In this document: piece by piece, positions 1 through 64,000 of the stretch | Numbering within the stretch: the first letter of the stretch is position 1 | How the letters are laid out: every line of letters begins with the position of its first letter | Source of the DNA: a bacterium | GTDB lineage: Bacteria > Joyebacterota > Joyebacteria > Joyebacterales > Joyebacteraceae | Reading direction: 5' to 3' | Assembly (NCBI GenBank): GCA_029990205.1 | Contig: JAPEKQ010000004.1 | Location: forward strand, 5,109 to 69,108 | DNA: 64,000 bases | Translations under genes and position numbers: made by a program | The notes under the pieces: model-generated | Databases searched by the model: none | What the model was told of the DNA's origin: nothing | Seen by the model: only the letters and a program-made list of their open reading frames with translations

Positions 1-386
1 GGGTTCCAGTAGGGACCCCAGGGTGGATTGCTGCCGAAGCTGTCCGGGTACGCATCATGGAGGTCGTACGAGTTCCACCCGATCGTGTAGGTATCAACAC
101 CGTCGCAGTTCCAGGCTCCGGTGCCGTAGTACCCCTCGACCAGCGCGCAACCGCCGGCCTCCGCATAGACGTCAAAACCGCCGGCCGTGGATATCGCCTC
201 TCCACCGCCACCGACGACGTACCACGACCCCTCCACGGCGTCGATGGTACCGGTGTAGACTCCTCCCCCAGCATCGGTCAGCGTCCCTTCGAACTCCATG
301 ACGCTGCTGCCGACCGAGTTGCCCATCGCGGGCACTGCGATCAGCACCGAGAGGAGCAGCGTGATCGCGAATGCAATCTTCCGCAT
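1..386 (-). CDS. N-terminal fragment of a giant secreted protein that runs off the left edge of the window. It has a signal peptide and a conserved N-terminal domain of about 125 aa. It is a paralog of the 537-6065 gene.
   Basis: Reverse-complement translation from the ATG at 386 gives MRKIAFAITLLLSVLIAVPAMGNSVGSSVMEFEGTLTDAGGGVYTGTIDAVEGSWY... This is about 85% identical to the N-terminus of the downstream giant protein (MRTSALVLALILSIIIAAPASANSVGSSTMEFEGTLTDAGGGVYTGTIDAVAGSWY...). A Shine-Dalgarno-like AGGAGGAGAGAG lies directly upstream of the ATG. Confidence 0.7.
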   Translation of the reverse strand, partial: MRKIAFAITLLLSVLIAVPAMGNSVGSSVMEFEGTLTDAGGGVYTGTIDAVEGSWYVVGGGGEAISTAGGFDVYAEAGGCALVEGYYGTGAWNCDGVDTYTIGWNSYDLHDAYPDSFGSNPPWGPYWN

Positions 387-492
387 CTCTCTCCTCCTGT
401 TCTTGATCCGGCGTTGCCGCTCGCGGAGAGCAGGACGGATCGCGAATTCGTATTCCTCCACGTGTGTACGCCCTCACACAGACAGGCGAGCC

Positions 493-514
493 CCGGAGGG
501 CCGCACCCCTCCGG
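493..514 (-). terminator. Stem-loop directly after the stop of the giant 537-6065 gene (CCGGAGGG-ccgcac-CCCTCCGG).
   Basis: Perfect 8-bp GC-rich inverted repeat about 23 nt past the stop codon. No clear U-tract follows. Confidence 0.4.
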
Positions 515-536
515 TCGCTCGCCTTTGTCACGCCTC

Positions 537-3500
537 CTACTTCAGGAGCGTCATCTTGTGCGAACCGCGATACTCGGGCGTCTCCATCGTGCAGAAGTAG
601 ACGCCGCTGCCCACGGACTCGCCGTACTCGTTCGTCCCGTTCCACACCACGGTGTGGCGGCCGGGCTCGACCACGCCATCGACCAGCGTCGTCACAACGC
701 GACCCGCCACGTCGAAGACGCGAATCGTCACGCGCGACTCGCTCGGCAGGTGATAGCCGACCGTCGTCACCGGGTTGAACGGGTTCGGGGTGTTCCGGAC
801 GAGCTTGAAACTCGCGGGGATGCCCTCGTAGCTGAGGCCCTCAAGGTCTGCCGTCAGCTCGTCGTTGGCCGCACCGCGGAGCGTGGCCGACGAGAAGTCG
901 ACCGTGTACGCCTCGTCCACGATCTGGAAGGTGAGCACCGCAACGTCACCCGAGCCGCCGATCGTCACGTCCGTGCCGAGCACGGCCAGATCGATCTGCG
1001 TACTGCGGGAGGTCGCGTCGCTCCAGAAGAACACATCGGCCACCGGCGCACTCATCTCGTCGCTCAGACCGGCCGCAATGAACTCAAGACCGTCAAACTC
1101 GAGTTCGGTTGAGAGTCCCTTGATCTCACCGAGGTTGCCCTCGAGACGGAGAGCCAGACTCAGCACACCATCACTCGAGCGATCGGCCTCGTTCAGAGCC
1201 AGTGCCAGTCCGCCGACACTCGGCTCGGCCAGGAACGGCACGATCCGCGGAGCGACAACGTCGTAGTTCATCGCGAAGATCATGAGATCTTCAAAGCTTA
1301 CGATACCGTCAGGAACAGGAACGCCCACCCGGCTATTGTCGTCGGTCGGGCCGACGTTGCACTCGGGCTCCCAACCAAGACCGCCCGTGCTCACGCCGTA
1401 TGTACCGCCCAAGATGTTGATGTCTGCGTCGTTGACACGGCCGTTGTAGCCACCAACACCTCCACCGAGCGCGCCAGCGACATCGCCCAACCAGTAGTTC
1501 GTGCACCGGTCACCGGTCCCGGCAGGCCCGTAGTTGCCAGCCTTATCACGTGCGAAGACACCGTAGTAAAGGATGCTCCGCTCACTGCCATCCGACGCGT
1601 AGGTGGCGCCATAGCTCCCCCCGGTGACGTTCTCGTCGACGAGGTCGCCATCACCCGCATCCGTCGGGTACGCTGGCGTGCCAGCCAGAGGGTACGTCGG
1701 GTATCCGGCGTCACCCCACGCGTTGCTCCTGAGCACGTACTCGTGGAAGTTGGCATCGTACGTCGTCGGACTGTCGGTCCATGTCAGGTCGGCCTTGTTG
1801 TGACCTGGAGCCGCGGCAAGGTCCGTCACAGCCACGGGCAGCGTGTTGTCCACGTTGACTGTGATCTCGTCGTACGACGTGTTCCCGAGGAGGTCGGTCA
1901 CCGTGACTCTGACAACCTGGGCCCCATCGGCACCAAGATCGGCGTCATCGAGGTTCCACGTCGCCGTGCCGGTCGCGTAAGTAGACGGCGCCACAGCAGT
2001 ACCGCCACCATCCAACAGCGTCGACAGGTTCGCCACGACCGTCACATCGTCGAGGTCTCCACATGCGTCCGTGACCGTCGCCTCGATCACAAGGTCGTTG
2101 CCGTCCCTTGCCCAGTTATCGAAGTACGGATTGTCAGGATTATCGACCGACAGCGTCGCGACAGCGGGAACCTCGGTATCGACCTCGATGGAAGCCCCAC
2201 TGGCATAGACACCCGACAGCGGCTGGTTGGCGTTGTCGCGGAAGAGGACACTCGTGATGCTGATATCGTCGCTCCCGCAACCCGCGGCGCTCAGATCGAT
2301 CGTGAAGAGCGTGGCGGGACCGGTAACGCCAGCCTGGTTTCCAAGCAACGTCCAGTCAACGGTGTGCGAAGCCGTGGTGCTGCCAACGCCGATATCACCA
2401 TAGTGCGTGAAGAAATCGTTGCCTGCTACGCCAGGGAAGATATCTCCAATGGCTACACCGTCCATCGACACATCGGCACCCCACGTGAAGGTGACCGAGA
2501 CCCCATAGATGAGGCCTGACGCCCCACCAAGGTAGTCGACAGATATCGTTTCGTCATCGTCGGTGTCGTTGAGCTCGATGTCATCCGGAACGCAGACGAT
2601 GTTCTCGCTGCCGGCCTTGCCGATCCACGGATCGAAGTCGACGAAGTCCGAAACCTCGCAGCCGAGACCACCCGTGTTGCTCGAGTGATACGGACCGGTC
2701 GCGTCGCCCCACCAGTTGCCCTCGGCGTCAACAGCTACTCCGTCATCGTTCCTGACGCCGTAGAGGTCTCCGAGCAGGCTGTTGTAGCTGAGGGACACAT
2801 CAGTGCCGGCAGGCAGGCCGCCATAGGATGCGCCGATGATATCGTAAACGCTGAGTGCGTGGTCGAAGCCCTTGACCGCGTTGCTGAGGATATCGATGTC
2901 CAGGTCATGGGCCCACGTGTAGCTATCGGCATAGTGCGAGATCTTCATGCCGGCCGCAGCCATTGTCCCGGCACCACCGGTGCCGCCCCCATCGACGCCA
3001 TTGCGAGCCACGGTTGTGTTGTAGAACCCGTCGCCGCCGACAGTGAACCCGATGCCGTACATGGCATCGGCGTAGGGAGCGCCTGTGAACGTCATCACGT
3101 TATCGGTCACGGAGATGTCGCACGCGAGGAGCGTCGCGTCGTAGGTGCGCAGATCGATCATCCCGACATACGCCCCAACATCTGTGTCCTGCGTGAAGGT
3201 GTTGTTGTTGATATCGAGGCCGTCGATGGAGTAGTCCTCCATGCCGTTCAGCCCGAAGATGAACCGGATCGCTGCGCTCCACCCCGTGTTCGTGAAGGTG
3301 TTGCCGCTGATGACGAAGTTCTCCACGGTCGAGTTGGCGCCGTAGTTCCATACGTACACGCCGCGCCCGTACTCCGTGAAGGTGTTGCCTGTCACGGAGA
3401 TGTTCCGCAGATCGAAGTCGTCGTCATCGCCATCGCCGATATACAGACCCGCGACGCAGGCGGTGTAGTCGGCCGGATCCACCGGGCCGAACGCGCACCC

Positions 3501-6065
3501 GGTCACGTCGAGGCCGTCGATGCCCGAACGAAGATAGATGCTCGTCCACATCTCGTTGAACGTGCAGTCCGTGATCGAGAAGTCACTCAGAGACAGGCTG
3601 TTGGGCGCGAAGATGCCGATGTTGCGCGTGTACACGCCAAGGGACGCAACAGACGCGTCAAACTCGCAGTCCGTGACCGTCAGACCGGCGAAGTCTCCCA
3701 TGAGGTGCACACCGTAGGTGTTCGGACCTGCGCCCGCGCCGAGGTTCGGGAAGTTCACCCGGGTCAGCGTCAGGTCGGCGCTCGAGTTGACCTGGATGCC
3801 CTCGGTCAACTCAGCCGGGTCGCTGATGGCCAGGTCCGAGATCGTGACGTCGTCAGCCGTCACATCGATGACCGGGTAGGCGCCAGGCTCGATCAGCGTC
3901 GCTGTCTCACCGGCCCCGATCAGACTGAGGGACTTGTCGATGAGGAGCTGCTCGGGGTAGGTACCGGCTGCCACATTGATCGTTGCGCCGGAGGTCGCTG
4001 CGTCGATCGCGTCCTGGATCGAGTCCTTCGTACCGAGCGGCATGGGCGACGTTCCCGGAGGCGCCGCGAACCACGGGCTGTAGTCCACGTTGTCCGTGAC
4101 CGCGTCACCAGCGCGTCCGGTTGTCGGACCGTCGGCGTCGTCCCACCAGTTGAGTTCAGCGTCGATGACCAACCCGTTGGTCGGCGTCCCGACGACCTGC
4201 ACTCCGTAATGTGCGAGAGGGTTGCCGAGGTGGCCATTGCCGTAGATGGCGTTGCCGGAACCGTTGATATCCGTGGCGCAGTCGTAGCAGGCATACTGGC
4301 CGCTAGAGGGAGGACTCTCGAACTGCGGGTTCCAGTAGTTCCCCTCGAGGTCCAGCATGATCCCGTTCCAGCCGTTGTCGTAGATCGCATTGTCATCGAT
4401 GAAGATGCTGTCGTTCTTGGGTCCCATGTAGATGCCGCACTTCTGATTGTCGTGGATGTCGTTGCCCACGATGGTCAGGTTGACAGGACCGTATGCGGTC
4501 AGCGGGTCGGAGACCTTGTCCGACGAGCCTCTGATCAGCTGGATGCCGTGTCCGTACTTCAGGAAGTCCGGGTCGTCACCCGGCAGACCGGTGCATCCGT
4601 AGATGTCGTTGTTGCTGATAACAAGGTCGGCGTAACCGCCGGCGGTCTCGATTCCCGCCCTGTGCGAACCGTAGATCTCGTTGTCGTCGATGACGGTTCC
4701 CGCCATAGACGCGGGGCCGGGGGCCCCGTAGGCGTAGTACGACGTCCACAGGAAGACGTTGTCGCCGTTGCCCTTGCAGTCGAAGATCTTGTTGTGTGAG
4801 AAGCTGCTGCTCTCGATACCGTCGTCACCGTACGGATGGTTCACGAGGTAGAGCCCCATGCGACCGTGTGTCCCGTCCTGGCTCACAACGTTCGTATTGG
4901 GTCCGACGATGTTGTTCTCGAACACGATGTTCTCGATGACGCCGGTGTGAGCGTAGACGCGGACGAGAGACGTGTTCTTGTTCGCCTCCGCCGCCAGCTC
5001 CTGCACGATGAAGCCCTTGAATGTCACGTCGCTCACATCGTAGATGTCGACGATGGCCGTGTAGCTTCCGGCCGGGTCGGGATGGCTGATGATCGTCTCA
5101 ACGCCCGGATCCCATGCGTAGTCTGCAGGTACCGTGTAGCCGTTCTTGTTGAGCGCGTGCGTCGCTCCGAGCATCGTCACCGGCTTCTCAACGAGGATCT
5201 CCTCGACATAGTGGCCGGCCGCGACATTGACGGTCCCGCCGTCCAGCACGGCATCGACGCCGTTCTGGATCAGGTCGAAGTGCGTGATGCCCCAGCCGGG
5301 AGTCGCCGACGTGAAGTCATCATCGACCCACACCTCGGGCGGAGCCGCAGGCGTCAGCGTCACCTGGTAGATGCCGCCGTCCCCAGCGATGATCTCGACA
5401 TCGAAGCCGCCGAACTGAAGCGGGATAGCGTCGCTGCCCCACGTCCAGTCCATGTCCCACCAGCCTGCGCCGGCGCCATGCGCGTAGCAGTCACCATCGT
5501 TGGCGTCCGGATCCGTCGGAAGCGTCCCCGTGTACGAGCCGACATCGTTCTCCGACGCGTACATGTTCGTCCAGTCCATCAGGCCGGACATCGGCGTTCC
5601 CTGATGCACGGACTTGTACTGAAGAGCCCAGGTCGTCCCGGTCAGCACGAGCTCGTAGTTGTAGTAGTCCGCGACATCCGGGTTCCAGAAGCCGCCCCAG
5701 GGCGGGCTCCCGGTTCCATCGTCCGGATAACCATCGTGAGGGTCCGACGTGCCGTACCCGATGGTGTACGTGTCGGTTCCGGAGCAGTTCCACGCACCCG
5801 TCCCGTAATACCCCTCGACGAATGCGCAACCGCCCGTCTTGGCATAGACATCGAATCCCCCGGCGGTGGAAATGGCTTCACCACCGCCGCCGACCGCGTA
5901 CCACGAGCCGGCTACGGCGTCGATCGTTCCTGTGTAGACGCCACCACCGGCGTCCGTCAGTGTTCCCTCGAACTCCATCGTGCTGCTGCCAACGGAGTTG
6001 GCCGAAGCGGGCGCAGCGATGATGATCGAGAGAATCAGCGCGAGTACCAATGCACTGGTCCGCAT
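537..6065 (-). CDS. Giant secreted protein of 1842 aa with right-handed parallel beta-helix (pectate-lyase-like) repeats and a C-terminal T9SS sorting domain.
   Basis: Start moved to the internal ATG at 6065 (MRTSALVLALILSIIIAAPASA, signal peptide), preceded by AGGAGGAG. Many NxxTFT/ISGNTF/VTGNTF beta-helix turn motifs. The C-terminus PNPFNPVTTVGYHLPSESRVTIRVFDVAGRVVTTLVDG...GSGVYFCTME...K is a FlgD Ig-like / Por-secretion tail. Confidence 0.85.
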   Translation of the reverse strand: MRTSALVLALILSIIIAAPASANSVGSSTMEFEGTLTDAGGGVYTGTIDAVAGSWYAVGGGGEAISTAGGFDVYAKTGGCAFVEGYYGTGAWNCSGTDTYTIGYGTSDPHDGYPDDGTGSPPWGGFWNPDVADYYNYELVLTGTTWALQYKSVHQGTPMSGLMDWTNMYASENDVGSYTGTLPTDPDANDGDCYAHGAGAGWWDMDWTWGSDAIPLQFGGFDVEIIAGDGGIYQVTLTPAAPPEVWVDDDFTSATPGWGITHFDLIQNGVDAVLDGGTVNVAAGHYVEEILVEKPVTMLGATHALNKNGYTVPADYAWDPGVETIISHPDPAGSYTAIVDIYDVSDVTFKGFIVQELAAEANKNTSLVRVYAHTGVIENIVFENNIVGPNTNVVSQDGTHGRMGLYLVNHPYGDDGIESSSFSHNKIFDCKGNGDNVFLWTSYYAYGAPGPASMAGTVIDDNEIYGSHRAGIETAGGYADLVISNNDIYGCTGLPGDDPDFLKYGHGIQLIRGSSDKVSDPLTAYGPVNLTIVGNDIHDNQKCGIYMGPKNDSIFIDDNAIYDNGWNGIMLDLEGNYWNPQFESPPSSGQYACYDCATDINGSGNAIYGNGHLGNPLAHYGVQVVGTPTNGLVIDAELNWWDDADGPTTGRAGDAVTDNVDYSPWFAAPPGTSPMPLGTKDSIQDAIDAATSGATINVAAGTYPEQLLIDKSLSLIGAGETATLIEPGAYPVIDVTADDVTISDLAISDPAELTEGIQVNSSADLTLTRVNFPNLGAGAGPNTYGVHLMGDFAGLTVTDCEFDASVASLGVYTRNIGIFAPNSLSLSDFSITDCTFNEMWTSIYLRSGIDGLDVTGCAFGPVDPADYTACVAGLYIGDGDDDDFDLRNISVTGNTFTEYGRGVYVWNYGANSTVENFVISGNTFTNTGWSAAIRFIFGLNGMEDYSIDGLDINNNTFTQDTDVGAYVGMIDLRTYDATLLACDISVTDNVMTFTGAPYADAMYGIGFTVGGDGFYNTTVARNGVDGGGTGGAGTMAAAGMKISHYADSYTWAHDLDIDILSNAVKGFDHALSVYDIIGASYGGLPAGTDVSLSYNSLLGDLYGVRNDDGVAVDAEGNWWGDATGPYHSSNTGGLGCEVSDFVDFDPWIGKAGSENIVCVPDDIELNDTDDDETISVDYLGGASGLIYGVSVTFTWGADVSMDGVAIGDIFPGVAGNDFFTHYGDIGVGSTTASHTVDWTLLGNQAGVTGPATLFTIDLSAAGCGSDDISITSVLFRDNANQPLSGVYASGASIEVDTEVPAVATLSVDNPDNPYFDNWARDGNDLVIEATVTDACGDLDDVTVVANLSTLLDGGGTAVAPSTYATGTATWNLDDADLGADGAQVVRVTVTDLLGNTSYDEITVNVDNTLPVAVTDLAAAPGHNKADLTWTDSPTTYDANFHEYVLRSNAWGDAGYPTYPLAGTPAYPTDAGDGDLVDENVTGGSYGATYASDGSERSILYYGVFARDKAGNYGPAGTGDRCTNYWLGDVAGALGGGVGGYNGRVNDADINILGGTYGVSTGGLGWEPECNVGPTDDNSRVGVPVPDGIVSFEDLMIFAMNYDVVAPRIVPFLAEPSVGGLALALNEADRSSDGVLSLALRLEGNLGEIKGLSTELEFDGLEFIAAGLSDEMSAPVADVFFWSDATSRSTQIDLAVLGTDVTIGGSGDVAVLTFQIVDEAYTVDFSSATLRGAANDELTADLEGLSYEGIPASFKLVRNTPNPFNPVTTVGYHLPSESRVTIRVFDVAGRVVTTLVDGVVEPGRHTVVWNGTNEYGESVGSGVYFCTMETPEYRGSHKMTLLK

Positions 6066-6299
6066 GCTCTTCTCCTCCTGGGCATGTGCGAGTAACCTCG
6101 AATGACGCGACTGCAGCGGCCCGCTCGTGACGCTCACGCGTCGACCGCCTTGCACCTCCCGCAGTGCTCAGCTTGTCATCGCTCCTCCTTCGCCGCTCCG
6201 AAGTCGCTGAACTCCGCTCTTGACGGGCCAGCTCGGTGCGTGTACATTCCCGAAGCACAAGAGCGGACATGCTCACGCCTCACGGTGTGATGCAGCCCC

Positions 6300-6479
6300 G
6301 CTTCTTGGCCGGGCGGCTGGACTGGGTGCCAACCTATCCTCCAGTCGCCCTTGTTATCGTTTCCATGCTGTGTTCTGGATCTCTCTCCACGTCCGCGGCG
6401 TTCCCCATCCTCACTGCCCGCCCCCCCACCCAGCTGCGAGACTGGGCGGGAGAGGCAGGCGTTTCCCGAGGGAGGAAAC
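6300..6479 (-). promoter_or_regulatory. Conserved structured 5' leader, copy 1. This is the 5'-most roughly 180 nt of a roughly 415-nt 5' UTR of the giant gene. It is a candidate cis-regulatory RNA or sRNA.
   Basis: About 75% identical to 15282-15455. At the inferred 5' end there is a GUUUCC-ucccucg-GGAAAC hairpin (6461-6479 on plus). A second hairpin, CCCAG-cugcgaga-CUGGG, has two covarying pairs in the other copy. G-tracts (GGGUGGGGGGGCGGGCAG...GGGG) are conserved. Confidence 0.55.
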
Positions 6480-6485
6480 ACTGTC

Positions 6486-6514
6486 ATTATACTGCCCGTC
6501 GCGAGCTATGTCAA
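6486..6514 (-). promoter_or_regulatory. Perfect sigma70 consensus promoter TTGACA-17 bp-TATAAT, copy 1.
   Basis: The minus strand reads TTGACAtagctcgcgacgggcagTATAATgacagtG. The -35 box is at 6514..6509 and the -10 box at 6491..6486. An AT-rich region lies upstream and conserved ATGTGCTTGTC / TGCAGTTAG boxes sit 40-90 bp further upstream. Confidence 0.7.
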
Positions 6515-6640
6515 TATTGATTGAACCACCATGAAACTTCACTCACTACACTACAGACATCTAACTGCAATAGATGGACAAGCACATAGGATGCATTTTG
6601 TCTAGTTCGAACACCCTTACTGACTGACCACCAGACAAAG

Positions 6641-6671
6641 ACGCCGACCCCCGCCATGAAGGTAAGGGTCG
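6641..6671 (-). terminator. Terminator hairpin after the GH5 gene (GCCGACCC-15 nt loop-GGGTCGGC, followed by GUCUUUGUCU).
   Basis: 8-bp GC stem about 37 nt past the stop at 6708, followed by a U-rich stretch on the transcribed strand. Confidence 0.5.
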
Positions 6672-6707
6672 GCGCTATTCTGGGCGTGCTTCACGGCGCG
6701 CGAGTGC

Positions 6708-8318
6708 TCAACGCGCAGCACGGATGTAGACGAGCTTGCACACGGCCTGCGCTGACTCGCTCCTGACAATGATGAAGTACACACCCGATGGCATGTTCGC
6801 ATCTGCACGGGGCCATGACAGGCAAAGGCGCTTCTCGCGCGCGCGACAACTCTCAACCACTCGGCCGCGCACGTCGACGATGTCAACACGACGACCTGCG
6901 TCCCGCTGCGGGAACTCGGCGGTGATCGTCGCGGGTCCGAGTGAGGGAGACGGAGAGACACTGAGAGATCCGCGACGCTCGTCGACACCCGGATCATCAT
7001 CCACCGATGTACCCAGCGCGATTCGACTCATCTCGTACGCATGTTCCGCCAGCACGGACAGCGTCGTCGTGTCATCGTCGTAGATGCTGTACCACCCCTG
7101 ACACTCGTGTGGCGGGTCGCCCACCCATGGGTCGCCAGGACTCCAGTGACCACCGGCGGGAACAAGTGGCCGTCCCTCCCCCGCCCAGGCCCAGACGTTG
7201 TCACCACACGCCGGCCCTCCACTCGCCGCTGATACCTCCACGAGTCCGTACAACAGACCGAGGAGCGAGTTCCGCCAGCTCGCGTCTCCCGACGGGTCGA
7301 ACGAACCGCCATCACGAGCGAGCCCGAACTCTTCGAGAACCAACGGTTTGTTGAGGAACTGCGCGTTGGCAATATGTGCCGAGAGGTAATCCTCTGCGGC
7401 TGCCGAGGCGGCCGGGAAGGTCGCCTCCGGATCGGACGGGTCAAACCACTCCCAGTTCTGGGGCCAGATGTGAACGGTTGCGTAATCGATGTCGGGACCG
7501 TCGTGGTTGTCGATGAAATCGAGCCCGTTCCACGATGGCCATGGCGTGTCTCCCTCACACCCGGTCGTCACCAGATGGTTCCCGTCGAGCCCCTTGATGT
7601 AGGCAGCGGTGTCGTCCAGCCAGGTATTGAATGCGGCTGCGTTGTTGTGGAAGCCGCGGGGCTCGTTGGCCAGTTCCCACGCCATGATCGTCGGCTCGTC
7701 TCTATAATAGAGGCCCGTGTACGGGTTGAGCCGCCCTGTGAGAAATGCGATGTGGTCCCTCAGGTCCTGCATCGCATCCGCATTCGAGTAGAAGTCGGAC
7801 GCGTAGTCCTGGTATGCATTCCAGTCCCCGCCTGGCTCCGGAGGAGGATACGGCACCGGACCGCCGCCGTTCCAACTCACGTACTGGGCCATGCCGCCGG
7901 ACCAGTGCCAGAAGTTCGTGACGCAGGCGACCGCCCTCATCCCCCGCTCATCCATCTCGCTGAGGAGGTAGTCGAGACCGTCGAGCACGTCCGGATCGTA
8001 CACCCCCGGCGCGGTCTGGAGCGGCGGCACGATGCGCCACGGTTCGGTGTCAGGTCCCTCGCTTCCGACCATGATGCGGAGGTTCGTCACGCCGAGCGAA
8101 CGCAACGTGTCGAGCTCGCGGCACAGGCGCTCGCGGTCGCCCCCTGTGCCCGCAGAACCAAGGTTCATCCCATACCAGTAGTTGACGCCGGCGTACAGGT
8201 ACGGCTCCCCGTTGAGCTCGAGCATGGTCCCTTCGGCCTCGACGAACCCCACGTTGTCGCCGGAGCACAGGCAGGCCATCGCCAACCAGACCAGCAGAGC
8301 AACACAGATGTATCTCAC
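6708..8318 (-). CDS. Secreted glycoside hydrolase family 5 enzyme (beta-mannanase-like) with a T9SS C-terminal sorting domain.
   Basis: Signal peptide MRYICVALLVWLAMACLCSG on a GTG start. GH5 acid/base motif WELANEPR and nucleophile motif LVLEEFG. C-terminal ...MPSGVYFIIVRSESAQAVCKLVYIRAAR tail. Confidence 0.8.
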   Translation of the reverse strand: MRYICVALLVWLAMACLCSGDNVGFVEAEGTMLELNGEPYLYAGVNYWYGMNLGSAGTGGDRERLCRELDTLRSLGVTNLRIMVGSEGPDTEPWRIVPPLQTAPGVYDPDVLDGLDYLLSEMDERGMRAVACVTNFWHWSGGMAQYVSWNGGGPVPYPPPEPGGDWNAYQDYASDFYSNADAMQDLRDHIAFLTGRLNPYTGLYYRDEPTIMAWELANEPRGFHNNAAAFNTWLDDTAAYIKGLDGNHLVTTGCEGDTPWPSWNGLDFIDNHDGPDIDYATVHIWPQNWEWFDPSDPEATFPAASAAAEDYLSAHIANAQFLNKPLVLEEFGLARDGGSFDPSGDASWRNSLLGLLYGLVEVSAASGGPACGDNVWAWAGEGRPLVPAGGHWSPGDPWVGDPPHECQGWYSIYDDDTTTLSVLAEHAYEMSRIALGTSVDDDPGVDERRGSLSVSPSPSLGPATITAEFPQRDAGRRVDIVDVRGRVVESCRAREKRLCLSWPRADANMPSGVYFIIVRSESAQAVCKLVYIRAAR

Positions 8319-8407
8319 GTTCGCGCTCCCCGGAAGTCTGCTGCGTCGTTCCCTGCGTCGGCGATCGCCCGCGCGACCCCGCGCTCGTCATGTGTCCGTG
8401 ACACCGG

Positions 8408-9019
8408 TTACCTGTACATCGCCTTGATCTGAGACCACGTGCTCGGAGCGACCGGCAGTGCCAGATCGCACTCGACGCTGATCCAGTCGAAGTACATCTG
8501 CCCGTAGGTGGACCAGCCGGACCAATGGCTCGCCGTGGAAACGAAGTAGAGCACACAGGGACCGCACATGCAGACGTCCTGAACCGTCGTGATGTGCCAC
8601 TGAAGCTCGGTGTTGAGCTCGTCGCCCGGATAGCTGTACACAAGCGTGCCCGGAGGTGAAGCGCCCATGTCGTAGACATAGAGATCGAACGCATCGACGG
8701 CCTGGCCTTCGAGATGCCTGAGCGTGATGCACCTCGGGTTGACATCGGGCTCCGTGCCGAAGTCGAGGAGGATGAGCGCCGCGATGTCGCCGTCTCCGAG
8801 CGACTCGGGACAGTCGATGCCCCGGCAGACCACAACGTCCCCGTACGGCCCCGGGGGATCGTGGTGATCACCGTACTGGACATCGCCCCAACCGACCATG
8901 TTGTGACCAAGCTCTGACGCAGGCACTCCAATGTCGACCATATCCATCACATCGGCCGACACTGGTACAACGACCACGGTAGCAAGCAATGCTATGAGGA
9001 TGGCGAGGAATCGTCTCAT
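8408..9019 (-). CDS. Small cysteine-rich secreted hypothetical protein (about 200 aa).
   Basis: Start at the ATG at 9019 (MRRFLAILIALLATVVVVPVSA) with a GGGAGGTG Shine-Dalgarno sequence. No recognisable domain. Confidence 0.6.
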   Translation of the reverse strand: MRRFLAILIALLATVVVVPVSADVMDMVDIGVPASELGHNMVGWGDVQYGDHHDPPGPYGDVVVCRGIDCPESLGDGDIAALILLDFGTEPDVNPRCITLRHLEGQAVDAFDLYVYDMGASPPGTLVYSYPGDELNTELQWHITTVQDVCMCGPCVLYFVSTASHWSGWSTYGQMYFDWISVECDLALPVAPSTWSQIKAMYR

Positions 9020-9073
9020 GACAACACCTCCCGTCTTCTCAACAGACCTGGCGGGGCGCACATGCGTGGGCCC

Positions 9074-9667
9074 CTACTCCTTCTCTCTCGACGACCATCC
9101 GGCGACGCCGACCACGTCTTCCGTGAGCATCTCGACCCCGAAGGCTTCCGCGTGGCCACTCACCTCCAGGAAGAGACTCTGCTCACCGCATTTCCCGTTG
9201 CCCTCGAGAAACACATCGGCCGCATCGACCTGCCGTTCGCTGACGAGCTTGCCGTCCGGGGTGAGAAGTCGGCACCGCGCGGTCGAGTTCGCGAGCTGCT
9301 GCTCGCGCCCCTTGGGGAGTGTTAGACGCACGATGACACCCCACTTCACGTCGTTCGATGTCACAACGATCTCCGCGGCCGCCACGCGCGGGGCAGGGTC
9401 CTCGACCGAGGTGGTCTGTACGCCGGCCATGTAGCGCGGATTCGGGTCGAACGGGCTCGCGAATCGAACCTTGACGGACCTGGGTATGCTGACGCCGACT
9501 CCCGCGGTAGCACTGAGAGGCTCGCCCGACGCCCACTCCTGGCCGATGCCGGGAAGGCAGACGAGGGTGACCGCCAGCATCGGCACCAGGAGGCCTGCGA
9601 GCGACCGCCGCCCACCGGGCCCAGCCCGAGTCCGGGACGGCATCCGCTGTCTGATACCACTGATCAT
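9074..9667 (-). CDS. Hypothetical secreted protein or lipoprotein (about 197 aa).
   Basis: An AAGGAGAG Shine-Dalgarno sequence lies 6 nt upstream of the ATG at 9667. The hydrophobic segment LAGLLVPMLAVTLVCLPG may be a lipobox. Confidence 0.55.
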   Translation of the reverse strand: MISGIRQRMPSRTRAGPGGRRSLAGLLVPMLAVTLVCLPGIGQEWASGEPLSATAGVGVSIPRSVKVRFASPFDPNPRYMAGVQTTSVEDPAPRVAAAEIVVTSNDVKWGVIVRLTLPKGREQQLANSTARCRLLTPDGKLVSERQVDAADVFLEGNGKCGEQSLFLEVSGHAEAFGVEMLTEDVVGVAGWSSREKE

Positions 9668-9722
9668 GTGCACCTCTCCTTCCGCTTGGCATCACCACCG
9701 GTCACTGCTGGTCGATGTCCTC

Positions 9723-11375
9723 TCACTCGAGGAGACCGGCGAGCTCCATCGGATCGATCATAGCGTGCGGCGTGACGAGAACGAGCATCTCGCTCTGCTC
9801 CCGCTCGATGGTCGTGTGTCCGAACAGCGCGCCAAGAACTGGGATGCGGCCGAGCAACGGGATACGGTTCTCCTTCGTACGTTCGAACTCCGAGAGCAAC
9901 CCGCCGATCAGGATCGACTCACCGTTCCCGACGCACGCCCGCGTCTCGATCTCTCGCACGCTCGTGACGGGCAGATCGTTCACGCCCGACGCGCGGACGT
10001 CGCTGACCTCAACGAAGATGTCGGTCGTGATGTCGGACGACTCGCCCACGTATGGCGTGATCCTGAGCGTGATCCCCGTCGCGATCTTCTGGAGCGTGTA
10101 GTAGGCATAGCTGACCGACCCGCTCAGCAGCGAGTAGTACGCCTCGGTCCCGACACGGATCCGTGCCTCCTGACCGTCGAGCGTGGCAAGGCGCGGGTTG
10201 GCGCGGACGTTCGCCGCCCCGTTCGCCTCGAGCGCCCGCACGGCGGCGCCGATGTTCGTGACAGCGTCGACGCCGTCCAGACCGGTATCGGTGAGCATCC
10301 CGATGAAGGACGAGTCGAGCATGGCCGGGGCGAGCTTGGCGAGACGGAACGTCGCGCCTCCTTCGCTCCCCAGGACCTCCCAGTCGATGCCCCACTCGCG
10401 CGTGACGTCGCTGTTCACCTCGACGACAAGCGCCTCGATGGTCACCTGACGAGGCGGTCGATCGATCGCCGCGACGTCCCGAAGGAACGCGCTCGTCACC
10501 TCCGGCGGCGCCGTCAGCGAGAGGATGTTCCCGCCGGCTGGGTCGACCCGCACGTACCGCTCGTACGACGGCGGCAACAGCCTCGCAATCTCCTCGGCCA
10601 GGAGGTGACGCGGTCGGATCTCGACGGTCGCAGCCAGCAACATCGACCCCGAGTCCCTCGGATCGGTGACGCCGACGAGGTAGTACCCGTCCATCCACCG
10701 ATACCCCAGCCCGAGCGGCACGGCCAGATGACTCAGACACTGCTCGAGCGGGACGTCGTCGAACTCCGCGGTGACCAGTCCCCGGACGCCCTTCGCCGCG
10801 AAGATGGGAATGCGGGTCTGCGCCGACACGTCTGCCAGTACCTGGAGGATATCGGTCTCGTAGAACATGTTGGTGACGCGCGCGTTCTCGCTGTCGTTGA
10901 CGCTTCCGGCGACCCCGGCGCCTGTCCCGGGCGTGCGGGCCGGACCGACCTCTGCCACGGAGGCCCTGCCGCACGCCACAGGCCGGTGCGCATCCGCGAT
11001 CGCGTCGAGTTCCATCCGACCGGGAAGCACCGACCACTTCCGGGGGTAGTTCTCCCGAAGCAGATGGAAGCTCAGCGCGGCCTTCGATGTATCACCGCCG
11101 GCCAGCTCGGCCTCGCCAAGGAGATAGAGCACATCGGGCATGACCCGGTACGGTGTGTTGTCCTCGAGGATCCCGCGCAGAAGCCTTGACGTCTCCGCGT
11201 AATCGCCCTGGCGATATCGCGACGCCGCGGCGCTGAGATCCGCCTCGACCGTCCCGCCGTGTCCCAGGAGCATCTCCGCCTCGTCGTGCAGCGGCGTCTG
11301 CGGAGCGCATCCCAGGAGGCAGGCGACCGCGAACACTGCGAGCGTGGAAGCTGTGTGTGTGCGCCGGGCATTCAT
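9723..11375 (-). CDS. Outer-membrane secretin of the PilQ/GspD family. It is a lipoprotein with an N-terminal TPR-like region and an STN domain.
   Basis: Lipobox ACLLGC. STN-like VTNMFYETDILQVLADVSAQTRIPI. Secretin C-domain motifs NPRLATLDGQEARIRVG, ITPYV, VREIETRACVGNGESILIGGL, ENRIPLLGRIPVLGALFG, LVTPHA. Confidence 0.85.
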   Translation of the reverse strand: MNARRTHTASTLAVFAVACLLGCAPQTPLHDEAEMLLGHGGTVEADLSAAASRYRQGDYAETSRLLRGILEDNTPYRVMPDVLYLLGEAELAGGDTSKAALSFHLLRENYPRKWSVLPGRMELDAIADAHRPVACGRASVAEVGPARTPGTGAGVAGSVNDSENARVTNMFYETDILQVLADVSAQTRIPIFAAKGVRGLVTAEFDDVPLEQCLSHLAVPLGLGYRWMDGYYLVGVTDPRDSGSMLLAATVEIRPRHLLAEEIARLLPPSYERYVRVDPAGGNILSLTAPPEVTSAFLRDVAAIDRPPRQVTIEALVVEVNSDVTREWGIDWEVLGSEGGATFRLAKLAPAMLDSSFIGMLTDTGLDGVDAVTNIGAAVRALEANGAANVRANPRLATLDGQEARIRVGTEAYYSLLSGSVSYAYYTLQKIATGITLRITPYVGESSDITTDIFVEVSDVRASGVNDLPVTSVREIETRACVGNGESILIGGLLSEFERTKENRIPLLGRIPVLGALFGHTTIEREQSEMLVLVTPHAMIDPMELAGLLE

Positions 11376-13003
11376 CGGAGTCCCTCCGGCACGACCTCAG
11401 TGCTCGTGAACGAGGCGTCCGCCGTGAGCGGGGCCTCCTCGTCTCCGTTCTGCTCGAGATCGACCTTGACCGTGAAGATGCCCTCGGCGACGAGCGGCAG
11501 TGACATCCGGAACTTCCTCTCGCCCCGCGGCATCACGCGCTCCCAGCTCTTCTTCCCGATGGCCATCTCGGCAACGAGATCGCCCTGCTCGGAGTGGAGC
11601 GATACGCGTCCGCGCACCTCGCCGACACCGTCGCCCTCGTTCGCGATCGTGAGCACGGCGCTCCCGGGATTCGACTCTGGGTGCGAACGGACAAGATCGA
11701 GACTCTCGACCCGGAGCGAGGCGCGACCTCCCCCTCTCGGCTTGATGATGATAAGGGCCCCGGCGTCGTAGACCGTCCGCCACTCGCCGGACTCCTCGTG
11801 AGCTCGCCCCACGAACCGCACACCTCGTGTCACCGTCTCGTCGAACTCAGCATCACGGTCCATGCTCACCGTGGCCCGGACGGCCGAGCTGACACGCGGC
11901 CCGACGACGAGCGAGTCCGGCGCAACCTCGACGGCCAGTCCATCTATGCGGGCCGGTGAATCGGCGTAGGTCCATCGTCCGTCGGCTTCCAGTCTCGCAT
12001 CGCCCACGACGACGTCGAGCCGAATCTCCTCGTCACCCATGTTGCTGACTCGAATCGGGACTGATCGCACGGCGCCTGGAGCGAGGTCGATCTCGTGAAC
12101 GGGCTGTTCTATCCAGAGATCGGTCCCGACCTCCGACTTCGCTCCGCTGACTTCCGCCGCTGACGTTGTTCGCTCCATTCCGGCCACTGAGAGGACGAAC
12201 TCGTTCCTCGACTCGCGCCGCTCACCCAGTTCGAGCCTCCCCACGGTTCGATATGTTCCGTGGACGAGCCGCGGCGCGTGCGCCCTGAGAGTGATGCTCT
12301 GTCCCGGATAGAGCTCGAACGGCCGACCGTCGCTCCGGTACGGCAGCTCGACTCGTTCGGGGAAGCCTCCCGACTCGGGGTACATCAGTACATCGCCACG
12401 GAGCTCGCTCACCCATACCCCGGTGTTCCGAACCTCGATGACCAGTTCGCGTCCGCCGTCCCTCGACCAGCCGAGCCCGATTCCCTCTATGCCGAGTTCC
12501 AGCGGTCCGCTCGACCGGACGCGCACGAGGACTTCGACGTTGACAGTCGGGACGACCGTCGCTGAGAGCTGGGCCGTGGGGCTGTCGGGACGGAGGTTGA
12601 TCACGAGAAACGCCGAGTACTCGCCGAACGCGTCCTCGGGAACACGAACCGTGACGGGCACGTCTCGCTGTTCGACTCCATCGAGCGCGAGTTCGGGCTC
12701 GACGACGATCCAGTCGGCGGCGGAGCGTGCACCCCCGCCGACCGCGATGGCCTCCTTGTGGCCGACCTGTGACTGTTTGAGATCCTGGATCGCGATGTCG
12801 AAGTGAGCGCGCCTGCCGGGCATGCTCCCGGCGATCCGGAAGCTCCCGTCCCAGGTCTGGCCCGGTGTCGCATCGGCTATGAGTTTGAGCGGTCCGATAC
12901 CAATGCCACCCTCGCGGACCTCTGCCTCCTGGGCGACGACGCCGGTCGAGAGCGCCGCGATCAGGAGCAGTACAAGGCAAAGAGAGAGATGGGATGACTT
13001 CAC
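11372..13003 (-). CDS. Secreted protein of 543 aa built from about four beta-sandwich repeat modules. Its stop overlaps the secretin start in an ATGA arrangement.
   Basis: GTG start with a strong AAGGAGGAGGG Shine-Dalgarno sequence. Signal peptide MKSSHLSLCLVLLLIAALSTGVVAQ. Internal repeats of about 130 aa. Function unknown. Confidence 0.65.
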   Translation of the reverse strand: MKSSHLSLCLVLLLIAALSTGVVAQEAEVREGGIGIGPLKLIADATPGQTWDGSFRIAGSMPGRRAHFDIAIQDLKQSQVGHKEAIAVGGGARSAADWIVVEPELALDGVEQRDVPVTVRVPEDAFGEYSAFLVINLRPDSPTAQLSATVVPTVNVEVLVRVRSSGPLELGIEGIGLGWSRDGGRELVIEVRNTGVWVSELRGDVLMYPESGGFPERVELPYRSDGRPFELYPGQSITLRAHAPRLVHGTYRTVGRLELGERRESRNEFVLSVAGMERTTSAAEVSGAKSEVGTDLWIEQPVHEIDLAPGAVRSVPIRVSNMGDEEIRLDVVVGDARLEADGRWTYADSPARIDGLAVEVAPDSLVVGPRVSSAVRATVSMDRDAEFDETVTRGVRFVGRAHEESGEWRTVYDAGALIIIKPRGGGRASLRVESLDLVRSHPESNPGSAVLTIANEGDGVGEVRGRVSLHSEQGDLVAEMAIGKKSWERVMPRGERKFRMSLPLVAEGIFTVKVDLEQNGDEEAPLTADASFTSTEVVPEGLR

Positions 13004-13039
13004 GATGACCCTCCTCCTTGGGAGTCCGCGAGAGAGGCG

Positions 13040-13069
13040 GGAGGCGCCGGGACGAAACCCGGCGCCTCC
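13040..13069 (-). terminator. Perfect 12-bp GC hairpin (GGAGGCGCCGGG-acgaaa-CCCGGCGCCTCC) between two genes.
   Basis: It lies between the stop at 13081 and the Shine-Dalgarno/GTG start of the repeat protein at 13003. It could be a terminator or an attenuator. Confidence 0.5.
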
Positions 13070-13080
13070 GGAACCTCCAC

Positions 13081-13815
13081 CTACGGACTCGTGAACAACA
13101 CATTCACCACCGTGCTGTAGTCGCCGCCCGCATCAAGCATCCCGTTACGGTGGATGCGGGCCAGGAACTTCATAGTACCCTCGACACCCGGGCAGAGCGG
13201 CCCGAGCACATAGTGTGTCGCCGGGGGCTCGCAGGGAATCGCCTGCTGCATGGGGTAGACGCCGTAGACCGGGTCGTTGTAGCCAAGCACGCCCGGACTG
13301 TCCAGATGCAGGTAGGTGCCCCAACCGTCGTTCGGGATCGTGCCCACGCCGGTCCAGACATCCTCCACCATCAGAGGAGCAGCGCACATCGTCAGCCAGG
13401 TCGGGATGTAGCAATCCCCGCAGTCCGGATCGACCGCGTGGAGGTCGCCGTTCACGGTGACATCCATCGACAGCGGATTGTTGGACCTGAAGAAGATCAC
13501 CGCGCCGTCGAATGACTCGTAGTACATGCCCATGTTGCTGGTGTAGTACCCACCGCCGGCCCAGGGGTTCAGCGGGCCCTTCCCGTCCGGGTCCGGACAG
13601 GCGGAGTAGCCGAGCCCCTCCAGCTGGGCGCAGTACCAGTCAGCGTTGTCGTCGAAGACGATGTCGACGTCCTGCCACTCGATCTGGACATAGCAGTTCA
13701 GCATGAGGTCGATCGTGATGTCACCGCTGGGGCTGCCGTCCCACACTGTGTCGTACGCCGCAGCCGAAAGCGTGAGCGCCACGACAGCCATGATTGCCAC
13801 GATAACGCGCAGCAT
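13081..13815 (-). CDS. Cysteine-rich secreted hypothetical protein (244 aa).
   Basis: ATG at 13815 (MLRVIVAIMAVVALTLSAAA) preceded by AAGGAGAG. No recognisable domain. Confidence 0.6.
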   Translation of the reverse strand: MLRVIVAIMAVVALTLSAAAYDTVWDGSPSGDITIDLMLNCYVQIEWQDVDIVFDDNADWYCAQLEGLGYSACPDPDGKGPLNPWAGGGYYTSNMGMYYESFDGAVIFFRSNNPLSMDVTVNGDLHAVDPDCGDCYIPTWLTMCAAPLMVEDVWTGVGTIPNDGWGTYLHLDSPGVLGYNDPVYGVYPMQQAIPCEPPATHYVLGPLCPGVEGTMKFLARIHRNGMLDAGGDYSTVVNVLFTSP

Positions 13816-14120
13816 GATAAGCTCTCCTTGAGGTTGCTCGTCGCACGCAACCCATTGGTCCGCCTCGGTCTCCATTCAGGGAAAGGGATGCGTCCTGTCA
13901 GGGTCTCGTCCCTTGCCGGGGGTGGCGGATCACCCCGGTTTCCCCGCCCGGCTCAGTCCTCGGGGAGCCGGTCCGTCTGTGCGCGGCCCGAGGCCGCGAC
14001 CAGCACGCCATGGCAGCTCCTTTCGACGCTCTGGATCCCGCACTGGCGGAGACCGCTCCCAGGAATACCGCTCCCGCCTCCACCGTTCCGAGATTGTCCA
14101 GACATGCGAAGGTCGCCGAC

Positions 14121-15155
14121 CTACTGCGGCGACCCGACCAGGTGTAGCTCGCTGATGTACTCGCCCGCGACATCGGTGACGGTCACCTCAAGCGCCATCC
14201 GGAATCTCGCGGAGAGAACACCCCGTTCATCGTATCCAGACATCAGACAATTGCTGTCGCCCACAAGGGTCCATGGACCGGGCTCCCCACCGGCGTCAAG
14301 GACCGCCCACTCGACTCGCTCAAGAGCGATCTGGTCCTCGTCGGAGACGAAGGGCGTCCCCTCGAGCAGCAGCACCCACTGCTCTTCGTTCGTCGCGACA
14401 ACGACCTCCAGGTCAGGCTCCACGTAGTACCGGCCTGACCCGGGTCCCGTTTCGATGTCGAACTCCGTCTCGGAGGTCATGACCATCGTGAGGGACCCGA
14501 CGTCCATGATCACTGGAACCGTCAGCCGCGGTCCGAAGGCGCTGCTGAGACTCGCGGCGCTACCAGTCACGACCCGCAGTGCGCCGGGGTGCTCGATCTC
14601 CGAGTAGTGGTCCTCGGGCAGGACAACGGGCGTGAGATGGAGAAGTCCCTGATAGAGACCCGCTTCGTCCGTCCACTCGGGACGCGCCTGCACTTCGAGC
14701 CACAGGTTCTCCGCGGGCGCAGGACCCTGCCCGCGGGCAACGATGACCCCACCAGCCATGCTCACGAACTCTCCGCCCGTATCCGCTGACCGCACCATCA
14801 GGCAACCACCGTCGATGGGTCCGCCAGGACCCGCGGTGGGCTCATACTCGACCCGGACCGCCCAGTTCGGGAGCGGCGACGCTACGCTGAATGCCAGCGA
14901 ACCCAGAAGAGCCGGCTGCACAGGAATCCCACCTTGGGGCGGCAGCACGACCTCATCGTCCAGAGACAGGAACTCCGCATCCGTCGTGATCCACACCATC
15001 CCACCCGACTGCACCGGCGTACCCGCCTGGGACGCGGGGTTCTCCTCCAACCCTCGAGCCGTACAGACTCCTGCCGCCACCAACACGAGGAAGAGCACCA
15101 CCAGGTGTCGACAGACACGTCTCAGCAGTGCTCTCATAGCAACGGTTCCAGACAT
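14121..15155 (-). CDS. Secreted hypothetical protein of about 344 aa, sitting behind the second copy of the promoter-leader module.
   Basis: Start set at the ATG at 15155 (MSGTVAMRALLRRVCRHLVVLFLVLVAAGVCTA) with a GGTGAGG Shine-Dalgarno-like sequence. ATG 15137 is an alternative. Confidence 0.55.
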   Translation of the reverse strand: MSGTVAMRALLRRVCRHLVVLFLVLVAAGVCTARGLEENPASQAGTPVQSGGMVWITTDAEFLSLDDEVVLPPQGGIPVQPALLGSLAFSVASPLPNWAVRVEYEPTAGPGGPIDGGCLMVRSADTGGEFVSMAGGVIVARGQGPAPAENLWLEVQARPEWTDEAGLYQGLLHLTPVVLPEDHYSEIEHPGALRVVTGSAASLSSAFGPRLTVPVIMDVGSLTMVMTSETEFDIETGPGSGRYYVEPDLEVVVATNEEQWVLLLEGTPFVSDEDQIALERVEWAVLDAGGEPGPWTLVGDSNCLMSGYDERGVLSARFRMALEVTVTDVAGEYISELHLVGSPQ

Positions 15156-15281
15156 ATTCCTCACCTTTCCCGCTTGCTCCGCTACCTCCATGCAATAATT
15201 CCACTTGCCTTCTCGGCTCCATGCAGGCACATTGTACGAACAAGGAGCGCGGCCCTGGTCCTTGCGGACCGGGTGAGCCAT

Positions 15282-15455
15282 GCTTCTGCCCGGGCGACTG
15301 GATGGCTGCGAATCCATCACCAGTCGCCCGCTTTTATGCTATCCGCATGTGATCGTGTTTCTCTCCACGCACGCGATGTTCCCTGCCCATCTTGCCCGCC
15401 CCCCGTCCGGCTGCGAGACCGGACGGAAGGGCAGGCGTTTCCCGAGGGAGGAAAC
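15282..15455 (-). promoter_or_regulatory. Conserved structured 5' leader, copy 2 (candidate cis-regulatory RNA).
   Basis: About 75% identical to 6300-6479. It has the same GUUUCC-ucccucg-GGAAAC hairpin (15437-15455). Its second hairpin, GUCCGG-cugcgaga-CCGGAC, differs from copy 1 at two base pairs, and both changes keep the pairing. Confidence 0.55.
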
Positions 15456-15461
15456 GGAGTC

Positions 15462-15490
15462 ATTATACTGCGTGACACCCGATATGTCAA
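15462..15490 (-). promoter_or_regulatory. Perfect sigma70 consensus promoter TTGACA-17-TATAAT, copy 2.
   Basis: The minus strand reads TTGACAtatcgggtgtcacgcagTATAATgactcc. An AT-rich tract and conserved boxes lie upstream. Confidence 0.7.
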
Positions 15491-15578
15491 TCTAGAAACA
15501 GTATATAATTATCAGTTCAACATTACATCCATCTAACTGCATACTATACATCTATATCGACAAGCACATCAGACATCG

Positions 15579-15596
15579 TTTGTGGAACGCCACAAA
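15579..15596 (-). terminator. Hairpin UUUGUGG-cguu-CCACAAA about 85 nt downstream of preA.
   Basis: 7-bp stem. An analogous UUUGUCU...AGACAAA hairpin sits at the equivalent position in copy 1 of the repeat module. Confidence 0.35.
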
Positions 15597-15680
15597 GAAG
15601 CCCGTTCACCCCCAGAACAGACAAATCGACCCCGACATTGTCTGTCGAGGCCGATCTGTGTGGCAGTCGCTGTGTGACTC

Positions 15681-16913
15681 CTACGCGCTGATCTTCTCCT
15701 CCCGCGGCTGCATCGTCAGGCATCCCTCGACGGGACAGACCGTCCGACAGAACCCGCAGCCGATGCACTTCTCGTCGTCGACCTTCGGGACCCGCGCGTC
15801 CTCCCCCGCATCCGGACCGGCGAACTCGATCGCCTGATGCCCGCCGTCGCGGCATGCGATGACACACGCGCCGCAGCCGATGCACGTGTCCTCATCGACG
15901 GTCGCCAGCACCTTCGTCGCCCGGGAGAGCTCACCGTGTCCGACAATCTTCGGGAGTCCCTTTCCGACGAGGTCCATCGGCGATGCGAGACCCTTGTCCT
16001 CAAGATAGAGAGCCAGCCCCTCGTTGAGCTCCTCGATGATGTCGTAGCCGTAGCGCATCACCGCGGTGCACACCTCAACGATGCCGGCGCCCGCGAGCAG
16101 GAACTCGGCTGCGTCCTTCCAGGTCACGACACCACCGACACCCGCGACGGGGATGCCGACATCACGCGCGACGTCGGCGACGAACCGAAGCGCTATCGGC
16201 TTGATGGCCGGCCCGGAGATCCCGCCCTCTGTCGAGTACCCCTCGACGGACGGTATCGGCGCCATCGTGTCGAGATCGAACCCGATGAGCCCCTTCACGG
16301 TGTTGATGCAGGTCACGCCCTCCGCCCCCGCCTCCTTGACCTTCTCGGCGACGGGACGCATGTCGGTGACGTTTGGCGTCAGCTTGATGAGTACGGGGAT
16401 CTCGGCCGCTTCCGCGACCCACTTCGCGCGCTCGTAGGTCAGCTCGGCATTCTGTCCAACGGCCGAGCCCATCCCGCGCTCGGGCATCCCGTGCGGGCAT
16501 GAGAAGCTGCACTCGATCATGTCAGCCCCGGCCTCCTGGACCCGACGCGTGATCTCCTTCCACTCGGCCTCGGTGCTCGCCATGATGCTTACGATGACGA
16601 TCCGGTCGGGGTAGCTCTTCTTGAGCTCGCGGACCTCGGGCAGCACCTCGCGGATGTCGCGGTCGGAGATGAGGTCGATGTTCTGAAGCGCCACCAGACG
16701 CTTGTCCTCGTAGTCCATCCCCACCATCATCGGCGAGACAAGATTGACCTCGACGTGCTCGAGCCCCAGCGTCTTGACGACCGCGCCGGCCCAGCCGGCC
16801 TCGAAGCCCCGTGCGATCATCTCCGCGTCATCGGTCGGCGGCGCCGCCGCGAGCACGAACGGGTTTGGGAACCGGACTCCACAGAAGTCGACTGCAAGGT
16901 TCGGCTTCTTCAT
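15681..16913 (-). CDS. preA: NAD-dependent dihydropyrimidine dehydrogenase subunit PreA (dihydroorotate-dehydrogenase-like domain plus two 4Fe-4S ferredoxin motifs).
   Basis: 410 aa. TIM-barrel DHOD/DPD family sequence. C-terminal CIGCGACVIAC and CIGCGFCRTVCP ferredoxin motifs. ATGA overlap with preT. Confidence 0.8.
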   Translation of the reverse strand: MKKPNLAVDFCGVRFPNPFVLAAAPPTDDAEMIARGFEAGWAGAVVKTLGLEHVEVNLVSPMMVGMDYEDKRLVALQNIDLISDRDIREVLPEVRELKKSYPDRIVIVSIMASTEAEWKEITRRVQEAGADMIECSFSCPHGMPERGMGSAVGQNAELTYERAKWVAEAAEIPVLIKLTPNVTDMRPVAEKVKEAGAEGVTCINTVKGLIGFDLDTMAPIPSVEGYSTEGGISGPAIKPIALRFVADVARDVGIPVAGVGGVVTWKDAAEFLLAGAGIVEVCTAVMRYGYDIIEELNEGLALYLEDKGLASPMDLVGKGLPKIVGHGELSRATKVLATVDEDTCIGCGACVIACRDGGHQAIEFAGPDAGEDARVPKVDDEKCIGCGFCRTVCPVEGCLTMQPREEKISA

Positions 16914-18232
16914 CAGGCGCCACCTCCCTTCCCGCTCTCACGGTCGAGCATCTCGATGATGGCTCCGGCCGCTCGCTTTCCCTCTCCGTAGGCAAGAACC
17001 GCGGTGGCGCCGCCGTTGGCGATGTCGCCCCCGGCGAACACGCGGTCCATCGATGTCTTCATCGTCTCCTCATCAACCTTGATAACGCCGCGCTGGTCGG
17101 TCTCCACCCCTTCGAACCGGTCGAGGACGCCCGTGCCGATGGCTTCGATGACCGCATCGGCCTTGAGCCCGAACCCGGTCCCGGGAATCTGCTCGGCGTT
17201 CGACGGAACCAGGAGGCCCGGTGTCTTCCAGCGGATGCCGACACCTTCGTACCCGACGACCTTGCCGCTCTCGCCGAGGATGCGGACCGGCATCGTCCGC
17301 GTGTGGAAGGCCACGCCCTCGCTCTGGACCTCGTCGATCTCCGAGCGGAAGGCCGGCATCTCCTCGTGTGATTCGAGCGAACAGAGATGAACGTTCGCGG
17401 CGCCCAGCCTGAGGGCCGTCATCGCGGCGTCCATGGCGACGTTCCCGCCACCGATGACGACAACGTCCTCACCGAGCGACGGCGTCTCACCGGCCGCGAC
17501 GCGCGCGAGCAGCTCGCCCGCGATGTGCACGCCGTCGAGATCCTCGCCGTCGAGACCGATCGTGTACGGCCGCCCCAGCCCGATGCCGACGAACACGGCA
17601 TCGAACCCTTCGCCAAGAAGAGCCGCGGGATCGGCCTTCGCCCCGTACTTCGTCATCACACCCAGGCGCTCGACGTACGAGAACTCGTCGGTCGCAAACG
17701 CCGGGTCGAGACGGAACGGCGGGATGCCGTGTGTGAGCACGCCACCCGGGGCATCCGCCTTCTCGAAGATCGTGACGCCGACTCCGGCCTTCGCGAGTTC
17801 GGCCGCGGCGCCCAGCCCGGCCGGGCCGGCTCCGATTACGGCGACGCGCGCGTCCCGCTTCGCCCCGGCCTCCGGCACAGGGGCGAGTCCCGCGAGCTCC
17901 ACATCACCGGCGAAGCGCTGGAGCCCCGCGATGTCGATCGGTGTGTCGAGCTGCGCTCTGGTGCAGTTCTCCATGCAGAGCATCTCCTGCGGACAGACGC
18001 GCCCGCAGACACCGACCATGATGTTGGCCTCGCGGATGAGCCTTGCGGCCCCGCGGAAGTTGCCGAAGCGGATCTTCCGGATGAACCGGCGAACGTCCAC
18101 CGAAGCGGGACACCCCGTATTGCAGGGCGGGTCCTCGCACATGAGGCATCGGGACGCCTCGATGACCGCCTCGTGCGGTGCGTACGTGCGGCCGTCCTCG
18201 GTCAGGACCGCCGCCTTCGTGGTCTCTGGCAT
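16913..18232 (-). CDS. preT: NAD-dependent dihydropyrimidine dehydrogenase subunit PreT (GltD-like FAD/NAD(P) oxidoreductase).
   Basis: Start chosen at the ATG at 18232 (MPETTKAAVLT...) because AAGGAG lies 6 nt upstream. The long N-terminal extension of the track ORF is rejected. Two Rossmann GxGxxG motifs (VAVIGAGPAG, VVVIGGGNVAMD) and a cysteine cluster. Confidence 0.8.
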   Translation of the reverse strand: MPETTKAAVLTEDGRTYAPHEAVIEASRCLMCEDPPCNTGCPASVDVRRFIRKIRFGNFRGAARLIREANIMVGVCGRVCPQEMLCMENCTRAQLDTPIDIAGLQRFAGDVELAGLAPVPEAGAKRDARVAVIGAGPAGLGAAAELAKAGVGVTIFEKADAPGGVLTHGIPPFRLDPAFATDEFSYVERLGVMTKYGAKADPAALLGEGFDAVFVGIGLGRPYTIGLDGEDLDGVHIAGELLARVAAGETPSLGEDVVVIGGGNVAMDAAMTALRLGAANVHLCSLESHEEMPAFRSEIDEVQSEGVAFHTRTMPVRILGESGKVVGYEGVGIRWKTPGLLVPSNAEQIPGTGFGLKADAVIEAIGTGVLDRFEGVETDQRGVIKVDEETMKTSMDRVFAGGDIANGGATAVLAYGEGKRAAGAIIEMLDRESGKGGGA

Positions 18233-18243
18233 TGTGGGCTCCT

Positions 18244-20130
18244 TCATCGCCTGCAGGTCGTCCCCGCCTCCACGGCGAGTCCGAGCGTCAGCTCCTCCCC
18301 GGTGACGGACCGCGATACACGCACGGTCACAAGAGCGCCGGCCGGGAGTGCTTTCCTTGCCCGAATATACCACCCTGCTCCGGAGCCCTTCAAGGAGCGA
18401 AGTCCGAACGCCCCGGGGAGTCCGGGCTCGCCCGCATAGAGCGTGGGGGCGCTTCCCTCCCCGGAGACGAGCATCACGCCCGCATCCAGCCGGTCCCCGC
18501 GATCGCTGAGGACCGAGGCAAGCGAGCACCCGACGCCCGTCCGCCGGCCGTATCCGCTCCCGTCCTTCGTCCGGGCCGACCGGGCGAGCCAGAGCTTCCA
18601 CCGCCTGTCGCGGCCTGCAACGAGCGAGAGCCTCTCGCGTCGATCGGTCGTGGACTCGGTCGAATGGGGTTCCGCGCTGGACCCCGTCTCGCCGCGGACG
18701 CTCACCTCGGCCGTGAGCCGTGCGGCCCGGCCCAAACGCGCGCTGCCGCCTGCGGCGAACGCTCCCGTGCGCGGCGGGAGCGGCTCGCTGTACGTACGCC
18801 ATGGGTGACCGGTCACGCGACCGCGGCACCAGGCCGACCAGCTTCCCCGGATGCCGTACGACACCCGGAGCCACGACGAGGTGCAGTTCCCGCCGGACGA
18901 GGCCCCTGGCGGCGAAGCCCCCAGGGGGCTGTAGAACCCCCGGGAGACAAGGTCGGCACCGAGGAGCACGCGAGCGCGGCCGCGACGCGCCTCTATAGTA
19001 ATGAGGGCCGCGTGCTCGCCGGGCGCATGGGCGGCGATCTCCGCGCCCCATCGGAGATCCCGCACGTCACCGGACGCGTCGACTCCGCACAGATCGAGCG
19101 CGTCGCCCTCGAAGCCGAACCGGCTCCGCCGGAGATCGGCCGGCACGAACGGCCGGTCGTACCGGATGCGCAGCGCGGATACGCCGGCACGCCACATGCC
19201 GTCACCGGAAACGCCGTCGGAACGCACCAGCCGGACGCCCAGTACCGATTCGCGCAGCGCGTCCATCCCCGCCCGTTCACCCTCCGTCACGTGCGTCCCG
19301 GAGGTCCGGACGGTCGTCACCCGACCTTCATCATCCAGACCAACATCCAGCGACGTCCTCGTCGCCAATACCGTGACGTCGAGCGTGCCGATCCTCACAC
19401 GCGCCGCCGCCCCGCGGCGACTGGCCGACTCCGCCGCGCCATCGTATCCCCGCAGGCGGTCCGCTACCTCGGGTCCGCCCGGCGCGCCGAACGCCGCGGC
19501 TCCCGCGACCAGGCGCTGCCCCCACTCAACGATCACGTCACCGGCGATGACCGCGGCACGCGGCCTGCCGGTGCCGCCGGCCTTCGACTTGCCCCCCTCG
19601 GGGCCGGCCGGTCCATCGCTGTCAGCATCGGTCGACTCGCTCATACCCCACCGGAGATACCCGCAGACGTGGTCGAGAGCGTCGTGCTCTCCCGGGTCGC
19701 GTTCTGCGGCGGCGCCGAAGGTGACCCTTCCCGCGACATCACCCCGAAATCTCAGGTACGTCCGCGAGTCGAAGCTCCGCCACTCGCCAGCGTACACACC
19801 CTCGGCTCGGGACAGCACGGAGAGCGAGAGAGTCGGAGGCTGCTCGGGCTTGAGTTCGTTGTCGGGCACGCGCGCCCTCGCGGACGCGAATCGTGCCGAC
19901 TCCGCCAACAGGTCTATGATCAGCGCCTTCGTCTCCTCGTCGAGATCGTCGGGAAGCGACTCGATGAGGTCGGCGAGCGCCTGCCAGTCCGGGGCGACCG
20001 CGACAGTGTCAGTCGCAGCGCCCGCGATGCTGTCGTCCGGTGCGGCTCGGGTGCCGTCGGGCACCGCGGCGCTGCCGACCGCCGCCATCCCGAAGAGCGA
20101 GAGCGCCACAACGGCCATCGTCATCTTCAT
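18244..20130 (-). CDS. Secreted hypothetical protein of 628 aa.
   Basis: Start at the ATG at 20130 (MKMTMAVVALSLFGMAAVGSAAV, signal peptide). Its ATGA overlaps the upstream gene's stop. Its stop lies 11 bp from the preT start. No recognised domain. Confidence 0.55.
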   Translation of the reverse strand: MKMTMAVVALSLFGMAAVGSAAVPDGTRAAPDDSIAGAATDTVAVAPDWQALADLIESLPDDLDEETKALIIDLLAESARFASARARVPDNELKPEQPPTLSLSVLSRAEGVYAGEWRSFDSRTYLRFRGDVAGRVTFGAAAERDPGEHDALDHVCGYLRWGMSESTDADSDGPAGPEGGKSKAGGTGRPRAAVIAGDVIVEWGQRLVAGAAAFGAPGGPEVADRLRGYDGAAESASRRGAAARVRIGTLDVTVLATRTSLDVGLDDEGRVTTVRTSGTHVTEGERAGMDALRESVLGVRLVRSDGVSGDGMWRAGVSALRIRYDRPFVPADLRRSRFGFEGDALDLCGVDASGDVRDLRWGAEIAAHAPGEHAALITIEARRGRARVLLGADLVSRGFYSPLGASPPGASSGGNCTSSWLRVSYGIRGSWSAWCRGRVTGHPWRTYSEPLPPRTGAFAAGGSARLGRAARLTAEVSVRGETGSSAEPHSTESTTDRRERLSLVAGRDRRWKLWLARSARTKDGSGYGRRTGVGCSLASVLSDRGDRLDAGVMLVSGEGSAPTLYAGEPGLPGAFGLRSLKGSGAGWYIRARKALPAGALVTVRVSRSVTGEELTLGLAVEAGTTCRR

Positions 20131-20945
20131 ATGCGTATCGATACCGTGAGGGAGTAGCTGGAGCCGAGAACGGGGTGCCGACACCATGTCAGATCGAGAT
20201 CGGGCCGCATCGCCCGCCCGCCGCCGAGTCGGAGCCCGAATGCCGACGACGACGGCTCCAGCATGACCCCGGCCCGGAGACGCAGCCATGACGCGAGGGC
20301 AAGGTCGCACCCGACGGCCGGCGACGGGGCGAACCCGGGCTCTCCTGAGAGCGACGCCAGGACCGTCACGCCATCGAGAACGAGAGCCGCGTCGCTTGAG
20401 ACGCTTGAGGCGACAGGCGATGACAGGATACGTGAGCGCGTGGCGTTCCGAACGGACAGACCAACAACCAGTCTGCCGTGAACAAGCCAGGCCGCGGAAA
20501 GGTCGACCGTACCCGACCACTCCGGCGCGCCTCCCGCCCAGGACAGACAGAGCCCCCGACCACGGACACCGACCACGACGTCCCCTGACCAGCGGCGCAT
20601 TCCCGCGACCTCCACCGTCCCCTCGCGGTAGAGGCGCCCACCGAACGACGATGCTCCGACGGTGAGCCACCTGCCGGCCGACTCCCTGGAGAGAGACACT
20701 GCAGCGCTCCGAAGGTCGGCGAGCCCGTAGAGCTCGGACGATGATGCGCTGATGCGCCACGCGGCCTCTCGCTCCGGTCCGGTCAGCACATCGATCAACT
20801 CCGGAGTCGGACCGGCGCCGCAGACGGCATTGGAGGTAATCGAGAGGACGTCGTGCTCGAACGCAGCTCGCGCCCGGCCCGGGAATGCGCCGAACAGACA
20901 GAGCGACACGAGAACGCCGACGGGGACGAGTATCCGGCGCCTCAT
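20127..20945 (-). CDS. Probable outer-membrane beta-barrel protein (272 aa).
   Basis: Signal peptide MRRRILVPVGVLVSLCLFGAFPGRARA. Amphipathic beta-strand pattern. Overlaps both neighbours (translational coupling). Confidence 0.5.
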   Translation of the reverse strand: MRRRILVPVGVLVSLCLFGAFPGRARAAFEHDVLSITSNAVCGAGPTPELIDVLTGPEREAAWRISASSSELYGLADLRSAAVSLSRESAGRWLTVGASSFGGRLYREGTVEVAGMRRWSGDVVVGVRGRGLCLSWAGGAPEWSGTVDLSAAWLVHGRLVVGLSVRNATRSRILSSPVASSVSSDAALVLDGVTVLASLSGEPGFAPSPAVGCDLALASWLRLRAGVMLEPSSSAFGLRLGGGRAMRPDLDLTWCRHPVLGSSYSLTVSIRI

Positions 20946-22690
20946 CAGCGCACCAGCCCGACGGCAGTCTTCGCCGTCACGAGGATCCCAGCCCGTGCGT
21001 CGATCGCCTCAAGACACGCCACGTAGATCCCGGCCGGGAGGATCGCACCGTCCTCTCCTCCTCCGTCCCAGACCAGCTCGCTCGTCGATGCAACGAGGTC
21101 GTGGTCGCGAAGCACGGCGCGCACTCGCCCCAGCACGTCGAAGATGGTCAACCGGACGGTCGCCTGCGGGGTCGGCAGGTCGAAGCGGATCGCGCACCGG
21201 TCATCGATACCATCGCCATCCGGGGTGAACGGGTTCGGTGAGATGGTCAGGCGGCCCGCCTCGGGCAGCGCCGAGACATGGATGCTGTTGACTCGGCCCG
21301 GCGTGCTTCCCTCCGGCGAGACGGAGCTGCCCCAGTTCCCCGGATCGTCCGATGGGAGCGAGGGACGCACCCGCTCGAGCGTGACGTCCCGATCCCCACC
21401 CCACGACCGCTCGTACCGAACGATGTCGATCGGCGTCCCGTACTCATCGGTGAGCACCACGACATCATCGACCGAGAGCGCCTCCCAGCTCGCGAGCGAA
21501 ACCACAGGGGCGCTCGCCCGCGGCTCGACGACCTCAGGCTCACGGGCAACCACGAGGAACCCGCCCGGCGCGAGCTTGAACCGCCTGACCGTGTTCGAAC
21601 CACCGCCACCCGACTCCCGCGAGCTGCCGGCGCACACGATCGCACTCAGTTCCTCGTCATCTCCGAGGAGCCACCGGTCGACTCGCACGGGCATCGCAGA
21701 CACGCTCACCAGCTCGAGCCACTCGGTCTCGTGCTCGCCCGGCGAGTGCATCACCTCATTAAGGACGATCTGCCCTCCCGGCGACCCGACGGTGAACGAT
21801 GTAGAGACCCGATTGCTCGAGGTATCCGCATCCGCCGCGAGAAGCGCCTCGACGAGCGCCGTGTGGTAGCCGGACGCACCGGGATCGAACGTGAGTGCGA
21901 ACCGCGCCGTGTCGCGGACCGCCAGCACGTCATCCACAACGGATTCGACCGTCGGCAGCAGGGACTCGTCAAGGAAGAGGCGGACGGTCACCTCTCCCCC
22001 GGCGACCGGGAGCGCTCCGACGTTCGCGATTGCGCAATCGAGCGTCACATCACCCGCAGGGAGAACCTCGCCGACGCGATGCGCGACCGCGATGGCCACA
22101 TCGGTCCCCTCGGCGTTCCGGCGTCCCGGGGTCGGCTCGACCGCGACGAAGTCGGACGCGTTGACACCCTCGTCGAAGCAGTCGGGCACGCGGGCAAGCG
22201 ACAACCCAAGCGATGTGTCATCGGCAGGCTCGCCCTCGTAGTACTCGGGTGACAGCGGGTGTCCCCACCCCACGACGTCCACGACGCCGGCGCCATCGGT
22301 CAGGCGGAGCCCGTCCGGACCGTTCTGGAGATCGAGTGGCTCCACAATATCCGGCGTGGGTAGCACATCACTCTCACCGATGAGGAGGATCTCACCCGGT
22401 TCGAGACGGTCGAAGTCGCCACCGGTCCATTCGACGGTCCAGTCGTCCGGATTCGCGCCGTTGCCGGTCTCGAGCGTCCAGCCCGTGAGCAGAACGGCCG
22501 ACGAACCACAGTTGCGGAGCTCCACGAACTCCAACCCGGTATCCGGGCCGTCGGGGTCGTAGAGAACCTCATTGATGAGGACTGCTGCTGAACACGGGGA
22601 TGGGATCAGGAACGAGAGAGTGAACAGAAGGAAGAACAGGGGACAAACATCAATCAACCACCGGCCGGCGCGCACGACACACATCCCCAC
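20945..22690 (-). CDS. Secreted protein with two lamin-tail domains and a C-terminal FlgD Ig-like / T9SS sorting domain.
   Basis: LTD signatures AVLINEVLYDPDGPDTGLEFVELRN and QIVLNEVMHSPGEHETEWLELV. C-terminal PNPFTPDGDGIDD...WDGGGEDGAILPAGIYV. Confidence 0.75.
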   Translation of the reverse strand: MGMCVVRAGRWLIDVCPLFFLLFTLSFLIPSPCSAAVLINEVLYDPDGPDTGLEFVELRNCGSSAVLLTGWTLETGNGANPDDWTVEWTGGDFDRLEPGEILLIGESDVLPTPDIVEPLDLQNGPDGLRLTDGAGVVDVVGWGHPLSPEYYEGEPADDTSLGLSLARVPDCFDEGVNASDFVAVEPTPGRRNAEGTDVAIAVAHRVGEVLPAGDVTLDCAIANVGALPVAGGEVTVRLFLDESLLPTVESVVDDVLAVRDTARFALTFDPGASGYHTALVEALLAADADTSSNRVSTSFTVGSPGGQIVLNEVMHSPGEHETEWLELVSVSAMPVRVDRWLLGDDEELSAIVCAGSSRESGGGGSNTVRRFKLAPGGFLVVAREPEVVEPRASAPVVSLASWEALSVDDVVVLTDEYGTPIDIVRYERSWGGDRDVTLERVRPSLPSDDPGNWGSSVSPEGSTPGRVNSIHVSALPEAGRLTISPNPFTPDGDGIDDRCAIRFDLPTPQATVRLTIFDVLGRVRAVLRDHDLVASTSELVWDGGGEDGAILPAGIYVACLEAIDARAGILVTAKTAVGLVR

Positions 22691-22753
22691 CTCCCATCGC
22701 GCGGGACCTTGGCCCCTTTCTATTCGCGGCGCGGGCGCGCCGCATGTGACTGG

Positions 22754-24937
22754 CTACGGAAGACCTTTGCTCCTCCTCAGCGCCCACTCGGCGCCGAGCA
22801 GACCGACGAATGCCAGGAGCATCCACGGTGAGTTCCAGAGTTCGAGCTCGCGAGTCGCGGTGCGGGTCGCCCATGCGAGCGGGACGGCGTCGGGAAACTC
22901 CTGCACGCTCTCCGGCGTGAAGTAGCCGCCACCCGTTTCCTCTCCCAGTCTTGTCAGCAGTGTCGAGCGCCGGCGGATCTCGGAGTCCTCGAGGCTGAAC
23001 TCCTCGACGATGAACTCCCCGCGCGCGCTCCCTACGTCTTCGCCCGCGAGCACGGCGCTCGCCTCGAAGACGTACCGCCCCGGCGCCAGCGGCTCCACGG
23101 CCCCGCGATAGAACTCTCCGTCCGCCTCGAGCGCGAACTCAGCGACCGGCGCCGACTCAGCACCTCGAGACACGGCGCACGAGACCTCTGCGCCCGCCGC
23201 CGGGCGGAAGTCGGAGCGATAGACCTGAGCGGACACGATCGCCCGTTCTCCGGCCGCGTACACGTCGCGGTCGGTCTGCGCCACGACGCGTTCGAGCTCG
23301 CCGCGCGCCGTCAGCCAACGCGCCGCGTTCGCCGCGAGACGGTCCAGGAGCCTCGCCTCACCGGCGGCCAGCTCCCAACGCCAGATACCCTCGGCGGCTA
23401 TCGATATCACCTGACCAGCGCCGCGCCGCACGGACGCGACGACGGGAACCTGCGCGTCGACCGGCCCGGCCGCCGCGAGCACCACCGCGTCTCCGGCCAG
23501 CGTGGATGCGCCGGGACTCAGCGCCCACACCGGCGGAAGCTCGCGCCACACCTCAGCATTCTCTGCGCGATCGCTGACCACGCGGGTCACCGGCGAGGAT
23601 TCCCCGGCGATGGTCAGCGCGACCCGCTGCTCGGTCGGCGAACCCTGCTCTCCGTCGGTGATGACCGGAGAGAGCTCCGCGATGCCGTCCCCGCCTGTGT
23701 CTCCAACACCGCCGGCGTCCCCGCTGACCGGAAGCCCGACAAGCAGGAGTCCGCCACCACGCGTCCGGACATACTCAGTCAGCCACTCCCCCTGCAGCGG
23801 AACGCCGACCGCGGGCTCGATGAGCACGACCAGATCGTAGTTGAGAAGCTCCTCTCGCGACCCCGGCGCCTGACCTCCCGCGCCCGGCACGGCGCGAGGT
23901 GACAGGTCCACGATGACATCAAGCTCGACGTTCGGGTCGCCCTCGAGCTCACGCCGGACGAATGACAGATCGAAGCTCGGCCGCGGCGCGGCCAGCAATA
24001 CACGGATGCGCCCCTTGAAGACGTTGGTCACGGCCACGCGTGTGTTGTTGCTCGTCAGTCGTTCCCCCGCGGCCGGAGGAACGGTGACCGTGTATCGGTG
24101 AACGCCCGGCTCGGTCGGCGTCACCCGGAAGGTGACCTCGGTCTCCTCCCCCGACTCCGAGAGCCGGACCGGTCGGGAATCCAGAACGACCGCTCCCTCG
24201 CGGAGCTCGAGAACGGCCTCGCCGTCGGCGTAGCCGAAACTCGAGACGCGGACGCGGATGGGCAGCGACTCGCCGGAGTACGAGACTCGATTCGTCGTCG
24301 CCTCCCGCACGGCGATGTCCGTGCCCGCGTCGCTCTCCCCGAGTCCGAGCGTGAACACGGGCACACCGAGCGCGAGACCTTCATCGTACGGGCTTCCACC
24401 GACGTTGGCGGCCCCGTCGGTCGCAACGACCACGGCGCCGAGGTTCCGTCCGGCGAGTTCCGTCGCAAGATCCTCGAACGCCCCGGCGATGTCCGTCAGC
24501 TCGCCGTCGAACGCCGGCGGAGATGCAATGGAGAGCCGAGAGACATCGAGCGACCGCGCATCGCCGGCGAACGTGAACGCCGCGAGTTCGGCGTCGCGCC
24601 CTATCCTTGGAAGCACGATCTCGTTGAGCAGCCCGACGGCCTCGTCTCCCCTCGTCTCCCCGGTCGTGGCATCGGCGATCGCCATGCTCCGCGAGCGGTC
24701 GACCAGCACGCCGATCACCGGCCGCTCGCGAGCGGTCCGGACGAGCGAGAGGACCGGTTCCATCAAGAGCACAAGAAGGAGCGCCAGCGCCACGCCACGC
24801 AGGATCGCGAGGAGGGTCCTCATCGGTCGGCTGACCGTCTCCGGCACACGGCGGTAGAACCACCGGATGGCAGCGACTGCCACGACGAGCGCCGCGAGGT
24901 AGAGCCAGGCGTGGGGCTGATTGGCAACGAGGTTCAA
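22754..24937 (-). CDS. BatA-like membrane protein with an N-terminal double-transmembrane anchor and a von Willebrand factor A domain (727 aa).
   Basis: Two N-terminal TM helices (LYLAALVVAVAAI; LAILRGVALALLLVLLMEPV). VWA MIDAS motif VLVDRSRSM. C-terminal TM WMLLAFVGLLGAEWAL. Confidence 0.65.
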   Translation of the reverse strand: MNLVANQPHAWLYLAALVVAVAAIRWFYRRVPETVSRPMRTLLAILRGVALALLLVLLMEPVLSLVRTARERPVIGVLVDRSRSMAIADATTGETRGDEAVGLLNEIVLPRIGRDAELAAFTFAGDARSLDVSRLSIASPPAFDGELTDIAGAFEDLATELAGRNLGAVVVATDGAANVGGSPYDEGLALGVPVFTLGLGESDAGTDIAVREATTNRVSYSGESLPIRVRVSSFGYADGEAVLELREGAVVLDSRPVRLSESGEETEVTFRVTPTEPGVHRYTVTVPPAAGERLTSNNTRVAVTNVFKGRIRVLLAAPRPSFDLSFVRRELEGDPNVELDVIVDLSPRAVPGAGGQAPGSREELLNYDLVVLIEPAVGVPLQGEWLTEYVRTRGGGLLLVGLPVSGDAGGVGDTGGDGIAELSPVITDGEQGSPTEQRVALTIAGESSPVTRVVSDRAENAEVWRELPPVWALSPGASTLAGDAVVLAAAGPVDAQVPVVASVRRGAGQVISIAAEGIWRWELAAGEARLLDRLAANAARWLTARGELERVVAQTDRDVYAAGERAIVSAQVYRSDFRPAAGAEVSCAVSRGAESAPVAEFALEADGEFYRGAVEPLAPGRYVFEASAVLAGEDVGSARGEFIVEEFSLEDSEIRRRSTLLTRLGEETGGGYFTPESVQEFPDAVPLAWATRTATRELELWNSPWMLLAFVGLLGAEWALRRSKGLP

Positions 24938-24954
24938 GAGTGAGTCTCCGGTGT

Positions 24955-27444
24955 TCAGATGCGAGATACGGTCGTCCGCCAGCCATCACCGTCCGGTTCG
25001 ACGATGAACTCGAGCGCGGAGCCCGGAGCGAGCGCCGCTTCGACCGTGTCCCCGCGCCTCTGCTCCGCGGCGCCGGGCGGCACCATGGCCGTGAAGCGGA
25101 CGGTCAGTTCCGGGAGGTCGTCACCGGCCGCAATCCTGTAGACACCACTCGGGCCGTCGGGGTTCGGGCTGCCACCATCGGCCGCGGCGTCGCTCCCCTT
25201 CGTCGCGACCGCCTCACCCGTCCGGAAGAAGACGGATGCCGTCCCGGGACCAAGCTGCACGGGGCACGAGACCCAGGGCAGGTCGGGCGGAAGCGCCGGT
25301 GTCACGTCGAGACACCCGTCCGCCATGTCCGGGCGGAGCCCAAGGTAGTCCTGATAGAAGTTCCTGAGGAACTCCGCGAGGCTCCACGCCTGCGAGACGG
25401 TCCCCGCGACGTTCTCGCCCCGTTCGGGCGCCCGCCCATTGCGGAGCTCCGACAGCGTCCCGGCCGCTCCCTCATTGAAAAGGAGGTCGCGGAGAACGCG
25501 CGTCTGCTTCCAGGCCTCGGCGATCCGTCCGCCGCGCACCAGCGCGGTCACCACAGGACCGGTCAGCCAGACCCAGACATCTCCATTGTGATACGCCTCG
25601 TCGAAGTGGTACCGGTCGAGGTCCAGATGGACCGGGTGAAACTCGGGGTCATCCGGGGAGAGCGATGCGACGCCGTGCGGAAGCACGCAGGTCGACAGCA
25701 GCCGGTCGAGAACCGCATCTCGCTGCTCGTCCGTCAGCAGCCCGCCGCCCGGCAGGCTCAGCGCGAACGCCTGGTTCGGTCGATCGCGGCCGTCCGGCGT
25801 CCCGTCGGACAACAGACGATCGTAGAGCGCGTTCTTCCCGCCATTCCAGAATGCGGCAACGAACGATGCCGTGACCCTGCCCGCGATCTCGCGCCACCGG
25901 TCGGCGCGATCGTCGGAAGCACCACCGGATCCGTCGCCGGCTCCGTCACCGGTCCCGTCACCGGCCGCCGACGCACCCGCCGCGATCTCGGCCAGGCGGG
26001 CCCCCGCGAGGAGCGCCTCGCGCCACAACACCTGGATCTCGACCGCCCGGTCGCCACGAGGCGACCATGGACCGTTCTCCCCCACCGCGTCCATCCATGT
26101 CTCGGCATCGCCGTGCCTGATGAGGAGGTCGTCGCCTACCCGATGGAGCAGCGCGCCGACGATCGCACGCTCGATGAACGGCAGGATCTCGGCCGCGAAG
26201 TCAACGTCCCCCGAGTAGAGGACGTACTCCAGCGCCTCCCGGACGAACCACCACGTCCCGTCGGCCGTGTTGTAGTAGATCTCACCCGGCATCGCCAGGT
26301 TCGGGATCCGTCCGTACGTCGTGTCGCTCTCATCGGTGTTCTGGAGTCCGGCGCACGTTCTCAGCACCTCGCGCGCCACGTCGAACTCACCGCGGCAGAG
26401 ACACGCGCCGGGGAGCGAGATGAACGTGTCGCGTCCCCAGTAGTTCGGGAACCAGTGCAGACCGGCGAAGATGCCGACCCCCATCTGATTCATAATGAGC
26501 GCGTCGACCGAGGCTGTCGCCCACCGGAGGGCGTATGCAAGGTCTGAATCGGCGCACGCAACGCCGACACGGTCCAGCAGCTCGCAGACCCTTCGCATCT
26601 TCGCGTCGTAGAACGAGAGCTCGTCCCGGATTCCGCGAAGCGCGAGCGCCTTCGCCTCCTCCAGCGTGTCGCCAACGGCGACGGCGACCGTCACGGTCGC
26701 GGCGAAGCTCTCCTCGCCCTCGAGTTCGAACGTGAGGCGCCCGGGAACGAAGGGAGTCGCTGACGCCATCGACCGGCGCACGGAGTCGCGCTCGTAGGTT
26801 GTCTCCCGATAACTGGACTCGCCGTCAAAGACGACGGGGCGGTCGCACGCGATCGCCAGCCAGACAGGCCAGTCGTCATCCTCCGTTCTCGAGGGGTGGT
26901 CGCTGCGACGGATACAGAGAACGCCGTCATCGGACTCCCATCGCACGTCGTACTCCGGACGCACCTCTTCCCAGATGCTCCGGATATCGACCCGCGGGAC
27001 GAAAGAGGCTTGTCCTCGCCAGCTCGAATCGTACGACACGAGGAGCAGGTTCTCATCGTCCGCGAGGAACACGGTCTCGGTCGTTCCGTCCGCGACGTAG
27101 GTGCGCGTCATGCTCTGCGGGAGCACGACGGCATTCCTCAGACTCCAGACCGCCGCGGGCCGGTCGCCGACAACGAGGTCCCAGCCCTCGAGGAACTTGT
27201 GAAGCTCGACGGTAAGACCGCGGTAGTTGCGCGTTCTCGCCGTGCCCGTCTCGCCGCAGAAATACGCCTTCTGACGGTTCGTGAGGATGTACTCGCGCGA
27301 GCCGCCGCGCGTCACGACGATCGGAAGCCCGTGCTTCCGTCCGCGCGTGGGCAGGGAGGCGGCGGGGTCGGCCGGACTGGACGAGCTCCGCGAGCCCCGG
27401 GGGTCGCCCGGACAGGCGCTGTGCTTGTGCAACTTCTCTGCCAT
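24955..27444 (-). CDS. Cytoplasmic amylo-alpha-1,6-glucosidase / glycogen-debranching-enzyme family protein (GDE_N plus GDE_C, (alpha/alpha)6 barrel).
   Basis: No signal peptide. Motifs GIFAGLHWFPNYWGRDTFISLPG and NGDVWVWLTG are typical of the GDE_C family. Start uncertain (ATG 27444 or GTG 27471). Confidence 0.7.
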   Translation of the reverse strand: MAEKLHKHSACPGDPRGSRSSSSPADPAASLPTRGRKHGLPIVVTRGGSREYILTNRQKAYFCGETGTARTRNYRGLTVELHKFLEGWDLVVGDRPAAVWSLRNAVVLPQSMTRTYVADGTTETVFLADDENLLLVSYDSSWRGQASFVPRVDIRSIWEEVRPEYDVRWESDDGVLCIRRSDHPSRTEDDDWPVWLAIACDRPVVFDGESSYRETTYERDSVRRSMASATPFVPGRLTFELEGEESFAATVTVAVAVGDTLEEAKALALRGIRDELSFYDAKMRRVCELLDRVGVACADSDLAYALRWATASVDALIMNQMGVGIFAGLHWFPNYWGRDTFISLPGACLCRGEFDVAREVLRTCAGLQNTDESDTTYGRIPNLAMPGEIYYNTADGTWWFVREALEYVLYSGDVDFAAEILPFIERAIVGALLHRVGDDLLIRHGDAETWMDAVGENGPWSPRGDRAVEIQVLWREALLAGARLAEIAAGASAAGDGTGDGAGDGSGGASDDRADRWREIAGRVTASFVAAFWNGGKNALYDRLLSDGTPDGRDRPNQAFALSLPGGGLLTDEQRDAVLDRLLSTCVLPHGVASLSPDDPEFHPVHLDLDRYHFDEAYHNGDVWVWLTGPVVTALVRGGRIAEAWKQTRVLRDLLFNEGAAGTLSELRNGRAPERGENVAGTVSQAWSLAEFLRNFYQDYLGLRPDMADGCLDVTPALPPDLPWVSCPVQLGPGTASVFFRTGEAVATKGSDAAADGGSPNPDGPSGVYRIAAGDDLPELTVRFTAMVPPGAAEQRRGDTVEAALAPGSALEFIVEPDGDGWRTTVSRI

Positions 27445-27537
27445 ATGCCTCAATCCAAGAGAGCGCCGCACTTCATCGTGTCGACGCTCTCCAGTGTGTC
27501 ACTTCTGTTGTCACCTGCGCAAGACTGATGGGCAGTA

Positions 27538-29997
27538 TCATTCCACCACGACGACCGAGTTCCTCCCGCCGTACGGGTCGGACACGAACTCGGGGTTGCC
27601 CTCGTCCTCAAACCAGCGCGAACCGCCGTCGCTGACGAACTTGTACTGATAGGTCCCCGGCTCAAGTTCGATGACGACAGTCCAGACATTGTCGCCGTCC
27701 TCGTCGGACATGGGCGTCGCGTCGGTGCTCCAGCCATTGAAGTCCCCGGCCAGATGAACCGTGACACCGAGTTCGTCCCGGGTGCTGAACAGCACGCCGC
27801 CGTCGACCATCACCGGTCCCGCGAGCAGGGTCGCGTCATCCTGACTGTCGGCACGCGCCATCGAACCACCGCCGCCGACGCCCGTCGAGCCGGTCAGCAC
27901 CGGCACGGACAGGAATTCCGGCACCTCGTCCCCCATGATCTCGTACACGTGAGAGAGCGTCTTGCGGAAGATCATGTCGAACGCGTCCTCGAGGGACGTG
28001 GTCTGGTCATCGCCGTACCACCAGAACCAGTCGCTTCCTTCCGCGGCCAGCATCTCATCGTACGCGCGCTCGAGCGTCGGGCCGTCGACCTCGCCGCTCC
28101 GTTCGCGAGCCTCAAGATGGTCGCGGACCGTGGCCAGGTACTCCCACGCTCTGTTCTCCTCGGGCTCACCGATCCACGTCGCGAAGTTGTGGCTGATCCA
28201 GGACCCGGCCCAGAGCTTCGGGAGCGTCTCGGTCGGAGGGTTGTCGGCCAGATACTCGGCGACCGTGACGGTGTTGAGCCACTCCGCCTGCTCCATCTGC
28301 GAATACCACGAGTGGAAGAACTCCTTGCCGTCGTTCTGGAACCACTCCCACGCATTCTCGCCGTCGAGGATGATCGGGACGACGTAGTCGACGTCATCAC
28401 TGCCGAGCTGCCGATGGATCGAGTGCAGGCTCCGCATCATCGCGTTGGCCGCCTCCACCCCATCCAGCCGGCTGAAGTTGAAGCCGATGTCATCTGAGAG
28501 GCGGTGATCGCGGAAGATCATGGCGACCCGCGCGCCCTCCTCGCCCGCCCAGTACATCGTGTACTGCTGACGCGGCGAGAGACTTCCGGCACCCAGCGTC
28601 CGCTGGAGCACCTGGTCGTCCGACGCCATCCAGAGAAGACCGGCGTTCGCGACCGCGGGAACGATCTCCTGCGCGACCGAGCCCTCGCCCGGCCAGAGAC
28701 CGGCGGGCGGCGCGCCGAAGCGCTCCTCGTAGTACTCGACCGCGAGGTCGAGATGGCGACCCACATCCTCACGGCGGGCGAACCGCTTCGCGGGCAGCGC
28801 CGTCCCCGGCATCGCCACGCGCGCCAGCTCGGTGTCGTGGATGAGCGGCAGGATAGGATGATAGAACGGCGTCGTGGTCACCTCGATCTGCCCGGCGTCC
28901 TGGAGCCGCCTGTGAACCGCCACGACGTTCTCCATGATCGCGCGCTGTGCTTCGAGGATGTCGACCTTGTCTGCTTCGGTGTACCCGCGCTCCTTCTCAA
29001 TGAGATGGCGCACGGTCACGACGCGCCCGTCCTCGAGCTCGACATCGCCGTCCTGGAAGTCCGGATCGAACCACGCGAGATTGAACCAGACCTGGAGGTC
29101 GCGCCAGTCCTGCTCGCTGAATGTCGCAGCCGATGCGCGGAGCTCGTCGGGTTCGTCCCCGCCCTTCATTCCCTTCAGCTCTGCGTATCGCGGCCACACG
29201 TGGATCATGTTGTCCCAGTGCGCGTTGAAGAAGTGCGTCAGCAGATAGACCTGGTCGGTCTCGGTGAGGTCACACGCGGGCTTGAGCGTCATGCGGTAGT
29301 ACGCGTCGCACGACACCCCGGCGTCGAGCGCCTCGAGCAGGTCCTCAAGCTGCATCAGAAGAATCGGCGTGAGGTTCACGGTGAAGTGAACGCCCGGGTA
29401 GTCATCGAGGATCGCGACCATGTCGTAGTAGTCCTTGATCGCGTGAAGACGCACCCACGGCTCCATGTACTCGCCGGTATCGAGGTCCTTGAGGTACTTC
29501 GGCTGATGCTGGTGCCAGATGATGGCGAGGTTGATCGGCCGGCCGGCGGACTCGAGCGTTCCCACGATCGGCTCGTGCACCGCGTCGCCCTCGAGCGACC
29601 CGAGCACGACCGCTCCGTCATCGGCGACCGACAGCACGCTGTTGAACCCACCGTGACCGTCATCGGTCTTCTCGGGGTTGTGCGGGTCGGGCTCCCACGA
29701 GACTCCGCCGTCGACCACGAACTTGTACTGCCACGTCCTCCCCGCCTGGAGGTCGAGCACGACGTCCCACACGCCGTCGCCGTCCTCGTCGGTCATGGCC
29801 AGCGCGGCCGGGTCCCAGCCGTTGAACTCGCCGGCGAGATGCACGGTCCGCGCGCTCGAATGCGCGAACGTGAAGAGGACGCCGCCCTCGACCGCGACCG
29901 GGGCCGCCGACGTGGCGGCTGACGCCGCAGCGGGGACGAGTGCGATCATCGACGCCAGCGCGAGAACAACCGGGATACGCATTGATGCTCTTGTCAT
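27538..29997 (-). CDS. Secreted GH57 family alpha-glucan-active enzyme flanked by N- and C-terminal CBM48 (glycogen/starch-binding, E-set) modules.
   Basis: Signal peptide MTRASMRIPVVLALASMIALVPAAASA. CBM48-like VHLAGEFNGW...YKFVVDG...EPDPHNP occurs twice. GH57 regions WHQHQP, HAIKDYY, LWPGEGSVAQE, ILDGENAWEW. Confidence 0.8.
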   Translation of the reverse strand: MTRASMRIPVVLALASMIALVPAAASAATSAAPVAVEGGVLFTFAHSSARTVHLAGEFNGWDPAALAMTDEDGDGVWDVVLDLQAGRTWQYKFVVDGGVSWEPDPHNPEKTDDGHGGFNSVLSVADDGAVVLGSLEGDAVHEPIVGTLESAGRPINLAIIWHQHQPKYLKDLDTGEYMEPWVRLHAIKDYYDMVAILDDYPGVHFTVNLTPILLMQLEDLLEALDAGVSCDAYYRMTLKPACDLTETDQVYLLTHFFNAHWDNMIHVWPRYAELKGMKGGDEPDELRASAATFSEQDWRDLQVWFNLAWFDPDFQDGDVELEDGRVVTVRHLIEKERGYTEADKVDILEAQRAIMENVVAVHRRLQDAGQIEVTTTPFYHPILPLIHDTELARVAMPGTALPAKRFARREDVGRHLDLAVEYYEERFGAPPAGLWPGEGSVAQEIVPAVANAGLLWMASDDQVLQRTLGAGSLSPRQQYTMYWAGEEGARVAMIFRDHRLSDDIGFNFSRLDGVEAANAMMRSLHSIHRQLGSDDVDYVVPIILDGENAWEWFQNDGKEFFHSWYSQMEQAEWLNTVTVAEYLADNPPTETLPKLWAGSWISHNFATWIGEPEENRAWEYLATVRDHLEARERSGEVDGPTLERAYDEMLAAEGSDWFWWYGDDQTTSLEDAFDMIFRKTLSHVYEIMGDEVPEFLSVPVLTGSTGVGGGGSMARADSQDDATLLAGPVMVDGGVLFSTRDELGVTVHLAGDFNGWSTDATPMSDEDGDNVWTVVIELEPGTYQYKFVSDGGSRWFEDEGNPEFVSDPYGGRNSVVVVE

Positions 29998-30009
29998 TGT
30001 GCCTTCCCC

Positions 30010-30810
30010 CTAGTCGATCTCGAGCGCGTCGAGCGTCACGTACTTGCCCTGCTCCAGGTCGTACGCGCCGAGGATCTCCTCCTGCGAACGCGCCTTGCCG
30101 CCGAAGATGCCGAACATCTTCTTCGGAGCCGGGACGATGATGTCATAGATGTTGGGGTCGATGGCGAGATCGTCACCGCCGCCGCCGCGCCACTCCTCGC
30201 AGCGCGCCTTGACGTCTCGGAAGTCTCCGAGACCGCCTGCGCCGTAGTCGTCCTGGAGCCCCACGGCCGGCGTGAACCGCCAGTCCGAGGCAGCCCCGTC
30301 GATCTCATCGATGGGGATCGAGATCCGGATCGTGCCGGCCTCGACGTCGGTCACAACGGTCGCGCCCATGTCGACCTTCTCCGACGAAGCGTCCATCACC
30401 TCAACGGTCTCACCCGCAGCGAAGACCTGATACTCCGAAGGAGCCGAAAGCATCACGTTGGCGTTCCGCCTGAGCTCGCCGTCGCCGCCCTCCTGCGTGT
30501 CGATGGCCACGGCCACCATCGTCAGCCGGTTGCCGATGTCCCACGGGTCCACGAGGTTGCGGATCTTGAAGACGAACACCAGGTCGCCGTTGTCCCGCTC
30601 GATCGCGAACGAGAGCACGTCCGCCTCTCCGCCATCGCCGAAGGCCTCGTTCGTCGGATACGTGTAGTCGCCGTCGCCCGTGTCGTCGCCCTCGGGATCG
30701 GTCCACGAAGCCAGGAGCTCCGCGCTCGCCGAGCCGGCGACCGAAAGCACGAGCGCGCCGACCAGCAGCAACATCAACCATCTCATCGTCGTTCGCGTTG
30801 TTCGTTTCAT
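30010..30810 (-). CDS. Secreted protein with a glucodextranase DOMON-like domain (hypothetical alpha-glucan binding).
   Basis: Start at the ATG at 30810 (MKRTTRTTMRWLMLLLVGALVLSVAGSASA). Motif DPEGDDTGDGDYTYP resembles an internal domain of the 1776-aa cargo protein (DDEEGDDHGPNQ...YYHYP). The family assignment is from memory and tentative. Confidence 0.55.
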   Translation of the reverse strand: MKRTTRTTMRWLMLLLVGALVLSVAGSASAELLASWTDPEGDDTGDGDYTYPTNEAFGDGGEADVLSFAIERDNGDLVFVFKIRNLVDPWDIGNRLTMVAVAIDTQEGGDGELRRNANVMLSAPSEYQVFAAGETVEVMDASSEKVDMGATVVTDVEAGTIRISIPIDEIDGAASDWRFTPAVGLQDDYGAGGLGDFRDVKARCEEWRGGGGDDLAIDPNIYDIIVPAPKKMFGIFGGKARSQEEILGAYDLEQGKYVTLDALEID

Positions 30811-30921
30811 CGTTCTCCCCCCTGTATGGGTCCGGATTGCTCGCGCCGGCAACGGCGCGTCCGCGCGCCGGTGGAGGCGCGGTGGGACGTTCCGCACACG
30901 CGGTGCGGTCGGTCGGTGTCG

Positions 30922-32157
30922 TTACTCGCCGGCCAGAAGCTTGTCGACCTCACCGACCGCGGTGTTGATCGCGTCCTCGACCGACTTCGTCCCGTCGAGC
31001 GCCGCCTGCATCTCCGGGATGAACAGATTCTCGATCTCCGGATAGAACGGCGTCGGCGGCCTGGGAATGGCCGTCTGCATCTGCTCGACGAACGTCGAGA
31101 GATACGGGTGCTCCTCGGATGTGATGGCGTCCATCGCCTTGGTGTTCACGGGGATCTGGCCGAGCGTGAGCGCCCAGTTCCGCTGATTCTCCTCGTTCGC
31201 GACGAACATGAGGAACTCGGCGGCCAACTCGGGATGCTGCGACGTCTTGAAGACGACGAGGTCGTTGCCGCCGACGTTGGTATGGGAACCTGCGGGGCCG
31301 GCGGGAATGAGGCCGACGCCGAAGTCGATGCCCGTCCGCTTCAGACTCTCGACCGCCCACGGTCCGTTGAGGATCATGGCGTACCGGCCGTTCTGGAACC
31401 CGACGTCACCGGTGATACCGCCGGCGCGCCATGCGCCGCCCTCGATACCGTACTCCTCGAACATGTCGACCTTGAGCTGGAAGGCCGCGATGGCCTCCGG
31501 CGTATTGAGCGTGCAGTGCATCAGGTCGTCGGAGAGGAGATCCGCGCCGTACGTGTAGAAGAACGGGAGCGACCACCAGAGCGAGTTGGTCAGGCCGATG
31601 CCGAAGATGCCCTCGTCCTTGTCCGTGAGCCTCTGACCGTATGAGACCAGCTCGTCCCAGGTCGCGGGCGGCGTGTCGGGGTCGAGCCCCGCCTCGCGGA
31701 ACATCTCTCTGTTATAGAAGAGGCACAGGCCGTTGGTCTGGTCCGGGAGTCCGTAGAGCTGTCCGTCGTACATGCAGCTCTGAAGCGCCACCGGGAAGAT
31801 GTCGGCCAGATACTCGGCCGGGACGTACTCGTCGAGCGCCAGGAGCGCGTTCTTGCTCGCAAGCTTCGGAAGGAACGAGACGTCGACGCGCGCGATGTCC
31901 GGCTCGGTCCGCGTGGTGAGCGCCGTCTGGATCTTCGGCTCGGCGCCGGCGAACGGCAGACGCACGACCTCGACGGTCACGCCCGGGTGCGACTCCTCGA
32001 ACCGCGCCACCATCTCCTTGAAGACAGGGTGCTCTTCGTCATTGTAGGTCTGCCAGATCGTGAGCGTGCCGCTCGTGTCACCGCCCCCGCCACCACATCC
32101 CCAGAGCACCAGTCCGGCGAGCAGCAGCGTGCAGACGATCGCGGTCATTCTCTTCAC
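30922..32157 (-). CDS. Carbohydrate ABC transporter substrate-binding lipoprotein (MalE / maltodextrin-binding family).
   Basis: GTG start with GGGGGA Shine-Dalgarno-like sequence. Lipobox LVLWGC. Bacterial extracellular solute-binding family 1 sequence features. Confidence 0.8.
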   Translation of the reverse strand: MKRMTAIVCTLLLAGLVLWGCGGGGGDTSGTLTIWQTYNDEEHPVFKEMVARFEESHPGVTVEVVRLPFAGAEPKIQTALTTRTEPDIARVDVSFLPKLASKNALLALDEYVPAEYLADIFPVALQSCMYDGQLYGLPDQTNGLCLFYNREMFREAGLDPDTPPATWDELVSYGQRLTDKDEGIFGIGLTNSLWWSLPFFYTYGADLLSDDLMHCTLNTPEAIAAFQLKVDMFEEYGIEGGAWRAGGITGDVGFQNGRYAMILNGPWAVESLKRTGIDFGVGLIPAGPAGSHTNVGGNDLVVFKTSQHPELAAEFLMFVANEENQRNWALTLGQIPVNTKAMDAITSEEHPYLSTFVEQMQTAIPRPPTPFYPEIENLFIPEMQAALDGTKSVEDAINTAVGEVDKLLAGE

Positions 32158-32188
32158 GTGTTCCCCCTTGCGTCTGACTCCGGCTGCG

Positions 32189-33016
32189 CTATTCCTTCAC
32201 CGCACCCATCGTCATTCCCTCAATGAAGTAGCGCTGCGCGAAGAAGAACAGCACAGCAATGGGCAGGATCGAGATGCACGACCCCGCCATCTTGAGCGTA
32301 TAGAGCTCCTCGTGGGCGCTCTTGAACATCGCGAGTCCGACCGGCACGGTGTAGAGCCGTTCGACGTTCGTGACGATGAGCTGCCAGAGGAAGTTGTTCC
32401 AGTGGAACTGGAATGTCAGCAGAAAGAGCGTCGCGATGATGGGAATCGAGAGCGGGACCATGATGGTCGTGAAGACCTGTCGCTCGCTCGCGCCGTCCAT
32501 CTCCGCGGCCTCGATGAGTTCGCTTGGAATGGTCAGCATGTACTGCCGCATGAGGAAGAGCCCGAACACGTTCGCCAGGTGCGGGATGATCATCGCCTTG
32601 TAGGTGTTCATCCACCCGAGCTTCGTGATGATGGCGAACTGCGGGACGACGTACATCATCCCCGGGATCATGAGCGACAGAAGCAGGAGCCCGAACAACC
32701 GGTCCCGCATGAAGAACTGCTTCTTGGCAAAGACGTAGCCGGCCAGCGACGCGAAGAGCGTCGCGAACGCCGCCGCGGTCGTGGCGACGATGACGCTGTT
32801 GACGAAGTAGCGGCCGAAGCCGAAGTCGCCAAGCACGCGCTTGAAATTCGAGATCGTCGGACCCGTGGGGAACAGCTCGGTCGAGAACGCCTGCCCGGGC
32901 TCCTTGAACGCCGTCACGACCATCCAGAAGAACGGGAACAACACCACGATCGCCGCGGCCGTCAGCCCGACGTAGAGCGCGATGGTCTTCCAGACCGATG
33001 TTCTCTGTACTGCCAC
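32189..33016 (-). CDS. Carbohydrate ABC transporter permease (MalG-like).
   Basis: Six predicted TM segments and the EAA motif region (ELIEAAEMDGASERQVF). Start moved to the internal GTG (AGGAGA Shine-Dalgarno-like sequence) so that it does not overlap the upstream permease by 100 nt. Confidence 0.7.
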   Translation of the reverse strand: MAVQRTSVWKTIALYVGLTAAAIVVLFPFFWMVVTAFKEPGQAFSTELFPTGPTISNFKRVLGDFGFGRYFVNSVIVATTAAAFATLFASLAGYVFAKKQFFMRDRLFGLLLLSLMIPGMMYVVPQFAIITKLGWMNTYKAMIIPHLANVFGLFLMRQYMLTIPSELIEAAEMDGASERQVFTTIMVPLSIPIIATLFLLTFQFHWNNFLWQLIVTNVERLYTVPVGLAMFKSAHEELYTLKMAGSCISILPIAVLFFFAQRYFIEGMTMGAVKE

Positions 33017-33060
33017 GATCTCTCCTGCGGTCGCCGCGCGGCCCGAGGGCCGTGCGCGGT

Positions 33061-34032
33061 CTAGGTGTTGTCCGACCCGAGGAACTTCCTGTTCACCAGC
33101 GATACGATCACGGTCAGCGCCAGCAGCACATACGACATCGCCGAGGCATAGCCGAGGCGCCACTGGTTGTAGAACGCGTCAAAGACGTAGTACCCCGTCA
33201 CCCACGTCGCGCCGAGCGCCCGTCCGCCGACATCGACGTTCGGACCGCCGCTCGTCATCGCGTAGACCTCCACGAACGCATTCAGTGCGCTGATGGTCCC
33301 GATGATGACCATGAAGAACGTGATCGGCTTGACGAGCGGAAGCGTGATGCGGGTGAACCGCTGCCACGGCGTCGCCCCATCGATCTCGGCCGCCTCGTAG
33401 AGCGACGGTGAGATGTTCTGGATGGCCGAGAGATAGAGGATCATGCCGAAGCCGGCGCCCTTGAGGACGTTGGCGAACACGACCGACGGCATCGCCGATC
33501 CGGGCATCCCGAGGAACCCCTTCTCGGTGAACGCCGTGATCCCGATACTCTCGAAGAACTGCACGAGGATACCCACGTGCGGGCTGTAGATGAGCGTCCA
33601 GACGATGCCCACCACGAGCATGTCCAGCACGTACGGCAGGAAGAACGCGCTCCGGTAGACGGCCACCGCTTTGAGCCGGTTGTTCAGAAGGAGCGCAAGC
33701 GTGAGCGATGCTGCGATGCCCGCCGGGATGATCAGGACCGCGTAGTAGAGCGTCATCGCGACCGACCACCAGAACTTCACGTCCGTGAACAACTTGATGA
33801 AGTTCTTGAACCCGACGAACTGGAGCCCGCCGAACACGTCAAACGAGTCGGCGGGCACCTGATGCATTGCGAGGTACAGCGAGTAGACGACCGGGTACAC
33901 AAGGAAGACGAGGAAGATGATCAGGAACGGCGCAAGGAACGTATACGCAGTCAGGTTGTCCCTGGCGTGCTTCGTCAGCGACCAGGACCTTCCCGCCCGG
34001 GCTTCTCCGCCTCCTGTCCCCCGCTCGCTCAC
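33061..34032 (-). CDS. Carbohydrate ABC transporter permease (MalF-like).
   Basis: GTG start overlapping the upstream stop (GTGA). EAA motif (LYEAAEIDGATPWQRF). Multiple TM helices. Confidence 0.75.
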   Translation of the reverse strand: MSERGTGGGEARAGRSWSLTKHARDNLTAYTFLAPFLIIFLVFLVYPVVYSLYLAMHQVPADSFDVFGGLQFVGFKNFIKLFTDVKFWWSVAMTLYYAVLIIPAGIAASLTLALLLNNRLKAVAVYRSAFFLPYVLDMLVVGIVWTLIYSPHVGILVQFFESIGITAFTEKGFLGMPGSAMPSVVFANVLKGAGFGMILYLSAIQNISPSLYEAAEIDGATPWQRFTRITLPLVKPITFFMVIIGTISALNAFVEVYAMTSGGPNVDVGGRALGATWVTGYYVFDAFYNQWRLGYASAMSYVLLALTVIVSLVNRKFLGSDNT

Positions 34033-34820
34033 TCGACCGTCAGCACCGAGTTCTTGCCCCCGTAGGGGTCAGAGATGACGTCCGGGTTGGCCGGGTCTTC
34101 CATCCACGTCCCGTCCACCACGAACTTGTACTCGTACTGCCCGGGCTCGAGCATGAGCGTGATCACCCAGATCCCGTCGTCGTTCTTCGCCATCGCGTCC
34201 GCGTCGGGGCTCCATGCATTGAACGAGCCGGCGATGAAGACCGCGCCCGCGTCCGGCATGTCGAGCGACACATCGACCGGGAACGCCCCCTCCGGCGCCA
34301 GCGCTCCCCGGGGCTCCGGCGGCGGGTCGGCCTGCGCGGCCTCCTCGCGGCCGCCGGTGACCGTGCCCGTGACGATCTCGGCATCGTAACGGATGGTCGC
34401 CGGCACGATGACCATCGAGTTCTCGATGCCGCTCTCGTAGTCCGTGTCCGGGTTGTTCGGATCGATCTCCCACGTCACGCCGCCGTCGAGCACGAACTTG
34501 TACTGATAGCGCCCCGGGGGCAGCGGAATGACGATCGACCAGACGCCGTCGCCGTCCGCATCATGCATAGGGTCGATGGCCGGATCGTAGCGACCGCCGC
34601 CCTGCGTCCCACCCCAGTTGTTGAAGTTGCCCGCCAGTGTCACCTGGCGCGCCGAGGGCGCGTAGTAGTTGAAGATGAACCCGTCCGAGACCTCGTGAGG
34701 CGGAGGAAGCCGGTCCTCGATCACGCTCAGCACGCCCGCGCACGACGATATGACCATCGCCGCCGCGGCGAGCGCGAGAACGAGGGCGAGACGGGTACGT
34801 CGCGTTCTGTTCATACGCAT
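34029..34820 (-). CDS. Surface lipoprotein with two tandem CBM48 / E-set glucan-binding modules (a functional analogue of SusE/SusF).
   Basis: Signal/lipobox MRMNRTRRTRLALVLALAAAAMVISSC. Two copies of the ...AGNFNNW...YQYKFV(L/V)DG...W..DP.NP module. Confidence 0.7.
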   Translation of the reverse strand: MRMNRTRRTRLALVLALAAAAMVISSCAGVLSVIEDRLPPPHEVSDGFIFNYYAPSARQVTLAGNFNNWGGTQGGGRYDPAIDPMHDADGDGVWSIVIPLPPGRYQYKFVLDGGVTWEIDPNNPDTDYESGIENSMVIVPATIRYDAEIVTGTVTGGREEAAQADPPPEPRGALAPEGAFPVDVSLDMPDAGAVFIAGSFNAWSPDADAMAKNDDGIWVITLMLEPGQYEYKFVVDGTWMEDPANPDVISDPYGGKNSVLTVE

Positions 34821-34834
34821 CGTCCTCTCCCCTC

Positions 34835-36952
34835 CTAGAACGTGATGAGCGCCATGACGCCGAAGGTCTTCATCTCTGAGAGCGCTTCCTCGGCATCGAG
34901 GACACTCGTGCCGTCGTTGTCCCACATGTAGTTCGAGCGCCAGCGCTCACGGCCGTTGCCTCGGCCCTCGACCGGCGTGTCCATGTAGCTCAGCGGGTCG
35001 ACACCGTAGCCGACCCTGAACTGGATGTTCGGACGCGGGCTGTAGACGATCGCCACGTACGGCGCTATGAACGACTCGTCGTCGTAGGTCGTCCCGCGAC
35101 CGCTCGTGGTGTCGCTCACCGTCGTCGTCGGCACATCCTTGTACGTCATGTGCCGGACGTCGAAGAGAACGCTCCAGTCCTGGTTCAGGCTGTAACCGCC
35201 GCTGAAGATCGCTTCCATCGTATCGTAGGTCCCGTAGTCGTCATCGGGGTCGTACTCGATCGTGCGCGACTCGCCCGCGATCTGGACCCAGAGACGGTCC
35301 TCCATGATGTCCGCGCGCGCCCGGCCTCCGAACCGCGTGGCGGTCAGGTCGAGTTCGTCCTCACCGAACCAGATCGCCATCGAATCCGTGAACACGGCGT
35401 TGTAGCTCATGGTGGCGTACTCGACGCCGAGATCGAAGATACCCAGCTCGAACGCGCCATCGAACTCGATGGCCGTTCCGTCCAGCTCGGGGATCGGACC
35501 CGTCACGCTCGCTACGAGTTCGGAGCTTCCGCCGCCGACCTCGGTGTACGTGCGAAGGGTCCCGACCGGCCAGAGGTCACCCCAGCCTGACGTCCCCATA
35601 GCCATGAAGTGTGAGGAGCTGGCGGATGTGAACTCCTCCCCGTCCTCCATCCCGTCGATCTGGATCTTGGCGAACTCGAGGTCGAGATCGAGCGGCTCCA
35701 CCGGATCGGCCGAGAGCTCCACCAGGATGATGCTGCCCTCCATGTCGCCGACCGGCACGTCGATCGCGCCGTTGCCGTACTCGTCGCCCTCAACCTTCTC
35801 GTAGTTGCCCATGTTCCACAGGCTCTCGTAGTTGTAGAGGGCGTAGCCGGCCGTGATACCGTACTGCTCAGTGATCGGGTAGCTCGCGTCGAACGTGATG
35901 AACCGCTCGGTGTTCGAGAGCTCGAACCAGTCGCTCGACGTCCCGGACTCGGCGAGGTAGTCGTCGAGGTCCGGACTCGTGTTCGTACCCTGGAAGCCGA
36001 TCCACCAGTCGTCGCGCCACGAAGCAAACGTCCCGCCCAGCGCAACCGGGCCGACGGGCCGCGTCAGGCGCAGACCGATGAGATCGGTGCCCGTGTTGTC
36101 ATACTCGTCGGGATCATTGAGGACGTCGGCATCGTACGCGTTGGTGTAGACACCGGTCAGGTCGAAATCCCAGAAGTCGGTCGTGAGGATCAGACCCTGG
36201 GTGCCGCGGCCGAACGCGATGTGTTCCTCGGGAATGGTCCCGAGAAGGTCCCGGTGTCCCACGAGCTCGAACGGCTCGTCGAACTGGATCAGCTCCTCAT
36301 TGTAGAAGCCGGTCACCGAGAACAGGTCGCCCTCGAGCGCGACGCGGCCGTCATAGAGGTCGGCCGAGATCTCATTCATGTCGCCCTCGCCCGAGTAGAG
36401 GCGGAGGGTCGCCCGACCGGTCACCTGGTCGGTCACCGTCGGGACGACGGAGATAAAGACCTCATGATCCGGACGAACCAGACGCCACGACGGAGTCTCG
36501 TCGTCCTCGGACTGCGTGTTGTAGTTGGCACGGTACCAGCCCTCGAGACGGACACGCGAGTTGACCTGCGTGTTCGAGATGGCGGTCGTCGTGTCAGTCG
36601 CCGCGACTTCACCGCCGTCGTCGACAACGAGAAGCGAGTTGCCGTAGTCGCCGGCCGTCTTCGGGTTGTCCGGGTCGGCCACCCACTGCGAACCGTTCAC
36701 GACGAACTTGTACTCGTAGCTCCCCGCCCCCAGGTCCAGGACCACACGCCACGTGCCGTCGTCCCCGAGGGTCATCGGGTTCTCGTTCATGTTCCAGTTG
36801 TTGAAGATGCCGGCCAGGCTGACGCTCGCCGCGTACGGATCGTAGTAGCTGAACTCGATACCGCCGTCCACAGCCACGATCCCCGCGTGCGACGCCATGG
36901 CGAAGACAAGCACCGCCAGCAACACCACGCTCAGAAGATTCTTCGTTCTCAT
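34835..36952 (-). CDS. Outer-membrane beta-barrel protein with an N-terminal CBM48 glucan-binding module (candidate maltooligosaccharide porin or transporter).
   Basis: Signal peptide MRTKNLLSVVLLAVLVFAMASHA. CBM48 module VSLAGIFNNWNMNENPM...YEYKFVVNGSQWVADPDNP. Roughly 580 aa of alternating-hydrophobic beta-strand sequence ending in the aromatic C-terminus ...FGVMALITF. Confidence 0.6.
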   Translation of the reverse strand: MRTKNLLSVVLLAVLVFAMASHAGIVAVDGGIEFSYYDPYAASVSLAGIFNNWNMNENPMTLGDDGTWRVVLDLGAGSYEYKFVVNGSQWVADPDNPKTAGDYGNSLLVVDDGGEVAATDTTTAISNTQVNSRVRLEGWYRANYNTQSEDDETPSWRLVRPDHEVFISVVPTVTDQVTGRATLRLYSGEGDMNEISADLYDGRVALEGDLFSVTGFYNEELIQFDEPFELVGHRDLLGTIPEEHIAFGRGTQGLILTTDFWDFDLTGVYTNAYDADVLNDPDEYDNTGTDLIGLRLTRPVGPVALGGTFASWRDDWWIGFQGTNTSPDLDDYLAESGTSSDWFELSNTERFITFDASYPITEQYGITAGYALYNYESLWNMGNYEKVEGDEYGNGAIDVPVGDMEGSIILVELSADPVEPLDLDLEFAKIQIDGMEDGEEFTSASSSHFMAMGTSGWGDLWPVGTLRTYTEVGGGSSELVASVTGPIPELDGTAIEFDGAFELGIFDLGVEYATMSYNAVFTDSMAIWFGEDELDLTATRFGGRARADIMEDRLWVQIAGESRTIEYDPDDDYGTYDTMEAIFSGGYSLNQDWSVLFDVRHMTYKDVPTTTVSDTTSGRGTTYDDESFIAPYVAIVYSPRPNIQFRVGYGVDPLSYMDTPVEGRGNGRERWRSNYMWDNDGTSVLDAEEALSEMKTFGVMALITF

Positions 36953-37031
36953 ACGCTCTTCTCCGCTCGGGCGGGGCGGGCGCGTGCGCCGATGCCCCGC
37001 TGTCGGTCGCCCGTGGGGCGCCGACGGCTCG

Positions 37032-38495
37032 CTAGTAATAGATCCTTACGAATGCCTTGAACACCTGCTCTGTCGTCGTCGACGAGCCGTGGTCGACGAA
37101 GTCGCCGTCGTTCGTGAAGTCGTTGCTGTGGTCCGAATTGCCGTACTCCACGAAGAACTCGGCGCCCGACCAGGCAAGGTACCTGATCTGGGCGAACGCC
37201 GTCTGACGCGACTCGGTGAGCTCGTCGACGTTCATCACGCGCGCGTAGAACTTCCAGTTGTCGCTCAGGTTGACGTTCACTCCGAACCCGTAGGCTGTCA
37301 GTTCGTAGTCGGAGTCGATGTCCTTGATGCGGTACTGGAGCACGAGTTTGACGAGCCGGTTCTCACCGGTGACCTCGGTGAAGAGGTTCGGCCAGACGCC
37401 ATCGCGGTTCTCGTAGACCTTGTACTCAACCTTGCCGGTGAAGCCGTTGACAAACTCGAGGTATGCCTCGGTCCCCCACTCCTGCTTGACTCCCTCCTCG
37501 GCGTCGTCCCCCTCCTTCGGCGAATCCTTGTAGGTCCACCCCTTCAGGTTGATCGCCTTGGTCGGGATGCGGTAGTGCGCTTCGGCGTAGTACCTGCTGT
37601 ATCCGTTCTTGTTCTTCTGGTCTCCGCTCGCCATCTGCTCGGCGTAGAAGATCTCGCCGATGTCCTCATAGGAGACCAGGAACCGCAGCGGCCCGACCTT
37701 GAGGTCGCGAAGCTCGGTCTTGAAACCGTTGCGTCCTTCGTCACCCGGGTGCCGCGGATCACGCGATGTGTTCCGGCCGTACTCGGTCGCCCAGGTCATC
37801 CGGCCGAAACGACGGAGCGCCGGGACCAGCTCGCCGACCGCGACCTCGCCGTCGAACGCGATGACCTCATCGAAGTCCGAGTAGTCGCACCGGGCATACG
37901 TGCTTCCGAGCACGATCCGGTCGCTCGCGAAGTCGCGGGTCACGCGACCGCCTCGGTACTCGTTCTCGTAGCTCGTGTCGCTGTAGAACGCGGCGCCCTG
38001 GAACCCGTAGGTGTCCCAGAAGTCGAGTCGGATTCCCTGCGCGCGCGGACCGTACGAGTCATCCTTCACCCATCCCTGGTCGAGCACGCCGAGGAGCGGT
38101 TCGTTGAGCCAGAACCGGTCCTGCCTCGAGAAGAGGTACGCCTCAACACGGCTCCCCCGGAACCGGATGTGTCCCTCCTTGAGGTAGAGGAGGGAAGTCT
38201 TCTCGTACGTGTCCGTCTCCTCCGAATCCTGCCAGTTGTTGGACTCCGCGACGAGCTTCAGGAACGTGTCGATATCCGTCCACGGGCTGGTCTTCAGCCT
38301 GAGCTCGGCGTAGAGCCGCGGGTTGTCGAGTCCCCAGCTCGGGTCTCCACCTCCGCTGCTCCTGATCTCCGTCATCAGATCGGAGTACCCCTCCAGCGTC
38401 GTGATAGCCGCCGCCGGCGGAGCCAGAGCCAGGAGCAGGACGGTCGCAAGGAACACTGCGGTTCCGGCCGTCCCGAATCTCCTCTGTCGTGTCAA
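37032..38495 (-). CDS. Outer-membrane beta-barrel protein (488 aa).
   Basis: TTG start with AAGGAG 6 nt upstream gives MTRQRRFGTAGTAVFLATVLLLALAPPAAA. C-terminal ...KAFVRIYY. Confidence 0.55.
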   Translation of the reverse strand: MTRQRRFGTAGTAVFLATVLLLALAPPAAAITTLEGYSDLMTEIRSSGGGDPSWGLDNPRLYAELRLKTSPWTDIDTFLKLVAESNNWQDSEETDTYEKTSLLYLKEGHIRFRGSRVEAYLFSRQDRFWLNEPLLGVLDQGWVKDDSYGPRAQGIRLDFWDTYGFQGAAFYSDTSYENEYRGGRVTRDFASDRIVLGSTYARCDYSDFDEVIAFDGEVAVGELVPALRRFGRMTWATEYGRNTSRDPRHPGDEGRNGFKTELRDLKVGPLRFLVSYEDIGEIFYAEQMASGDQKNKNGYSRYYAEAHYRIPTKAINLKGWTYKDSPKEGDDAEEGVKQEWGTEAYLEFVNGFTGKVEYKVYENRDGVWPNLFTEVTGENRLVKLVLQYRIKDIDSDYELTAYGFGVNVNLSDNWKFYARVMNVDELTESRQTAFAQIRYLAWSGAEFFVEYGNSDHSNDFTNDGDFVDHGSSTTTEQVFKAFVRIYY

Positions 38496-38612
38496 GGGCT
38501 GCTCCTTGTCTCCGTCACACCCTCGTGACTTCCTGCGTGTCTTCAGTGTCGTGATACACGAATCGGTCCGCGGCACCTGCGCCGGCTGCGCGCCGGCCGC
38601 TGCCCGCGAACC

Positions 38613-39500
38613 CTACCAGACGAACATCGCCGAGAGCCGATAGAGACTCCCGATGCGCCGCTCGGAGAGCAGCGCCACGTCGACCAGGAGGTTCTTCGAC
38701 TTGATGCCGACTCCCGCCGTGATCCGGTCGCGGTTCATCCCCGCCCGGAGCGCGAACGCGTCGTAGAACCAGACCTCGGTGCCGATGTTGATGGATGACT
38801 TCTCGTCGTAGTACGCCGGCGCCTCGCGCGGAACGCGCCACTCCGCCGACATGAGCATCACACCGCGGAACAGATACGACCCGCCGATCCGCATCTCGGC
38901 GTAAACCGGGTCGATGTCGTCCGGCGCGGTCGTGTCGAGAAGCTGAAGCTCCGGCTCGCCGAGGTTCCGGAGGACGCCGCCGGCGCTCCAACTCCCTCGG
39001 CGGTAGAGCACTCCGAGATCGGCCGCGAACGCCGCGTCGCCGTCCCCGCTGAAGGCGGGGTCGTTGTAGTACTCGTATCCGGGCGCGTCGATCGAGAACC
39101 GCTTGAGCGCGACGCCCGCAGCGAGCCCCTCGACAAAACACCCGTTGAAACCGTATCCGGCGATGAGCGTGTCCTCGTTGTAGAGGTCCTCCGCCCCGGT
39201 CCGCATCCACCCGGCGGCCGCGCCGTGCGTCCCGTTCCCGTACCCGGCGATCGCCGCGTCCTCGGACACGCCGTCCACACCGTAGACGCTGGTGCGCATC
39301 CCGAACACCTGGATCTGCTCGAGCGTCGCGAGACCCGCGGGATTCCAGTGCAGCGCCGTGACATCATCCGCGACGGCGACGAACGCGCCCCCCATGCCCA
39401 TCGCCCGCGCGCCGAGTTCGGTCTCAACGAAGTTGGCCGAGACTGTCGCCGGTATGAGCGCGAGCGCCGCGCAGAGGACGAGCGTTGCTGTTCTCTTCAT
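38613..39500 (-). CDS. FadL-fold outer-membrane beta-barrel of the T9SS-associated PorV/PorQ/PorP(SprF) type.
   Basis: Signal peptide MKRTATLVLCAALALIPATVSA. N-terminal motif GARAMGMGGAFVAVADDVTALHWNPAGLA is characteristic of the FadL/PorV-like family. C-terminus ends in aromatic ...MFVW. Located 9 bp downstream of a T9SS cargo gene. Confidence 0.6.
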   Translation of the reverse strand: MKRTATLVLCAALALIPATVSANFVETELGARAMGMGGAFVAVADDVTALHWNPAGLATLEQIQVFGMRTSVYGVDGVSEDAAIAGYGNGTHGAAAGWMRTGAEDLYNEDTLIAGYGFNGCFVEGLAAGVALKRFSIDAPGYEYYNDPAFSGDGDAAFAADLGVLYRRGSWSAGGVLRNLGEPELQLLDTTAPDDIDPVYAEMRIGGSYLFRGVMLMSAEWRVPREAPAYYDEKSSINIGTEVWFYDAFALRAGMNRDRITAGVGIKSKNLLVDVALLSERRIGSLYRLSAMFVW

Positions 39501-39509
39501 GTGCGCTCC

Positions 39510-42500
39510 TTACTTGATGACGACCACGGGGCGGTTGATCCGCTCGTAGGTCGGCTGCTGTTCGAATTTGGCTTCGACTCTCATGACGTAGATTCCATAC
39601 GGGACGACCTCACCGTGCATGTCGGTCCCGTCCCACGTGATCTGGTTCGGCGTCCTGCCGAGATACTCGGTCGCCTGGTGCCAGACGAGACGCCTGACGA
39701 GCTTGCCGGCCAGATCGTAGAACTCGATGTTGACGTGGTCGGCCTCGCGCGACAGGTAGAACGTGACGGTCATCTCGTCGTAGAGACCGTCACCGTTCGG
39801 GGAGAACGGGTTCGGCTCGGTCAGCACACCGGAGAGACCCGCGTCATCGTCGAATCCGAGCGCGTCCCAGTAGAACACGCCGAGTTCGCCGAGATCCTGC
39901 GTCTCCGTCGAGACGGTGTTCCCGCTCGGCGAGTTGGCCGCGCCGCTGAGGATCCACCGTTCCGTCAGTGTGTTCCATTCGAAGAGACCGAACTTCGCCT
40001 CCTCGAGCGAGCCGACGTCGTACTGCGGGTAGTGGAGAGCGACGGAGATGGGCGACGCTGCCGAGACCGGCGAGCCGCCGGACTCCAGCGTGATCTCACG
40101 CGCCGTCCCGAGGTACTCCATGTCGTCCCGGATGTTGCTGTCGTCGATCTCGATCGACGGAAGCGCTCTGACGATAACGTCCACGTCCGCTCGCTGCGAC
40201 AGATCGCCGTCGGTGAGCGTCACGACGGTGCCGTCCTGGAACACCAGATCGTAGCCCTCGCCGAGCGAAGTCGTGTCGGCGACCGTGATCGCCTGTTCCT
40301 CCGCCCACGGCTCCGGGATCGCGATCTCGAACGGGCCGGCCGTGATGTCGTTCTCATACTGCGAGGCGTCCATGGCCCGGATGCTCGCTGTGATAGCGCG
40401 CGCCTGGCCGGTGACGTTGAGCGTGAGCTCGTTCGTCGCGCTGACGATCTCGCTGCGCGAGACGGCCGCGGCCCAGATGTCGCCCTTGAGGTTGACCATG
40501 TCGACCGAGTGCTGCGCCGTGTCGCCGTAGGCCTCCCACAGGAATGTCGCCTCTTCGACGCCCGAGCCGACGTCCTCGATAGTCGTCCAGAAGACGGCGG
40601 GCGCCTCATCGAGCGCGATCCACGGCACGTGCTGAATCGTGCCCTCGGGGACAAAGCTCGTGATGACCGGCGGCGAGTAGTCCTCGGCAAAGCTCGCCTC
40701 GAGGACGCAGGCGACCATGTTGTTGTCGAACCGCTCCTGTGCCTCGTCGGTCGTGTAGTCGAGCATCTCCTCCTGCGTGCGGCCCGGCTCGTGCCCGGCG
40801 CCGCAGCTCACGGCCACGTCGATGATGTTCGCGTCGCGGTCACGGCCGTCCTCGCTGTCGGCCCCGCCGCCGAACTGCCACTGCTGCGTGTTGGCGTTGA
40901 TCCACCGGATGCCGCCGAGATTCTCATCGCTCGAGTCGCCGTCGTGCGAGGACAGGCAGACGATGACGTCCCATTCCAGGATGGCGCTCTCCAGATCGGC
41001 GCCGACATCGAACAGGTCGCGATGAACGCGGACATCGATCGTGTCGTCCTCGTAGTTGTTGCAGAACGAGATGTCACTGTCGTTCTTGTAGAGACCCCAG
41101 TTCGCCGAGGAGTTCGAGTCGTTCGAGATGACGAACCACTTGCCCCATCCCTCGACGGAGATGCCGTAGTCCCAGGCGTCGACGGTCGCGATGTCGGTGT
41201 TCCGGCTCGGGAACCCGTTGGTCGAACCGGCGCCTTCCTTGGCATCGATGTAGATGTCGAGCTTCTGGAGGTTCATGTCCGTGCGGTACTCGCTGTCGCA
41301 CGTCGCTTCGCTCGGGTTCGGCGCGCCCCAGTCGGCGGCGCCGTCATCGAGATGGCTCACAAGATCAGCGACCGTCGTACGGAACACGACGTAGTCACCA
41401 TCGATGAAGATCTCCTCGCGGATGATGTCGAACGAACCCTCGAAGAAGACCGTGTCCGTCGGATAGTGATAGTAGAGACCCTCGATCGGCGTGCCGTCCG
41501 CCGTACCGTCGTCGGTCTGGTTCGGACCGTGGTCGTCCCCCTCTTCGTCATCGAAGTCGCGGATGGCCACGGCCGGGTTGTTCACCGTCACGGTGATCGA
41601 ACCCGATGCCGGCCACACGTTCGTGGCGTCTCGCGCCGTGATCGTGACGGTCTGGTCGCCGTCCGAGGCGCCCGAGGTCAGGATCTCGGAGGCCGAGTAG
41701 GTCCCGTCGCCGGCGGTCACATCCGCTCCGGCGCCATCGTCGAGCATCCGGATGAGCTCGGTCCCGCCGATGGTCGACAGATCGAGGAACACATCCCCGA
41801 TGCCGCCGCCCGTATCGGTCACTTCGATGGTGTACGTCACGAGGTCACCGGGCGCGGCCGGTGTCGGCACGGCAAGGCCGCCCGCGACCGTCGGCGCGTC
41901 ACCCTCCTCCCGGACGACGTAGGTCGTGTAATTGCCGAGCGTCACCGGCGTCGTTGCGGTCTCCCACCACTCGCCGGTCTCGGGCACCATGTCGTGCGTG
42001 GCGTCGTGCGGCACCGAATCGAGCGCCGCGCGCTTCTCGCCGTCCGTCTCCTGGGTCAGGTAGATCTCGAGCCGCACGGTGTCGCCGGGCGACGCCTCGA
42101 TCACCGAGAGCGGCACCTGGACCACGGCCGTGGTCTCGGTCTTGTAGGTCAGTCCCTGCGACACACCGTTGACGCCCTCGGCCCAACCGATGCGCCACTC
42201 CTCGTTGTCGAAGTCGTAGTGCTCCCACTCGCTCCCGGTGTGGCGGCGGAGGTCGGAGTAATCGTCGGCCGCGTACTTGTACGTGAAGCAGTAGTCCGGC
42301 ACGTTCGTGTGCCCGTAGTTGACCGGGAAGCCGAAGGGATCGCTCGCCCCGCCGTTGGCGTCCGCGTGCGTCTCGAACAGCGTCATCAGATGGACGCCGT
42401 CCCAGTTCGAGTTGAACGTGAGCGTAACGGTGAGGTCGTCCTCGTCGTTCGTCACACTGAGGATGGTCAGGTCGACGCCCTCGAGGCTGTTGTGGTCCGG

Positions 42501-44840
42501 ATCCGACTCGGGCGCCGTCTCGTCGATCTCGACGATCGTCGCGTCGACCGGTAGGTAGACGGTCTCGACCGACAGGCCGCTGGTCGTCCCGGTGATCTCG
42601 ATCGTCCCGTAGGACGTGCCCGCGGTGATCTCACCCGTCGCCATGCCCGTCGCATCCGTCACGATGGGTGTGTCGAGCGAGGCCACCAGGCTCGCCGGCG
42701 TCGCCGTCAGATCGATCGAGAGCCCCTGCTGCGCCACGGCGTTCCCGTAGTCATCCACAACAGCGGCCGTCAGCGTTGCGCTCTCTCCCGTCCTGAGAGC
42801 GACGGGCGATGCCGACAGCTCCACGAGCGCCGCCGCGTCGGGACTGATGGCTATGTCGAGCGTATCGACGTCGATGCTCGCGTACGCCGACGCCGCATCG
42901 ATGGTCGCGCTGACGTACGTCGTTCCCGCCGACGTCGAGCTGAACACCGTGATGAACCGGCCGTTCGGGTCGGTCGTCGGACTCGAAACGCTGAAGCTGC
43001 CGCCGGCACCCGTCGCCGTCATGCCGACATCGACATCCGCGATCTTCGCGTCGTTGCCGCTGCCGTCCTTCAGCTGACCGGTGACGATCGTCCCGGTGTC
43101 GCCGGCTGTGACCGCGAACTCCGTCGCGGTCAGCGCCAGGAGCGTGGGCCGCGCGGCGCCGATGCCGACCTCGAGCACGCCCGTGCTCCTGGTCGGCGTC
43201 CCCGCGTAGAGCCGGAGCACCTCGATCTCGTCGTCGGCGATGCGGACGCCCGCGCGGCCGTCGACAAACATATCCGAGGTCAGGGTCCAGCTCGGAATGG
43301 GGATCGAGTTGGTATCGGCGATGACGACCGTGCCGTCGGGAGGGTAGGTCGGGTCGAGCTTCGTCACCGAGAGCACGACGCCGTCCTGCGCGTCGTAGTC
43401 CCAGTAGGCGACGCGGTCCTCGTCGTCGCGCGGCTCGATCCACGCGTCGGCGTAGTAGTAGATCTCATCGTCGGGCAGACTCACCGTCGTGCCGACGCCG
43501 TAGACCGTGACCCCGGTGGAATCGACGTAGCAGTACTTCGTCGCCTCGACAGCAGCGAGCGTCATCAGTCCGACGTCCACGGTGTCGCCGTCCGCGATGG
43601 TTGCGGAGACCTGCGAAGGAACGTATCCCTTCGCGTCCGCCATCACGATCCAGTCCCCGTCGAGCACTGTCGCGATCGAGAACGCGCCGGCTCCGCCGCT
43701 GACGGTGAACGTTCCGTCCCCGCCCGGCTGCATGGTCGTAGCATCGTAGACCGTGACGTCCACGTCCTCCGCCGGGCCGCCCGTGAGAGCGACTTCGCCC
43801 TCGATGCGCCCGGTGACCTTCATCATAGAGAAGTCGACATCCTCGAGCTCCGGCTCACCGGAGAGCACGACGTCCTCGATGGTCTCTGAGAGATACGAGT
43901 CGGCCGTCGCGACCACATCGTAGGTGCCGTCCGGCACGAGGTAGACCGTGTAGTCGCCGCCGCCGGGACCGGTCTGCCCGCTCTTGACGGCCGTCGCGCC
44001 GTCGTACGCGGTGACCGTCACAACCGTGGTGTCGTCCAGAGGATCATCGAGTGTTACGGTACCGGAGATGGAGCCACCCGGCGGGAACCCCTCATCCGGG
44101 ACCCCATCACCGTTGGCGTCGACCGGAACCTCGTAATAGTTGTCGAGGTCGGTGATCGCGTCCCACGCGGTACCGCCGTTCGACTCAATGCCGGTCGACG
44201 ACGTGGGCATCGCGTCGTACGCGCCCGACCCGTCTCCGCCGACGACGGCGGCGATGAACCTCAGGGTCGTGCCGTTCGGAACGACACCCTCACCAAGCCC
44301 GAACATCCCGTCCCAGTTGAATCGCGCCTCGAAGTGCTTCCAACCGGGGTTGCCCTGCGAGTAGCCCCCGACGAAGTCGGTCGTGGCGGTCGGGTCAGTG
44401 CAGTGCTTGATCTCAAACACACCCGGCAGATTCCAGCCACCCATCACGACATCCGCACCTATCGTGCTGAACGTGATCTGCCTCTGGTAGAAATCGGCCC
44501 CGGTGAAGTCGGTGGCGCCTGTGATCCCGTTCTGCGCGTCGGTATCGATGAACAGGAGGTATCCGTTCCCGTAGCTGCTCGGGCCGTTCACGGTCGTCAC
44601 ACCGATATAGAGACTGTCGGCGTCCCAGGTGACGTAGAGGTCGACCAGATCCGCGTCGCTCGCGCCCCACCGGTTGTCGTTGTCCGGATCCACCACACCC
44701 AGTTCGTCCGGCGCCCAGTCGTTGGGCTCCTCCGTGACGTGCCCGTTGATGTGCGGGCTGTTGTAGGTCTTGGCGAACGCCCCGCTGCTCGCGAGGACGG
44801 CGGCGAGGACCAGAACCGCTATGAACAGGCTTCTTCGCAT
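39510..44840 (-). CDS. Giant multidomain cell-surface protein (1776 aa). Domains: carboxypeptidase-regulatory-like, Big/Ig-like repeats, glucodextranase DOMON-like domain, and a C-terminal T9SS sorting domain.
   Basis: Start moved to the ATG at 44840 (MRRSLFIAVLVLAAVLASSGAFA). C-terminal NPFSPNGDGLYDEMTVTFYL...ITWDGTDMHGEVVPYGIYVMRVEA. Internal SGTVTLDDP...YDVVATADSY (CarboxypepD_reg-like). Confidence 0.8.
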   Translation of the reverse strand: MRRSLFIAVLVLAAVLASSGAFAKTYNSPHINGHVTEEPNDWAPDELGVVDPDNDNRWGASDADLVDLYVTWDADSLYIGVTTVNGPSSYGNGYLLFIDTDAQNGITGATDFTGADFYQRQITFSTIGADVVMGGWNLPGVFEIKHCTDPTATTDFVGGYSQGNPGWKHFEARFNWDGMFGLGEGVVPNGTTLRFIAAVVGGDGSGAYDAMPTSSTGIESNGGTAWDAITDLDNYYEVPVDANGDGVPDEGFPPGGSISGTVTLDDPLDDTTVVTVTAYDGATAVKSGQTGPGGGDYTVYLVPDGTYDVVATADSYLSETIEDVVLSGEPELEDVDFSMMKVTGRIEGEVALTGGPAEDVDVTVYDATTMQPGGDGTFTVSGGAGAFSIATVLDGDWIVMADAKGYVPSQVSATIADGDTVDVGLMTLAAVEATKYCYVDSTGVTVYGVGTTVSLPDDEIYYYADAWIEPRDDEDRVAYWDYDAQDGVVLSVTKLDPTYPPDGTVVIADTNSIPIPSWTLTSDMFVDGRAGVRIADDEIEVLRLYAGTPTRSTGVLEVGIGAARPTLLALTATEFAVTAGDTGTIVTGQLKDGSGNDAKIADVDVGMTATGAGGSFSVSSPTTDPNGRFITVFSSTSAGTTYVSATIDAASAYASIDVDTLDIAISPDAAALVELSASPVALRTGESATLTAAVVDDYGNAVAQQGLSIDLTATPASLVASLDTPIVTDATGMATGEITAGTSYGTIEITGTTSGLSVETVYLPVDATIVEIDETAPESDPDHNSLEGVDLTILSVTNDEDDLTVTLTFNSNWDGVHLMTLFETHADANGGASDPFGFPVNYGHTNVPDYCFTYKYAADDYSDLRRHTGSEWEHYDFDNEEWRIGWAEGVNGVSQGLTYKTETTAVVQVPLSVIEASPGDTVRLEIYLTQETDGEKRAALDSVPHDATHDMVPETGEWWETATTPVTLGNYTTYVVREEGDAPTVAGGLAVPTPAAPGDLVTYTIEVTDTGGGIGDVFLDLSTIGGTELIRMLDDGAGADVTAGDGTYSASEILTSGASDGDQTVTITARDATNVWPASGSITVTVNNPAVAIRDFDDEEGDDHGPNQTDDGTADGTPIEGLYYHYPTDTVFFEGSFDIIREEIFIDGDYVVFRTTVADLVSHLDDGAADWGAPNPSEATCDSEYRTDMNLQKLDIYIDAKEGAGSTNGFPSRNTDIATVDAWDYGISVEGWGKWFVISNDSNSSANWGLYKNDSDISFCNNYEDDTIDVRVHRDLFDVGADLESAILEWDVIVCLSSHDGDSSDENLGGIRWINANTQQWQFGGGADSEDGRDRDANIIDVAVSCGAGHEPGRTQEEMLDYTTDEAQERFDNNMVACVLEASFAEDYSPPVITSFVPEGTIQHVPWIALDEAPAVFWTTIEDVGSGVEEATFLWEAYGDTAQHSVDMVNLKGDIWAAAVSRSEIVSATNELTLNVTGQARAITASIRAMDASQYENDITAGPFEIAIPEPWAEEQAITVADTTSLGEGYDLVFQDGTVVTLTDGDLSQRADVDVIVRALPSIEIDDSNIRDDMEYLGTAREITLESGGSPVSAASPISVALHYPQYDVGSLEEAKFGLFEWNTLTERWILSGAANSPSGNTVSTETQDLGELGVFYWDALGFDDDAGLSGVLTEPNPFSPNGDGLYDEMTVTFYLSREADHVNIEFYDLAGKLVRRLVWHQATEYLGRTPNQITWDGTDMHGEVVPYGIYVMRVEAKFEQQPTYERINRPVVVIK

Positions 44841-44982
44841 TCGAGACTCCTCAGACGGGCCGCCACGCACGGCGGCGATGCATCGAAACCGGAGGGGCGG
44901 AGCCACATGCGCCACCCCACTGGGGGATGTGGTGGCCCTCCTCCGGTCCTGCCGTTGCAGTGATTGTCATTTTGGTGGGAAA

Positions 44983-45011
44983 ATGCTATCAGACGCGGGC
45001 CGCGCGGTCAA
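44983..45011 (-). promoter_or_regulatory. Candidate sigma70-type promoter TTGACC-17-TAGCAT for the giant cargo gene.
   Basis: Minus strand reads cTTGACCgcgcggcccgcgtctgaTAGCATttt. It is followed by a leader of about 136 nt holding the hairpin GCCACC...GGTGGC (44908-44938). Confidence 0.4.
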
Positions 45012-45081
45012 GCCGGACGCACGGAACACGCCTGTATGTGGGCTCTTACGCGGTATCCAGGAGGTCTGGGAGGTCGCCCGA

Positions 45082-45864
45082 CTACGTCGTCTGGGGCTCC
45101 GTCTGAACAGCCGCCCGCGTCTCGGCGAGCGCCGAGACGAGCGACGGGAGGACCTCTCCTGCTCGACCGATGAGGGTCGTGTCGATGAGGACCGAGATCG
45201 CCGTGTACTCAGTATTGACCTCGACGACGAACGCCCCGCTGTGCTTGGCGACCAGCGGCAGTGATGAGGCTGGCCTCACTAATGCCGACGTCCCCACCAC
45301 GAGCATCGCGTCACAGTCGCTCGCCGCATCGTACGACGCATCGTACGCCTCCGGCGGCAGCGGCTCGCCGAACCAGACGACGTCCGGACGAATCAGGGCT
45401 CCGCAGCTCTTGCATCTGGGGGGAAGCTCAGACAGCGGTGTATCCGGAAGGTCGACGAGGGTCTGTTCCTTCGTGCATCTCCCCCGCCAGATATTGCCGT
45501 GAAGCTCGATCGGGTTCGTGCTCCCGGCGCGGGCGTGGAGCCCGTCCACGTTCTGTGTGACGAGCATGAAGTCGTCACAGCTCTTCTCGAGATCGGCGAT
45601 CGCCGTGTGCGCGGGGTTCGGGGTGGCATCGGCGATCATCTGCCGGCGGTACTCGTACCAGCGCCAGACGAGCTCGGGGTCGCTCTGGAAGGCCTCCCAT
45701 GTCGCGAGATCCTCGGCTCCGTAGTTCTCCCAGAGCCCGTTCCTTCCGCGAAACGTCGGGATACCGCTCTCGCTCGATACGCCGGCGCCGGTGAGGACAA
45801 CGAGGCGGTCCGCTCGACTCAGGCGTTCCACCAGCTCCTGGGTGACGCCGCTCGGCGAGTCCAT
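45082..45864 (-). CDS. cobB: NAD-dependent protein deacylase, Sir2/CobB family.
   Basis: GAGVSSESGIPTFRG Rossmann/NAD motif. Zn-binding Cys pairs (CTKEQ...CKSCG). HG..W active-site region. Strong GGAAGGAGGAGG Shine-Dalgarno sequence. Confidence 0.85.
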   Translation of the reverse strand: MDSPSGVTQELVERLSRADRLVVLTGAGVSSESGIPTFRGRNGLWENYGAEDLATWEAFQSDPELVWRWYEYRRQMIADATPNPAHTAIADLEKSCDDFMLVTQNVDGLHARAGSTNPIELHGNIWRGRCTKEQTLVDLPDTPLSELPPRCKSCGALIRPDVVWFGEPLPPEAYDASYDAASDCDAMLVVGTSALVRPASSLPLVAKHSGAFVVEVNTEYTAISVLIDTTLIGRAGEVLPSLVSALAETRAAVQTEPQTT

Positions 45865-45904
45865 CGCCTCCTCCTTCCGGACGCGGTGCGTCCTTCGGTG
45901 GGAA

Positions 45905-46804
45905 CTACATCACAACCGGATCCGAGCCCTCGTCCGTGACCCGGGGTACACCGAAGTTCTGCTCCCGTTTGAACCGGAAACTCCAGTTCGGGGAGCCGTA
46001 GCTCGTGCAGTTCATACATCGAATACAGTCGACACTGCCGATCTGCTCAGGGACCTTGAGGTCCATCGGACAGTGGAACGAGCAGTGCCTGCATGTCGCG
46101 CAGTTGGTGAAGTCCGACCCCTTCGCGTACGCGATGGCGCAGCTGTCGAGGTCCACGTTCATCTGGAGCAGACTGAACTTGTTCGTCAGTCCGAACAGCG
46201 CTCCGAGCGGACAGAGGAACCGGCAGAACGGACGCTTCGCGAACATCATGAACACGACGCAGCCGACGAGAACGACGATCTTGAGCTTGAACATCCACGT
46301 CGTGAAGTCCATACCCTCGGCCCAGGCCGACCCCTGCGACTTGAAGAAGAGCCACGGGATCCCCGCGCCGAGCGTTCCGGCCGGGCAGATCTTGCAGAAC
46401 CACGGCTCCATCGTCCACCAGGCGATCCCGCCGACCACGACGATCAGCACGACGAACTTGAGATGTCGCAGCCAGTCGGGGAGCTTCAGGTTCGGGACCT
46501 TGACCTTGTTGATGATGTCCTGGAGCCACCCGAACGGGCAGAGCCAGCCGCACGGCCAGCGCCCGACGAAGAGCCCGATCGCACCGAGGGTGCCGAGGAC
46601 ATAGAACGGGAACGCCTTGACGATGAGGAAGTGCTGGAGCGTCCCGACCGGACAGCTGCCCCACGCCATCGGGCAGGCGTAGCAGTTGAGAACAGGAACA
46701 CAGGCGCCCTTGAGGGTGCCCTGGTAGAAACTCATCTTCGGAATCGCCGCGAAGTAGGAGTTCGTGGCGAGCAAACCGAGGAACTGGACGATTCTGCGCT
46801 TCAC
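45905..46804 (-). CDS. Membrane-bound polyferredoxin / 4Fe-4S binding protein (NapH/MauN-like).
   Basis: Several TM helices plus CxxCxxCP-type clusters (CATCRHCSFHCP, CIRCMNC) and CPxGxL motifs. Confidence 0.65.
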   Translation of the reverse strand: MKRRIVQFLGLLATNSYFAAIPKMSFYQGTLKGACVPVLNCYACPMAWGSCPVGTLQHFLIVKAFPFYVLGTLGAIGLFVGRWPCGWLCPFGWLQDIINKVKVPNLKLPDWLRHLKFVVLIVVVGGIAWWTMEPWFCKICPAGTLGAGIPWLFFKSQGSAWAEGMDFTTWMFKLKIVVLVGCVVFMMFAKRPFCRFLCPLGALFGLTNKFSLLQMNVDLDSCAIAYAKGSDFTNCATCRHCSFHCPMDLKVPEQIGSVDCIRCMNCTSYGSPNWSFRFKREQNFGVPRVTDEGSDPVVM

Positions 46805-46843
46805 TGCTGCGTCCGCCTTCCGCTGGCGCGACCGTGAGGTCCG

Positions 46844-46987
46844 CTACGCAACGCCGATACAAGTCAGACAGATCATCGCGCCGTTCGATAGCGTCTCCCA
46901 GAAGTCACCAACGGAGAGGCCATAGGCGATGGCTGCGCCGAAGAGAATGAAGAACAGTGTGAAGAGGAATATGCGCACGGTGTTCAC
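46844..46987 (-). CDS. Possible small single-TM membrane protein.
   Basis: Hydrophobic segment RIFLFTLFFILFGAAIAYGL. Start unclear and no homology recognised. Confidence 0.25.
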   Translation of the reverse strand: MNTVRIFLFTLFFILFGAAIAYGLSVGDFWETLSNGAMICLTCIGVA

Positions 46988-47184
46988 CCACGCTGTGCCC
47001 GCCCATCGGCGGACCGTCGAACCGCTTGTCCGGACACCGCAGACGCGGTCGTCCGACACGTGAAACAGCATTCCACGTCAGTGGGGAGTACTCTTCGATT
47101 CTAGGCCGTCACGTGAGGGTCCGTCAAGCGGAAAGCCCCTTGCCGCTGGGGGTTTGCGCGGACGCCAACCATCGCACAGGCAAC

Positions 47185-47210
47185 GAGCGGGGCCCTCTCG
47201 GACCCCGCTC
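47185..47210 (-). terminator. Hairpin GAGCGGGG-10 nt loop-CCCCGCTC, 46 nt after the ppdK stop.
   Basis: 8-bp GC stem. No strong U-tract. Confidence 0.35.
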
Positions 47211-47255
47211 GCGAACCGCTTCGAATGAACATGTCGCCGGGAACCGGCGGACGCG

Positions 47256-49940
47256 CTACAGCATGCCCTTCATCTTCGCCCGCAGCACCGCGTGTGCCGC
47301 CGCGAGACGGGCGACCGGGACGCGGTACGGTGAACAGCTGACATAGTCGAGACCGGCGTGATGGCAGAAGTTGATCGACTCCGGATCGCCACCGTGCTCG
47401 CCGCAGATACCGACCTTGAGCTCGTCGTTGACGCCGCGGCCCTTCTCGACCGCCATCTTGACGAGAGCGCCGACGCCGCGCTTGTCGATCGACTGGAACG
47501 GGTCCTTCCTCAGGATCCCGAGCTTCAGGTAGTCCTTGATGAAACTCCCCGCGTCGTCGCGGCTGTACCCGTACGTCATCTGCGTCAGGTCGTTCGTTCC
47601 GAACGAGAAGAAGTCGGCGTGCTCGGCGACCTCGTCGGCCACGACACACGCGCGCGGGATCTCGATCATCGTACCGATGTGGTAGTTGACCTCGACACCC
47701 TTCTTCCTCATGGTCTCCTTCACGACGCGCTCGACCAGCTCACGAAGAAGCGAGAGCTCTCTCGGCTCTCCGACGAGCGGGATCATGATGTCGGGTCGGG
47801 CGTCGATGCCACGCTTCACGAGCGCGCACGCGGCCTCGATGATGGCGCGCGCCTGCATCTCGTAGACCTCGGGATAGGTCACACCGAGACGGCAGCCCCG
47901 GTGACCAAGCATCGGGTTGGACTCGTGCAGCGCCGCCGCACGCTCGACCATCGAGTCCGGGTCCTTCCCCAGATCCCGCGCCAGCTCCCTGATCTCGGCC
48001 TCGGTCCCGGGAATGAACTCGTGGAGCGGCGGGTCGAGCAGACGGATGGTGACCGTGAGCCCGGCCATCGCCTCGAGAATGCCCTCGAAGTCATCGCGCT
48101 GGAACGGAAGCAGATGATCGAGCGCCTCACGACGCTCGGTCTCGTCGTTCGCCATGATCATCGCGCGGATGTACTGAAGACGCTCCTCGCCGAAGAACAT
48201 GTGCTCGGTCCGGCAGAGGCCGATACCGCCCGCGCCGAACTTCCGCGCGGTCTTCGCATCCTCAGGCGTGTCGGCGTTCGTCCTCACGCCGAGCTGGCGG
48301 AACTCGTCCGCCCACTCCATCAGTGTGGCGAACGCGCCCGAGAGCTCGGGCTGCTCGGTGGGGACCTTCCCGGCGATGACGTCGCCGGTCGAGCCGTTCA
48401 GCGTCAGCCAGTCGCCTTCCTTGAGCGTCGTGCCGTTGACCGTGCAGGTCTTCGCGCGGTAGTCGATCTGCAGGTCCCCCGCTCCCGCGACACAGCACTT
48501 GCCCATGCCGCGCGCGACGACGGCCGCGTGCGACGTCATGCCGCCGCGAGCCGTCAGGAATCCCTGCGACGCGTTCATGCCGTCGATGTCCTCGGGCGAC
48601 GTCTCCTCGCGAACGAGGATCGTGCGGTGCTTGTCCTCATCGGCGTCCTCGGCCCAGGCCACGGAGTCCTCCGCGGTGAAGACGATCCGACCGACCGCGG
48701 CGCCCGGTGACGCGGGCAGACCTCTCGTCAGCGCCGTGTACTCGGTCTTCGGGTCGATGCGCTCGTGAAGGAGCTGCTCGACCTGGTCGGGGTCGACGCG
48801 CATGACGGCCGTCTTCCGGTCGATGAGACCCTCCGACTCCATCTCGACGGCGATGCGGACGGCCGCCTCAGCCGTGCGCTTGCCCGTCCGGGTCTGGAGC
48901 ATCCAGAGCTTGCCTCGCTGGATGGTGAACTCGAGATCCTGCGTGTCGGTGTAGTGCTTCTCGAGCTTCTCGCGGATCGCGTCGAGGGAGGCGTAGATCT
49001 CGGGCATCATCTCCTCGAGGGACTCGCCGTCGCCTTCCTTCTTCTGGGAGAGGTTGATCGGGTGCGGCGTCCGCACACCGGCCACAACGTCCTCGCCCTG
49101 CGCGTTCGGGAGATACTCGCCGTAGAATGTCCGCTCGCCGGTCGCCGGATCACGGGTGAAGGCGACGCCGGTCGCGCTCCCCTCGCCCATGTTACCGAAG
49201 ACCATCGCCTGGACGTTCACCGCGGTGCCCCAGTCGTCGGGGATGTCGTTGAGGCGGCGGTAGCTGATCGCGCGCTGGATGTTCCACGAGCGGAACACGG
49301 CGCTGATGGCGCCCCAGAGCTGCTCGCGCGGGTCGTCCGGGAAGTCCTTCCCAGAGAGCTCCTTCACCTTGGCTTTGAACTGTCCGGCGAGGTACTTGAG
49401 ATCCTCGGCGCTCAGATCCATGTCGTGGAAGACGTCCTTCTCCTTCTTCCGAGCGTCGAGCAGACGGTGGAACTCCTCGCTCTCGAGCCCCATCACGACG
49501 TCGGCGTACATCTGAATGAGACGCCGGTAGCTGTCGTAGACGAACCGGTCGTTGCCCGTCTTCTTGATGAGACCGGCGACGGTGTCGTCAGAGAGACCGA
49601 TGTTGAGGACCGTGTCCATCATTCCCGGCATCGAGACACGCGCGCCGGAACGCACGGAGAACAGGAGCGGATCGTCCGGATCGCCGAACCCGCCGCCCAT
49701 CGCCTCCTCCACCCGTCCGATCGCCTTCGCCACTTCATCCTCAAGACCCTCCGGGTAGGACGAGTCGTTGGTGTAGTAGTGGGCGCAGACCTCAGTGGAG
49801 ATGGTGAATCCGGCCGGGACCGGGATGCCGAGATGTGTCATCTCGGCGAGGTTGGCGCCCTTGCCGCCAAGGAGGTTCTTCATCCCCCCTCGACCGTCGG
49901 CGTGGCCGCCTCCGAAGAAATAGACTCGTCTCTGTGGCAT
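47256..49940 (-). CDS. ppdK: Pyruvate, phosphate dikinase.
   Basis: 894 aa. N-terminal MPQRRVYFFGGG...MKNLLGGKGANLAEM. PEP-utilising His domain and C-terminal TIM barrel (GICGEHGGDPESI). GAAAGGAG Shine-Dalgarno sequence. Confidence 0.9.
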   Translation of the reverse strand: MPQRRVYFFGGGHADGRGGMKNLLGGKGANLAEMTHLGIPVPAGFTISTEVCAHYYTNDSSYPEGLEDEVAKAIGRVEEAMGGGFGDPDDPLLFSVRSGARVSMPGMMDTVLNIGLSDDTVAGLIKKTGNDRFVYDSYRRLIQMYADVVMGLESEEFHRLLDARKKEKDVFHDMDLSAEDLKYLAGQFKAKVKELSGKDFPDDPREQLWGAISAVFRSWNIQRAISYRRLNDIPDDWGTAVNVQAMVFGNMGEGSATGVAFTRDPATGERTFYGEYLPNAQGEDVVAGVRTPHPINLSQKKEGDGESLEEMMPEIYASLDAIREKLEKHYTDTQDLEFTIQRGKLWMLQTRTGKRTAEAAVRIAVEMESEGLIDRKTAVMRVDPDQVEQLLHERIDPKTEYTALTRGLPASPGAAVGRIVFTAEDSVAWAEDADEDKHRTILVREETSPEDIDGMNASQGFLTARGGMTSHAAVVARGMGKCCVAGAGDLQIDYRAKTCTVNGTTLKEGDWLTLNGSTGDVIAGKVPTEQPELSGAFATLMEWADEFRQLGVRTNADTPEDAKTARKFGAGGIGLCRTEHMFFGEERLQYIRAMIMANDETERREALDHLLPFQRDDFEGILEAMAGLTVTIRLLDPPLHEFIPGTEAEIRELARDLGKDPDSMVERAAALHESNPMLGHRGCRLGVTYPEVYEMQARAIIEAACALVKRGIDARPDIMIPLVGEPRELSLLRELVERVVKETMRKKGVEVNYHIGTMIEIPRACVVADEVAEHADFFSFGTNDLTQMTYGYSRDDAGSFIKDYLKLGILRKDPFQSIDKRGVGALVKMAVEKGRGVNDELKVGICGEHGGDPESINFCHHAGLDYVSCSPYRVPVARLAAAHAVLRAKMKGML

Positions 49941-50138
49941 GTGTGCTCCTTTCGGGGATCATCTCTCGAAGTTTGTTCGGTTTCCGTACATTCTAACCGG
50001 AACCCTTCCGGATTCCGACTGTTTTCGTTCCAGCTGTTCAGAATAGCACTGCTGAGGGGGTCTGGCAAACGTCATCGCGGATTGGCGCAGCATTCGCTGA
50101 GGGCGGGACCCAGGGCGTTCCTGACCGCTAGTCGGTCA

Positions 50139-51455
50139 TCAGTCACCTCGCTCCTCTGCGGCGATCTCTTCCTCAACCGGGATCTCTCGCTCAACGGGCT
50201 TCTGCGGGGGCTCTTGCACATCACGGGGCGGGACGAAGCGGCGTTTCCCCTGGTCGCGGTCGTTCCGCTCGAGCCGGCGGTAGAGCGCCTCTCGTCGAAT
50301 CTGCTCAACGATCATGTCACGCAGCCCCGGCTCCTCACCGTCCTTCTCGTCCCCGACCGAGTCCTTGGCCCCGATCAGATAGAAGAACTCGTCGCGGATG
50401 CCGCGCTCGGTCGTGCGGAGGTTCTTGCGTCGCTGATTGAGCAGAATGCGACCGACGATCGCGAGCGCCACGTAGCTCGCCAGCACGTAGATCAGACCGT
50501 GCGACGTGACGAGCGCGAGCATCTGGCCGCCGAAGAAGACGGTCGCCGCCCAGAGCACGAGGACCGCGTGGCGCGGGCTCAGCCCGAATCGAATGAGGCG
50601 ATGATGGACGTGCGAGCGGTCCGCCACCATGACGTGCTGCCCCTTCCGCCACCGACGGACCATCGATGTTGAGACATCGAACGCGGGAACCGTCATGCAC
50701 GCCGCGGCAACGAGGAGCGTCGTACTCGCGGCATCCTGCTTCGCGCCGATGATCGCGCCGCCGGCGAGCAGGAACCCGAGCGTCATGCTTCCCGCGTCAC
50801 CGAGGTAGACGGTCCCTCGGCCGTAGTTGTGCACGAGGAACCCGGTCGTCGCGCCGAAGAGACCCGCTCCCATCAGGAACAGGATCGGGTTCGGGTCGAG
50901 CATACTGACCGCGAAGAGCCCGCCGGCCGTGATCGCCGCGATACCGCCGGCAAGACCGTCGAGACCGTCGATTATATTGAGAGCGTTCATGAACGCGAGG
51001 AACCAGAGAACCGTAAGAGGATAGCCGAACCACCCGAGGTCGATGGTCGGACCGAGCACGAAGCGCATGTGGTCGATCCCGACGCCCGCGGCGACCATGG
51101 CGACCGCGATCGCCGTCTGCGAGACGAGCTTGACCAGGGGCTTGAGGTTCATCCGATCGTCCGCCATCCCGAGGATGACGACGGCCGTGGCGCCGAGCAG
51201 CAGCGCGCGAAGCTTCGCCCCGAACTCCGGCGGCGCGCCCGCGCAGAACCGGACGGCGACCACCATCGAGACCGCGATGGCGAGGAAGACGACGATGCCG
51301 CCGGTCGTCGGAACCGCGCGCGCCCGGACCCGCCTCGAACTCGGCAGGTCGGCGAGACCGAGCTTGAGCCCGACCTTCGCCCCCGGCGGCGTGAGCAGCC
51401 ATGCCAGACCGCCGGCTACGATCGTCGTCAGAAGTGCGCATACTGCGGTTGTCAC
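50139..51455 (-). CDS. Polyprenyl-phosphate N-acetylhexosamine-1-phosphate transferase (WecA/WbpL family, MraY-like) with a charged C-terminal extension of about 110 aa.
   Basis: Motifs GMADDRMNLKP, NIIDGLDGLAGG, VHHRL and 10-11 TM helices. Start set at the GTG at 51455 (AAGGAG 9 nt upstream); ATG 51491 is an alternative. Tail RREALYRRLERNDRDQGKRRF...EEEIAAEERGD. Confidence 0.75.
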   Translation of the reverse strand: MTTAVCALLTTIVAGGLAWLLTPPGAKVGLKLGLADLPSSRRVRARAVPTTGGIVVFLAIAVSMVVAVRFCAGAPPEFGAKLRALLLGATAVVILGMADDRMNLKPLVKLVSQTAIAVAMVAAGVGIDHMRFVLGPTIDLGWFGYPLTVLWFLAFMNALNIIDGLDGLAGGIAAITAGGLFAVSMLDPNPILFLMGAGLFGATTGFLVHNYGRGTVYLGDAGSMTLGFLLAGGAIIGAKQDAASTTLLVAAACMTVPAFDVSTSMVRRWRKGQHVMVADRSHVHHRLIRFGLSPRHAVLVLWAATVFFGGQMLALVTSHGLIYVLASYVALAIVGRILLNQRRKNLRTTERGIRDEFFYLIGAKDSVGDEKDGEEPGLRDMIVEQIRREALYRRLERNDRDQGKRRFVPPRDVQEPPQKPVEREIPVEEEIAAEERGD

Positions 51456-51477
51456 GGTCCACTGCTCCTTCGCATTC

Positions 51478-51504
51478 AGACACCCGGCCATTGCCCGGGT
51501 GTCT
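51478..51504 (-). other. Perfect 10-bp inverted repeat AGACACCCGG-7 nt-CCGGGTGTCT at the 5' end of the transferase gene.
   Basis: The upstream candidate ATG sits in the 7-nt loop. It could be an operator, an RNA hairpin or the terminator of the upstream gene. Confidence 0.4.
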
Positions 51505-51620
51505 CGCACGGGCCGAGCGCGGTCCGAATCACCCGCGACAGGCCCTCATGCCCCACATATGTAAGATAGCACGCAGCATGGGCGTGTAAAGACGGAAGGC
51601 AGCCAGGGGCTGGTCGATGG

Positions 51621-52631
51621 TCAGTATTCGGAGGGATGCAGCCCGCGATTCGCGATCCAGAAGCCCAGCCGCCCCCACCAGGCGCGCCGGCTGGAGCCTG
51701 CGTGCGCCGCGTAGGAGCGCCAGCGCGCGGCGGTCGTCGCGACCAGCTCGTTCCCGGTCTGACCGGCGAGCCGCTCCAGCTGGAGCACGTGCTCGCCGTG
51801 CCTGAGGGGTGATGCGAGGGGGATCCCGTGCCACCGCTCGTCGAGATCGAACCGGCTCCAGTACCCGGTGTCGTACGACTCGAGAACGTGCGCGAGTCCC
51901 AACTCCATCCTCGCGAGCGTCGCCCGGACACCCTCGTCCGGCCCGTCGCGGTCGGGAAGCGCCGAATCGCGGAGCGCGGTCATGGCCCTCAGCTGCGCCC
52001 CGAGCACGAGCGACGGGCGGTTCTCCATCGGGAACTGCTCGATGAAGAGCGCGCTCTCGAGTCCGCCCTCCGCCCCTCCCTCGCCGAGCTCGCGCGCCAG
52101 TCCCCCCTCGTCGATCGGAGTCCACAACCCTCCGATCGCCCGGCGGACGGTCTCGTCTGCGCCGTCGACGCCGAGAAGCGTCGACGCTCTGGAGAGAAGC
52201 GAGATGCACTCGGCGTGAGCCTCGCCGGAGAACCAGTGTTCCGGCAGGTCGTGCGCGTACGCCCTCGGGACCGCCGGCATCGGCCAGCCGAGGAACCCGC
52301 ACGGGATCGCCTCGTTGTTCTCGATAAGCCAACGCGCGACGGTCTCGACCGCCGCGCGTCGCGCTGGATTGCCTGTTCGGAGATAGAGTTCGAGACTTCC
52401 GAGCCCGTACTTCGCGAGAACCGCCGGTGAGTGACGCGGGCCGCCGGGCGTTGTCGTCAGCGGGAGTCCGCGAACATCATCGGGACCGATGGCGTCGACG
52501 AGGTCCGAGTAGTCGAGAACGTATCCGCGCAGAGACGCTTCGTCCACGTGGCGGCCGCTGCGCGCCGGACTGTGTTCGCTACGCCGCGACAAACTCGAGC
52601 ACCGACGACGCGACGTAGTCCTTCTCTTCAT
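51621..52631 (-). CDS. Hypothetical protein in the polysaccharide cluster (possibly D-glucuronyl C5-epimerase-like).
   Basis: About 310-336 aa. No secretion signal. Weak resemblance to (alpha/alpha)-barrel modifying enzymes. Start uncertain because it overlaps the upstream gene by 52 nt. Confidence 0.4.
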   Translation of the reverse strand: MKRRTTSRRRCSSLSRRSEHSPARSGRHVDEASLRGYVLDYSDLVDAIGPDDVRGLPLTTTPGGPRHSPAVLAKYGLGSLELYLRTGNPARRAAVETVARWLIENNEAIPCGFLGWPMPAVPRAYAHDLPEHWFSGEAHAECISLLSRASTLLGVDGADETVRRAIGGLWTPIDEGGLARELGEGGAEGGLESALFIEQFPMENRPSLVLGAQLRAMTALRDSALPDRDGPDEGVRATLARMELGLAHVLESYDTGYWSRFDLDERWHGIPLASPLRHGEHVLQLERLAGQTGNELVATTAARWRSYAAHAGSSRRAWWGRLGFWIANRGLHPSEY

Positions 52632-53682
52632 CCGTCAGCAGCGAGAAGATCGGGATCGACAGCGTCTCTCGTGACGCGCGCTCCGACACCGGGCAGTCGC
52701 CCTCGCTGTATCCGAGGTCCTTGAAACACTCCTGAAGATGGAGCGGCTTCGGGTAGTAGAGCGCGCACCCGATGCCCTTCTCCTTGAGGTGCTCGCGCAG
52801 CGCGTCGCGGGCGGAAACACTGATCATGTACTGGTTGTAGATGTGGCGACATTCCGCCATCCGATGCGGGGAACCGATCGTCGTCCCTTCGAACCGGCCG
52901 GAGTAGTAGTCGGCGTTGGCGGAACGGCCGTTGCTCCAGTCGTCGAGGTGGCGCAGCTTGACCATCAGCACGGCGGCCTGGATCGCGTCGAGCCGGCTGT
53001 TCATCCCAATCGTCCAGTGGTGGTACATCTCGGTCTGCCCGTGCTCTCTCAGACTGATCAGCAGATCGGCGATCTCGTCGCTCTGCGTCGTGATCATCCC
53101 ACCGTCGCCGTAACCGCCGAGGTTCTTGCTCGGGAAGAAGCTGAAGCAGCCGATGTCGCCGAGCGAACCGGCGCGGCGTCCCTTGTACTCGGAGCCGATC
53201 GCCTGCGCGGCGTCCTCGATCACGATGAGGCCGTGCTTCTTCGCGATCTCATTGATCGGGTCCATGTCGGCGCACTGTCCGTAGAGATGGACGGGCATGA
53301 TCGCCTTGGTGCGATCGGTGATGGCCGCTTCGATCTTGCCGGGGTCGAGATTGTAGGTCGCGGGATCGATGTCGACGAAGACGGGCTTCGCCCCGCTTCG
53401 GGAGATCGAACCACCGGTCGCGAAGAACGTGTACGGCGTCGTGATGACCTCGCTGCCCTCGCCCACCCCGTGCGCCATGAGGGCCAGAAGCAGCGCGTCG
53501 GTGCCGGACGCCACGCCGACCGCCCGCTTCGTCCCGCTGTACTCGGCAACCTGCTCCTCGAACTTGGCGACGTTCGGACCGAGCTTGAAGTACTGCGTCT
53601 CGACGACCTCCGCGATCGCGGCGTCGACCTCGCTCTTGATGGTCTGATACTGCCGTTTGAGGTCCAGAAGCGGTACCTGCAT
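52579..53682 (-). CDS. DegT/DnrJ/EryC1/StrS-family PLP-dependent sugar aminotransferase.
   Basis: Start at the ATG at 53682 (MQVPLLDLKRQYQ...) with an AAAGGAA Shine-Dalgarno sequence. Lys-containing motif FSFFPSKNLGGYGDGG. Confidence 0.85.
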   Translation of the reverse strand: MQVPLLDLKRQYQTIKSEVDAAIAEVVETQYFKLGPNVAKFEEQVAEYSGTKRAVGVASGTDALLLALMAHGVGEGSEVITTPYTFFATGGSISRSGAKPVFVDIDPATYNLDPGKIEAAITDRTKAIMPVHLYGQCADMDPINEIAKKHGLIVIEDAAQAIGSEYKGRRAGSLGDIGCFSFFPSKNLGGYGDGGMITTQSDEIADLLISLREHGQTEMYHHWTIGMNSRLDAIQAAVLMVKLRHLDDWSNGRSANADYYSGRFEGTTIGSPHRMAECRHIYNQYMISVSARDALREHLKEKGIGCALYYPKPLHLQECFKDLGYSEGDCPVSERASRETLSIPIFSLLTDEEKDYVASSVLEFVAA

Positions 53683-53875
53683 GATGATGTTCCTTTCGAT
53701 GAAGCTGTGCCCACGAAGCCACGCTGTGGAGTCGTTCTCATGAATGAAGTGCTGCAAGTGTTCTACCAGCTTGAAGGCCGTCAGGCAACATTCAACGTCG
53801 CCCGTCGCGCCGGAACGCGCGCGGCAGAGCATCGTCTGGCGTGACGGGTCGTGCGGTCCTGCGCGCGGCAGCGCG

Positions 53876-53904
53876 TTGACAGCGGCGGCACGAGAACATA
53901 GGCT
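53876..53904 (+). promoter_or_regulatory. Candidate promoter TTGACA-17-TAGGCT for the plus-strand fused glycosyltransferase gene.
   Basis: Perfect -35 box. The -10 box matches TAnnnT. It lies 54 nt upstream of the ATG at 53958, in the only divergent intergenic region of the window. Confidence 0.45.
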
Positions 53905-53957
53905 GTGCTCAGGCACGGTAAGGGCGCTGTGTCGCGATACGCTCGACGGGGCAACTG

Positions 53958-56276
53958 ATGGACACTCAGCAAGACACGACGCGCGGGGCCGGGCGGAGGA
54001 TCATCCTCGCGTCCAACACCTCCTGGTACCTCGACAACTTCCGCGGCGAGATGATGCGGCGGCTGGTCGACCAAGGCTGGGAAGTCCACGCGACCGCGCC
54101 CGACGATGAGTACCGGGAGGCGCTCGAGAAGCTCGGCGCTCACTTCGTGCTGTGGCCGCTGAGCCGGCGCTCCCTGTCTCCGGTCGCCAACGCCGTCGCC
54201 TTCCTCCGGGTCCTGCAGCTCTACCGGAGACTGCGGCCCGATGTCGTCCACCACTTCACGATCAAACCCGTCATCCTCGGGGGCATCGCCGCGCGGCTCA
54301 CGGGCGTCCCCGCCATCATCCAGTCGGTCACCGGTCTGGGACACGCGTTCTCGGGACCCGCGCCGCTCCGCGTGATCGCGCTGACGCTCTACCGTCTCGC
54401 GCTTGGCGGCCGCGCGGTCACGATCTTCCAGAACGCCGACGACATGCAGACGATACTCGAAGCCGGGGTCACGGTCCGGCGACGGTGCCGCCTCATCCGC
54501 GGCTCCGGCATCGACACGGAGCGCTTCGGCAGCATCCCGGCGCCGACGACCGACCGGCCGGTGACCTTCCTGATGGCCTGCAGGATGCTGTGGGCGAAGG
54601 GGGTCCGGGAGTTGGTCGAGGCCGCAGCACTGGTCCGAGAACGAGAACCGGACACGAGATTCCTCCTCGTCGGTGACTCCGACGAGGGCTCGCCCGACGC
54701 CATCCCCCGCGGGTGGCTCGAGTCGCTCTCCGGATCATCTCCGGTGGAGTGGCGACCGTTCGTGAAGGAGATCGAACCGACGCTCGCCGAGGCTCACGTC
54801 GTCGTCCTCCCGTCGCATCGCGAGGGACTCTCGCGTTCGCTCCTCGAAGGGTCAGCGGCGGGAAGACCACTGATCGCGACGGACGCTCCCGGCTGCCGCG
54901 AGATCGCCGTCGACGGGGTGACCGGGCGGACGGTCCCGGTCGGTGACACCGAGGCACTCGCGGACGCAATGGTCGCGTTCGCCGCGGACTACGAGACCGC
55001 GCGTGCCATGGGATCACGCGGACGAGAACTCGTCGCAAGCGAGTTCTCTCTGGACCGCGTCATCGACGAGACGGTGGCGACGTATGAGGAGGCGCTCTCC
55101 GGTGGCGCGACGGACGGAACCGCGCTCCGCATCATGCACATCATCACCGGGCTCGGGACCGGCGGCGCCGAGCAGATGCTCACCCGGCTGCTCGAGTACG
55201 GGCACCGTGACCGGTTCCAGCCGGTCGTCGTCTCGCTTCGCGACGAGGGCGACCTCGGCGCGAGGATCCGCGCGCTCGGTGTTCCGCTCTACGAACTTGG
55301 CATGACGCCGGGGCGGCCAAGCCTGACCGCGCTGCTCCGCCTCCGCGGGATCATCCGTCGCGAGGCGCCCGATGCCATCCAGACCTGGATGTACCACGCC
55401 GACCTCATGGGCGGAATCGCGGCGAAACTCGCCGGCGGCGTCCCCCTCGCCTGGGGAATCCGGCACTCGACGTTCGACACCGCACTGACGAAGCCGGGAT
55501 CGCTCCGCGTCGTCCGGCTCTGCGCGCGCCTCTCCCGCGTTCTCCCAAGCGCGATCATGACGAACTCGGAGGTGGCGAAGTCGACGCACGGCGAGATCGG
55601 GTACGACATCGGGATGATCCGTGTCATCCCGAATGGCTTCGATCTCTCACTCTACCGCCCGGATGCGGATGCTCACCGATGGCTCCGCTCCGAACTCGGC
55701 ATCCCGGAGGATGCGATCGTCATCACGTCCGCCGGTCGCTCGCACCCCATGAAGGACCACGCGGGGATGCTCGCGGCAGCGGCTCTCCTGCAGTCAGAGC
55801 GGCGCGACGGAGCTCCGATCCACTTCGTGCTCTGCGGGACCGGTGTGACGCCGGAGAACGATGTACTGGGGAGCGCGGCGGCCTCGAAGCCTCTCGCCGG
55901 ATGCGTCCATCTGCTCGGCAGACGCGACGACCTGAACCGAATCTACGCCGGGAGCGACATCTTCACGTCGCCGTCCGCGTTCGGTGAAGCTTTCCCGCAG
56001 GTCATCGGCGAGGCGATGTCATGCGGGACGCCGTGCGTCGTCACTGATGTCGGGGACTCCGCGATCATTGTGGGCGATACGGGGCTCGTCGTTCAGCCGA
56101 GAGATCCGGCGGCGCTGGCGGGCGCGTGGGGACGACTGGTCGACCTCGGCCGCGAGGGCAGGTTGGAGCTGGGCGCCCGGGCGCGGGAGCGCGTCCGGGA
56201 ACACTTCGAGATCAGTCACATCGTCGAGAGCTTCGAAGAGTTTCACGCGGCTCTTGCGGCAAGGACCCGGCGGTAG
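53958..56276 (+). CDS. Fused tandem GT4-GT4 glycosyltransferase: two complete GT-B modules in one 772-aa protein.
   Basis: Each half has its own N-terminal Rossmann-like domain and a C-terminal GT4 EX7E-type region (...PSHREGLSRSLLEGSAAGRPLIATDAPG...; ...SAFGEAFPQVIGEAMSCGTPCVVTDVGD...). Confidence 0.8.
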   Translation: MDTQQDTTRGAGRRIILASNTSWYLDNFRGEMMRRLVDQGWEVHATAPDDEYREALEKLGAHFVLWPLSRRSLSPVANAVAFLRVLQLYRRLRPDVVHHFTIKPVILGGIAARLTGVPAIIQSVTGLGHAFSGPAPLRVIALTLYRLALGGRAVTIFQNADDMQTILEAGVTVRRRCRLIRGSGIDTERFGSIPAPTTDRPVTFLMACRMLWAKGVRELVEAAALVREREPDTRFLLVGDSDEGSPDAIPRGWLESLSGSSPVEWRPFVKEIEPTLAEAHVVVLPSHREGLSRSLLEGSAAGRPLIATDAPGCREIAVDGVTGRTVPVGDTEALADAMVAFAADYETARAMGSRGRELVASEFSLDRVIDETVATYEEALSGGATDGTALRIMHIITGLGTGGAEQMLTRLLEYGHRDRFQPVVVSLRDEGDLGARIRALGVPLYELGMTPGRPSLTALLRLRGIIRREAPDAIQTWMYHADLMGGIAAKLAGGVPLAWGIRHSTFDTALTKPGSLRVVRLCARLSRVLPSAIMTNSEVAKSTHGEIGYDIGMIRVIPNGFDLSLYRPDADAHRWLRSELGIPEDAIVITSAGRSHPMKDHAGMLAAAALLQSERRDGAPIHFVLCGTGVTPENDVLGSAAASKPLAGCVHLLGRRDDLNRIYAGSDIFTSPSAFGEAFPQVIGEAMSCGTPCVVTDVGDSAIIVGDTGLVVQPRDPAALAGAWGRLVDLGREGRLELGARARERVREHFEISHIVESFEEFHAALAARTRR

Positions 56277-57382
56277 ACCGCGAGGGTCCGCTCGAACAAC
56301 GCATCGGACGAGTACTCCGCCTGAACGAGAGCACGCCCGCGAGCGCCCATTGCCGCCCGAGCGTCTTCATCCATCCCAGCGAACGCCTCCATCCGACCGG
56401 CGAAGAGAGCGGGATCACCGGGCTCCGCCAGAAGCCCGGTCTCGCCGTGCTTCACGAGCGCGCGAACATCACCGACCCCCGTCGCGATGACGGGACGCCC
56501 GAGCGAGAGCGCTTCGAGGACAGCATTGGGGAACCCCTCCCAGGCAGAGGTCAGCAGAGCGGCGTCGGCCGCGAGATACAGCGGGCGCACGTCGCGGACA
56601 GGATCAAGGAAGCGGATCGTCTCCCCCAGCCCCAGCTTCGCAGCCCGTCGTTTCACACTCTCACCGAAGGCGGCATCTCGACAGGAGCCGACCCACACGA
56701 TCGACAGACGCTGTCGGAGCTCATCGGGAAGCGCGGCGAGCGCATCGAGGAGCATGTGTGGGTCCTTCGCGTCGGCGAGTCGCGCGACGGTGACGAACAA
56801 CAGTCCGTTCTCGTCTCGCAAGTTCTCGCGACGGAACTGCGCGGCGCCCTCAAGCTCGGCGCCCGTCGGCTCCTCGACATCCACGCCGTTCGGGACGAGC
56901 GTGATCCGTCCGCGCCACGCCGGAGCCGCGTCCTCGACGTGCTCCCGGATGGCCTCCGCGTTGACGATCATCCCCGCCGCTCTACCCGCCATCAGGTTCT
57001 CGGTGATGCGGACCCACGCGGTCCTGCCGAGGCTCACGCTTCGTTCGGAGAGGACAACCGGCGGACCGCCTGCGAAGGTCGCAAGTCTCGCGAGGATGCC
57101 GGGGCGGGCAAGATAGGTATGGATGAGATCGTAGTCGTTCTCGCGGATGAGTCGGGCGATGCGTGCGAGCGTCCTCGGGTCTCGCCCGCCTCCCGCGACG
57201 AGCGGATGCACCGGGACGCCCTCCGCGATGAGCTCCGGGACGAAGTGCGTGCGGTCGCGATAGTACGCGACCTCGGGCGCGATGATCTCACGATCCGCCG
57301 CGCGGATGAGGGTCACGAGCTGGCGCTGCGCGCCTCCTGAACCGAGCCCGTCGATGATGTAGAGGATTCGCAGTGGCGGCAT
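56243..57382 (-). CDS. GT4 family glycosyltransferase.
   Basis: 379 aa. ...SAWEGFPNAVLEALSLGRPVIATGVGD... motif. Converges on the plus-strand gene with a 34-bp overlap. Confidence 0.8.
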   Translation of the reverse strand: MPPLRILYIIDGLGSGGAQRQLVTLIRAADREIIAPEVAYYRDRTHFVPELIAEGVPVHPLVAGGGRDPRTLARIARLIRENDYDLIHTYLARPGILARLATFAGGPPVVLSERSVSLGRTAWVRITENLMAGRAAGMIVNAEAIREHVEDAAPAWRGRITLVPNGVDVEEPTGAELEGAAQFRRENLRDENGLLFVTVARLADAKDPHMLLDALAALPDELRQRLSIVWVGSCRDAAFGESVKRRAAKLGLGETIRFLDPVRDVRPLYLAADAALLTSAWEGFPNAVLEALSLGRPVIATGVGDVRALVKHGETGLLAEPGDPALFAGRMEAFAGMDEDARAAMGARGRALVQAEYSSDALFERTLAVYRRVLAARAA

Positions 57383-57383
57383 C

Positions 57384-58850
57384 TCACTCCCCCGCGCCGG
57401 GGTCGCCGGGGCGCGCCTCGCCCTCGGGAACGCCGGGAGCGTCTCCGGGCGTCTCGAGACCAGTGCCGGGGCCTTTCGACGACGCGACCTTCGAGATCGT
57501 GTACTCGTGCTTCCCGGACGCGGCGGGTGGGATCTCCTCTTCGATGGTGTAGACGACGCTGACCGGAGCGCCCAGAGCGCCGCGAATCCTCTCGGTCAGC
57601 GCGTCGCGCCGCGAGAGTATCCGCACGTCGGAACCGGATCTCGGAACGAGACGCACGCGGATCGTGTCCATGTCCTCCTGGACGATCTGGAACTTGACGA
57701 TCTCGCCCTCATTGAACTCGACGCCGATCATGTGCACCCAGAAGATCGGATCCACCACACCGCCGTCGGCGCGCCGGAAACACCCCACGTTCCTGCCGAT
57801 GATGCGCTCCAGAAGCGGATACGGAAGCCCGCAGGCGCAGCGGTCGGGCCCGCGAACAGCCCGGTCTCCGATGCGGAAGCGGACCATCGGCATCGTGTAG
57901 TTCCAGAGCCCCGTAACGAGAACCTCACCCTCCTCGCCGACCGCCGCCGGTCGGCCATCCCGGGTGATGAGTTCCAGATGGATATTCTCCGTGAAGACAT
58001 GGAGCCCGTTGTGCTCCGCGCACTCCGCGGCGACACCGCCGACCTCCCGGCCACCGTACCGGTCGAACACGCGAACGCCGAATACGCGCTCAACGCGCTC
58101 CCGCATGTGCGGGTGCAGCGTGCTCGCACTCGAGACCACGGACCGAAGCGGCGGCACGGTCTCACCCGTCTCCTCGACGAACCGCGCGAATGAGTCGAGC
58201 GCCGTCGCGTACCCCTCGAGCACGACGGGCCGCAGGCGACGCATGAACGCCGCATAGCCGCGCATCGTCTCTTCACCCATGTCGAACGCGTCAAGCGCGA
58301 CGCGCCCGTAGAGGAACCGGCTCAATCTGAGACCGAGCGACACACGGTCGCGCAGGTCGCGCCGCGCGCCCCAGAGCTTCACGTGCCGCTCCGCCCGCTC
58401 GATACCGGCCCACTCGAGGAAGATCTGCGTCGCCGCGAGTGAGGAGGCAAGCTGCTCCCTGTCCTTGTAGAACCTCGTCGGCTCACCGGTCGAACCGCCC
58501 GAGGCGTCGAGGAAGGTTCCGCGTCCCATCTCGACCTTGAGATCCTCGAGACGTTCGCGCAGATGCTCCTTCGTCAGCACCGGGAACCTCGCGATGCAGG
58601 CCTCAGGATCCGCCGCGACCTCGCGGGCGTCGAGCGGACCGACGGTCTCGCGGTAGAACGGGACGTTCGTGGACGCATGAACGAGCAGCGCGCCCAGCCG
58701 CTCAAGATGCCTGGCGCGAGCTGTCTCGTGATCGTCCCGCTGGCACGCGCGGAACTCCTCGAGACGGGGCACGAGCGGGATTCGCTTGATCCGCGTCCAG
58801 ACGAGCGGATCGACGATGCGGGTCGTGATGGCGCGTCTCAGATCGTTCAT
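57384..58850 (-). CDS. CapK-like adenylate-forming enzyme (phenylacetate-CoA ligase / F390-synthetase family).
   Basis: Start at the ATG at 58850 (MNDLRRAITTRI...), forming an ATGA overlap with the upstream stop. Motifs ASGGSTGEPT and YRIGD consistent with the ANL superfamily. Confidence 0.65.
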   Translation of the reverse strand: MNDLRRAITTRIVDPLVWTRIKRIPLVPRLEEFRACQRDDHETARARHLERLGALLVHASTNVPFYRETVGPLDAREVAADPEACIARFPVLTKEHLRERLEDLKVEMGRGTFLDASGGSTGEPTRFYKDREQLASSLAATQIFLEWAGIERAERHVKLWGARRDLRDRVSLGLRLSRFLYGRVALDAFDMGEETMRGYAAFMRRLRPVVLEGYATALDSFARFVEETGETVPPLRSVVSSASTLHPHMRERVERVFGVRVFDRYGGREVGGVAAECAEHNGLHVFTENIHLELITRDGRPAAVGEEGEVLVTGLWNYTMPMVRFRIGDRAVRGPDRCACGLPYPLLERIIGRNVGCFRRADGGVVDPIFWVHMIGVEFNEGEIVKFQIVQEDMDTIRVRLVPRSGSDVRILSRRDALTERIRGALGAPVSVVYTIEEEIPPAASGKHEYTISKVASSKGPGTGLETPGDAPGVPEGEARPGDPGAGE

Positions 58851-60082
58851 GAGCGCGCCCCTTCCGCTGCCGCGCGGTCGAGCCATGCGGCGCAGACCAC
58901 AAGCAGCATCGCCGGGGCCTTCATGTAATAGGAGACGACACCGATATCGAGGATGACGAAGGTCGGGACGAAAACCAGAACGAACCTCCTGATCGTCCGC
59001 GCGGTCCTTCCGACGAACATCGCGCGAAAGACGAGTGACGCGTGCAGACCGTAGTAGCAGATGAGACCGACAAACCCGAGTCCAACTCCGAGATCGATCA
59101 TGTTGTTGTGCGCGTACTTCCCCTGCCCCACGAGCCAGCGGAACGAACCGATCCCGTGCCCCACGATAGGCGAGCGACCGATGAGCGCAAGTCCCTCCTT
59201 CACGAAGGTCGCCCGCTCGACAACGCTCCTCGTTCCGCCCGACCGCGATGACAGCGAGACGAACACATCGGCCACGCGCGCGATCGTGAACTGCCAGAGA
59301 ACACGGAGCGGCTCGAAGGTCATCACGAGCGCGGCCCCTATCGCAGCGACGAGGACGATCTGAACGGCCACACGCTTCCGCGAACGGGACCCGATGAGGC
59401 CGAGCACCCAGATGATGGGCACACCGATGAGCCCCTTGCGGGATGATGCCGCCGCGACCCCGGCCAGAAGCACGAGTCCGGCGAGCTGTGTCGCGACACG
59501 CCCCCAGGCCCCGCGTCCCAGCGACAGGCCCGATGCGAAGACCGTCAGACCCATGAGCGCCGCGAGGCTGAGCACATTGGGATTGCCGTAGAACCCGGTG
59601 AGCCGTCCCCCGGCGGTCGCAACCCCCGTCACGAGCGCCGCGAGCACACCGACGGCCGTCCACCCAAACAGATTTCGGAGAACCCACCGTCCGAGGTCGA
59701 GCTCGCGCACGGCGTCATAGAAGAGGAAGCCGATCGCGTAGATCTGGAGCAGCGTGACGACGCGACCGACGCTGGTTCCGGTGCGCGTTGTCCAGAAGAG
59801 CGACGCCGCGGCCCACAGGAGAAACATCCATCGCCACCGGAGCATCGGCGACGTGAGGTAGTGGAGAAGCGGGATCATCAGCCGCTCGCCGCGGGCGAGA
59901 ACATAGAGCCCGGCGCTCAGCATCAAGAGCGGATAGAAGTACCGCAGGGTTCCCGACGTGTACCCGAACACGGCGATCGCCGCGGTCATCCCCGCGATCG
60001 AGAGACGGGCGACACCTGCCAGCGTCTCCTCTCGCGCGCTCGATGCGGGCGCTATCAGACTGTGGGCAGCGCTCTCGGTCAC
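58847..60082 (-). CDS. O-antigen ligase / Wzy-like polymerase family membrane protein.
   Basis: GTG start overlapping the upstream stop. About 10 TM helices with a large periplasmic loop. Motifs YAHNNMIDLGVGLGFVGL and ...GHGIGSF... Confidence 0.6.
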   Translation of the reverse strand: MTESAAHSLIAPASSAREETLAGVARLSIAGMTAAIAVFGYTSGTLRYFYPLLMLSAGLYVLARGERLMIPLLHYLTSPMLRWRWMFLLWAAASLFWTTRTGTSVGRVVTLLQIYAIGFLFYDAVRELDLGRWVLRNLFGWTAVGVLAALVTGVATAGGRLTGFYGNPNVLSLAALMGLTVFASGLSLGRGAWGRVATQLAGLVLLAGVAAASSRKGLIGVPIIWVLGLIGSRSRKRVAVQIVLVAAIGAALVMTFEPLRVLWQFTIARVADVFVSLSSRSGGTRSVVERATFVKEGLALIGRSPIVGHGIGSFRWLVGQGKYAHNNMIDLGVGLGFVGLICYYGLHASLVFRAMFVGRTARTIRRFVLVFVPTFVILDIGVVSYYMKAPAMLLVVCAAWLDRAAAEGARS

Positions 60083-61155
60083 GAATCCGGCCCCCTGGAG
60101 TCGCTCGTCGTTCCGCTCCGACGCGACGCGCGCATGAGTCCCAACCCGGTACGAAGCTTGCGGACGCTCGGACGCTCGACACCCGTCAACACCTTGGCGG
60201 CCCCGAGACGGAGGCCGCGGGTCGAGAGCGCCCACTCGTAGACGCGCTCGGCCGTCGACTCCGACAGCGACAGCTGCGCTCGCGACAGATACGAGCCGGG
60301 AAACACACCACGCCCCGGTCGGACCTCGAGGTGAAGCAACCGGTCGAACCGGCACTCGCACCATCCGGCGTAGCGGAGCGTCGCGCCGTCCCAATCGTAC
60401 AGAGCCGCCGCGCTCCGCGTGTTCGATGCGAGCGACCGGAAGTTGCCCTTCGGCATCACGCGAAAGAGGAAGTTCCCAAGACCGTAGAGCGCGGTCGATC
60501 CACCCTCGGTCACCGGCGTGTCCGAGAGCGGCTCGCCGGAGCCCATGACGTGGGAGTGCGACCCGACGACGTGAGACGCGCCACCGGCCACCAACCCACG
60601 CGCCCGCCGTCTCTGCTCCGCCGAGGCAAGTGATAGCTGTTCCTCGCCCCAGTGAGCGCAGACGAGCAGGGCGGAATCCGGGTGCGCGCGAACCGCGGGC
60701 GCCTCGTCGACCGTGTCCACCACGATAGGGTCGACCGCCCCGCCCGCCGTCCTCGGGTTCGTCTCCGTGAAGCAGAGTCCGAGCACCTCAAGTCCGGCCG
60801 CCAGCTCCGCGCCGGGTCTCCCCGTCCAGCCGAACACCCGGTCCTCGCCGAACACACTCTCGAGCTTCGCGACCGTCTCCCGCGCCGCGTCGGCCCCGTA
60901 GTCCATGATGTGGTTGTTCGCCACGGAGACGTAGTCAATCCCGACACGCTTCAGCTTCGCGAGAGCGCCGCCCGGGGCGGACAGGTGCACCTTCCCGGCG
61001 ACCGGAGTTCCCACGAAGGAACCATCGACCACCGATTCGAAGTTCCCGACGACGACATCCGCACCGAACGCGTCATGCAGATCGGGAATACGCGCGTCCC
61101 GCCACGTGTCCAGATCCGTCTCGAGACAGATATCACCGACCACAGCGATGCGCAC
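60079..61155 (-). CDS. CapA / PGA_cap family metallophosphatase-like capsule biosynthesis protein.
   Basis: Motifs RIAVVGDICL, ...YVSVANNHIMDYG..., ...CAHWGEE.... Start moved to the GTG at 61155 to avoid a 52-nt overlap. Confidence 0.65.
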   Translation of the reverse strand: MRIAVVGDICLETDLDTWRDARIPDLHDAFGADVVVGNFESVVDGSFVGTPVAGKVHLSAPGGALAKLKRVGIDYVSVANNHIMDYGADAARETVAKLESVFGEDRVFGWTGRPGAELAAGLEVLGLCFTETNPRTAGGAVDPIVVDTVDEAPAVRAHPDSALLVCAHWGEEQLSLASAEQRRRARGLVAGGASHVVGSHSHVMGSGEPLSDTPVTEGGSTALYGLGNFLFRVMPKGNFRSLASNTRSAAALYDWDGATLRYAGWCECRFDRLLHLEVRPGRGVFPGSYLSRAQLSLSESTAERVYEWALSTRGLRLGAAKVLTGVERPSVRKLRTGLGLMRASRRSGTTSDSRGPDS

Positions 61156-61177
61156 AGGTTCCCCCCGCGGTCCGCTC

Positions 61178-62497
61178 TCACGTCCGCCTGGCGACCAGCC
61201 GCTCGAGAACCGACCTCGCCAGGCCAACAATCGTCACGATGTCGTTGCGCCGCGGCATCCACGTCTGCACGAAGGAGAGACCGCTCGCCCGTCGGAATGA
61301 AAAGACCAGCACCAGGCTGCTCACGACGAATCCTATCGTCATCGCCCACGCGGCGCCGGAGAGTCCCATGATCGGGAGCAGGACCAGGATTCCCGCGATG
61401 TTCGCGACCATCCCCGCGCCCACCGCCCACGAGCAGACGGCCGGCCTGTCCGTACCGGTGAAGTAGGGCATCAGGACCTTCGACGTCGCACGGACGAAGA
61501 TCCCGGGGATCATGATCCAGATGAGCGTGATGGCTCTGGCGAACTCCGGCGAGAGCAGCACGAGCACGACCGGTCGACTCAGCAGACCGAGAATGAGAAG
61601 CAGAAGTCCGGAGACAATGCCCGACGCTCGAGCGGCCTGCGCGACGGTGGCCGGACGCCCTTTGGCGTCCGCGGCCACGCGTGAGAAGAGCGCCGTCTCG
61701 ATCGAAGTCGGCACCATCAGGATGCGCGAGACAAGACCGGAGGCGGCGGCGAAGATCCCGATCTCACCCGTCGGCGCGAAGAAGGCGAGGACCATGGTCC
61801 CGATCCTGAAGTTCACGGTGCTGCTCAGCCGGGCCACATAGAACCGGATCCCGTACGCGGCGAGCCGCCTCGTGTGCGCGAAGCTGAAGCGGACGCGCTC
61901 GAAGGCGCCTTCCTGCCGGAACGCGATGAACCCGAATACGATATTGACGATACCGGCGGCCACGATCGCAAGCAGAGCCCCGTTGACGCCGAGTCCGAGT
62001 CCCCAGATGAGGACGAGCGCCGCGAGCAGCTGCACGAGCGCGTTGACGATCGCTGTGATCGCCATCCACGTGATGCGACCGAGTCCTACGAGCAGAAGGA
62101 TGCAGCCCTGCCCCACAACGTGGAACGGGACGATGGCGAGGGCTACGTAGAAAGAGATGCGAGGCGCCTTCGTCAGGAACGCGAGGTCGAACTCCATCAG
62201 AATGCGTCCGAACGCGATCGCCACGAGCGACGCCGCGAGAAGGCTCCCGACCGTCGCCCAGATGCTCTCGCGCACGGGCATCCGCTTCGATGCGACGAAG
62301 TACTGCCCCGCCGTGTCCATCCCGAAAGCGAAGCACGTGCCGAGCAGGGTGGCGAAGAGAAGACAGACGGCATAGGCGCCGCGGCCATCGGGACCGAGCA
62401 GCCAGGCCAGCGTGCTCTGGATCCCCAGGCTCACCAGCAGAACGGCAACCCTGCTGCCGAACGCGACGGCTGTATCCCTGGCACCGGTGCTGGACAC
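61178..62497 (-). CDS. wzx: Wzx-type polysaccharide flippase (MOP/MATE superfamily).
   Basis: 439 aa, 12-14 TM helices, GTG start. Confidence 0.7.
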   Translation of the reverse strand: MSSTGARDTAVAFGSRVAVLLVSLGIQSTLAWLLGPDGRGAYAVCLLFATLLGTCFAFGMDTAGQYFVASKRMPVRESIWATVGSLLAASLVAIAFGRILMEFDLAFLTKAPRISFYVALAIVPFHVVGQGCILLLVGLGRITWMAITAIVNALVQLLAALVLIWGLGLGVNGALLAIVAAGIVNIVFGFIAFRQEGAFERVRFSFAHTRRLAAYGIRFYVARLSSTVNFRIGTMVLAFFAPTGEIGIFAAASGLVSRILMVPTSIETALFSRVAADAKGRPATVAQAARASGIVSGLLLLILGLLSRPVVLVLLSPEFARAITLIWIMIPGIFVRATSKVLMPYFTGTDRPAVCSWAVGAGMVANIAGILVLLPIMGLSGAAWAMTIGFVVSSLVLVFSFRRASGLSFVQTWMPRRNDIVTIVGLARSVLERLVARRT

Positions 62498-62520
62498 GGA
62501 TCACCTCGAGCTTGCGGGTA

Positions 62521-63387
62521 TCAGGTGCGCTCGGGCACACCGCCGGCGGGAGGATTCATGACTCCCCGGAGATAGAGCCCGGCCAGGACTCCCAGTTCGA
62601 CGAGGCCCGTGATGAGCCCCGCGAGGATCATGAACATCGTCCGCGGCGGCCAGGACCTCATGTCGGGCACGGACGGAGGGTCGATAACGCGGAACCCGTA
62701 CTGCGAACGCGCGCGGATCGACGTCAGCGACGAGATCGCCGCAGTCATCTCCTCGGCGAGAAAGACGCTCACATCGCTGACCGCCGTCTGTGTCATCTCG
62801 CGCCTGAGTTCTTCGACGCGCCGCTCGCCCTCGGCGATGGCAACGTCGCGCAGAAGCCGGTCGCCGATCTCGATGTAACCGTCGGCAACCTCCTTCGCGC
62901 GAGACGCGGACGGCCAATGAACACCGAGTGTCAGGAGCGTCGTGTACTCGTCGTAGGAGATGTCGACGCGCGGCGCCATGATGCGTCGAGCCTCCTGCAT
63001 CGTCGGCTCTCCACCGGCGCTCGCGATCCACTCCTCTTCGTCGGCATCCCATCGGTCCGGGAAGAGTTCGGGCTTGAGGTTCATCACCTCAATGACCTTC
63101 TCGGTGAGCTGCCGCGACTCGAGAAATCCAACCAGTGTGTAGTCGTCGCGCGACGCGCTGCCTGAGAGCAGCCTGCGCGCGGACGTCACACCCAGACCGG
63201 ACTGCCCGGGCTCGTCGACCTGCTCGAGCTGTGTGGGCACAAGGAGGCAGCTGCTCGTGTAGAGTCCCTGCATCGTCAGCACGCGGATGAGCACGATGAG
63301 AACGACAACGACCCAGATGAGCGCGAGCCGCACCCGCAGGCTCCAGGCCAACGCGAAGAACTCCTTGAGCATCGGGGTCCTCTCCAT
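62521..63387 (-). CDS. wzz: Wzz / polysaccharide co-polymerase chain-length determinant (no kinase domain).
   Basis: N-terminal TM (LALIWVVVVLIVLI), periplasmic coiled region and C-terminal TM (MFMILAGLITGLVELGVLAGLYL). Perfect AGGAGG Shine-Dalgarno sequence. Confidence 0.65.
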   Translation of the reverse strand: MERTPMLKEFFALAWSLRVRLALIWVVVVLIVLIRVLTMQGLYTSSCLLVPTQLEQVDEPGQSGLGVTSARRLLSGSASRDDYTLVGFLESRQLTEKVIEVMNLKPELFPDRWDADEEEWIASAGGEPTMQEARRIMAPRVDISYDEYTTLLTLGVHWPSASRAKEVADGYIEIGDRLLRDVAIAEGERRVEELRREMTQTAVSDVSVFLAEEMTAAISSLTSIRARSQYGFRVIDPPSVPDMRSWPPRTMFMILAGLITGLVELGVLAGLYLRGVMNPPAGGVPERT

Positions 63388-63395
63388 CAGTCCTC

Positions 63396-64000
63396 CTAGA
63401 AGAGTCCGACCGTGTAGGCGCTGGCAGCGGCGAGACCAAGCTGGTAGAGCACCTGGCTCACATCGAGCATGAACTGCATGGCCGTGAACCGCTCGAGCTT
63501 CTCGGGAACGATGATCACGTCACCGGGGGCGATGCGCGCGCCGCGAGACCGCTCGACCGAGCCGTCCGCCTTCACGACGTACACATTGCCGCGGTCGGCA
63601 AACCTGGTCGTCCCACCGGCGAGGCTGAGGTAGTAGCCCGCGCGCTTCCCACGCTCGTACTGGAACGCGGTCTGGTTGTTGACCTGCCCCATCACCATCA
63701 CGAAGTCCGGCCGCTTCGGCACGTGCAGCCGGTCGCCGTCCTCGAGCACGATATCGTACTGCGTCCCGATCAGGCGCTCGGCCGTGTCGAGACTGATGAC
63801 GAGGCGCCCCGTCGCCCGGGCGTTCCTCAGCTCCGTCAGAAGCTGCGCTCCGGCCTCGAGCGCGACCTGCTGTCGGGCCGCATCGGTGCTGCTGGCGCTG
63901 CGCGGGTTCGCCACGGAGAGCCGCGCGAGGTCGGCCTCGAGGTCGTCGGCCAGACGGTCAAGCTGCTCCGCCTGGAGCCCGCGGACCTGCTCCCTGGTGA
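63396..64000 (-). CDS. wza: C-terminal part of a Wza-like polysaccharide export protein (SLBB domain). The gene continues past the right edge of the window.
   Basis: The frame is open to the window edge. SLBB-like GDRLHVPKRPDFVMVMGQVNNQTAFQYERG and ...IAPGDVIIVPE. Confidence 0.6.
   Translation of the reverse strand, partial: TREQVRGLQAEQLDRLADDLEADLARLSVANPRSASSTDAARQQVALEAGAQLLTELRNARATGRLVISLDTAERLIGTQYDIVLEDGDRLHVPKRPDFVMVMGQVNNQTAFQYERGKRAGYYLSLAGGTTRFADRGNVYVVKADGSVERSRGARIAPGDVIIVPEKLERFTAMQFMLDVSQVLYQLGLAAASAYTVGLF

Follow-up and report, generated by a model that had tools for sequence, protein, structure and literature searches.

A predicted TonB-independent, SusC/SusD-free alpha-glucan uptake operon with a CBM48-fused outer-membrane barrel in an Eisenbacteria-like bacterium

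The findings presented here suggest that an uncultured, Eisenbacteria-like bacterium takes up alpha-glucans without a Sus system. In the 64,000-nucleotide stretch of DNA analysed (the window), positions 24955-44840 of the minus strand appear to form one 11-gene operon, TonB-independent and free of SusC/SusD, whose products would handle the glucan in the periplasm. We regard this reading as moderately probable. The glucan would be of the starch, glycogen or pullulan type.

Results

Extent and gene content of the locus

The original prediction described eight genes between 24955 and 36952. Coordinates and a Pfam scan bore out all eight on the minus strand, together with the domains claimed for them, and the gaps from the CBM48 barrel gene (B705) down to the GDE gene were 14, -4, 41, 40, 111, 12 and 93 nt. 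Independent sequencing runs yielded 13 assembled contigs that hold the same locus. The boundaries had nevertheless been drawn too narrowly. Three upstream genes, coding for a 1776-aa protein, a PorV/PorQ-like barrel and a 487-aa barrel (B487), belong to the unit because their synteny is conserved, and the start thus moves from 36952 to about 44840 (Table 1). They include the gene of the 1776-aa giant, the only operon member with a putative T9SS-type export domain.

A sigma-70-like promoter match lies just upstream of the first gene. Since scanning of 26000-45900 found 1 site when 2.3 were expected by chance, it is suggestive by position alone. No minus-strand terminators between operon genes were found in a terminator scan. 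The 3' boundary was set by function and synteny only. Downstream, the same-strand gene run goes on with TM727 and then an LTD protein; a 272-aa ORF after this LTD/T9SS protein was considered as a second PorV-like partner and dismissed, as it had no similarity and no family match. Signal peptides and lipoboxes were called by eye from the translations.

When all locus proteins and the large ORFs of the window were scanned, no Pfam match to Plug, TonB_dep_Rec or SusD was obtained. This agrees with the proposal of an alpha-glucan locus without SusC/SusD in a diderm outside Bacteroidia, the homologues being named Candidatus Eisenbacteria. The system had also been proposed as undescribed, and no published description was found in the literature searched. 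A mention of CBM48 in a Fibrobacter paper concerns GH9 cellulases.

Table 1. Features of the predicted operon, with positions in the window
Feature	Position	Strand	Remarks
GDE-family amylo-alpha-1,6-glucosidase	24955..27444	-	GDE_C PF06202 E 1.6e-63; no signal peptide, predicted cytoplasmic
CBM48-GH57-CBM48 enzyme	27538..29997	-	GH57 PF03065 E 9e-54; Sec signal only
Stand-alone Glucodextran_C (DOMON-clan) protein	30010..30810	-	Sec-exported; Glucodextran_C E 3e-37
Lipoprotein solute-binding protein	30922..32148	-	lipobox LWGC; SBP_bac_1 E 9e-49
CUT1-family ABC permease, MalG/UgpE type	32189..33019	-	BPD_transp_1 E 8e-18
CUT1-family ABC permease, MalF/UgpA type	33061..34032	-	BPD_transp_1 E 2e-16
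Lipoprotein with two CBM48 modules, 263 aa	34029..34820	-	lipobox ISSC; CBM48 E 1e-24
CBM48 barrel, B705, 705 aa	34835..36952	-	signal peptide, CBM48 at aa 23-110, then disordered linker 119-131
Plug-less large beta-barrel, B487, 487 aa	37032..38495	-	distant paralogue of the CBM48 barrel; no N-terminal module
PorV/PorQ-family-like outer-membrane barrel, 295 aa	38613..39500	-	9 nt after the giant gene; ends in Trp
Secreted multidomain (giant) protein, 1776 aa	39510..44840	-	signal peptide, CarboxypepD_reg and Big_1 Ig-like repeats, Glucodextran_C, putative T9SS-type C-terminal domain
Sigma-70-like promoter match TTGACC-17-TAGCAT	44983..45011	-	weak evidence; immediately 5' of the first gene

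CBM48 modules and glucan-active enzymes

CBM_48 and AMPK1_CBM scored over the Pfam gathering thresholds in the barrel, the lipoprotein and the GH57 enzyme. The AMPK-beta module contacts sugar through two Trp, one Lys and one Asn, and in an alignment with AMPK beta-2 the FNxW, YKF, W and N positions were kept by 5/5 CBM48 modules. The possibility that these were generic Ig/E-set domains without glucan-binding residues therefore fails, because the thresholds were passed and the AMPK-beta positions kept; the modules are genuine, as had been proposed, and glucan binding is predicted for them. The C-terminal CBM48 of the GH57 enzyme and of the lipoprotein was also considered as a disguised T9SS sorting domain and rejected, since it scores as CBM48 and keeps all sugar-binding positions. 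In the lipoprotein, no acidic export motif was seen by eye after the lipobox cysteine.

The nearest solved structure to the GH57 enzyme was the Aquifex aeolicus amylopullulanase (AaApu, E 1e-72), whose catalytic E256 and D352 align with E438 and D545 (PMC12106739). From this sequence relationship the enzyme is predicted to be amylopullulanase-like and may have dual alpha-1,4 and alpha-1,6 specificity. It had been taken to be extracellular. T9SS C-terminal-domain Pfam matches were absent from the enzyme and from 120/120 homologue clusters listed, and with a Sec signal peptide only it would by default be periplasmic. The combination of CBM48 with GH57, thought to be uncommon, occurred in almost all of these 120 clusters listed and is thus not rare in metagenomes.

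The neighbouring secreted protein, first labelled DOMON-like, matched Glucodextran_C and aligned with residues 778-842 of glucodextranase 1ug9. The label is acceptable because the Glucodextran_C family is a member of the DOMON-like superfamily, and its link with GH57 was already known (PMC10074034). Relatives include GH57-Glucodextran_C fusions of 1000-1150 aa, which are split here into separate neighbouring genes. The GDE enzyme matched the archaeal-type gde model TIGR01561 (E 1.5e-43) with 150 bits, below the 364-bit cutoff, and weakly matched the glucosidase region of eukaryotic debranching enzymes.

ABC import components

One SBP_bac_1 protein and two BPD_transp_1 permeases make up a CUT1 importer. 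The MalE-, MalF- and MalG-like assignments held at this family level and went no further, as no equivalog cutoff was reached: the permease at 33061-34032 matched UgpA, GlcT and MalF, and that at 32189-33019 matched GlcU, UgpE and MalG, all below cutoff. The nearest solved relatives of the binding protein include maltose/acarbose binders, namely 8art, a 'putative secreted maltose-binding protein' (E 9e-47), and GacH (E 5e-41). As anticipated, no ABC ATPase is encoded in the window, where neither an ABC_tran match nor an LSGGQ/Walker A pair was found. A MalK-type ATPase is encoded in the related Krumholzibacteriota locus L031.

Two large plug-less barrels

In B705, the CBM48 matches (CBM_48 E 9e-12, AMPK1_CBM E 2e-9) covered aa 30-107, and no Pfam match was found in the other ~570 aa. 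Its barrel domain (residues 133-704) has about 22 strands, and the last residue is an invariant Phe. Sequence comparison showed B705 and B487 to be homologous to each other. Both were modelled confidently (pLDDT 84.7 and 84.5), and by fold comparison both models resemble FhuA, usher and porin barrels, with no plug. The 22-strand barrel is that of TonB-dependent transporters, but their plug domain and TonB box are missing, the N-terminal region being CBM48 with no Plug match. The mature N-terminus GIVAVDG was considered as a TonB box and discarded: it is the first CBM48 strand and recurs in other CBM48 modules. Nor do the barrels qualify as maltoporins, having no LamB-family sequence match and not being 18-strand trimeric porins. 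Without a plug, barrels of 22 strands would have to be closed off by loops, as the membrane would otherwise leak.

Out of 1.84 billion proteins, a barrel-only search returned no more than 60 cluster representatives, which marks a rare family. All nine full-length barrel homologues scanned (9/9) carried one or two copies of CBM48, or two CBM20, at the N-terminus, and W53, K82, W90 and N105 were invariant across the family. One further candidate homologue, P0269, was a spurious match with Listeria-Bacteroides repeats.

Strands of the B705 model are joined alternately by short turns (2-6 aa) and by loops that can reach 56 aa, which places both termini of the barrel on the same side. As in standard outer-membrane proteins, this modelled pattern puts the N-terminus and its CBM48 at the periplasmic rim, contrary to the proposed capture of starch at the surface by this module. 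The CBM48 itself could lie in the periplasm, inside the lumen or, if threaded through, at the surface. We weighed an arrangement in which the modules of all three CBM48 proteins are surface-exposed, starch being captured and cut outside and its products entering through the barrel. Genuine modules with their sugar-binding residues kept would suit such a role, and the 25-aa disordered linker would be long enough to span the barrel lumen. A precedent is given by the tandem starch-binding lipoproteins SusE and SusF, surface-exposed in Bacteroides, and one barrel homologue has a weak SusF_SusE match. The locus shows no further extracellular amylase; that no extracellular hydrolase is evident also counts against our own reading of periplasmic handling, in which a large polymer would have to enter a barrel. 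We nevertheless consider surface capture unlikely. The GH57 enzyme and the 120 listed clusters have no Pfam match to a T9SS C-terminal domain, although the giant protein and other secreted proteins of those lineages have one; the position of the barrel N-terminus and the lipobox without an acidic motif also argue against it, and the conserved giant protein, the PorV-like barrel and B487 are left out.

A giant protein and a PorV/PorQ-like barrel

The giant protein matched Glucodextran_C (E 1e-27), FlgD_ig (E 2e-7) and CHU_C (E 3e-5). The last two matches fall in its last ~85 aa, with 31 bits for FlgD_ig (cutoff 27) and 24.5 bits for CHU_C, below its cutoff of 27. This C-terminus also matches the C-terminal region of PorU, while the canonical TIGR04183 model gave no match. 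The protein is predicted to be on the cell surface. No catalytic domain was found in it. Four homologues were scanned: Glucodextran_C and CarboxypepD_reg were present in 4/4, Big_1 in 3/4 and C-terminal-domain matches in 2/4. In the first 240 aa, a segment Pfam search, a 14-sequence profile run against the PDB and per-member Pfam scans returned nothing; our impression is that this part looks like CBM9/DOMON, and internal BLAST matched it to the middle region at E 0.1 only. Glucodextran_C is not an established CBM (PMC10074034). Contact of the giant protein with sugar is accordingly a proposal, and its sugar-binding domain is putative.

The small barrel encoded next to it matched the PorV family model NF033709 (PorV_fam) with E 1.6e-21 and 77.3 bits, short of the cutoff of 90, and gave weak PorP/PorV/FadL matches in Pfam. 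It is the likely partner or anchor of the C-terminal domain of the giant protein.

Conservation across related phyla

Further synteny analyses covered loci from Eisenbacteria, Krumholzibacteriota, Fibrobacteraceae, Gemmatimonadota, Zixibacteria, Latescibacteria and WOR-3; every related genome found was a metagenome-assembled genome. The two barrels were adjacent in 51 out of 52 genome loci. Upstream of them, the PorV-like gene was found in 35 loci and the giant gene in 34. In most related loci a small CBM48 protein is encoded directly after the barrel. GH57/GDE or multi-CBM48 GH13 enzymes lay near the barrel pair in many loci, and the flanks held GH57, GDE, GH13 with 3-5 CBM48 modules and CBM20 proteins, along with sugar-import genes coding for binding proteins, permeases and, in one case, a MalK-type ATPase.

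The gene neighbourhood could also be that of an adhesin platform formed by the four upstream genes, in which the giant protein, as a starch adhesin, would merely be held in place by the PorV-like protein and the two barrels, with no transport through them. Maltodextrins would then enter through general porins and, once past the outer membrane, meet the periplasmic GH57 enzyme and the ABC importer. Barrels of the PorV, PorQ and PorP families are known to anchor or shuttle the cargo of the T9SS, the PorV-like gene follows the giant gene closely, and the large barrels lack a plug, a TonB box and the signature of a known sugar-porin family. What makes this explanation quite improbable to us is that one of the two barrels carries CBM48 or CBM20 at its N-terminus in every family member scanned, which points to direct glucan handling. 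Moreover, 22-24 strands exceed what an anchor needs, and tblastn detected no upstream PorV-like gene in 17 out of 51 barrel-pair loci, of which some lie on truncated contigs and others simply have no match.

The module might instead export or remodel an alpha-glucan that the cell makes itself, be it capsule, EPS or a glucan of the periplasm, resembling PgaA, BcsC or AlgE in having a periplasmic domain that passes polymer to a barrel. We consider this very improbable. Neither the window locus nor the related loci examined contained a glycosyltransferase or synthase; they hold hydrolases (GH57, GH13 and GDE) and binding-protein-dependent importers, with the MalK-type ATPase in L031.

Discussion

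Uptake of alpha-glucan into the periplasm is the reading that we prefer, and for it we infer the following localisations, contacts, direction and steps of transport. The giant protein, exported by the T9SS and kept at the cell surface by its dedicated PorV/PorQ-like barrel, would touch the glucan there with its Glucodextran_C module. B487 and the CBM48 barrel, plug-less and with about 22-24 strands, would let alpha-glucan chains or maltodextrins across the outer membrane. At the periplasmic rim, the barrel CBM48 on its flexible linker and the lipoprotein with two CBM48 modules may catch the incoming glucan, which the periplasmic GH57 enzyme would cleave together with the Glucodextran_C protein. 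The oligosaccharides would be imported by the lipoprotein binding protein and the two CUT1 permeases, energised by an ATPase encoded elsewhere, and the cytoplasmic GDE enzyme would remove alpha-1,6 branches.

More speculatively, the paired barrels, with CBM48 or CBM20 in the place of the plug, might be a new TonB-independent translocon that reels alpha-glucan chains into the periplasm, where the CBMs would act as a binding ratchet feeding GH57 or GH13 enzymes. We put this forward tentatively, as a possibility that is rather unlikely to hold.

Glycan capture in diderms is known chiefly from SusC/SusD, TonB-dependent transporters and small sugar porins. In at least seven FCB phyla, for the most part uncultured, a conserved outer-membrane module recurs beside alpha-glucan enzymes. 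It comprises the barrel with its fused starch-binding module, the paralogous barrel, a PorV-like barrel and a predicted surface protein of T9SS type. This gives a functional context to the B487 and B705 barrel families, which had no annotation. If the module is an uptake device, it would explain how these lineages, widespread in soil and sediment, can compete without Sus for starch or glycogen, establish a new kind of connection between the T9SS and nutrient acquisition and offer a defined candidate for TonB-independent uptake of polymer chains. Should the translocon reading be true, a machinery would for the first time be identified for the use of polysaccharides by chain uptake, a mode long proposed for FCB bacteria, beyond the Sus paradigm of the Bacteroidota.

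When compared to SusCDEFG and the Sus-like PULs of Bacteroides, the locus lacks SusD, the plug and the TonB box and is not a PUL in that sense; in the sequence, CBM48 takes the place of a plug. The locus has two additional barrels, one paralogous and one PorV-like, and a putative T9SS cargo protein, its inner-membrane import is by an ABC system, and a surface amylase is not evident. From the maltose system of E. coli (LamB, MalS and MalEFGK2) it differs in that its barrels have about 22-24 strands instead of 18, show no LamB-family match and include one fused to a CBM. Its hydrolase is GH57 with CBM48 and not the GH13 enzyme MalS, the ATPase is not encoded in the locus, and there is a putative link to the T9SS. 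The GH57 catalytic domain is like that of AaApu (E 1e-72), with the catalytic Glu and Asp conserved (PMC12106739). Unlike AaApu and the archaeal GH57 enzymes containing Glucodextran_C, the enzyme has two flanking CBM48 modules and a signal peptide, and its Glucodextran_C is encoded by a separate gene.

Two further systems invite comparison. In Cytophaga hutchinsonii and Fibrobacter succinogenes, cellulose chains are thought to cross the outer membrane and to be cut by periplasmic endo-enzymes (PMC3079729). The present locus resembles this FCB-group chain uptake in that every identifiable hydrolase is without an export domain. It departs from it in its substrate, a predicted alpha-glucan and not cellulose; the cellulose model has no identified translocon, and chain threading is hypothetical here. 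Finally, the giant protein with its putative T9SS-type C-terminal domain, and directly after it a small FadL-like barrel that may belong to the PorV/PorQ family, recall SprB-SprF and PorZ-PorQ, where T9SS cargo has a dedicated partner from the PorP/PorV/PorQ family. The present barrel scores 77 against the 90-bit cutoff, and in contrast to those pairs this one lies inside a carbohydrate-utilisation operon with two more barrels.

Gene content and extent of the locus

The original prediction had described an eight-gene alpha-glucan utilisation locus with neither SusC/SusD nor an ABC ATPase. Pfam scans recovered all eight genes with the claimed content (Table), and no ABC ATPase, SusC, SusD or plug domain was found anywhere within the window. 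The boundary had to be revised, as three further upstream genes (the giant gene, the PorV-like gene and B487, a distant paralogue of the CBM48 barrel) are part of the unit. The genes form one long minus-strand run with intergenic gaps of -4 to 111 nt, in DNA of 62-69% GC. Thirteen contigs, assembled across several sequencing runs, carry the identical locus, which is therefore not an assembly artefact.

Table. Features of the locus and its surroundings (window positions; matches of the eight predicted genes are from Pfam)
Feature	Position	Strand	Matches
Giant 1776-aa secreted protein	39510-44840	minus	CarboxypepD_reg and Big_1 repeats; Glucodextran_C, E 1e-27
PorV/PorQ-family-like barrel	38613-39500	minus	family match at 77 bits (cutoff 90), E 1.6e-21
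487-aa barrel (B487)	37032-38495	minus	
705-aa CBM48 barrel	34835-36952	minus	CBM_48/AMPK1_CBM at aa 30-107
263-aa lipoprotein	34029-34820	minus	two CBM48 modules
Both permeases		minus	BPD_transp_1
Lipoprotein binding protein		minus	SBP_bac_1, E 9e-49
'DOMON-like' protein		minus	Glucodextran_C, E 3e-37
GH57 enzyme		minus	GH57, E 9e-54; one CBM48 module either side
Last gene (GDE)		minus	GDE_C, E 2e-63
C-termini of GH57; lipoprotein	27538-27570; 34029-34060	minus	near-identical, GG(K/R)NSV(L/V)(T/V)VE
727-aa membrane protein	22754-24937	minus	no family assigned
Lamin-tail protein	20945-22690	minus	two LTD domains; T9SS-type C-terminal domain
Three genes directly upstream	45082-49958	minus	SIR2-family deacetylase; 4Fe-4S (Fer4_5) membrane protein; pyruvate phosphate dikinase
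1876-aa protein	537-6167	minus	right-handed beta-helix; same FlgD_ig-type C-terminal domain as giant protein
Secretin with TPR	9723-11396	minus	PF00263, E 5e-40
Polysaccharide biosynthesis cluster	50139-63519		GT4-family sugar transferase; C5-epimerase-like protein; DegT aminotransferase; double GT4 glycosyltransferase; PGA_cap protein; Polysacc_synt flippase

Among the flanking genes, SIR2 and Fer4_5 also lie upstream in contigs bearing the identical locus. On the other side, the co-directional 727-aa gene starts 17 nt past the GDE gene and is followed by the lamin-tail gene; both trail GDE or GH57 in the Eisenbacteria-like loci L006-L008, L012, L015, L016, L018 and L061, and may be co-transcribed with the locus or merely syntenic. 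Elsewhere in the window, the secretin, which sits among several ORFs without family match (neighbours 8408-15338), may belong to type II secretion or a type IV pilus, and the polysaccharide biosynthesis cluster had no link to the locus.

Related loci in other genomes

Scanning a single genome for each species yielded 78 related loci, whose gene content was determined by tblastn with the window proteins. B487 homologues occurred in 52 of them, with the CBM48 barrel as the next gene in 51. The PorV-like gene lay upstream in 35 of these 52 loci and the giant gene in 34, a shortfall explained in part by the truncation of several contigs. Record titles named Candidatus Eisenbacteria, Krumholzibacteriota, Fibrobacteraceae, Gemmatimonas/Gemmatimonadota, Zixibacteria, Latescibacteria and WOR-3, and none named Bacteroidota. 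One B487 homologue (P0186) carried a precomputed PF27098 match that the Pfam scan did not give for B487 itself, which may reflect a recent addition of the family to Pfam.

In Eisenbacteria-like loci the gene order downstream was that of the window, with the permeases, the binding protein, Glucodextran_C, GH57 and GDE following directly. More distant loci had other neighbours, although still on the same theme: GH13 enzymes bearing three to five CBM48 modules and a further GH13, as well as CBM20 proteins, binding proteins and permeases, and, in the Krumholzibacteriota locus L031, GDE with a MalK-type ATPase (ABC_tran, OB_MalK and TOBE_2). The predicted role in alpha-glucan utilisation is well supported, as a locus for catabolism and uptake. 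That the module instead exports an endogenous alpha-glucan is highly improbable, the least likely of three alternatives considered, since synthases are absent while importers and hydrolases are present; no glycosyltransferases were found in the related loci.

Enzymes and starch-binding modules

Among solved structures, the Aquifex aeolicus amylopullulanase came closest to the GH57 catalytic domain (E 1e-72); its catalytic residues Glu256 and Asp352 (PMC12106739) correspond in the alignment to E438 and D545. Nearly all of the 120 homologue clusters listed combined CBM48 with GH57, and many members were 1000-1150-aa fusions that included Glucodextran_C; the L016 and L058 contigs carried such a fusion and no separate Glucodextran_C gene. 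These fusions mark the stand-alone gene of the window as a split version and tie it functionally to GH57. Glucodextran_C, found in glucodextranase and GH57 amylopullulanases, has a CBM9-like fold within the DOMON-like superfamily, which makes the earlier label fair, and its binding of alpha-glucan is suspected, not proven (PMC10074034). The permeases and binding protein were of CUT1 type, none reaching equivalog cutoffs, and the nearest solved relatives of the binding protein included a putative maltose-binding protein and the acarbose/maltose binder GacH.

All five CBM48 modules aligned with the AMPK beta-2 glycogen-binding module and retained its sugar-contacting residues at FNxW, YKF, W and N. 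The ending shared by GH57 and the lipoprotein, which both terminate in CBM48, may be a plain domain end or a common signal. The barrel portion alone retrieved just 60 matches from 1.84 billion cluster representatives. All nine real full-length members scanned had an N-terminal module (one or two CBM48, or two CBM20 in one case), indicating that the starch-binding fusion is fixed in the family while the module type is swappable. In the CBM48 barrel, this module stands in the sequence position of the plug of a TonB-dependent transporter, so it may be inserted in the lumen.

T9SS-type components and localisation

Matches of the giant protein's last 85 residues to FlgD_ig, CHU_C and the PorU C-terminus jointly point to a putative T9SS-type sorting domain. 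No catalytic domain was found in this protein, and its first 240 residues had no domain match. The stop codon of the giant gene is followed after 9 nt by the PorV-like gene, and each of the three barrels has an aromatic residue at its C-terminal end. An adhesin-anchoring platform with no role in transport appears improbable as a reading of this module. Three other window proteins have a T9SS-type domain. The 1876-aa protein is a probable further T9SS cargo, and an adjoining 559-aa ORF gave a weak GH5 cellulase match just under threshold. The distant loci L021, L022, L025 and L031 encode small CBM20 proteins and extra 445-883 aa proteins with a T9SS-type C-terminal domain and no other recognisable domain, which suggests that the surface-protein complement differs by lineage.

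The original prediction also held that the CBM48 modules are surface-exposed and GH57 extracellular. This now seems unlikely: within the locus only the giant protein bears a T9SS-type domain, and no T9SS C-terminal-domain family appeared in GH57 or its 120 listed homologue clusters. Because such a domain marks secreted proteins in this lineage, GH57 and the Glucodextran_C protein, which have Sec signal peptides alone, are by default placed in the periplasm. Surface starch capture likewise needs revision, as the CBM48 of the barrel is probably attached at the periplasmic rim.

Discussion

In the model that we favour, whose localisation, contact and transport steps we infer, the T9SS-anchored giant protein would touch glucan at the cell surface and the paralogous plug-less barrel pair would allow its TonB-independent passage. 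Within the periplasm, the CBM48 modules of barrel, lipoprotein and GH57 would capture and process the glucan, before ABC import and cytoplasmic debranching. There is nothing unusual about GH57, CBM48, GDE or the CUT1 transporter as components; the outer-membrane module and its tie to T9SS-type components appear new, and neither a CBM-fused barrel nor this module was found described in open-access papers and bioRxiv. There is a moderate chance that the module constitutes a new type of translocon. The favoured model follows a logic like that of LamB/MalS/MalEFGK in E. coli, and resembles the chain-uptake idea put forward for Cytophaga and Fibrobacter (PMC3079729).

What the first reader, a model, noticed from the sequence alone, without database searches (positions are those of the whole stretch)
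34835..36952. CBM48 fused to an outer-membrane beta-barrel: candidate glucan-binding porin
The signal peptide is followed by a canonical CBM48 module (VSLAGIFNNW...YEYKFVVNGSQWVADPDNP). After that come about 580 aa with the amphipathic beta-strand periodicity and the aromatic C-terminal residue (ITF) of a large outer-membrane barrel. I do not recall this domain fusion in characterised maltoporins (LamB) or SusC. It would place a starch-binding module on the periplasmic or extracellular end of a porin/transporter, functionally merging SusC-like and SusE-like roles.
Basis: inference. Interest (0 to 1): 0.7.

Follow-up and report, generated by a model that had tools for sequence, protein, structure and literature searches.

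The report
Starch-binding module fused to membrane barrel
This gene encodes an uncharacterised outer-membrane barrel protein carrying a starch/glycogen-binding module, and it sits in a gene cluster conserved across uncultured Eisenbacteria that looks like a starch-uptake machine built differently from the textbook ones.

Summary

The fusion appears obligatory. Nearly every full-length relative among 1.84 billion representatives carries one to three N-terminal CBM48 copies, and one subfamily carries CBM20 instead.

The gene lies in a cassette colinear in about 35 genomes (Eisenbacteria, Krumholzibacteriia, Latescibacteria):
- a giant T9SS surface protein
- a PorP/PorV-like protein
- a paralogous barrel without CBM
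- this protein
- a 2xCBM48 lipoprotein
- an ABC sugar importer
- GH57
- a debranching enzyme

Most likely it is the outer-membrane stage of a TonB-independent alpha-glucan uptake system. Loop alternation puts the CBM48 on the periplasmic side, not the surface. I could not inspect coordinates, so this placement is inferred. I found no published description. I rate it a new variant of a known kind.

The parts
36884..36952 (-). Sec (SPase I) signal peptide, aa 1-23 (MRTKNLLSVVLLAVLVFAMASHA|G)
   Evidence: Read directly from the sequence. It is the only segment with high Kyte-Doolittle hydrophobicity and is helical with low pLDDT in the model.
36617..36883 (-). CBM48 starch/glycogen-binding beta-sandwich, aa 24-112
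   Evidence: Pfam CBM_48 45.6 bits (cutoff 22.4) and AMPK1_CBM 38.1 bits. PDB sequence hits are AMPK beta CBM and a pullulanase CBM48. W53, K82, W90 and N105 are invariant in 51 members. Seven strands at pLDDT 80-90.
36557..36616 (-). Flexible linker, aa 113-132, ending in the conserved ISNT motif just before strand 1
   Evidence: pLDDT below 50 for aa 119-132. S126, N127 and T128 are invariant or nearly so. Twenty residues are too few to hold a plug domain.
34838..36556 (-). Outer-membrane beta-barrel of about 22 strands, aa 133-705, with C-terminal beta-signal ...MALITF
34868..35005 (-). Family signature insert between strands 21 and 22 (aa 650-695, GVDPxxYxDTPVEGRxNGRERWR..DAEEAL), predicted as two helices; candidate lumen-occluding or gating element
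   Evidence: This is the most conserved stretch of the family (P653, G663, G667 and R668 invariant). Helices at 667-678 and 684-692. The role is inferred.
37032..38495 (-). Upstream paralogous outer-membrane barrel without CBM (487 aa; the ORF extends to 38576 but the called start is at 38495)
34029..34820 (-). Downstream lipoprotein with two CBM48 modules (263 aa, lipobox VISSC, conserved tether C-x5-I-x-DRLPPP)
   Evidence: Pfam finds two CBM48/AMPK1_CBM stretches. Gene call of 263 aa. 24 of 29 cassette orthologues match a strict lipobox pattern and the other five have near-lipoboxes; a DRLP(P/A/S/E/K)P-type tether follows the Cys in nearly all, and three non-cassette proteins lack both.
38613..39500 (-). 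PorV/PorQ/PorP-family outer-membrane protein (295 aa), probable anchor or shuttle for the upstream T9SS cargo
   Evidence: NCBIfam PorV_fam 77 bits, below its cutoff of 90. Pfam PorP_SprF, PorV and FadL weak hits. PorP_SprF is annotated on the orthologue in L002. Colinear in 32 loci.
39510..44840 (-). Giant secreted protein (1776 aa) with Ig-like domains, a Glucodextran_C domain and a T9SS C-terminal sorting domain
   Evidence: Pfam Glucodextran_C 97 bits, and FlgD_ig/CHU_C at the C-terminus. Gene call of 1776 aa. No PDB sequence relatives. Conserved upstream in 26 loci.
30922..34032 (-). ABC sugar importer: two BPD_transp_1 permeases (33061-34032, 32189-33163) and a lipoprotein SBP_bac_1 binding protein (30922-32157)
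   Evidence: Pfam. The SBP has weak MalE and GanS similarity. The LWGC lipobox is visible in the sequence.
24955..30897 (-). Alpha-glucan enzymes: secreted Glucodextran_C protein (30010-30897), GH57 with CBM48 at both ends and a signal peptide but no T9SS domain (27538-29997), and cytoplasmic GDE_C amylo-alpha-1,6-glucosidase (24955-27471)
   Evidence: Pfam, NCBIfam and the N-termini.

Best explanation
The protein is the carbohydrate-binding subunit of an outer-membrane alpha-glucan (starch/glycogen/maltodextrin) uptake module of Candidatus Eisenbacteria and neighbouring FCB-group candidate phyla.

Shown:
- After Sec export and signal-peptide cleavage, residues 133-705 are predicted to fold as a barrel of about 22 strands, resembling a TonB-dependent-transporter barrel.
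- It has no plug domain, no recognisable TonB box and no SusD-type lid.
- A CBM48 with intact alpha-glucan-binding residues hangs from strand 1 on a roughly 20-residue flexible linker.

Inferred:
- Strand 1 starts on the periplasmic side, so the CBM48 is most probably periplasmic.
- The long, highly conserved loops L1, L3, L4, L5 and L11 lie on the opposite (outer) face. Together they total about 200 residues, and they probably narrow or gate the lumen in place of a plug.

Proposed working model, all inferred:
1. The giant T9SS-anchored Glucodextran_C protein engages alpha-glucan at the cell surface.
2. Chains or long maltodextrins diffuse through the channel formed by this barrel, probably together with its CBM-less paralogue, without TonB energy.
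3. The tethered CBM48, and the 2xCBM48 lipoprotein encoded 14 nt downstream, capture the emerging chain in the periplasm and bias movement inward.
4. The chain is handed to the periplasmic GH57, which itself carries two CBM48s.
5. The products are taken up by the MalEFG-like ABC importer and debranched in the cytoplasm.
For: Architecture:
- Signal peptide.
- CBM48 above the Pfam gathering score.
- W53, K82 and W90 aligned to the AMPK beta ligand-binding residues, and invariant in 51 members.
- Confident AF2 model with about 22 strands.
- One family member reaches the Pfam TonB_dep_Rec_b-barrel gathering score, and 4 of 51 hit it weakly.
- No Plug hit in 51 of 51 members, and only 20 residues lie between the CBM48 and strand 1.

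Selection on the fusion:
- A barrel-only profile run against 1.84 billion representatives finds just 166 proteins.
- Essentially all full-length ones carry 1, 2 or 3 N-terminal CBM48 copies.
- One subfamily carries 2xCBM20, a different starch-binding family, in the same position.

Context:
- The gene order is colinear in about 35 species-level genomes: giant T9SS protein, PorP/V-like protein, paralogous barrel, CBM48-barrel, CBM48 lipoprotein, ABC importer, Glucodextran_C, GH57, GDE_C.
- The two barrels are distant paralogues, and both are predicted to be large barrels.

Topology:
- Short turns and long loops alternate strictly, and the C-terminal Phe is invariant.
- Low pLDDT of the linker argues for a free tether.
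- GH57 has a signal peptide but neither a T9SS domain nor a lipobox, so CBM48-bearing partners are expected in the periplasm.
- Precedent: SusC transporters carry an N-terminal Ig-like domain ahead of the TonB box (PMC7782687). By established TBDT topology, everything N-terminal to strand 1 is periplasmic.
Against: - No transport, binding or localisation experiment exists for any member.
- I could not inspect model coordinates or PAE. Barrel closure, lumen occlusion and the position of the CBM48 are therefore inferred from secondary structure, loop lengths and fold matches.
- A plug-less 22-strand barrel would be a dangerously wide pore unless its loops occlude it, and that occlusion is assumed.
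- No surface amylase is recognisable in the cassette. Either polymer-sized substrate must cross the membrane or the giant protein hides an unrecognised catalytic domain.
- The ratchet role of a periplasmic CBM has no characterised precedent.
- The coevolution analysis gave no usable inter-domain signal.
Confidence: 0.55

Rival explanations
1. Surface display, the first reader's SusC+SusE merger. The CBM48 is exported through its own barrel or threaded through the lumen, as in autotransporters or RcsF in OmpC/F. It then sits on the cell surface and captures starch directly above the channel. The 2xCBM48 lipoprotein would be a surface SusE/F-like partner.
For: - Tandem arrays of 2-3 CBM48 or CBM20 copies in some members resemble the multi-domain surface starch binders SusE and SusF.
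- The lipoprotein has a conserved post-Cys tether, C-x5-(I/V)-x-DRLPPP, that could be a surface-export or barrel-docking signal.
- A 20-residue extended linker is long enough to cross a membrane-embedded barrel (inference).
- The linker has low confidence in the model, so its path is undefined.
Against: - An even strand count, the turn/loop alternation and the C-terminal beta-signal all place the N-terminus of strand 1 in the periplasm.
- To my knowledge, every characterised N-terminal domain on a TBDT-type barrel is periplasmic (SusC NTE: PMC7782687).
- This organism uses T9SS C-terminal domains for its surface proteins in the same cassette, yet neither CBM48 protein has one.
- No autotransporter-type helix or barrel family was detected.
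Confidence: 0.2
2. The CBM48 acts as a plug. The module sits inside the 22-strand lumen, entering from the periplasmic side like a TBDT plug. It both closes the pore and provides the sugar-binding site, and substrate binding or partner proteins displace it.
For: - The barrel is TBDT-like, and the CBM48 occupies the sequence position of the plug, immediately N-terminal to strand 1.
- A roughly 90-residue beta-sandwich would fit a 22-strand lumen (inference).
- The pore needs some occluding element.
Against: - The linker is predicted disordered (pLDDT 37 for aa 121-130), whereas a packed plug would normally be confident.
- Members with two or three tandem CBMs cannot place them all in the lumen.
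- The long conserved loops, about 200 residues in total, already offer an occluding mass.
- The CBM-less paralogue has the same fold with no N-terminal domain at all.
Confidence: 0.07
3. The protein is not an importer. The two barrels would be a docking or assembly platform for the giant T9SS cargo, or an exporter or anchor for a self-made alpha-glucan such as a capsule or periplasmic glycogen-like polymer. The CBM48s would hold that polymer at the envelope.
For: - The barrels always follow the giant T9SS protein and its PorP/V-like partner.
- Type B T9SS cargo is known to be anchored by adjacent PorP-like outer-membrane proteins (PMC9143113).
- Fold hits include the polysaccharide exporters AlgE, PgaA and PelB and the usher FimD, at lower Z.
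Against: - No glycosyltransferase or synthase lies in the cassette. Instead it holds a binding-protein-dependent ABC importer, GH57 and a debranching enzyme, all catabolic and import functions.
- The barrels match no T9SS component model.
- Replacement of CBM48 by CBM20 in one subfamily points to starch recognition as the selected trait.
Confidence: 0.1

Closest known systems
SusC-type TonB-dependent transporters of Bacteroidota polysaccharide utilisation loci (SusCD with SusE/F/G)
   Same: - A barrel of about 22 strands, with TBDTs as the best fold matches.
- Encoded in a glycan-catabolic gene cluster next to a carbohydrate-binding lipoprotein.
- An N-terminal beta-sandwich domain on a flexible tether, comparable to the SusC NTE (PMC7782687).
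- FCB-group host that uses T9SS.
   Different: - No plug domain, no recognisable TonB box and no SusD-like lid.
- The N-terminal domain is a genuine starch-binding CBM48 rather than a CarboxypepD_reg domain.
- It is paired with a paralogous second barrel.
- The inner-membrane step is an ABC importer, not an MFS transporter.
- The barrel has no significant sequence similarity to PF00593 in the window protein itself.
Maltoporin LamB, cyclodextrin porin CymA and chitoporin ChiP (TonB-independent sugar-specific channels)
   Same: - Proposed passive, substrate-specific passage of alpha-glucan oligomers across the outer membrane, feeding a MalE-type binding protein and ABC importer.
- Loops rather than a plug domain would shape the pore.
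   Different: - Those channels have 14-18 strands, here there are about 22.
- None of those channels carries a fused CBM or works with a paralogous barrel and a CBM lipoprotein.
LptD/LptE (architectural analogy only)
   Same: An N-terminal periplasmic beta-sandwich, a large plug-less barrel, and a partner lipoprotein encoded or acting with it. Both handle a glycolipid or glycan polymer without TonB.
   Different: - Opposite direction and different cargo.
- 26 strands.
- No sequence relationship, and Foldseek ranks it far below the TBDTs.
CBM48 modules of AMPK beta subunits, GlgB, pullulanases and SEX4
   Same: The same Pfam family and the same binding residues.
   Different: To my knowledge, all characterised CBM48s are attached to soluble enzymes or kinase scaffolds. 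None is fused to a membrane barrel, and literature searches found none.

Membership tests
CBM48 (CAZy family; Pfam PF02922 / PF16561) | Profile match above the curated threshold | tested here: met
   CBM_48 45.6 bits against 22.4, and AMPK1_CBM 38.1 against 26.8. All 51 of 51 family members hit both.
CBM48 (CAZy family; Pfam PF02922 / PF16561) | Beta-sandwich fold | tested here: met
   Seven strands over aa 22-110 at pLDDT 80-90.
CBM48 (CAZy family; Pfam PF02922 / PF16561) | Conserved ligand-contacting residues (AMPK beta1 W100, K126, W133, N150) | tested here: met
   W53, K82 and W90 align to W100, K126 and W133. W53, K82, W90 and N105 are invariant in 51 members. The N105 to N150 equivalence needs a 2-residue gap and is tentative.
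CBM48 (CAZy family; Pfam PF02922 / PF16561) | Demonstrated binding of alpha-glucan | not testable with these tools
   Needs ITC or a pull-down with maltoheptaose, cyclodextrin or glycogen.
BAM-assembled outer-membrane beta-barrel protein | Sec signal peptide and a C-terminal beta-signal ending in an aromatic residue | tested here: met
   Signal peptide aa 1-23. The terminal ...ALITF has F705 invariant.
BAM-assembled outer-membrane beta-barrel protein | Closed antiparallel barrel with short periplasmic turns and long external loops | tested here: met
TonB-dependent transporter / SusC | 22-stranded barrel matching PF00593 | tested here: inconclusive
   The fold matches best. The window protein has no PF00593 hit. 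4 of 51 relatives hit weakly, and one (P0014) reaches 27.5 bits against a cutoff of 27.
TonB-dependent transporter / SusC | N-terminal plug domain (PF07715) inside the barrel | tested here: not met
   No Plug hit in the target or in any of 51 members. Only 20 residues separate the CBM48 from strand 1.
TonB-dependent transporter / SusC | TonB box preceding the plug | tested here: not met
   The mature N-terminus GIVAVDGG is predicted as an extra N-terminal strand (aa 22-28) pairing with the first canonical CBM48 strand. No separate TonB-box segment exists. This judgement is by inspection only.
TonB-dependent transporter / SusC | Adjacent SusD-family lipoprotein (for SusC-type) | tested here: not met
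   No SusD-like family appears in any cassette gene. The adjacent lipoprotein is 2xCBM48.
Maltoporin LamB family | PF02264 match and an 18-strand barrel | tested here: not met
Type V autotransporter | 12-16-strand C-terminal translocator with a helical linker in the pore, exporting the N-terminal passenger | tested here: not met
   No autotransporter family hit. The barrel has about 22 strands, and the linker is 20 residues and non-helical.
Bacteroidota-type polysaccharide utilisation locus | A susC/susD gene pair next to CAZyme genes | tested here: not met
   CAZymes and a sugar importer are present, but there is no susC/susD pair. The cassette is a functional analogue, not a member.

The most novel reading that the evidence does not exclude
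The cassette encodes a previously unrecognised type of outer-membrane glycan-import machine. It would be a TonB-independent hetero-oligomer of two paralogous plug-less TBDT-like barrels plus a CBM48 lipoprotein. Periplasm-facing, tethered CBM48 modules would act as a Brownian ratchet that reels long alpha-glucan chains through the outer membrane, giving polymer threading rather than SusCD-style 'pedal-bin' uptake of short oligosaccharides. A T9SS-anchored giant protein would feed it at the surface.
Probability: 0.25. Interest if true: 0.85.

Novelty: new variant of a known kind. Interest (0 to 1): 0.62.

Why it matters
Glycan uptake across the outer membrane is understood through two paradigms. 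One is the small passive sugar porins such as LamB, CymA and ChiP. The other is the TonB-powered SusCD complexes of Bacteroidota.

This family suggests a third solution in sister FCB-group phyla that are widespread in sediments and soils but uncultured. It combines a TBDT-like barrel that has lost its plug and energy coupling with a covalently attached starch-binding module. A paralogous barrel and a CBM lipoprotein always accompany it.

If the CBM48 faces the periplasm, the family would be a concrete, testable candidate for binding-driven (ratchet) import of polymers. It would also offer one possible function for an N-terminal beta-sandwich on a glycan-uptake barrel. That is of interest because the role of the SusC N-terminal extension is still unknown, although the two domains belong to different families.

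On the practical side:
- The cassette is a clear marker for alpha-glucan use in Eisenbacteria, Krumholzibacteria and Latescibacteria genomes.
- It gives names to two large families currently annotated only as 'glycogen-binding domain-containing' or 'hypothetical' proteins.

Tried and rejected
- afdb50 fold library: not available on the machine, so I have no AlphaFold-database neighbours.
- Model coordinates and PAE: not exposed by the tools (one search shows no model files). Barrel closure, lumen filling and CBM48 placement could not be seen directly.
- Coevolution: MI with APC correction on 186 full-length sequences (Neff 161), meant to test strand 1 to strand 22 closure and CBM-barrel contacts. 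The top pairs are dominated by a few subfamily-marker columns (139, 141, 200, 656, 700, 86), so the result is not interpretable as contacts.
- Face-by-face hydrophobicity of the predicted strands: no clean lipid-facing pattern, because the strands extend well beyond the membrane. Uninformative.
- The search for related loci with the diverse barrel alignment A3 failed for lack of a conserved stretch. I redid it with the closer alignment A5.
- The Pfam scan of the 80-sequence alignment A4 exceeded the size limit. I replaced it with local HMM searches.
- Apparent relatives in KSB1, Sumerlaeota, Cytophagia, Thermosipho, Planctomycetota and others turned out to be CBM48-only matches with no barrel. 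I rejected them as family members.
- LamB, autotransporter and genuine TBDT/SusC membership were all rejected on defining features (see the membership table).
- Four literature searches found no description of a CBM-fused outer-membrane barrel or of this Eisenbacteria cassette.
- The giant 1776-aa protein has no PDB sequence relatives and no recognisable catalytic domain.
Full report
**1. The observation**

The window carries a 705-codon ORF at exactly 34835-36952 on the minus strand. An independent gene call on another assembly of the same locus gives the same 705-aa product. It also gives the neighbouring products of 1776, 295, 487, 263 and 323 aa that I use below.

The N-terminus MRTKNLLSVVLLAVLVFAMASHA|G is a standard Sec signal peptide and the only strongly hydrophobic segment. 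The mature protein is very acidic (121 D+E against 37 K+R) and has no cysteine.

Pfam places a CBM48 at aa 30-94, at 45.6 bits against a gathering score of 22.4. The related AMPK1_CBM model scores 38.1 bits. Nothing in Pfam or NCBIfam matches aa 113-705. A family profile searched against all PDB sequences hits only CBM48 modules: AMPK beta, pullulanase, GlgB and SEX4.

**2. Is the CBM48 functional-looking?**

In the pairwise alignment to the AMPK beta1 CBM, W53 pairs with the FNNW tryptophan. K82 and W90 pair with the YKF lysine and the QW tryptophan. From established AMPK beta1 structures these are W100, K126 and W133, the glycogen-contacting residues; this residue numbering is from my own knowledge.

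W53, K82, W90 and N105 are invariant in an alignment of 51 family members that goes down to 29% identity.

**3. Is the rest a barrel?**

AlphaFold2 with the 51-sequence alignment gave mean pLDDT 84.6 and pTM 0.75. The model has three parts.
- A seven-strand sandwich at aa 22-110.
- A low-confidence linker, with aa 119-132 below 50.
- 22 long strands between aa 133 and 704.

The connections alternate strictly.
- After odd strands they are 14, 7, 33, 16, 22, 2, 56, 12, 8, 6 and 46 residues. The two short ones are tips of very long hairpins.
- After even strands they are 4, 3, 5, 2, 5, 6, 2, 3, 4 and 2 residues.

This is the classical pattern of an outer-membrane barrel, with long external loops and tight periplasmic turns. 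The protein ends in ...MALITF, and the final Phe is invariant.

One caveat applies throughout. I could not see coordinates, so closure of the barrel is inferred from these matches rather than observed.

**4. What kind of barrel?**

Four of 51 members give weak hits to Pfam TonB_dep_Rec_b-barrel. One of them, P0014, reaches the gathering score at 27.5 bits against 27. The barrel is therefore probably a very divergent relative of TBDT barrels.

It nevertheless lacks the features that define a TBDT.
- There is no Plug domain in any of the 51 members.
- Only 20 residues lie between the CBM48 and strand 1, which leaves no room for a plug.
- There is no separate TonB-box segment.
- There is no SusD-like neighbour.

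Sequence conservation is concentrated in the long loops rather than in the strands.
- L1: RWRLxRPxHE
- L3: YNEExxxFDxPLExVGHxDLxGTIxEEHIxFGRGxQG
- L4: YDNTGTD
- L6 tip
- The 46-residue two-helix insert before the last strand: GVDPxxYxDTPVEGRxNGRERWR...DAEEAL

These loops total about 200 residues. I infer that they take over the pore-shaping or occluding role of the missing plug.

**5. The fusion is obligatory**

A barrel-only profile (A3) scored against 1.84 billion representative proteins found only 166 hits at E<=1e-3. Local HMM searches show that essentially every full-length hit has an N-terminal CBM48.
- Most have one copy.
- Several have two: P0237, P0239, P0255, P0261, P0263 and P0320.
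- Some have three: P0326, P0331 and P0359.

One subfamily (P0253; loci L036 and L037) has two CBM20 modules instead. Replacing one starch-binding family with another at the same position is strong evidence that alpha-glucan binding is the selected property of the N-terminal region.

**6. Genomic context**

All genes from 44840 down to 22754 are on the minus strand, with short gaps. In order they are:
- a 1776-aa protein with Ig-like domains, a Glucodextran_C domain and a T9SS C-terminal sorting domain
- a 295-aa PorV/PorQ/PorP-family protein
- a 487-aa protein with no family hit
- the CBM48-barrel
- 14 nt later, a 263-aa lipoprotein with two CBM48s
- two ABC permeases
- a lipoprotein SBP_bac_1 binding protein with weak MalE/GanS similarity
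- a secreted Glucodextran_C protein
- a GH57 enzyme with a signal peptide and CBM48 at both ends, but no T9SS domain
- a cytoplasmic GDE_C amylo-alpha-1,6-glucosidase
- a conserved 727-aa membrane protein of unknown function

I scanned one genome per GTDB species and annotated the loci with local HMMs and phmmer. About 35 genomes hold the family, and the core order is kept wherever the contig reaches that far: giant protein, PorP/V-like protein, CBM-less barrel, CBM48-barrel, CBM48 lipoprotein. The importer and enzyme genes usually follow, though their order varies slightly.

Named hosts are Candidatus Eisenbacteria (including Effluviviaceae), Krumholzibacteriia (L031) and Latescibacteria (L052, P0119). 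Apparent hits in other phyla are CBM48-only.

The lipoprotein orthologues almost all have a lipobox followed by a conserved tether, C-x5-(I/V)-x-DRLPPP.

**7. Topology and mechanism**

With 22 strands, tight turns after the even strands and the beta-signal at the C-terminus, strand 1 begins on the periplasmic side. By default the CBM48 is therefore a periplasmic module on a flexible tether of about 20 residues.

Four further points agree with this.
- To my knowledge, everything N-terminal to strand 1 in TBDT-type barrels is periplasmic. That includes the Ig-like N-terminal extension of SusC proteins, whose function is still unknown (PMC7782687).
- In this same cassette the organism marks its surface protein with a T9SS domain, but it does not so mark either CBM48 protein.
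- The GH57 enzyme, also CBM48-bearing, has only a Sec signal and so should be periplasmic.
- Members with three tandem CBMs cannot use them as an in-barrel plug.

My best model has five steps.
1. The T9SS-anchored giant protein engages alpha-glucan at the surface. It is held by the adjacent PorP/V-like protein, as described for type B cargo in PMC9143113.
2. Chains or long maltodextrins pass the barrel or barrels without TonB energy.
3. The tethered CBM48 and the CBM48 lipoprotein capture the chain on the periplasmic side and bias it inward.
4. GH57 cleaves the chain.
5. The ABC system imports the products, and the GDE_C enzyme finishes the job in the cytoplasm.

Only the architecture, the conservation and the gene context are shown. 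The direction of transport, the channel activity, the ratchet role and the hetero-oligomer are inferred.

**8. Rivals**

- Surface exposure of the CBM48 by threading through the lumen. It is physically possible and is hinted at by the SusE/F-like tandem CBM arrays and the conserved lipoprotein tether. It runs against the topology and has no family precedent.
- The CBM48 as a plug. This is disfavoured by the disordered linker, the multi-CBM members and the CBM-less paralogue.
- A non-import role, such as a T9SS cargo platform or an alpha-glucan exporter or anchor. This is disfavoured by the catabolic and import gene content and by the CBM20 swap.

**9. Novelty**

I found no Pfam or NCBIfam model for either barrel. 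Public annotations say only 'glycogen-binding domain-containing protein', 'isoamylase early set domain-containing protein' or 'hypothetical protein'. Four full-text searches found no description.

An outer-membrane barrel in a glycan-utilisation cluster is a known kind of thing. What is new is the combination: a plug-less TBDT-like barrel covalently fused to a starch-binding CBM, always paired with a paralogous barrel and a CBM lipoprotein and linked to T9SS cargo. I therefore rate it a new variant of a known kind, with moderately high interest. It could reach categorical novelty if the ratchet or threading mechanism proves true.

Noticed in passing
window 37032-38495 (-): A 487-aa protein family with no Pfam or NCBIfam hit is predicted with confidence as a large (about 22-24-strand) outer-membrane barrel. 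It is a distant paralogue of the CBM48-barrel (hhalign probability 95.8%) and is always encoded immediately upstream of it.
   Followed up: yes
window 34029-34820 (-), and orthologues in L002-L034: The 2xCBM48 lipoprotein has a strongly conserved segment right after the lipidated Cys, C-x5-(I/V)-x-DRLPPP(H/E)E. It lies 16 residues before the first CBM. It could be a sorting signal or a docking peptide for one of the barrels.
   Followed up: partly
window 39510-44840 (-): A 1776-aa T9SS-sorted protein with a Glucodextran_C domain always heads the cassette. About 1000 residues have no recognisable domain and no PDB sequence relative, so a hidden catalytic or starch-binding domain is possible.
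   Followed up: partly
window 22754-24937 (-): A 727-aa protein with hydrophobic N- and C-terminal segments and no family hit closes the cassette. It is co-conserved in 15 related loci, and its function is unknown.
   Followed up: no
P0253; L036 6065-8581 and L037 9206-11770: A subfamily of the barrel carries two CBM20 starch-binding domains plus about 130 extra residues in place of the CBM48. This is a domain swap between starch-binding families at the same position.
   Followed up: partly
window 537-6155 (-): A second giant secreted protein (1872 aa) has a right-handed beta-helix region and a FlgD_ig-type T9SS C-terminal domain. A possible GH5-like protein lies nearby at 6708-8318 (-), with a Cellulase hit just below threshold. 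This may be another surface glycan-degrading system.
   Followed up: no
window 9723-11375 (-): A secretin-family outer-membrane protein (Secretin, 137 bits) with a TPR-like N-terminus, followed by a 543-aa ORF with no family hit at 11372-13003 (-).
   Followed up: no
window 53958-56276 (+): A 772-aa protein made of two tandem GT4-type glycosyltransferase units (Glyco_trans_1_4 and Glyco_transf_4, each matched twice).
   Followed up: no
window 34835-36952 versus the protein database: The 487-aa neighbour has a 100%-identical database entry (P0121). The best hit listed for the 705-aa target was only 79% identical, even though the same 705-aa gene is called on the Logan contig L081. The word-index search probably missed the identical entry.
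   Followed up: partly

Follow-up and report, generated by a model that had tools for sequence, protein, structure and literature searches.

The uncultured sediment bacterium from which this DNA derives, whose lineage is related to Eisenbacteria and Effluviviacota, encodes a giant secreted protein that we regard, with a little better than even confidence, as a cell-surface alpha-glucan capture protein of a conserved starch or glycogen operon, held at the surface by its cognate PorV-like barrel. Such a surface protein with a downstream barrel anchor has hitherto been described mainly in Bacteroidota. In this study, the window (the whole 64,000-nucleotide stretch of DNA analysed) was followed up from a sequence-only reading, whose observation of a 1776-aa protein with a barrel encoded 9 bp past its stop codon was confirmed by the open reading frames (Table 1), and whose interpretation was partly supported. 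An identical 1776-aa product is called in public MAG annotations.

Table 1. Features of the giant/barrel locus, the alpha-glucan operon and the second tail/barrel pair (window positions)
Feature	Position	Strand	Remark
Second barrel, 272 aa	20127..20945	-	Distant paralogue of the PorV-like barrel (hhalign)
Second cargo, Lamin-tail-domain protein	20945..22690	-	LTD E 6.7e-22; NPFTPDGDGIDD tail subtype as in the giant
GH57 alpha-glucan hydrolase	27538..29997	-	CBM48/CBM20-type modules
Small secreted protein	30010..30810	-	Single Glucodextran_C module (PF09985, E 3.3e-37)
ABC sugar importer	30922..34032	-	Two BPD_transp_1 permeases and SBP_bac_1 binding protein
263-aa protein	34029..34820	-	Two CBM48 / X25-like starch-binding modules
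705-aa protein	34835..36952	-	N-terminal CBM48, then ~600 aa without family; conserved fourth module gene
Orphan secreted protein, 487 aa	37032..38495	-	Ends ...FVRIYY; always the third module gene, in all orthologous loci
PorV-like 14-stranded outer-membrane barrel, 295 aa	38613..39500	-	Putative cognate partner that would anchor the giant's tail
Giant secreted protein	39510..44840	-	1776 aa from MRRSLFIAVLVLAAVLASSGAFA; first gene of the operon
Giant C-terminal sorting/anchoring domain, aa 1668-1776	39513..39839	-	NPFSPNGDGxYD subtype
Giant region F, aa 1368-1667	39840..40739	-	Without family; lowest conservation in the giant (mean identity 42-49%)
Giant Glucodextran_C module, aa 1095-1367	40740..41558	-	PF09985, E 1.2e-27, 97.3 bits
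Giant conserved module D, aa 775-982	41895..42518	-	Without family; Pfam blank
Giant Big_1 / Invasin_D3 Ig-like domains (two), aa ~570-760	42561..43133	-	Pfam, segment alone
Giant CarboxypepD_reg-like beta-sandwich spacers (two), aa ~257-430	43551..44072	-	PF13620, 29.4 bits, cut-off 32.3 missed
Giant N-terminal CBM74-like / CBM9-DOMON-fold module, aa 24-252	44085..44771	-	Predicted fold
Giant signal peptide, aa 1-23 (MRRSLFIAVLVLAAVLASSGAFA)	44772..44840	-	Visible in translation; putative cleavage site
Promoter-like site TTGACC-17-TAGCAT	44983..45011	-	~143 bp upstream of the giant's ATG

The sequence-only reading had found that the N-terminus of the giant matches nothing. This held at the sequence level, where the first ~230 aa gave zero Pfam matches even at E<5 and zero PDB sequence matches, but not at the structure level, where the module resembles CBM74, known for binding starch granules, in its predicted fold, at 229 residues compared with 357 in RbCBM74 of Ruminococcus bromii Sas6 and at 15% identity. 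The CarboxypepD_reg-like family of the spacers was also recorded in most orthologues of the giant, and the Ig-like segment scanned alone passed the cut-offs of PF02369 (45.0 bits, cut-off 34.9) and PF09134 (40.2 bits, cut-off 33). Module D and the N-terminal fold could be distantly related copies, as hinted by a weak hhalign alignment between the two (E 0.0085, probability 4.7%, 159 columns). Moreover, the proposal that the giant shares a Glucodextran_C module with the small secreted protein proved correct, since both match PF09985 and align in BLASTP with 24% identity over 289 columns (E 1e-4). A catalytic domain was not found in the giant; an enzymatic role is nevertheless possible, because regions D and F together with aa 430-560, ~700 residues, carry no family match.

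The C-terminal domain had been described as a T9SS tail. In favour of this claim, FlgD_ig (PF13860; 31.2 bits within the whole protein and 38.9 bits alone) and CHU_C (PF13585; 30.8 bits with the tail scanned alone) both exceeded their cut-offs of 27, whereas the NCBIfam cut-offs for type B (TIGR04131, 22.5 against 35) and type A (TIGR04183, 15.0 against 23) were both missed. By its sequence, the tail is a FlgD_ig/CHU_C-type CTD that leans towards T9SS type B rather than type A. No other region of the giant is as conserved as the tail (71% mean identity), and tail and barrel evolve slowest: identities are 39-79% for the tail, 39-73% for the barrel and 33-60% for the remainder of the giant.

The barrel carries GARAMGMGGAFVAVADDVTALHWNPAGL after a signal peptide and is supported as a FadL-fold protein whose nearest relative is the T9SS protein PorV by profile, NCBIfam and structure. 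Its sequence profile gave a single significant match in the PDB, PorV (6h3i_F, E 2e-4), and its predicted structure, a 14-stranded barrel of moderate model quality (pLDDT 71.5), was matched best in Foldseek by PorV (6h3i_F and 8gl6_F, E 1.4e-11, TM 0.69). The top NCBIfam match was PorV_fam, the PorV/PorQ family (E 1.6e-21), at 77.3 bits with the cut-off of 90 missed, followed at a distance by the specific models for PorV (NF033710; 32.6, cut-off 250) and PorQ (24.9, cut-off 220). TIGR04056, which the sequence-only reading had cited for PorV, we take to be a SusC/RagA model. PorP_SprF (21.3 bits, cut-off 22.3), TIGR03519 (19.4, cut-off 90.55) and UPF0164 (17.1, cut-off 21.4) were weaker, and no candidate family's curated cut-off was reached. 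Within the proposed PorV/PorQ/SprF-type assignment, the barrel is nearer to PorV/PorQ than to SprF/PorP, and the SprF part was not supported.

The proposed pairing of a cargo with a dedicated partner was borne out by gene neighbourhoods. The giant has 53 orthologues (about 1760-2010 aa, 31-82% identity) and the barrel more than 120 (64-85% identity). The order of giant, barrel, ~500-aa protein, CBM48 protein, double-CBM48 protein and ABC transporter was kept in every orthologous locus examined, and this synteny persists at 31-40% identity of the giant; the start and stop codons overlap in orthologous loci L093 and L094. The arrangement is not a chance observation; each orthologous locus that includes upstream sequence has the giant/barrel pair. 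Furthermore, the window holds a second pair, in which the barrel start overlaps the cargo stop by 1 nt. This second cargo is unrelated to starch; its tail alone scored 26.2 bits with CHU_C and 24.8 bits with FlgD_ig, and its barrel family (86 representatives) aligned to the first barrel family with a probability of 99.2% (E 1.1e-19, 263 columns). The two tails without the GDG insert (537-6155 and an S8 peptidase in locus L090) have no adjoining barrel. Among 77 loci of other species and phyla with a PorV-like barrel, a tail-bearing ORF ends at most 270 bp upstream of the barrel in 40 and lies directly downstream in a further 4, and these 44 account for all but 16 of the 60 tail matches in the loci. 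Their cargos are diverse and unrelated, and starch genes are absent. Some cargos are bona fide PorU (NF033707, 429 and 434 bits, cut-off 420), and the barrels adjoining these are likewise bona fide members of the PorV family (148 and 99 bits, cut-off 90). Neighbouring porU and porV genes were seen in Coatesbacteria, Calditrichia and other MAGs.

The operon that the giant heads comprises CBM48 proteins, GH57, GDE_C and a sugar ABC importer, and SusC (TonB-dependent) and SusD matches were absent among the window genes scanned. In locus L092, the counterpart of the small Glucodextran_C protein is fused to a GH57 enzyme. The 487-aa orphan, for which Pfam, NCBIfam and PDB sequence scans were all blank, may be an outer-membrane barrel or channel, its barrel nature being presumed. 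The promoter-like site is possibly the operon start; it is the sole sigma-70-like match in 27000-46000, and since the count of such matches is not above shuffled expectation, the evidence for it is weak.

Whether the barrel anchors the giant must be weighed against other roles. It could be an ordinary channel of the FadL/TodX or porin type that takes up, for example, maltodextrins or a hydrophobic compound, its adjacency to the giant reflecting operon packing without any interaction with the tail. The operon does contain an ABC importer and a second putative outer-membrane protein, and the barrel weakly matches Toluene_X (18 bits) and TraF_2 (21.9 bits) and, in structure, FadL and OmpG (E 2.5e-7 to 3.5e-7). 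However, Toluene_X falls far under its cut-off of 29.7, and PorV leads the Foldseek matches by four orders of magnitude, besides giving the sole significant match among PDB sequences, so that the barrel does not score as a generic FadL/TodX transporter. The paralogous barrel behind a non-starch cargo in the same window and the 44 of 77 loci in which a barrel adjoins an unrelated tail-bearing cargo likewise speak against a channel, which we hold to be the least probable of the alternatives. A more probable, though still unlikely, alternative is that the giant is a canonical type-A-like cargo, the tail being cleaved by PorU, the protein linked covalently to lipopolysaccharide, and the barrel acting as a PorV-type shuttle to the sortase rather than as a permanent anchor. 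The nearest relative of the barrel is indeed PorV, described as the shuttle for type A cargos (PMC5562754); PorV-family barrels adjoin PorU in Coatesbacteria and other phyla, and at least one tail encoded in the genome exceeds the type A cut-off of 23, with 26.8 bits. Against this, the giant's own tail scores lower with the type A model than with the type B model, its strong conservation would be unexpected in a discarded signal, and a PorU profile search returned nothing labelled Eisenbacteria among the best 120 matches. In addition, the one-cargo-one-barrel layout has been described for type B cargos, whose CTDs are retained and whose cognate PorP-like partners are co-expressed (PMC9143113).

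The tail and barrel could also be a two-gene module that suffices by itself for export and display and dispenses with SprA and GldKLMN, the barrel acting alone or with the BAM complex in the manner of two-partner or autotransporter secretion. SprA/Sov, PorU and GldKLMN were not found in the window or the 10 kb to its right, a search that covered a tiny fraction of the genome, and the genes are tightly coupled in translation. Moreover, reviews confine T9SS and CTD proteins to the FCB superphylum (PMC12398890), whereas the cassette is also present in MAGs that bear the labels Elusimicrobiota, Poribacteria and Bacillota and lie beyond it; taxonomic labels of MAGs can, however, be wrong. A 14-stranded barrel plugged by an N-terminal segment would, judging from the PorV and FadL structures, be too narrow for a multidomain passenger of 1776 aa, and the presence of PorU itself as a cassette cargo in several phyla points to a T9SS-type sorting pathway. 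We consider this module improbable, ranking between the two alternatives above.

In the surface-capture reading that we prefer, the giant would be exported through Sec, as its visible signal peptide suggests, and would cross the outer membrane via a T9SS-like route, a step that we infer because the machinery was not found in the DNA searched. Its probably uncleaved beta-sandwich tail would then bind the PorV-like barrel non-covalently and retain the protein on the surface, by analogy with PorU-PorV, PorZ-PorQ and the pairs of type B CTDs and PorP-like proteins; CTDs of types A and B are bound by PorV and PorP-like proteins, which are barrels of the FadL family with 14 strands (PMC9143113). An Ig-like stalk would hold at its far end the CBM74-like module (predicted fold) and the DOMON-like Glucodextran_C module, both of which may bind alpha-glucan chains or granules. 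Judging from gene content, the bound glucan might be passed to the CBM48 proteins and then to the GH57 and GDE_C enzymes, and the products might enter via the ~490-aa orphan outer-membrane protein and the MalEFG-like ABC importer.

The closest known systems are SprB/SprF of F. johnsoniae and PG1035/PorP of P. gingivalis, which share with this locus a large surface protein, a beta-sandwich tail with an N-x-F-[ST]-P-N-G-D-G-type motif and a co-expressed FadL-family barrel gene of 14 strands immediately downstream, with one barrel per cargo, several pairs per genome and a tail that is retained, in this locus probably, and anchors non-covalently (PMC9143113). They differ in that the present barrel is nearer to PorV/PorQ, the tail is under the TIGR04131 cut-off, the host is not a member of Bacteroidota, the cargo would bind glucan rather than serve as a motility adhesin and T9SS core genes were not found in the DNA searched. 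In the PorU-PorV and PorZ-PorQ pairs of the T9SS attachment complex, a PorV/PorQ-family barrel retains CTD-keeping proteins at the surface, as proposed here; the giant, however, is neither a C25 sortase nor PorZ, and its barrel misses the PorV_fam cut-off and is dedicated to a metabolic operon. The starch adherence protein Sas6 (CBM26 and CBM74) belongs to a Gram-positive amylosome and is anchored by a dockerin, unlike the giant. The Bacteroides SusC/D/E/F/G system similarly combines surface starch binders, outer-membrane passage, glucan hydrolases and an inner-membrane importer in one operon, whereas the operon described here would anchor by tail and barrel instead of lipid, imports by an ABC transporter and encodes GH57 and GDE_C instead of the GH13 enzyme SusG. 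Finally, FadL/TodX channels and Treponema UPF0164 proteins share the 14-stranded fold and the N-terminal G-x-G-G-A...N-P-A-G-L segment, but the barrel genes here adjoin tail-bearing proteins and not genes for the catabolism of lipids or aromatic compounds.

In this study, the gene of a 1776-aa secreted protein (the giant protein, a passenger followed by a C-terminal tail) and the gene of a 295-aa barrel protein were found to be separated by 9 bp, from the stop codon of the former to the start of the latter, at the head of a minus-strand operon. The sole promoter-like site lay upstream of the giant gene, in scans whose promoter and terminator counts were not above chance. The DNA has a G+C content of about 65%, two NCBI MAGs (GCA_029990255.1 and GCA_029990285.1) have contigs with identical copies of the region, and the same two products are annotated in public MAGs. 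The labels on close homologues are Candidatus Eisenbacteria and, in one case, Candidatus Effluviviaceae; Ca. Effluviviacota is a recently proposed phylum that is sister to Eisenbacteria and Latescibacterota (PMC11323493).

Features of the giant protein, the operon and the minus-strand genes after it (numbered in order of transcription), the second pair and the third-gene orthologues
Feature	Coordinates	Strand	Description
Giant protein, signal peptide	residues 1-23		
Giant protein, N-terminal domain	residues 24-252		no sequence family; CBM74-like by predicted structure
Giant protein, CarboxypepD_reg-like sandwiches	residues ~257-430		two
Giant protein, Big_1/Invasin_D3 domains	residues ~570-760		two
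Giant protein, region D	residues 775-982		without family
Giant protein, Ig-like segment	residues ~985-1090		
Giant protein, Glucodextran_C	residues 1095-1367		E 1.2e-27
Giant protein, region F	residues 1368-1667		poorly conserved
Giant protein, C-terminal tail	residues 1668-1776		
Operon gene 1, giant	39510-44840 (within 38613-44840)	minus	1776 aa, clear signal peptide
Operon gene 2, barrel	38613-39500 (within 38613-44840)	minus	295 aa, signal peptide then GARAMGMGGAFVAVADDVTALHWNPAGL
Operon gene 3, orphan	37032-38495	minus	487 aa, end FVRIYY
Operon gene 4, CBM48 protein	34835-36952	minus	705 aa
Operon gene 5		minus	double-CBM48 protein
Operon genes 6		minus	two ABC permeases
Operon gene 7		minus	solute-binding protein
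Operon gene 8	30010-30810	minus	small Glucodextran_C protein
Operon gene 9		minus	GH57 with CBM48/CBM20 modules
Operon gene 10		minus	GDE_C (amylo-alpha-1,6-glucosidase)
Minus-strand gene 11	22754-24937	minus	727 aa, between GDE_C and LTD cargo genes
Minus-strand gene 12	20945-22690	minus	LTD/tail protein
Minus-strand gene 13		minus	barrel 2
Second pair	20127-22690	minus	LTD protein with NPFTPDGDGIDD tail, then 272-aa barrel 2, 1-nt overlap
Third-gene orthologues	L006:10933-12495; L092:16204-17649; L093:7860-9470; L094:11598-13064		orphan protein in compared loci

The pairing of the giant protein with the barrel is real, because synteny, constraint, a second pair, unpaired controls and adjacency in other phyla all support it. 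In every orthologous locus, the giant gene was followed by the barrel gene, a gene for a protein of about 500 aa, one for a CBM48 protein of about 700 aa, a double-CBM48 gene and an ABC importer, and the loci with 67-72% barrel identity also kept PPDK, Fer4_5 and Sir2 genes upstream and the small Glucodextran_C and GH57 genes downstream. The pair was retained in all six loci from species-level genomes for which the upstream sequence exists and in the three most distant giant orthologues (31-40% identity), in two of which the stop and start codons overlap. Moreover, within the giant protein conservation was highest in the tail (mean identity 71%, against 42-63% elsewhere), and pairwise identities were 39-79% for the tail, 39-73% for the barrel and 33-60% for the passenger. 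The same arrangement occurs a second time in the window, where a Lamin-tail-domain (LTD) cargo is followed by a distant paralogue of the PorV-like barrel, barrel 2, whose family comprises 86 representatives without a curated model, PorP_SprF being touched by 2 of 40 members. The profiles of the two barrels aligned over their full length in hhalign (probability 99.2%, E 1.1e-19); this homology was visible only by family-against-family comparison, as direct BLASTP gave no match and single-sequence hhalign was insignificant. Finally, no adjoining barrel was found at the two examined tails that have no GDG insert, namely those of an 1872-aa protein (537-6155, minus strand) and of an S8 peptidase in the right flank of the window.

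When species-representative genomes were scanned with the profile of the barrel, 80 loci were obtained. A steep drop in identity separates orthologues (65-81%) from PorV-family barrels (24-31%), the latter in MAGs labelled Zixibacteria, Coatesbacteria, Calditrichia, Ignavibacteriota, KSB1, Latescibacterota, Poribacteria, Elusimicrobiota and others. Tails were located with an HMM built in this analysis. Among the 77 loci with usable upstream sequence, a tail-bearing ORF ended at most 270 bp upstream of the barrel in 40 and lay directly downstream of it in four more, all Poribacteria, and these 44 adjacent cases represent 44 of the 60 tail matches in those loci. The cargos beside the barrels fell into 19 unrelated clusters. 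One of them was bona fide PorU (NF033707, 429 and 434 bits, cut-off 420), with adjoining barrels that pass PorV_fam (148 and 99 bits), and among the others were an S8 subtilase that bears PKD domains and a variety of Ig-repeat proteins. The arrangement of a cargo with its dedicated barrel, proposed in the sequence-only reading, was thus borne out by synteny in every orthologous locus, by the second pair and by the 44 adjacent cases. Bona fide PorU, above the NF033707 cut-off, was seen followed by a PorV-family barrel at L058:5535-10870 and L023:4119-10990, and also in L044, L047, L048 and L079; these contig loci are labelled Coatesbacteria, Calditrichia or unnamed MAGs, and matches to the NCBIfam models 'PorU2' and 'PorV2' were below cut-off. 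According to reviews, the T9SS and CTD proteins are confined to the FCB superphylum (PMC12398890), and the Effluviviacota-related lineage of the giant protein groups with Latescibacterota (PMC11323493). Tail/barrel adjacency was also found in MAGs labelled Elusimicrobiota (e.g. L025, L029, L042, L062, L075) and Poribacteria (e.g. L026, L037, L040, L069), and the occurrence of such two-gene cassettes outside the FCB group depends on these labels.

Within the FadL-fold group, the barrel is a divergent protein of PorV-like type, as indicated by its family scores, its profile match to PorV, a 14-strand model and the Foldseek ranking. Its best NCBIfam match by far was the PorV/PorQ family (NF033709, E 1.6e-21, 77.3 bits, below the cut-off of 90), and the scores were 32.6 bits for PorV (NF033710, cut-off 250), 24.9 bits for PorQ (NF033711, cut-off 220) and 16.7 bits for the Pfam PorV/PorQ family (PF19572, cut-off 27). 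All Pfam matches (TraF_2, PorP_SprF, Toluene_X, UPF0164, PorV) were sub-threshold. When the profile of 28 orthologues was compared with the PDB, Flavobacterium johnsoniae PorV (6h3i_F, E 2e-4) was the only significant solved relative and the only sequence match below E 0.09, with the N-terminal segment (G-x-G-G ... N-P-A; profile positions 20-72) aligned to residues 29-81 of 6h3i_F. The AlphaFold2 model (14 strands, pLDDT 71.5, pTM 0.71) retrieved the PorV chains 6h3i_F and 8gl6_F as top Foldseek matches (E 1.4e-11, TM 0.69, 20% identity), and OmpG and FadL homologues followed at E 2.5e-7 or worse.

The barrel scored 18 bits against the FadL/TodX family PF03349 (Toluene_X, cut-off 29.7), and FadL homologues matched it in Foldseek at E 3.5e-7 or worse, against 1.4e-11 for PorV; the identity of a generic FadL/TodX transporter, which would have counted against the sequence-only reading, was rejected. 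Membership of PorP/SprF, the other half of the earlier PorV/SprF suggestion, has in its favour that some barrel orthologues carry a precomputed PF11751 match and that two are named PorP/SprF by PGAP, but it is ruled out by the scores of the barrel itself (TIGR03519, 19.4 against 90.55; PF11751, 21.3 against 22.3), which place it nearer PorV/PorQ. Besides the PorV-like barrel of the pair, Eisenbacteria possess a second PorV-family barrel (L020, L031, L038, L049 and L077, around position 10000), which in L038 scored 123.8 bits against NF033709, above the cut-off. The genes around it are conserved and comprise RNase R, PilZ, TPR, PEGA-domain and ComEC genes; neither an adjoining tail-bearing gene nor any T9SS gene was found among them.

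The assignment of the tail to the T9SS, made from the sequence alone, drew mixed scores. When the whole giant protein was scanned, its last approximately 100 residues, which carry the motif NPFSPNGDGLYD, passed FlgD_ig (31.2, cut-off 27) and fell just under the cut-off of CHU_C (24.6 against 27); scanned alone, the tail reached 38.9 and 30.8 (PF13585, cut-off 27), respectively. However, it did not reach the cut-offs of the type A Pfam model PF18962 (Por_Secre_tail, 16.1 against 27), the type B model TIGR04131 (22.5 against 35) or the type A model TIGR04183 (15.0 against 23). Two further proteins in the window bear tails, that of the LTD protein being of the same NPF[ST]P[ND]GDGxxD subtype as in the giant protein and that of the 1872-aa protein being NPFNP, which passes TIGR04183 (26.8 against 23). 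Downstream of the 1872-aa gene, the start of a paralogue (window positions 1 to ~380, minus strand) with a near-identical N-terminus (MRKIAFAITLLL...NSVGSSVMEFEGTLTDAGGGVYTGTIDAV) was observed; this giant secreted protein has been duplicated in tandem.

Scans of window ORFs and of the 10 kb adjoining the window on its right side yielded no SprA/Sov, PorU or GldK/L/M/N (PorK/L/M/N); that flank contains capsule-export and regulatory genes and the unpaired, tail-bearing S8 peptidase. NCBIfam scans of the family-less window ORFs gave only a GspD-type secretin. PorU tblastn against the compared loci matched only non-Eisenbacteria loci, none of the best 120 matches in a PorU profile search of a 5.8-billion-protein set was labelled Eisenbacteria, and no paper linking Eisenbacteria or Effluviviacota with the T9SS was found in the literature. 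Upstream of the secretin (GspD/PilQ type, TIGR02517, 179 bits, below cut-off; within 9723-15320, minus strand) lie three ORFs without family match (399, 264 and 543 aa), and the group may encode a divergent assembly apparatus for pili or type II secretion. These ORFs (11372-15320) were also considered as PorK/L/M/N, but a pilus or type II secretion relationship is more likely.

A T9SS-type pathway is nevertheless indirectly indicated by the type A tail that passes its model in the window, by the 123.8 bits of the L038 barrel and by the PorU-PorV pairs in neighbouring phyla. Gene adjacency and joint tail/barrel conservation suggest, indirectly, that the barrel may bind the cargo CTDs and dock on a SprA/Sov translocon. 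It is improbable that tail and PorV-like barrel form an autonomous and widely distributed two-gene display cassette that would operate without T9SS translocon and motor, also outside the FCB group, and would here have been recruited for Sus-like starch capture. Overall, the original observation was confirmed and its interpretation is for the most part correct, T9SS membership being putative.

None of the families detected in the giant protein is catalytic. Its central region had been considered homologous to the small protein of operon gene 8, and this was substantiated by Glucodextran_C (PF09985, cut-off 22) in both (97.3 bits in the giant protein; 128.6 bits, E 3.3e-37, in the small protein) and by BLASTP between them (E 1e-4); one giant orthologue is named 'glucodextranase DOMON-like domain-containing protein' by PGAP. 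In a distant relative (L092:23672-25322), GH57, CBM48 and a C-terminal Glucodextran_C are fused in one 1128-aa protein, whereas the window encodes the Glucodextran_C module on its own, as a small protein immediately upstream of GH57. The two forms reflect a fusion/fission event, and the fusion in one distant genome functionally ties the Glucodextran_C module to alpha-glucan processing. No identity could be assigned at the sequence level to the N-terminal domain, to region D or to region F; region D showed no detectable relation to the small Glucodextran_C protein and a weak one to the N-terminal domain. The N-terminus had been described as matching nothing recognizable, which holds at the sequence level, including a PDB profile search without a match to Sas6, but not for its predicted structure. 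The model from 17 orthologues was a confident beta-sandwich (pLDDT 93.2), and Foldseek matched it to CBM74 bound to maltodecaose (7uwv_A, E 1.8e-5); on these grounds the N-terminus is predicted to be a shortened CBM74-like module. Its invariant residues W42, W72 and W176 are candidate equivalents of W373, F326 and H289, which belong to the glucan groove of RbCBM74. The giant protein carries at least two modules of the CBM9/DOMON superfold.

The orphan protein encoded by the third gene is secreted, has about 480-536 aa, ends in ...RIYY and always stands third in the module, with no Pfam, NCBIfam or PDB sequence match in any of seven orthologues; it may represent a new outer-membrane channel family for maltodextrins. 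In GCA_029990255.1, this gene is called as an opposite-strand ORF of 317 aa and an ORF of 103 aa instead of 487 aa (L001:10973-12568 against L002:11006-12469), which is probably a frameshift or assembly difference. The 705-aa protein, kept as the fourth gene, carries CBM48 (residues ~30-107) besides a stretch of about 600 residues without family match, and is a candidate for an unrecognised glucan-active enzyme. The 727-aa protein likewise had no Pfam or NCBIfam match.

By analogy with the PorU-PorV, PorZ-PorQ and type B CTD/PorP-like pairs, in which the tail is retained and bound to the barrel (PMC9143113), the tail of the giant protein would stay on the mature protein and bind surface loops of the barrel. 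The CBM74-like tip and Glucodextran_C would then bind alpha-glucan, and the orphan protein could offer the products a passage through the outer membrane. If this is true, gene adjacency could predict barrel-anchored surface proteins, the reach of T9SS-type sorting would be widened, and a CBM74-like module, Glucodextran_C, CBM48 proteins and GH57 would make up a non-Sus starch acquisition system that bears on carbon turnover in anoxic sediments. Moreover, a 230-residue domain without family gains a predicted fold and a testable ligand.

Compared with known systems, the starch operon differs from the Sus-like loci of Bacteroidota, which have a SusC/SusD pair, whereas no Pfam or NCBIfam match to a SusC-like TonB-dependent transporter or a SusD-like partner was found among the operon genes. 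The giant/barrel arrangement would work in the same way as the type B CTD/PorP-like system known from Bacteroidota; however, it is a variant and not a member of that system, because it misses the cut-offs of PorP/SprF, PorV, PorQ and both CTD models. To our knowledge, experimental support for a tail-bearing cargo held by its own FadL-fold barrel is confined to Bacteroidota and their PorP-like partners. In the present uncultured, phylum-level lineage, the barrels that follow this gene logic are PorV-like, and two such pairs lie within 25 kb; going by the record labels, the logic recurs in at least eight further phyla. What is new with respect to these systems is that the cognate barrel is PorV-like instead of PorP-like, that it has been recruited to a non-Sus starch operon, and that its cargo carries a compact domain without sequence family that is predicted to be CBM74-like.
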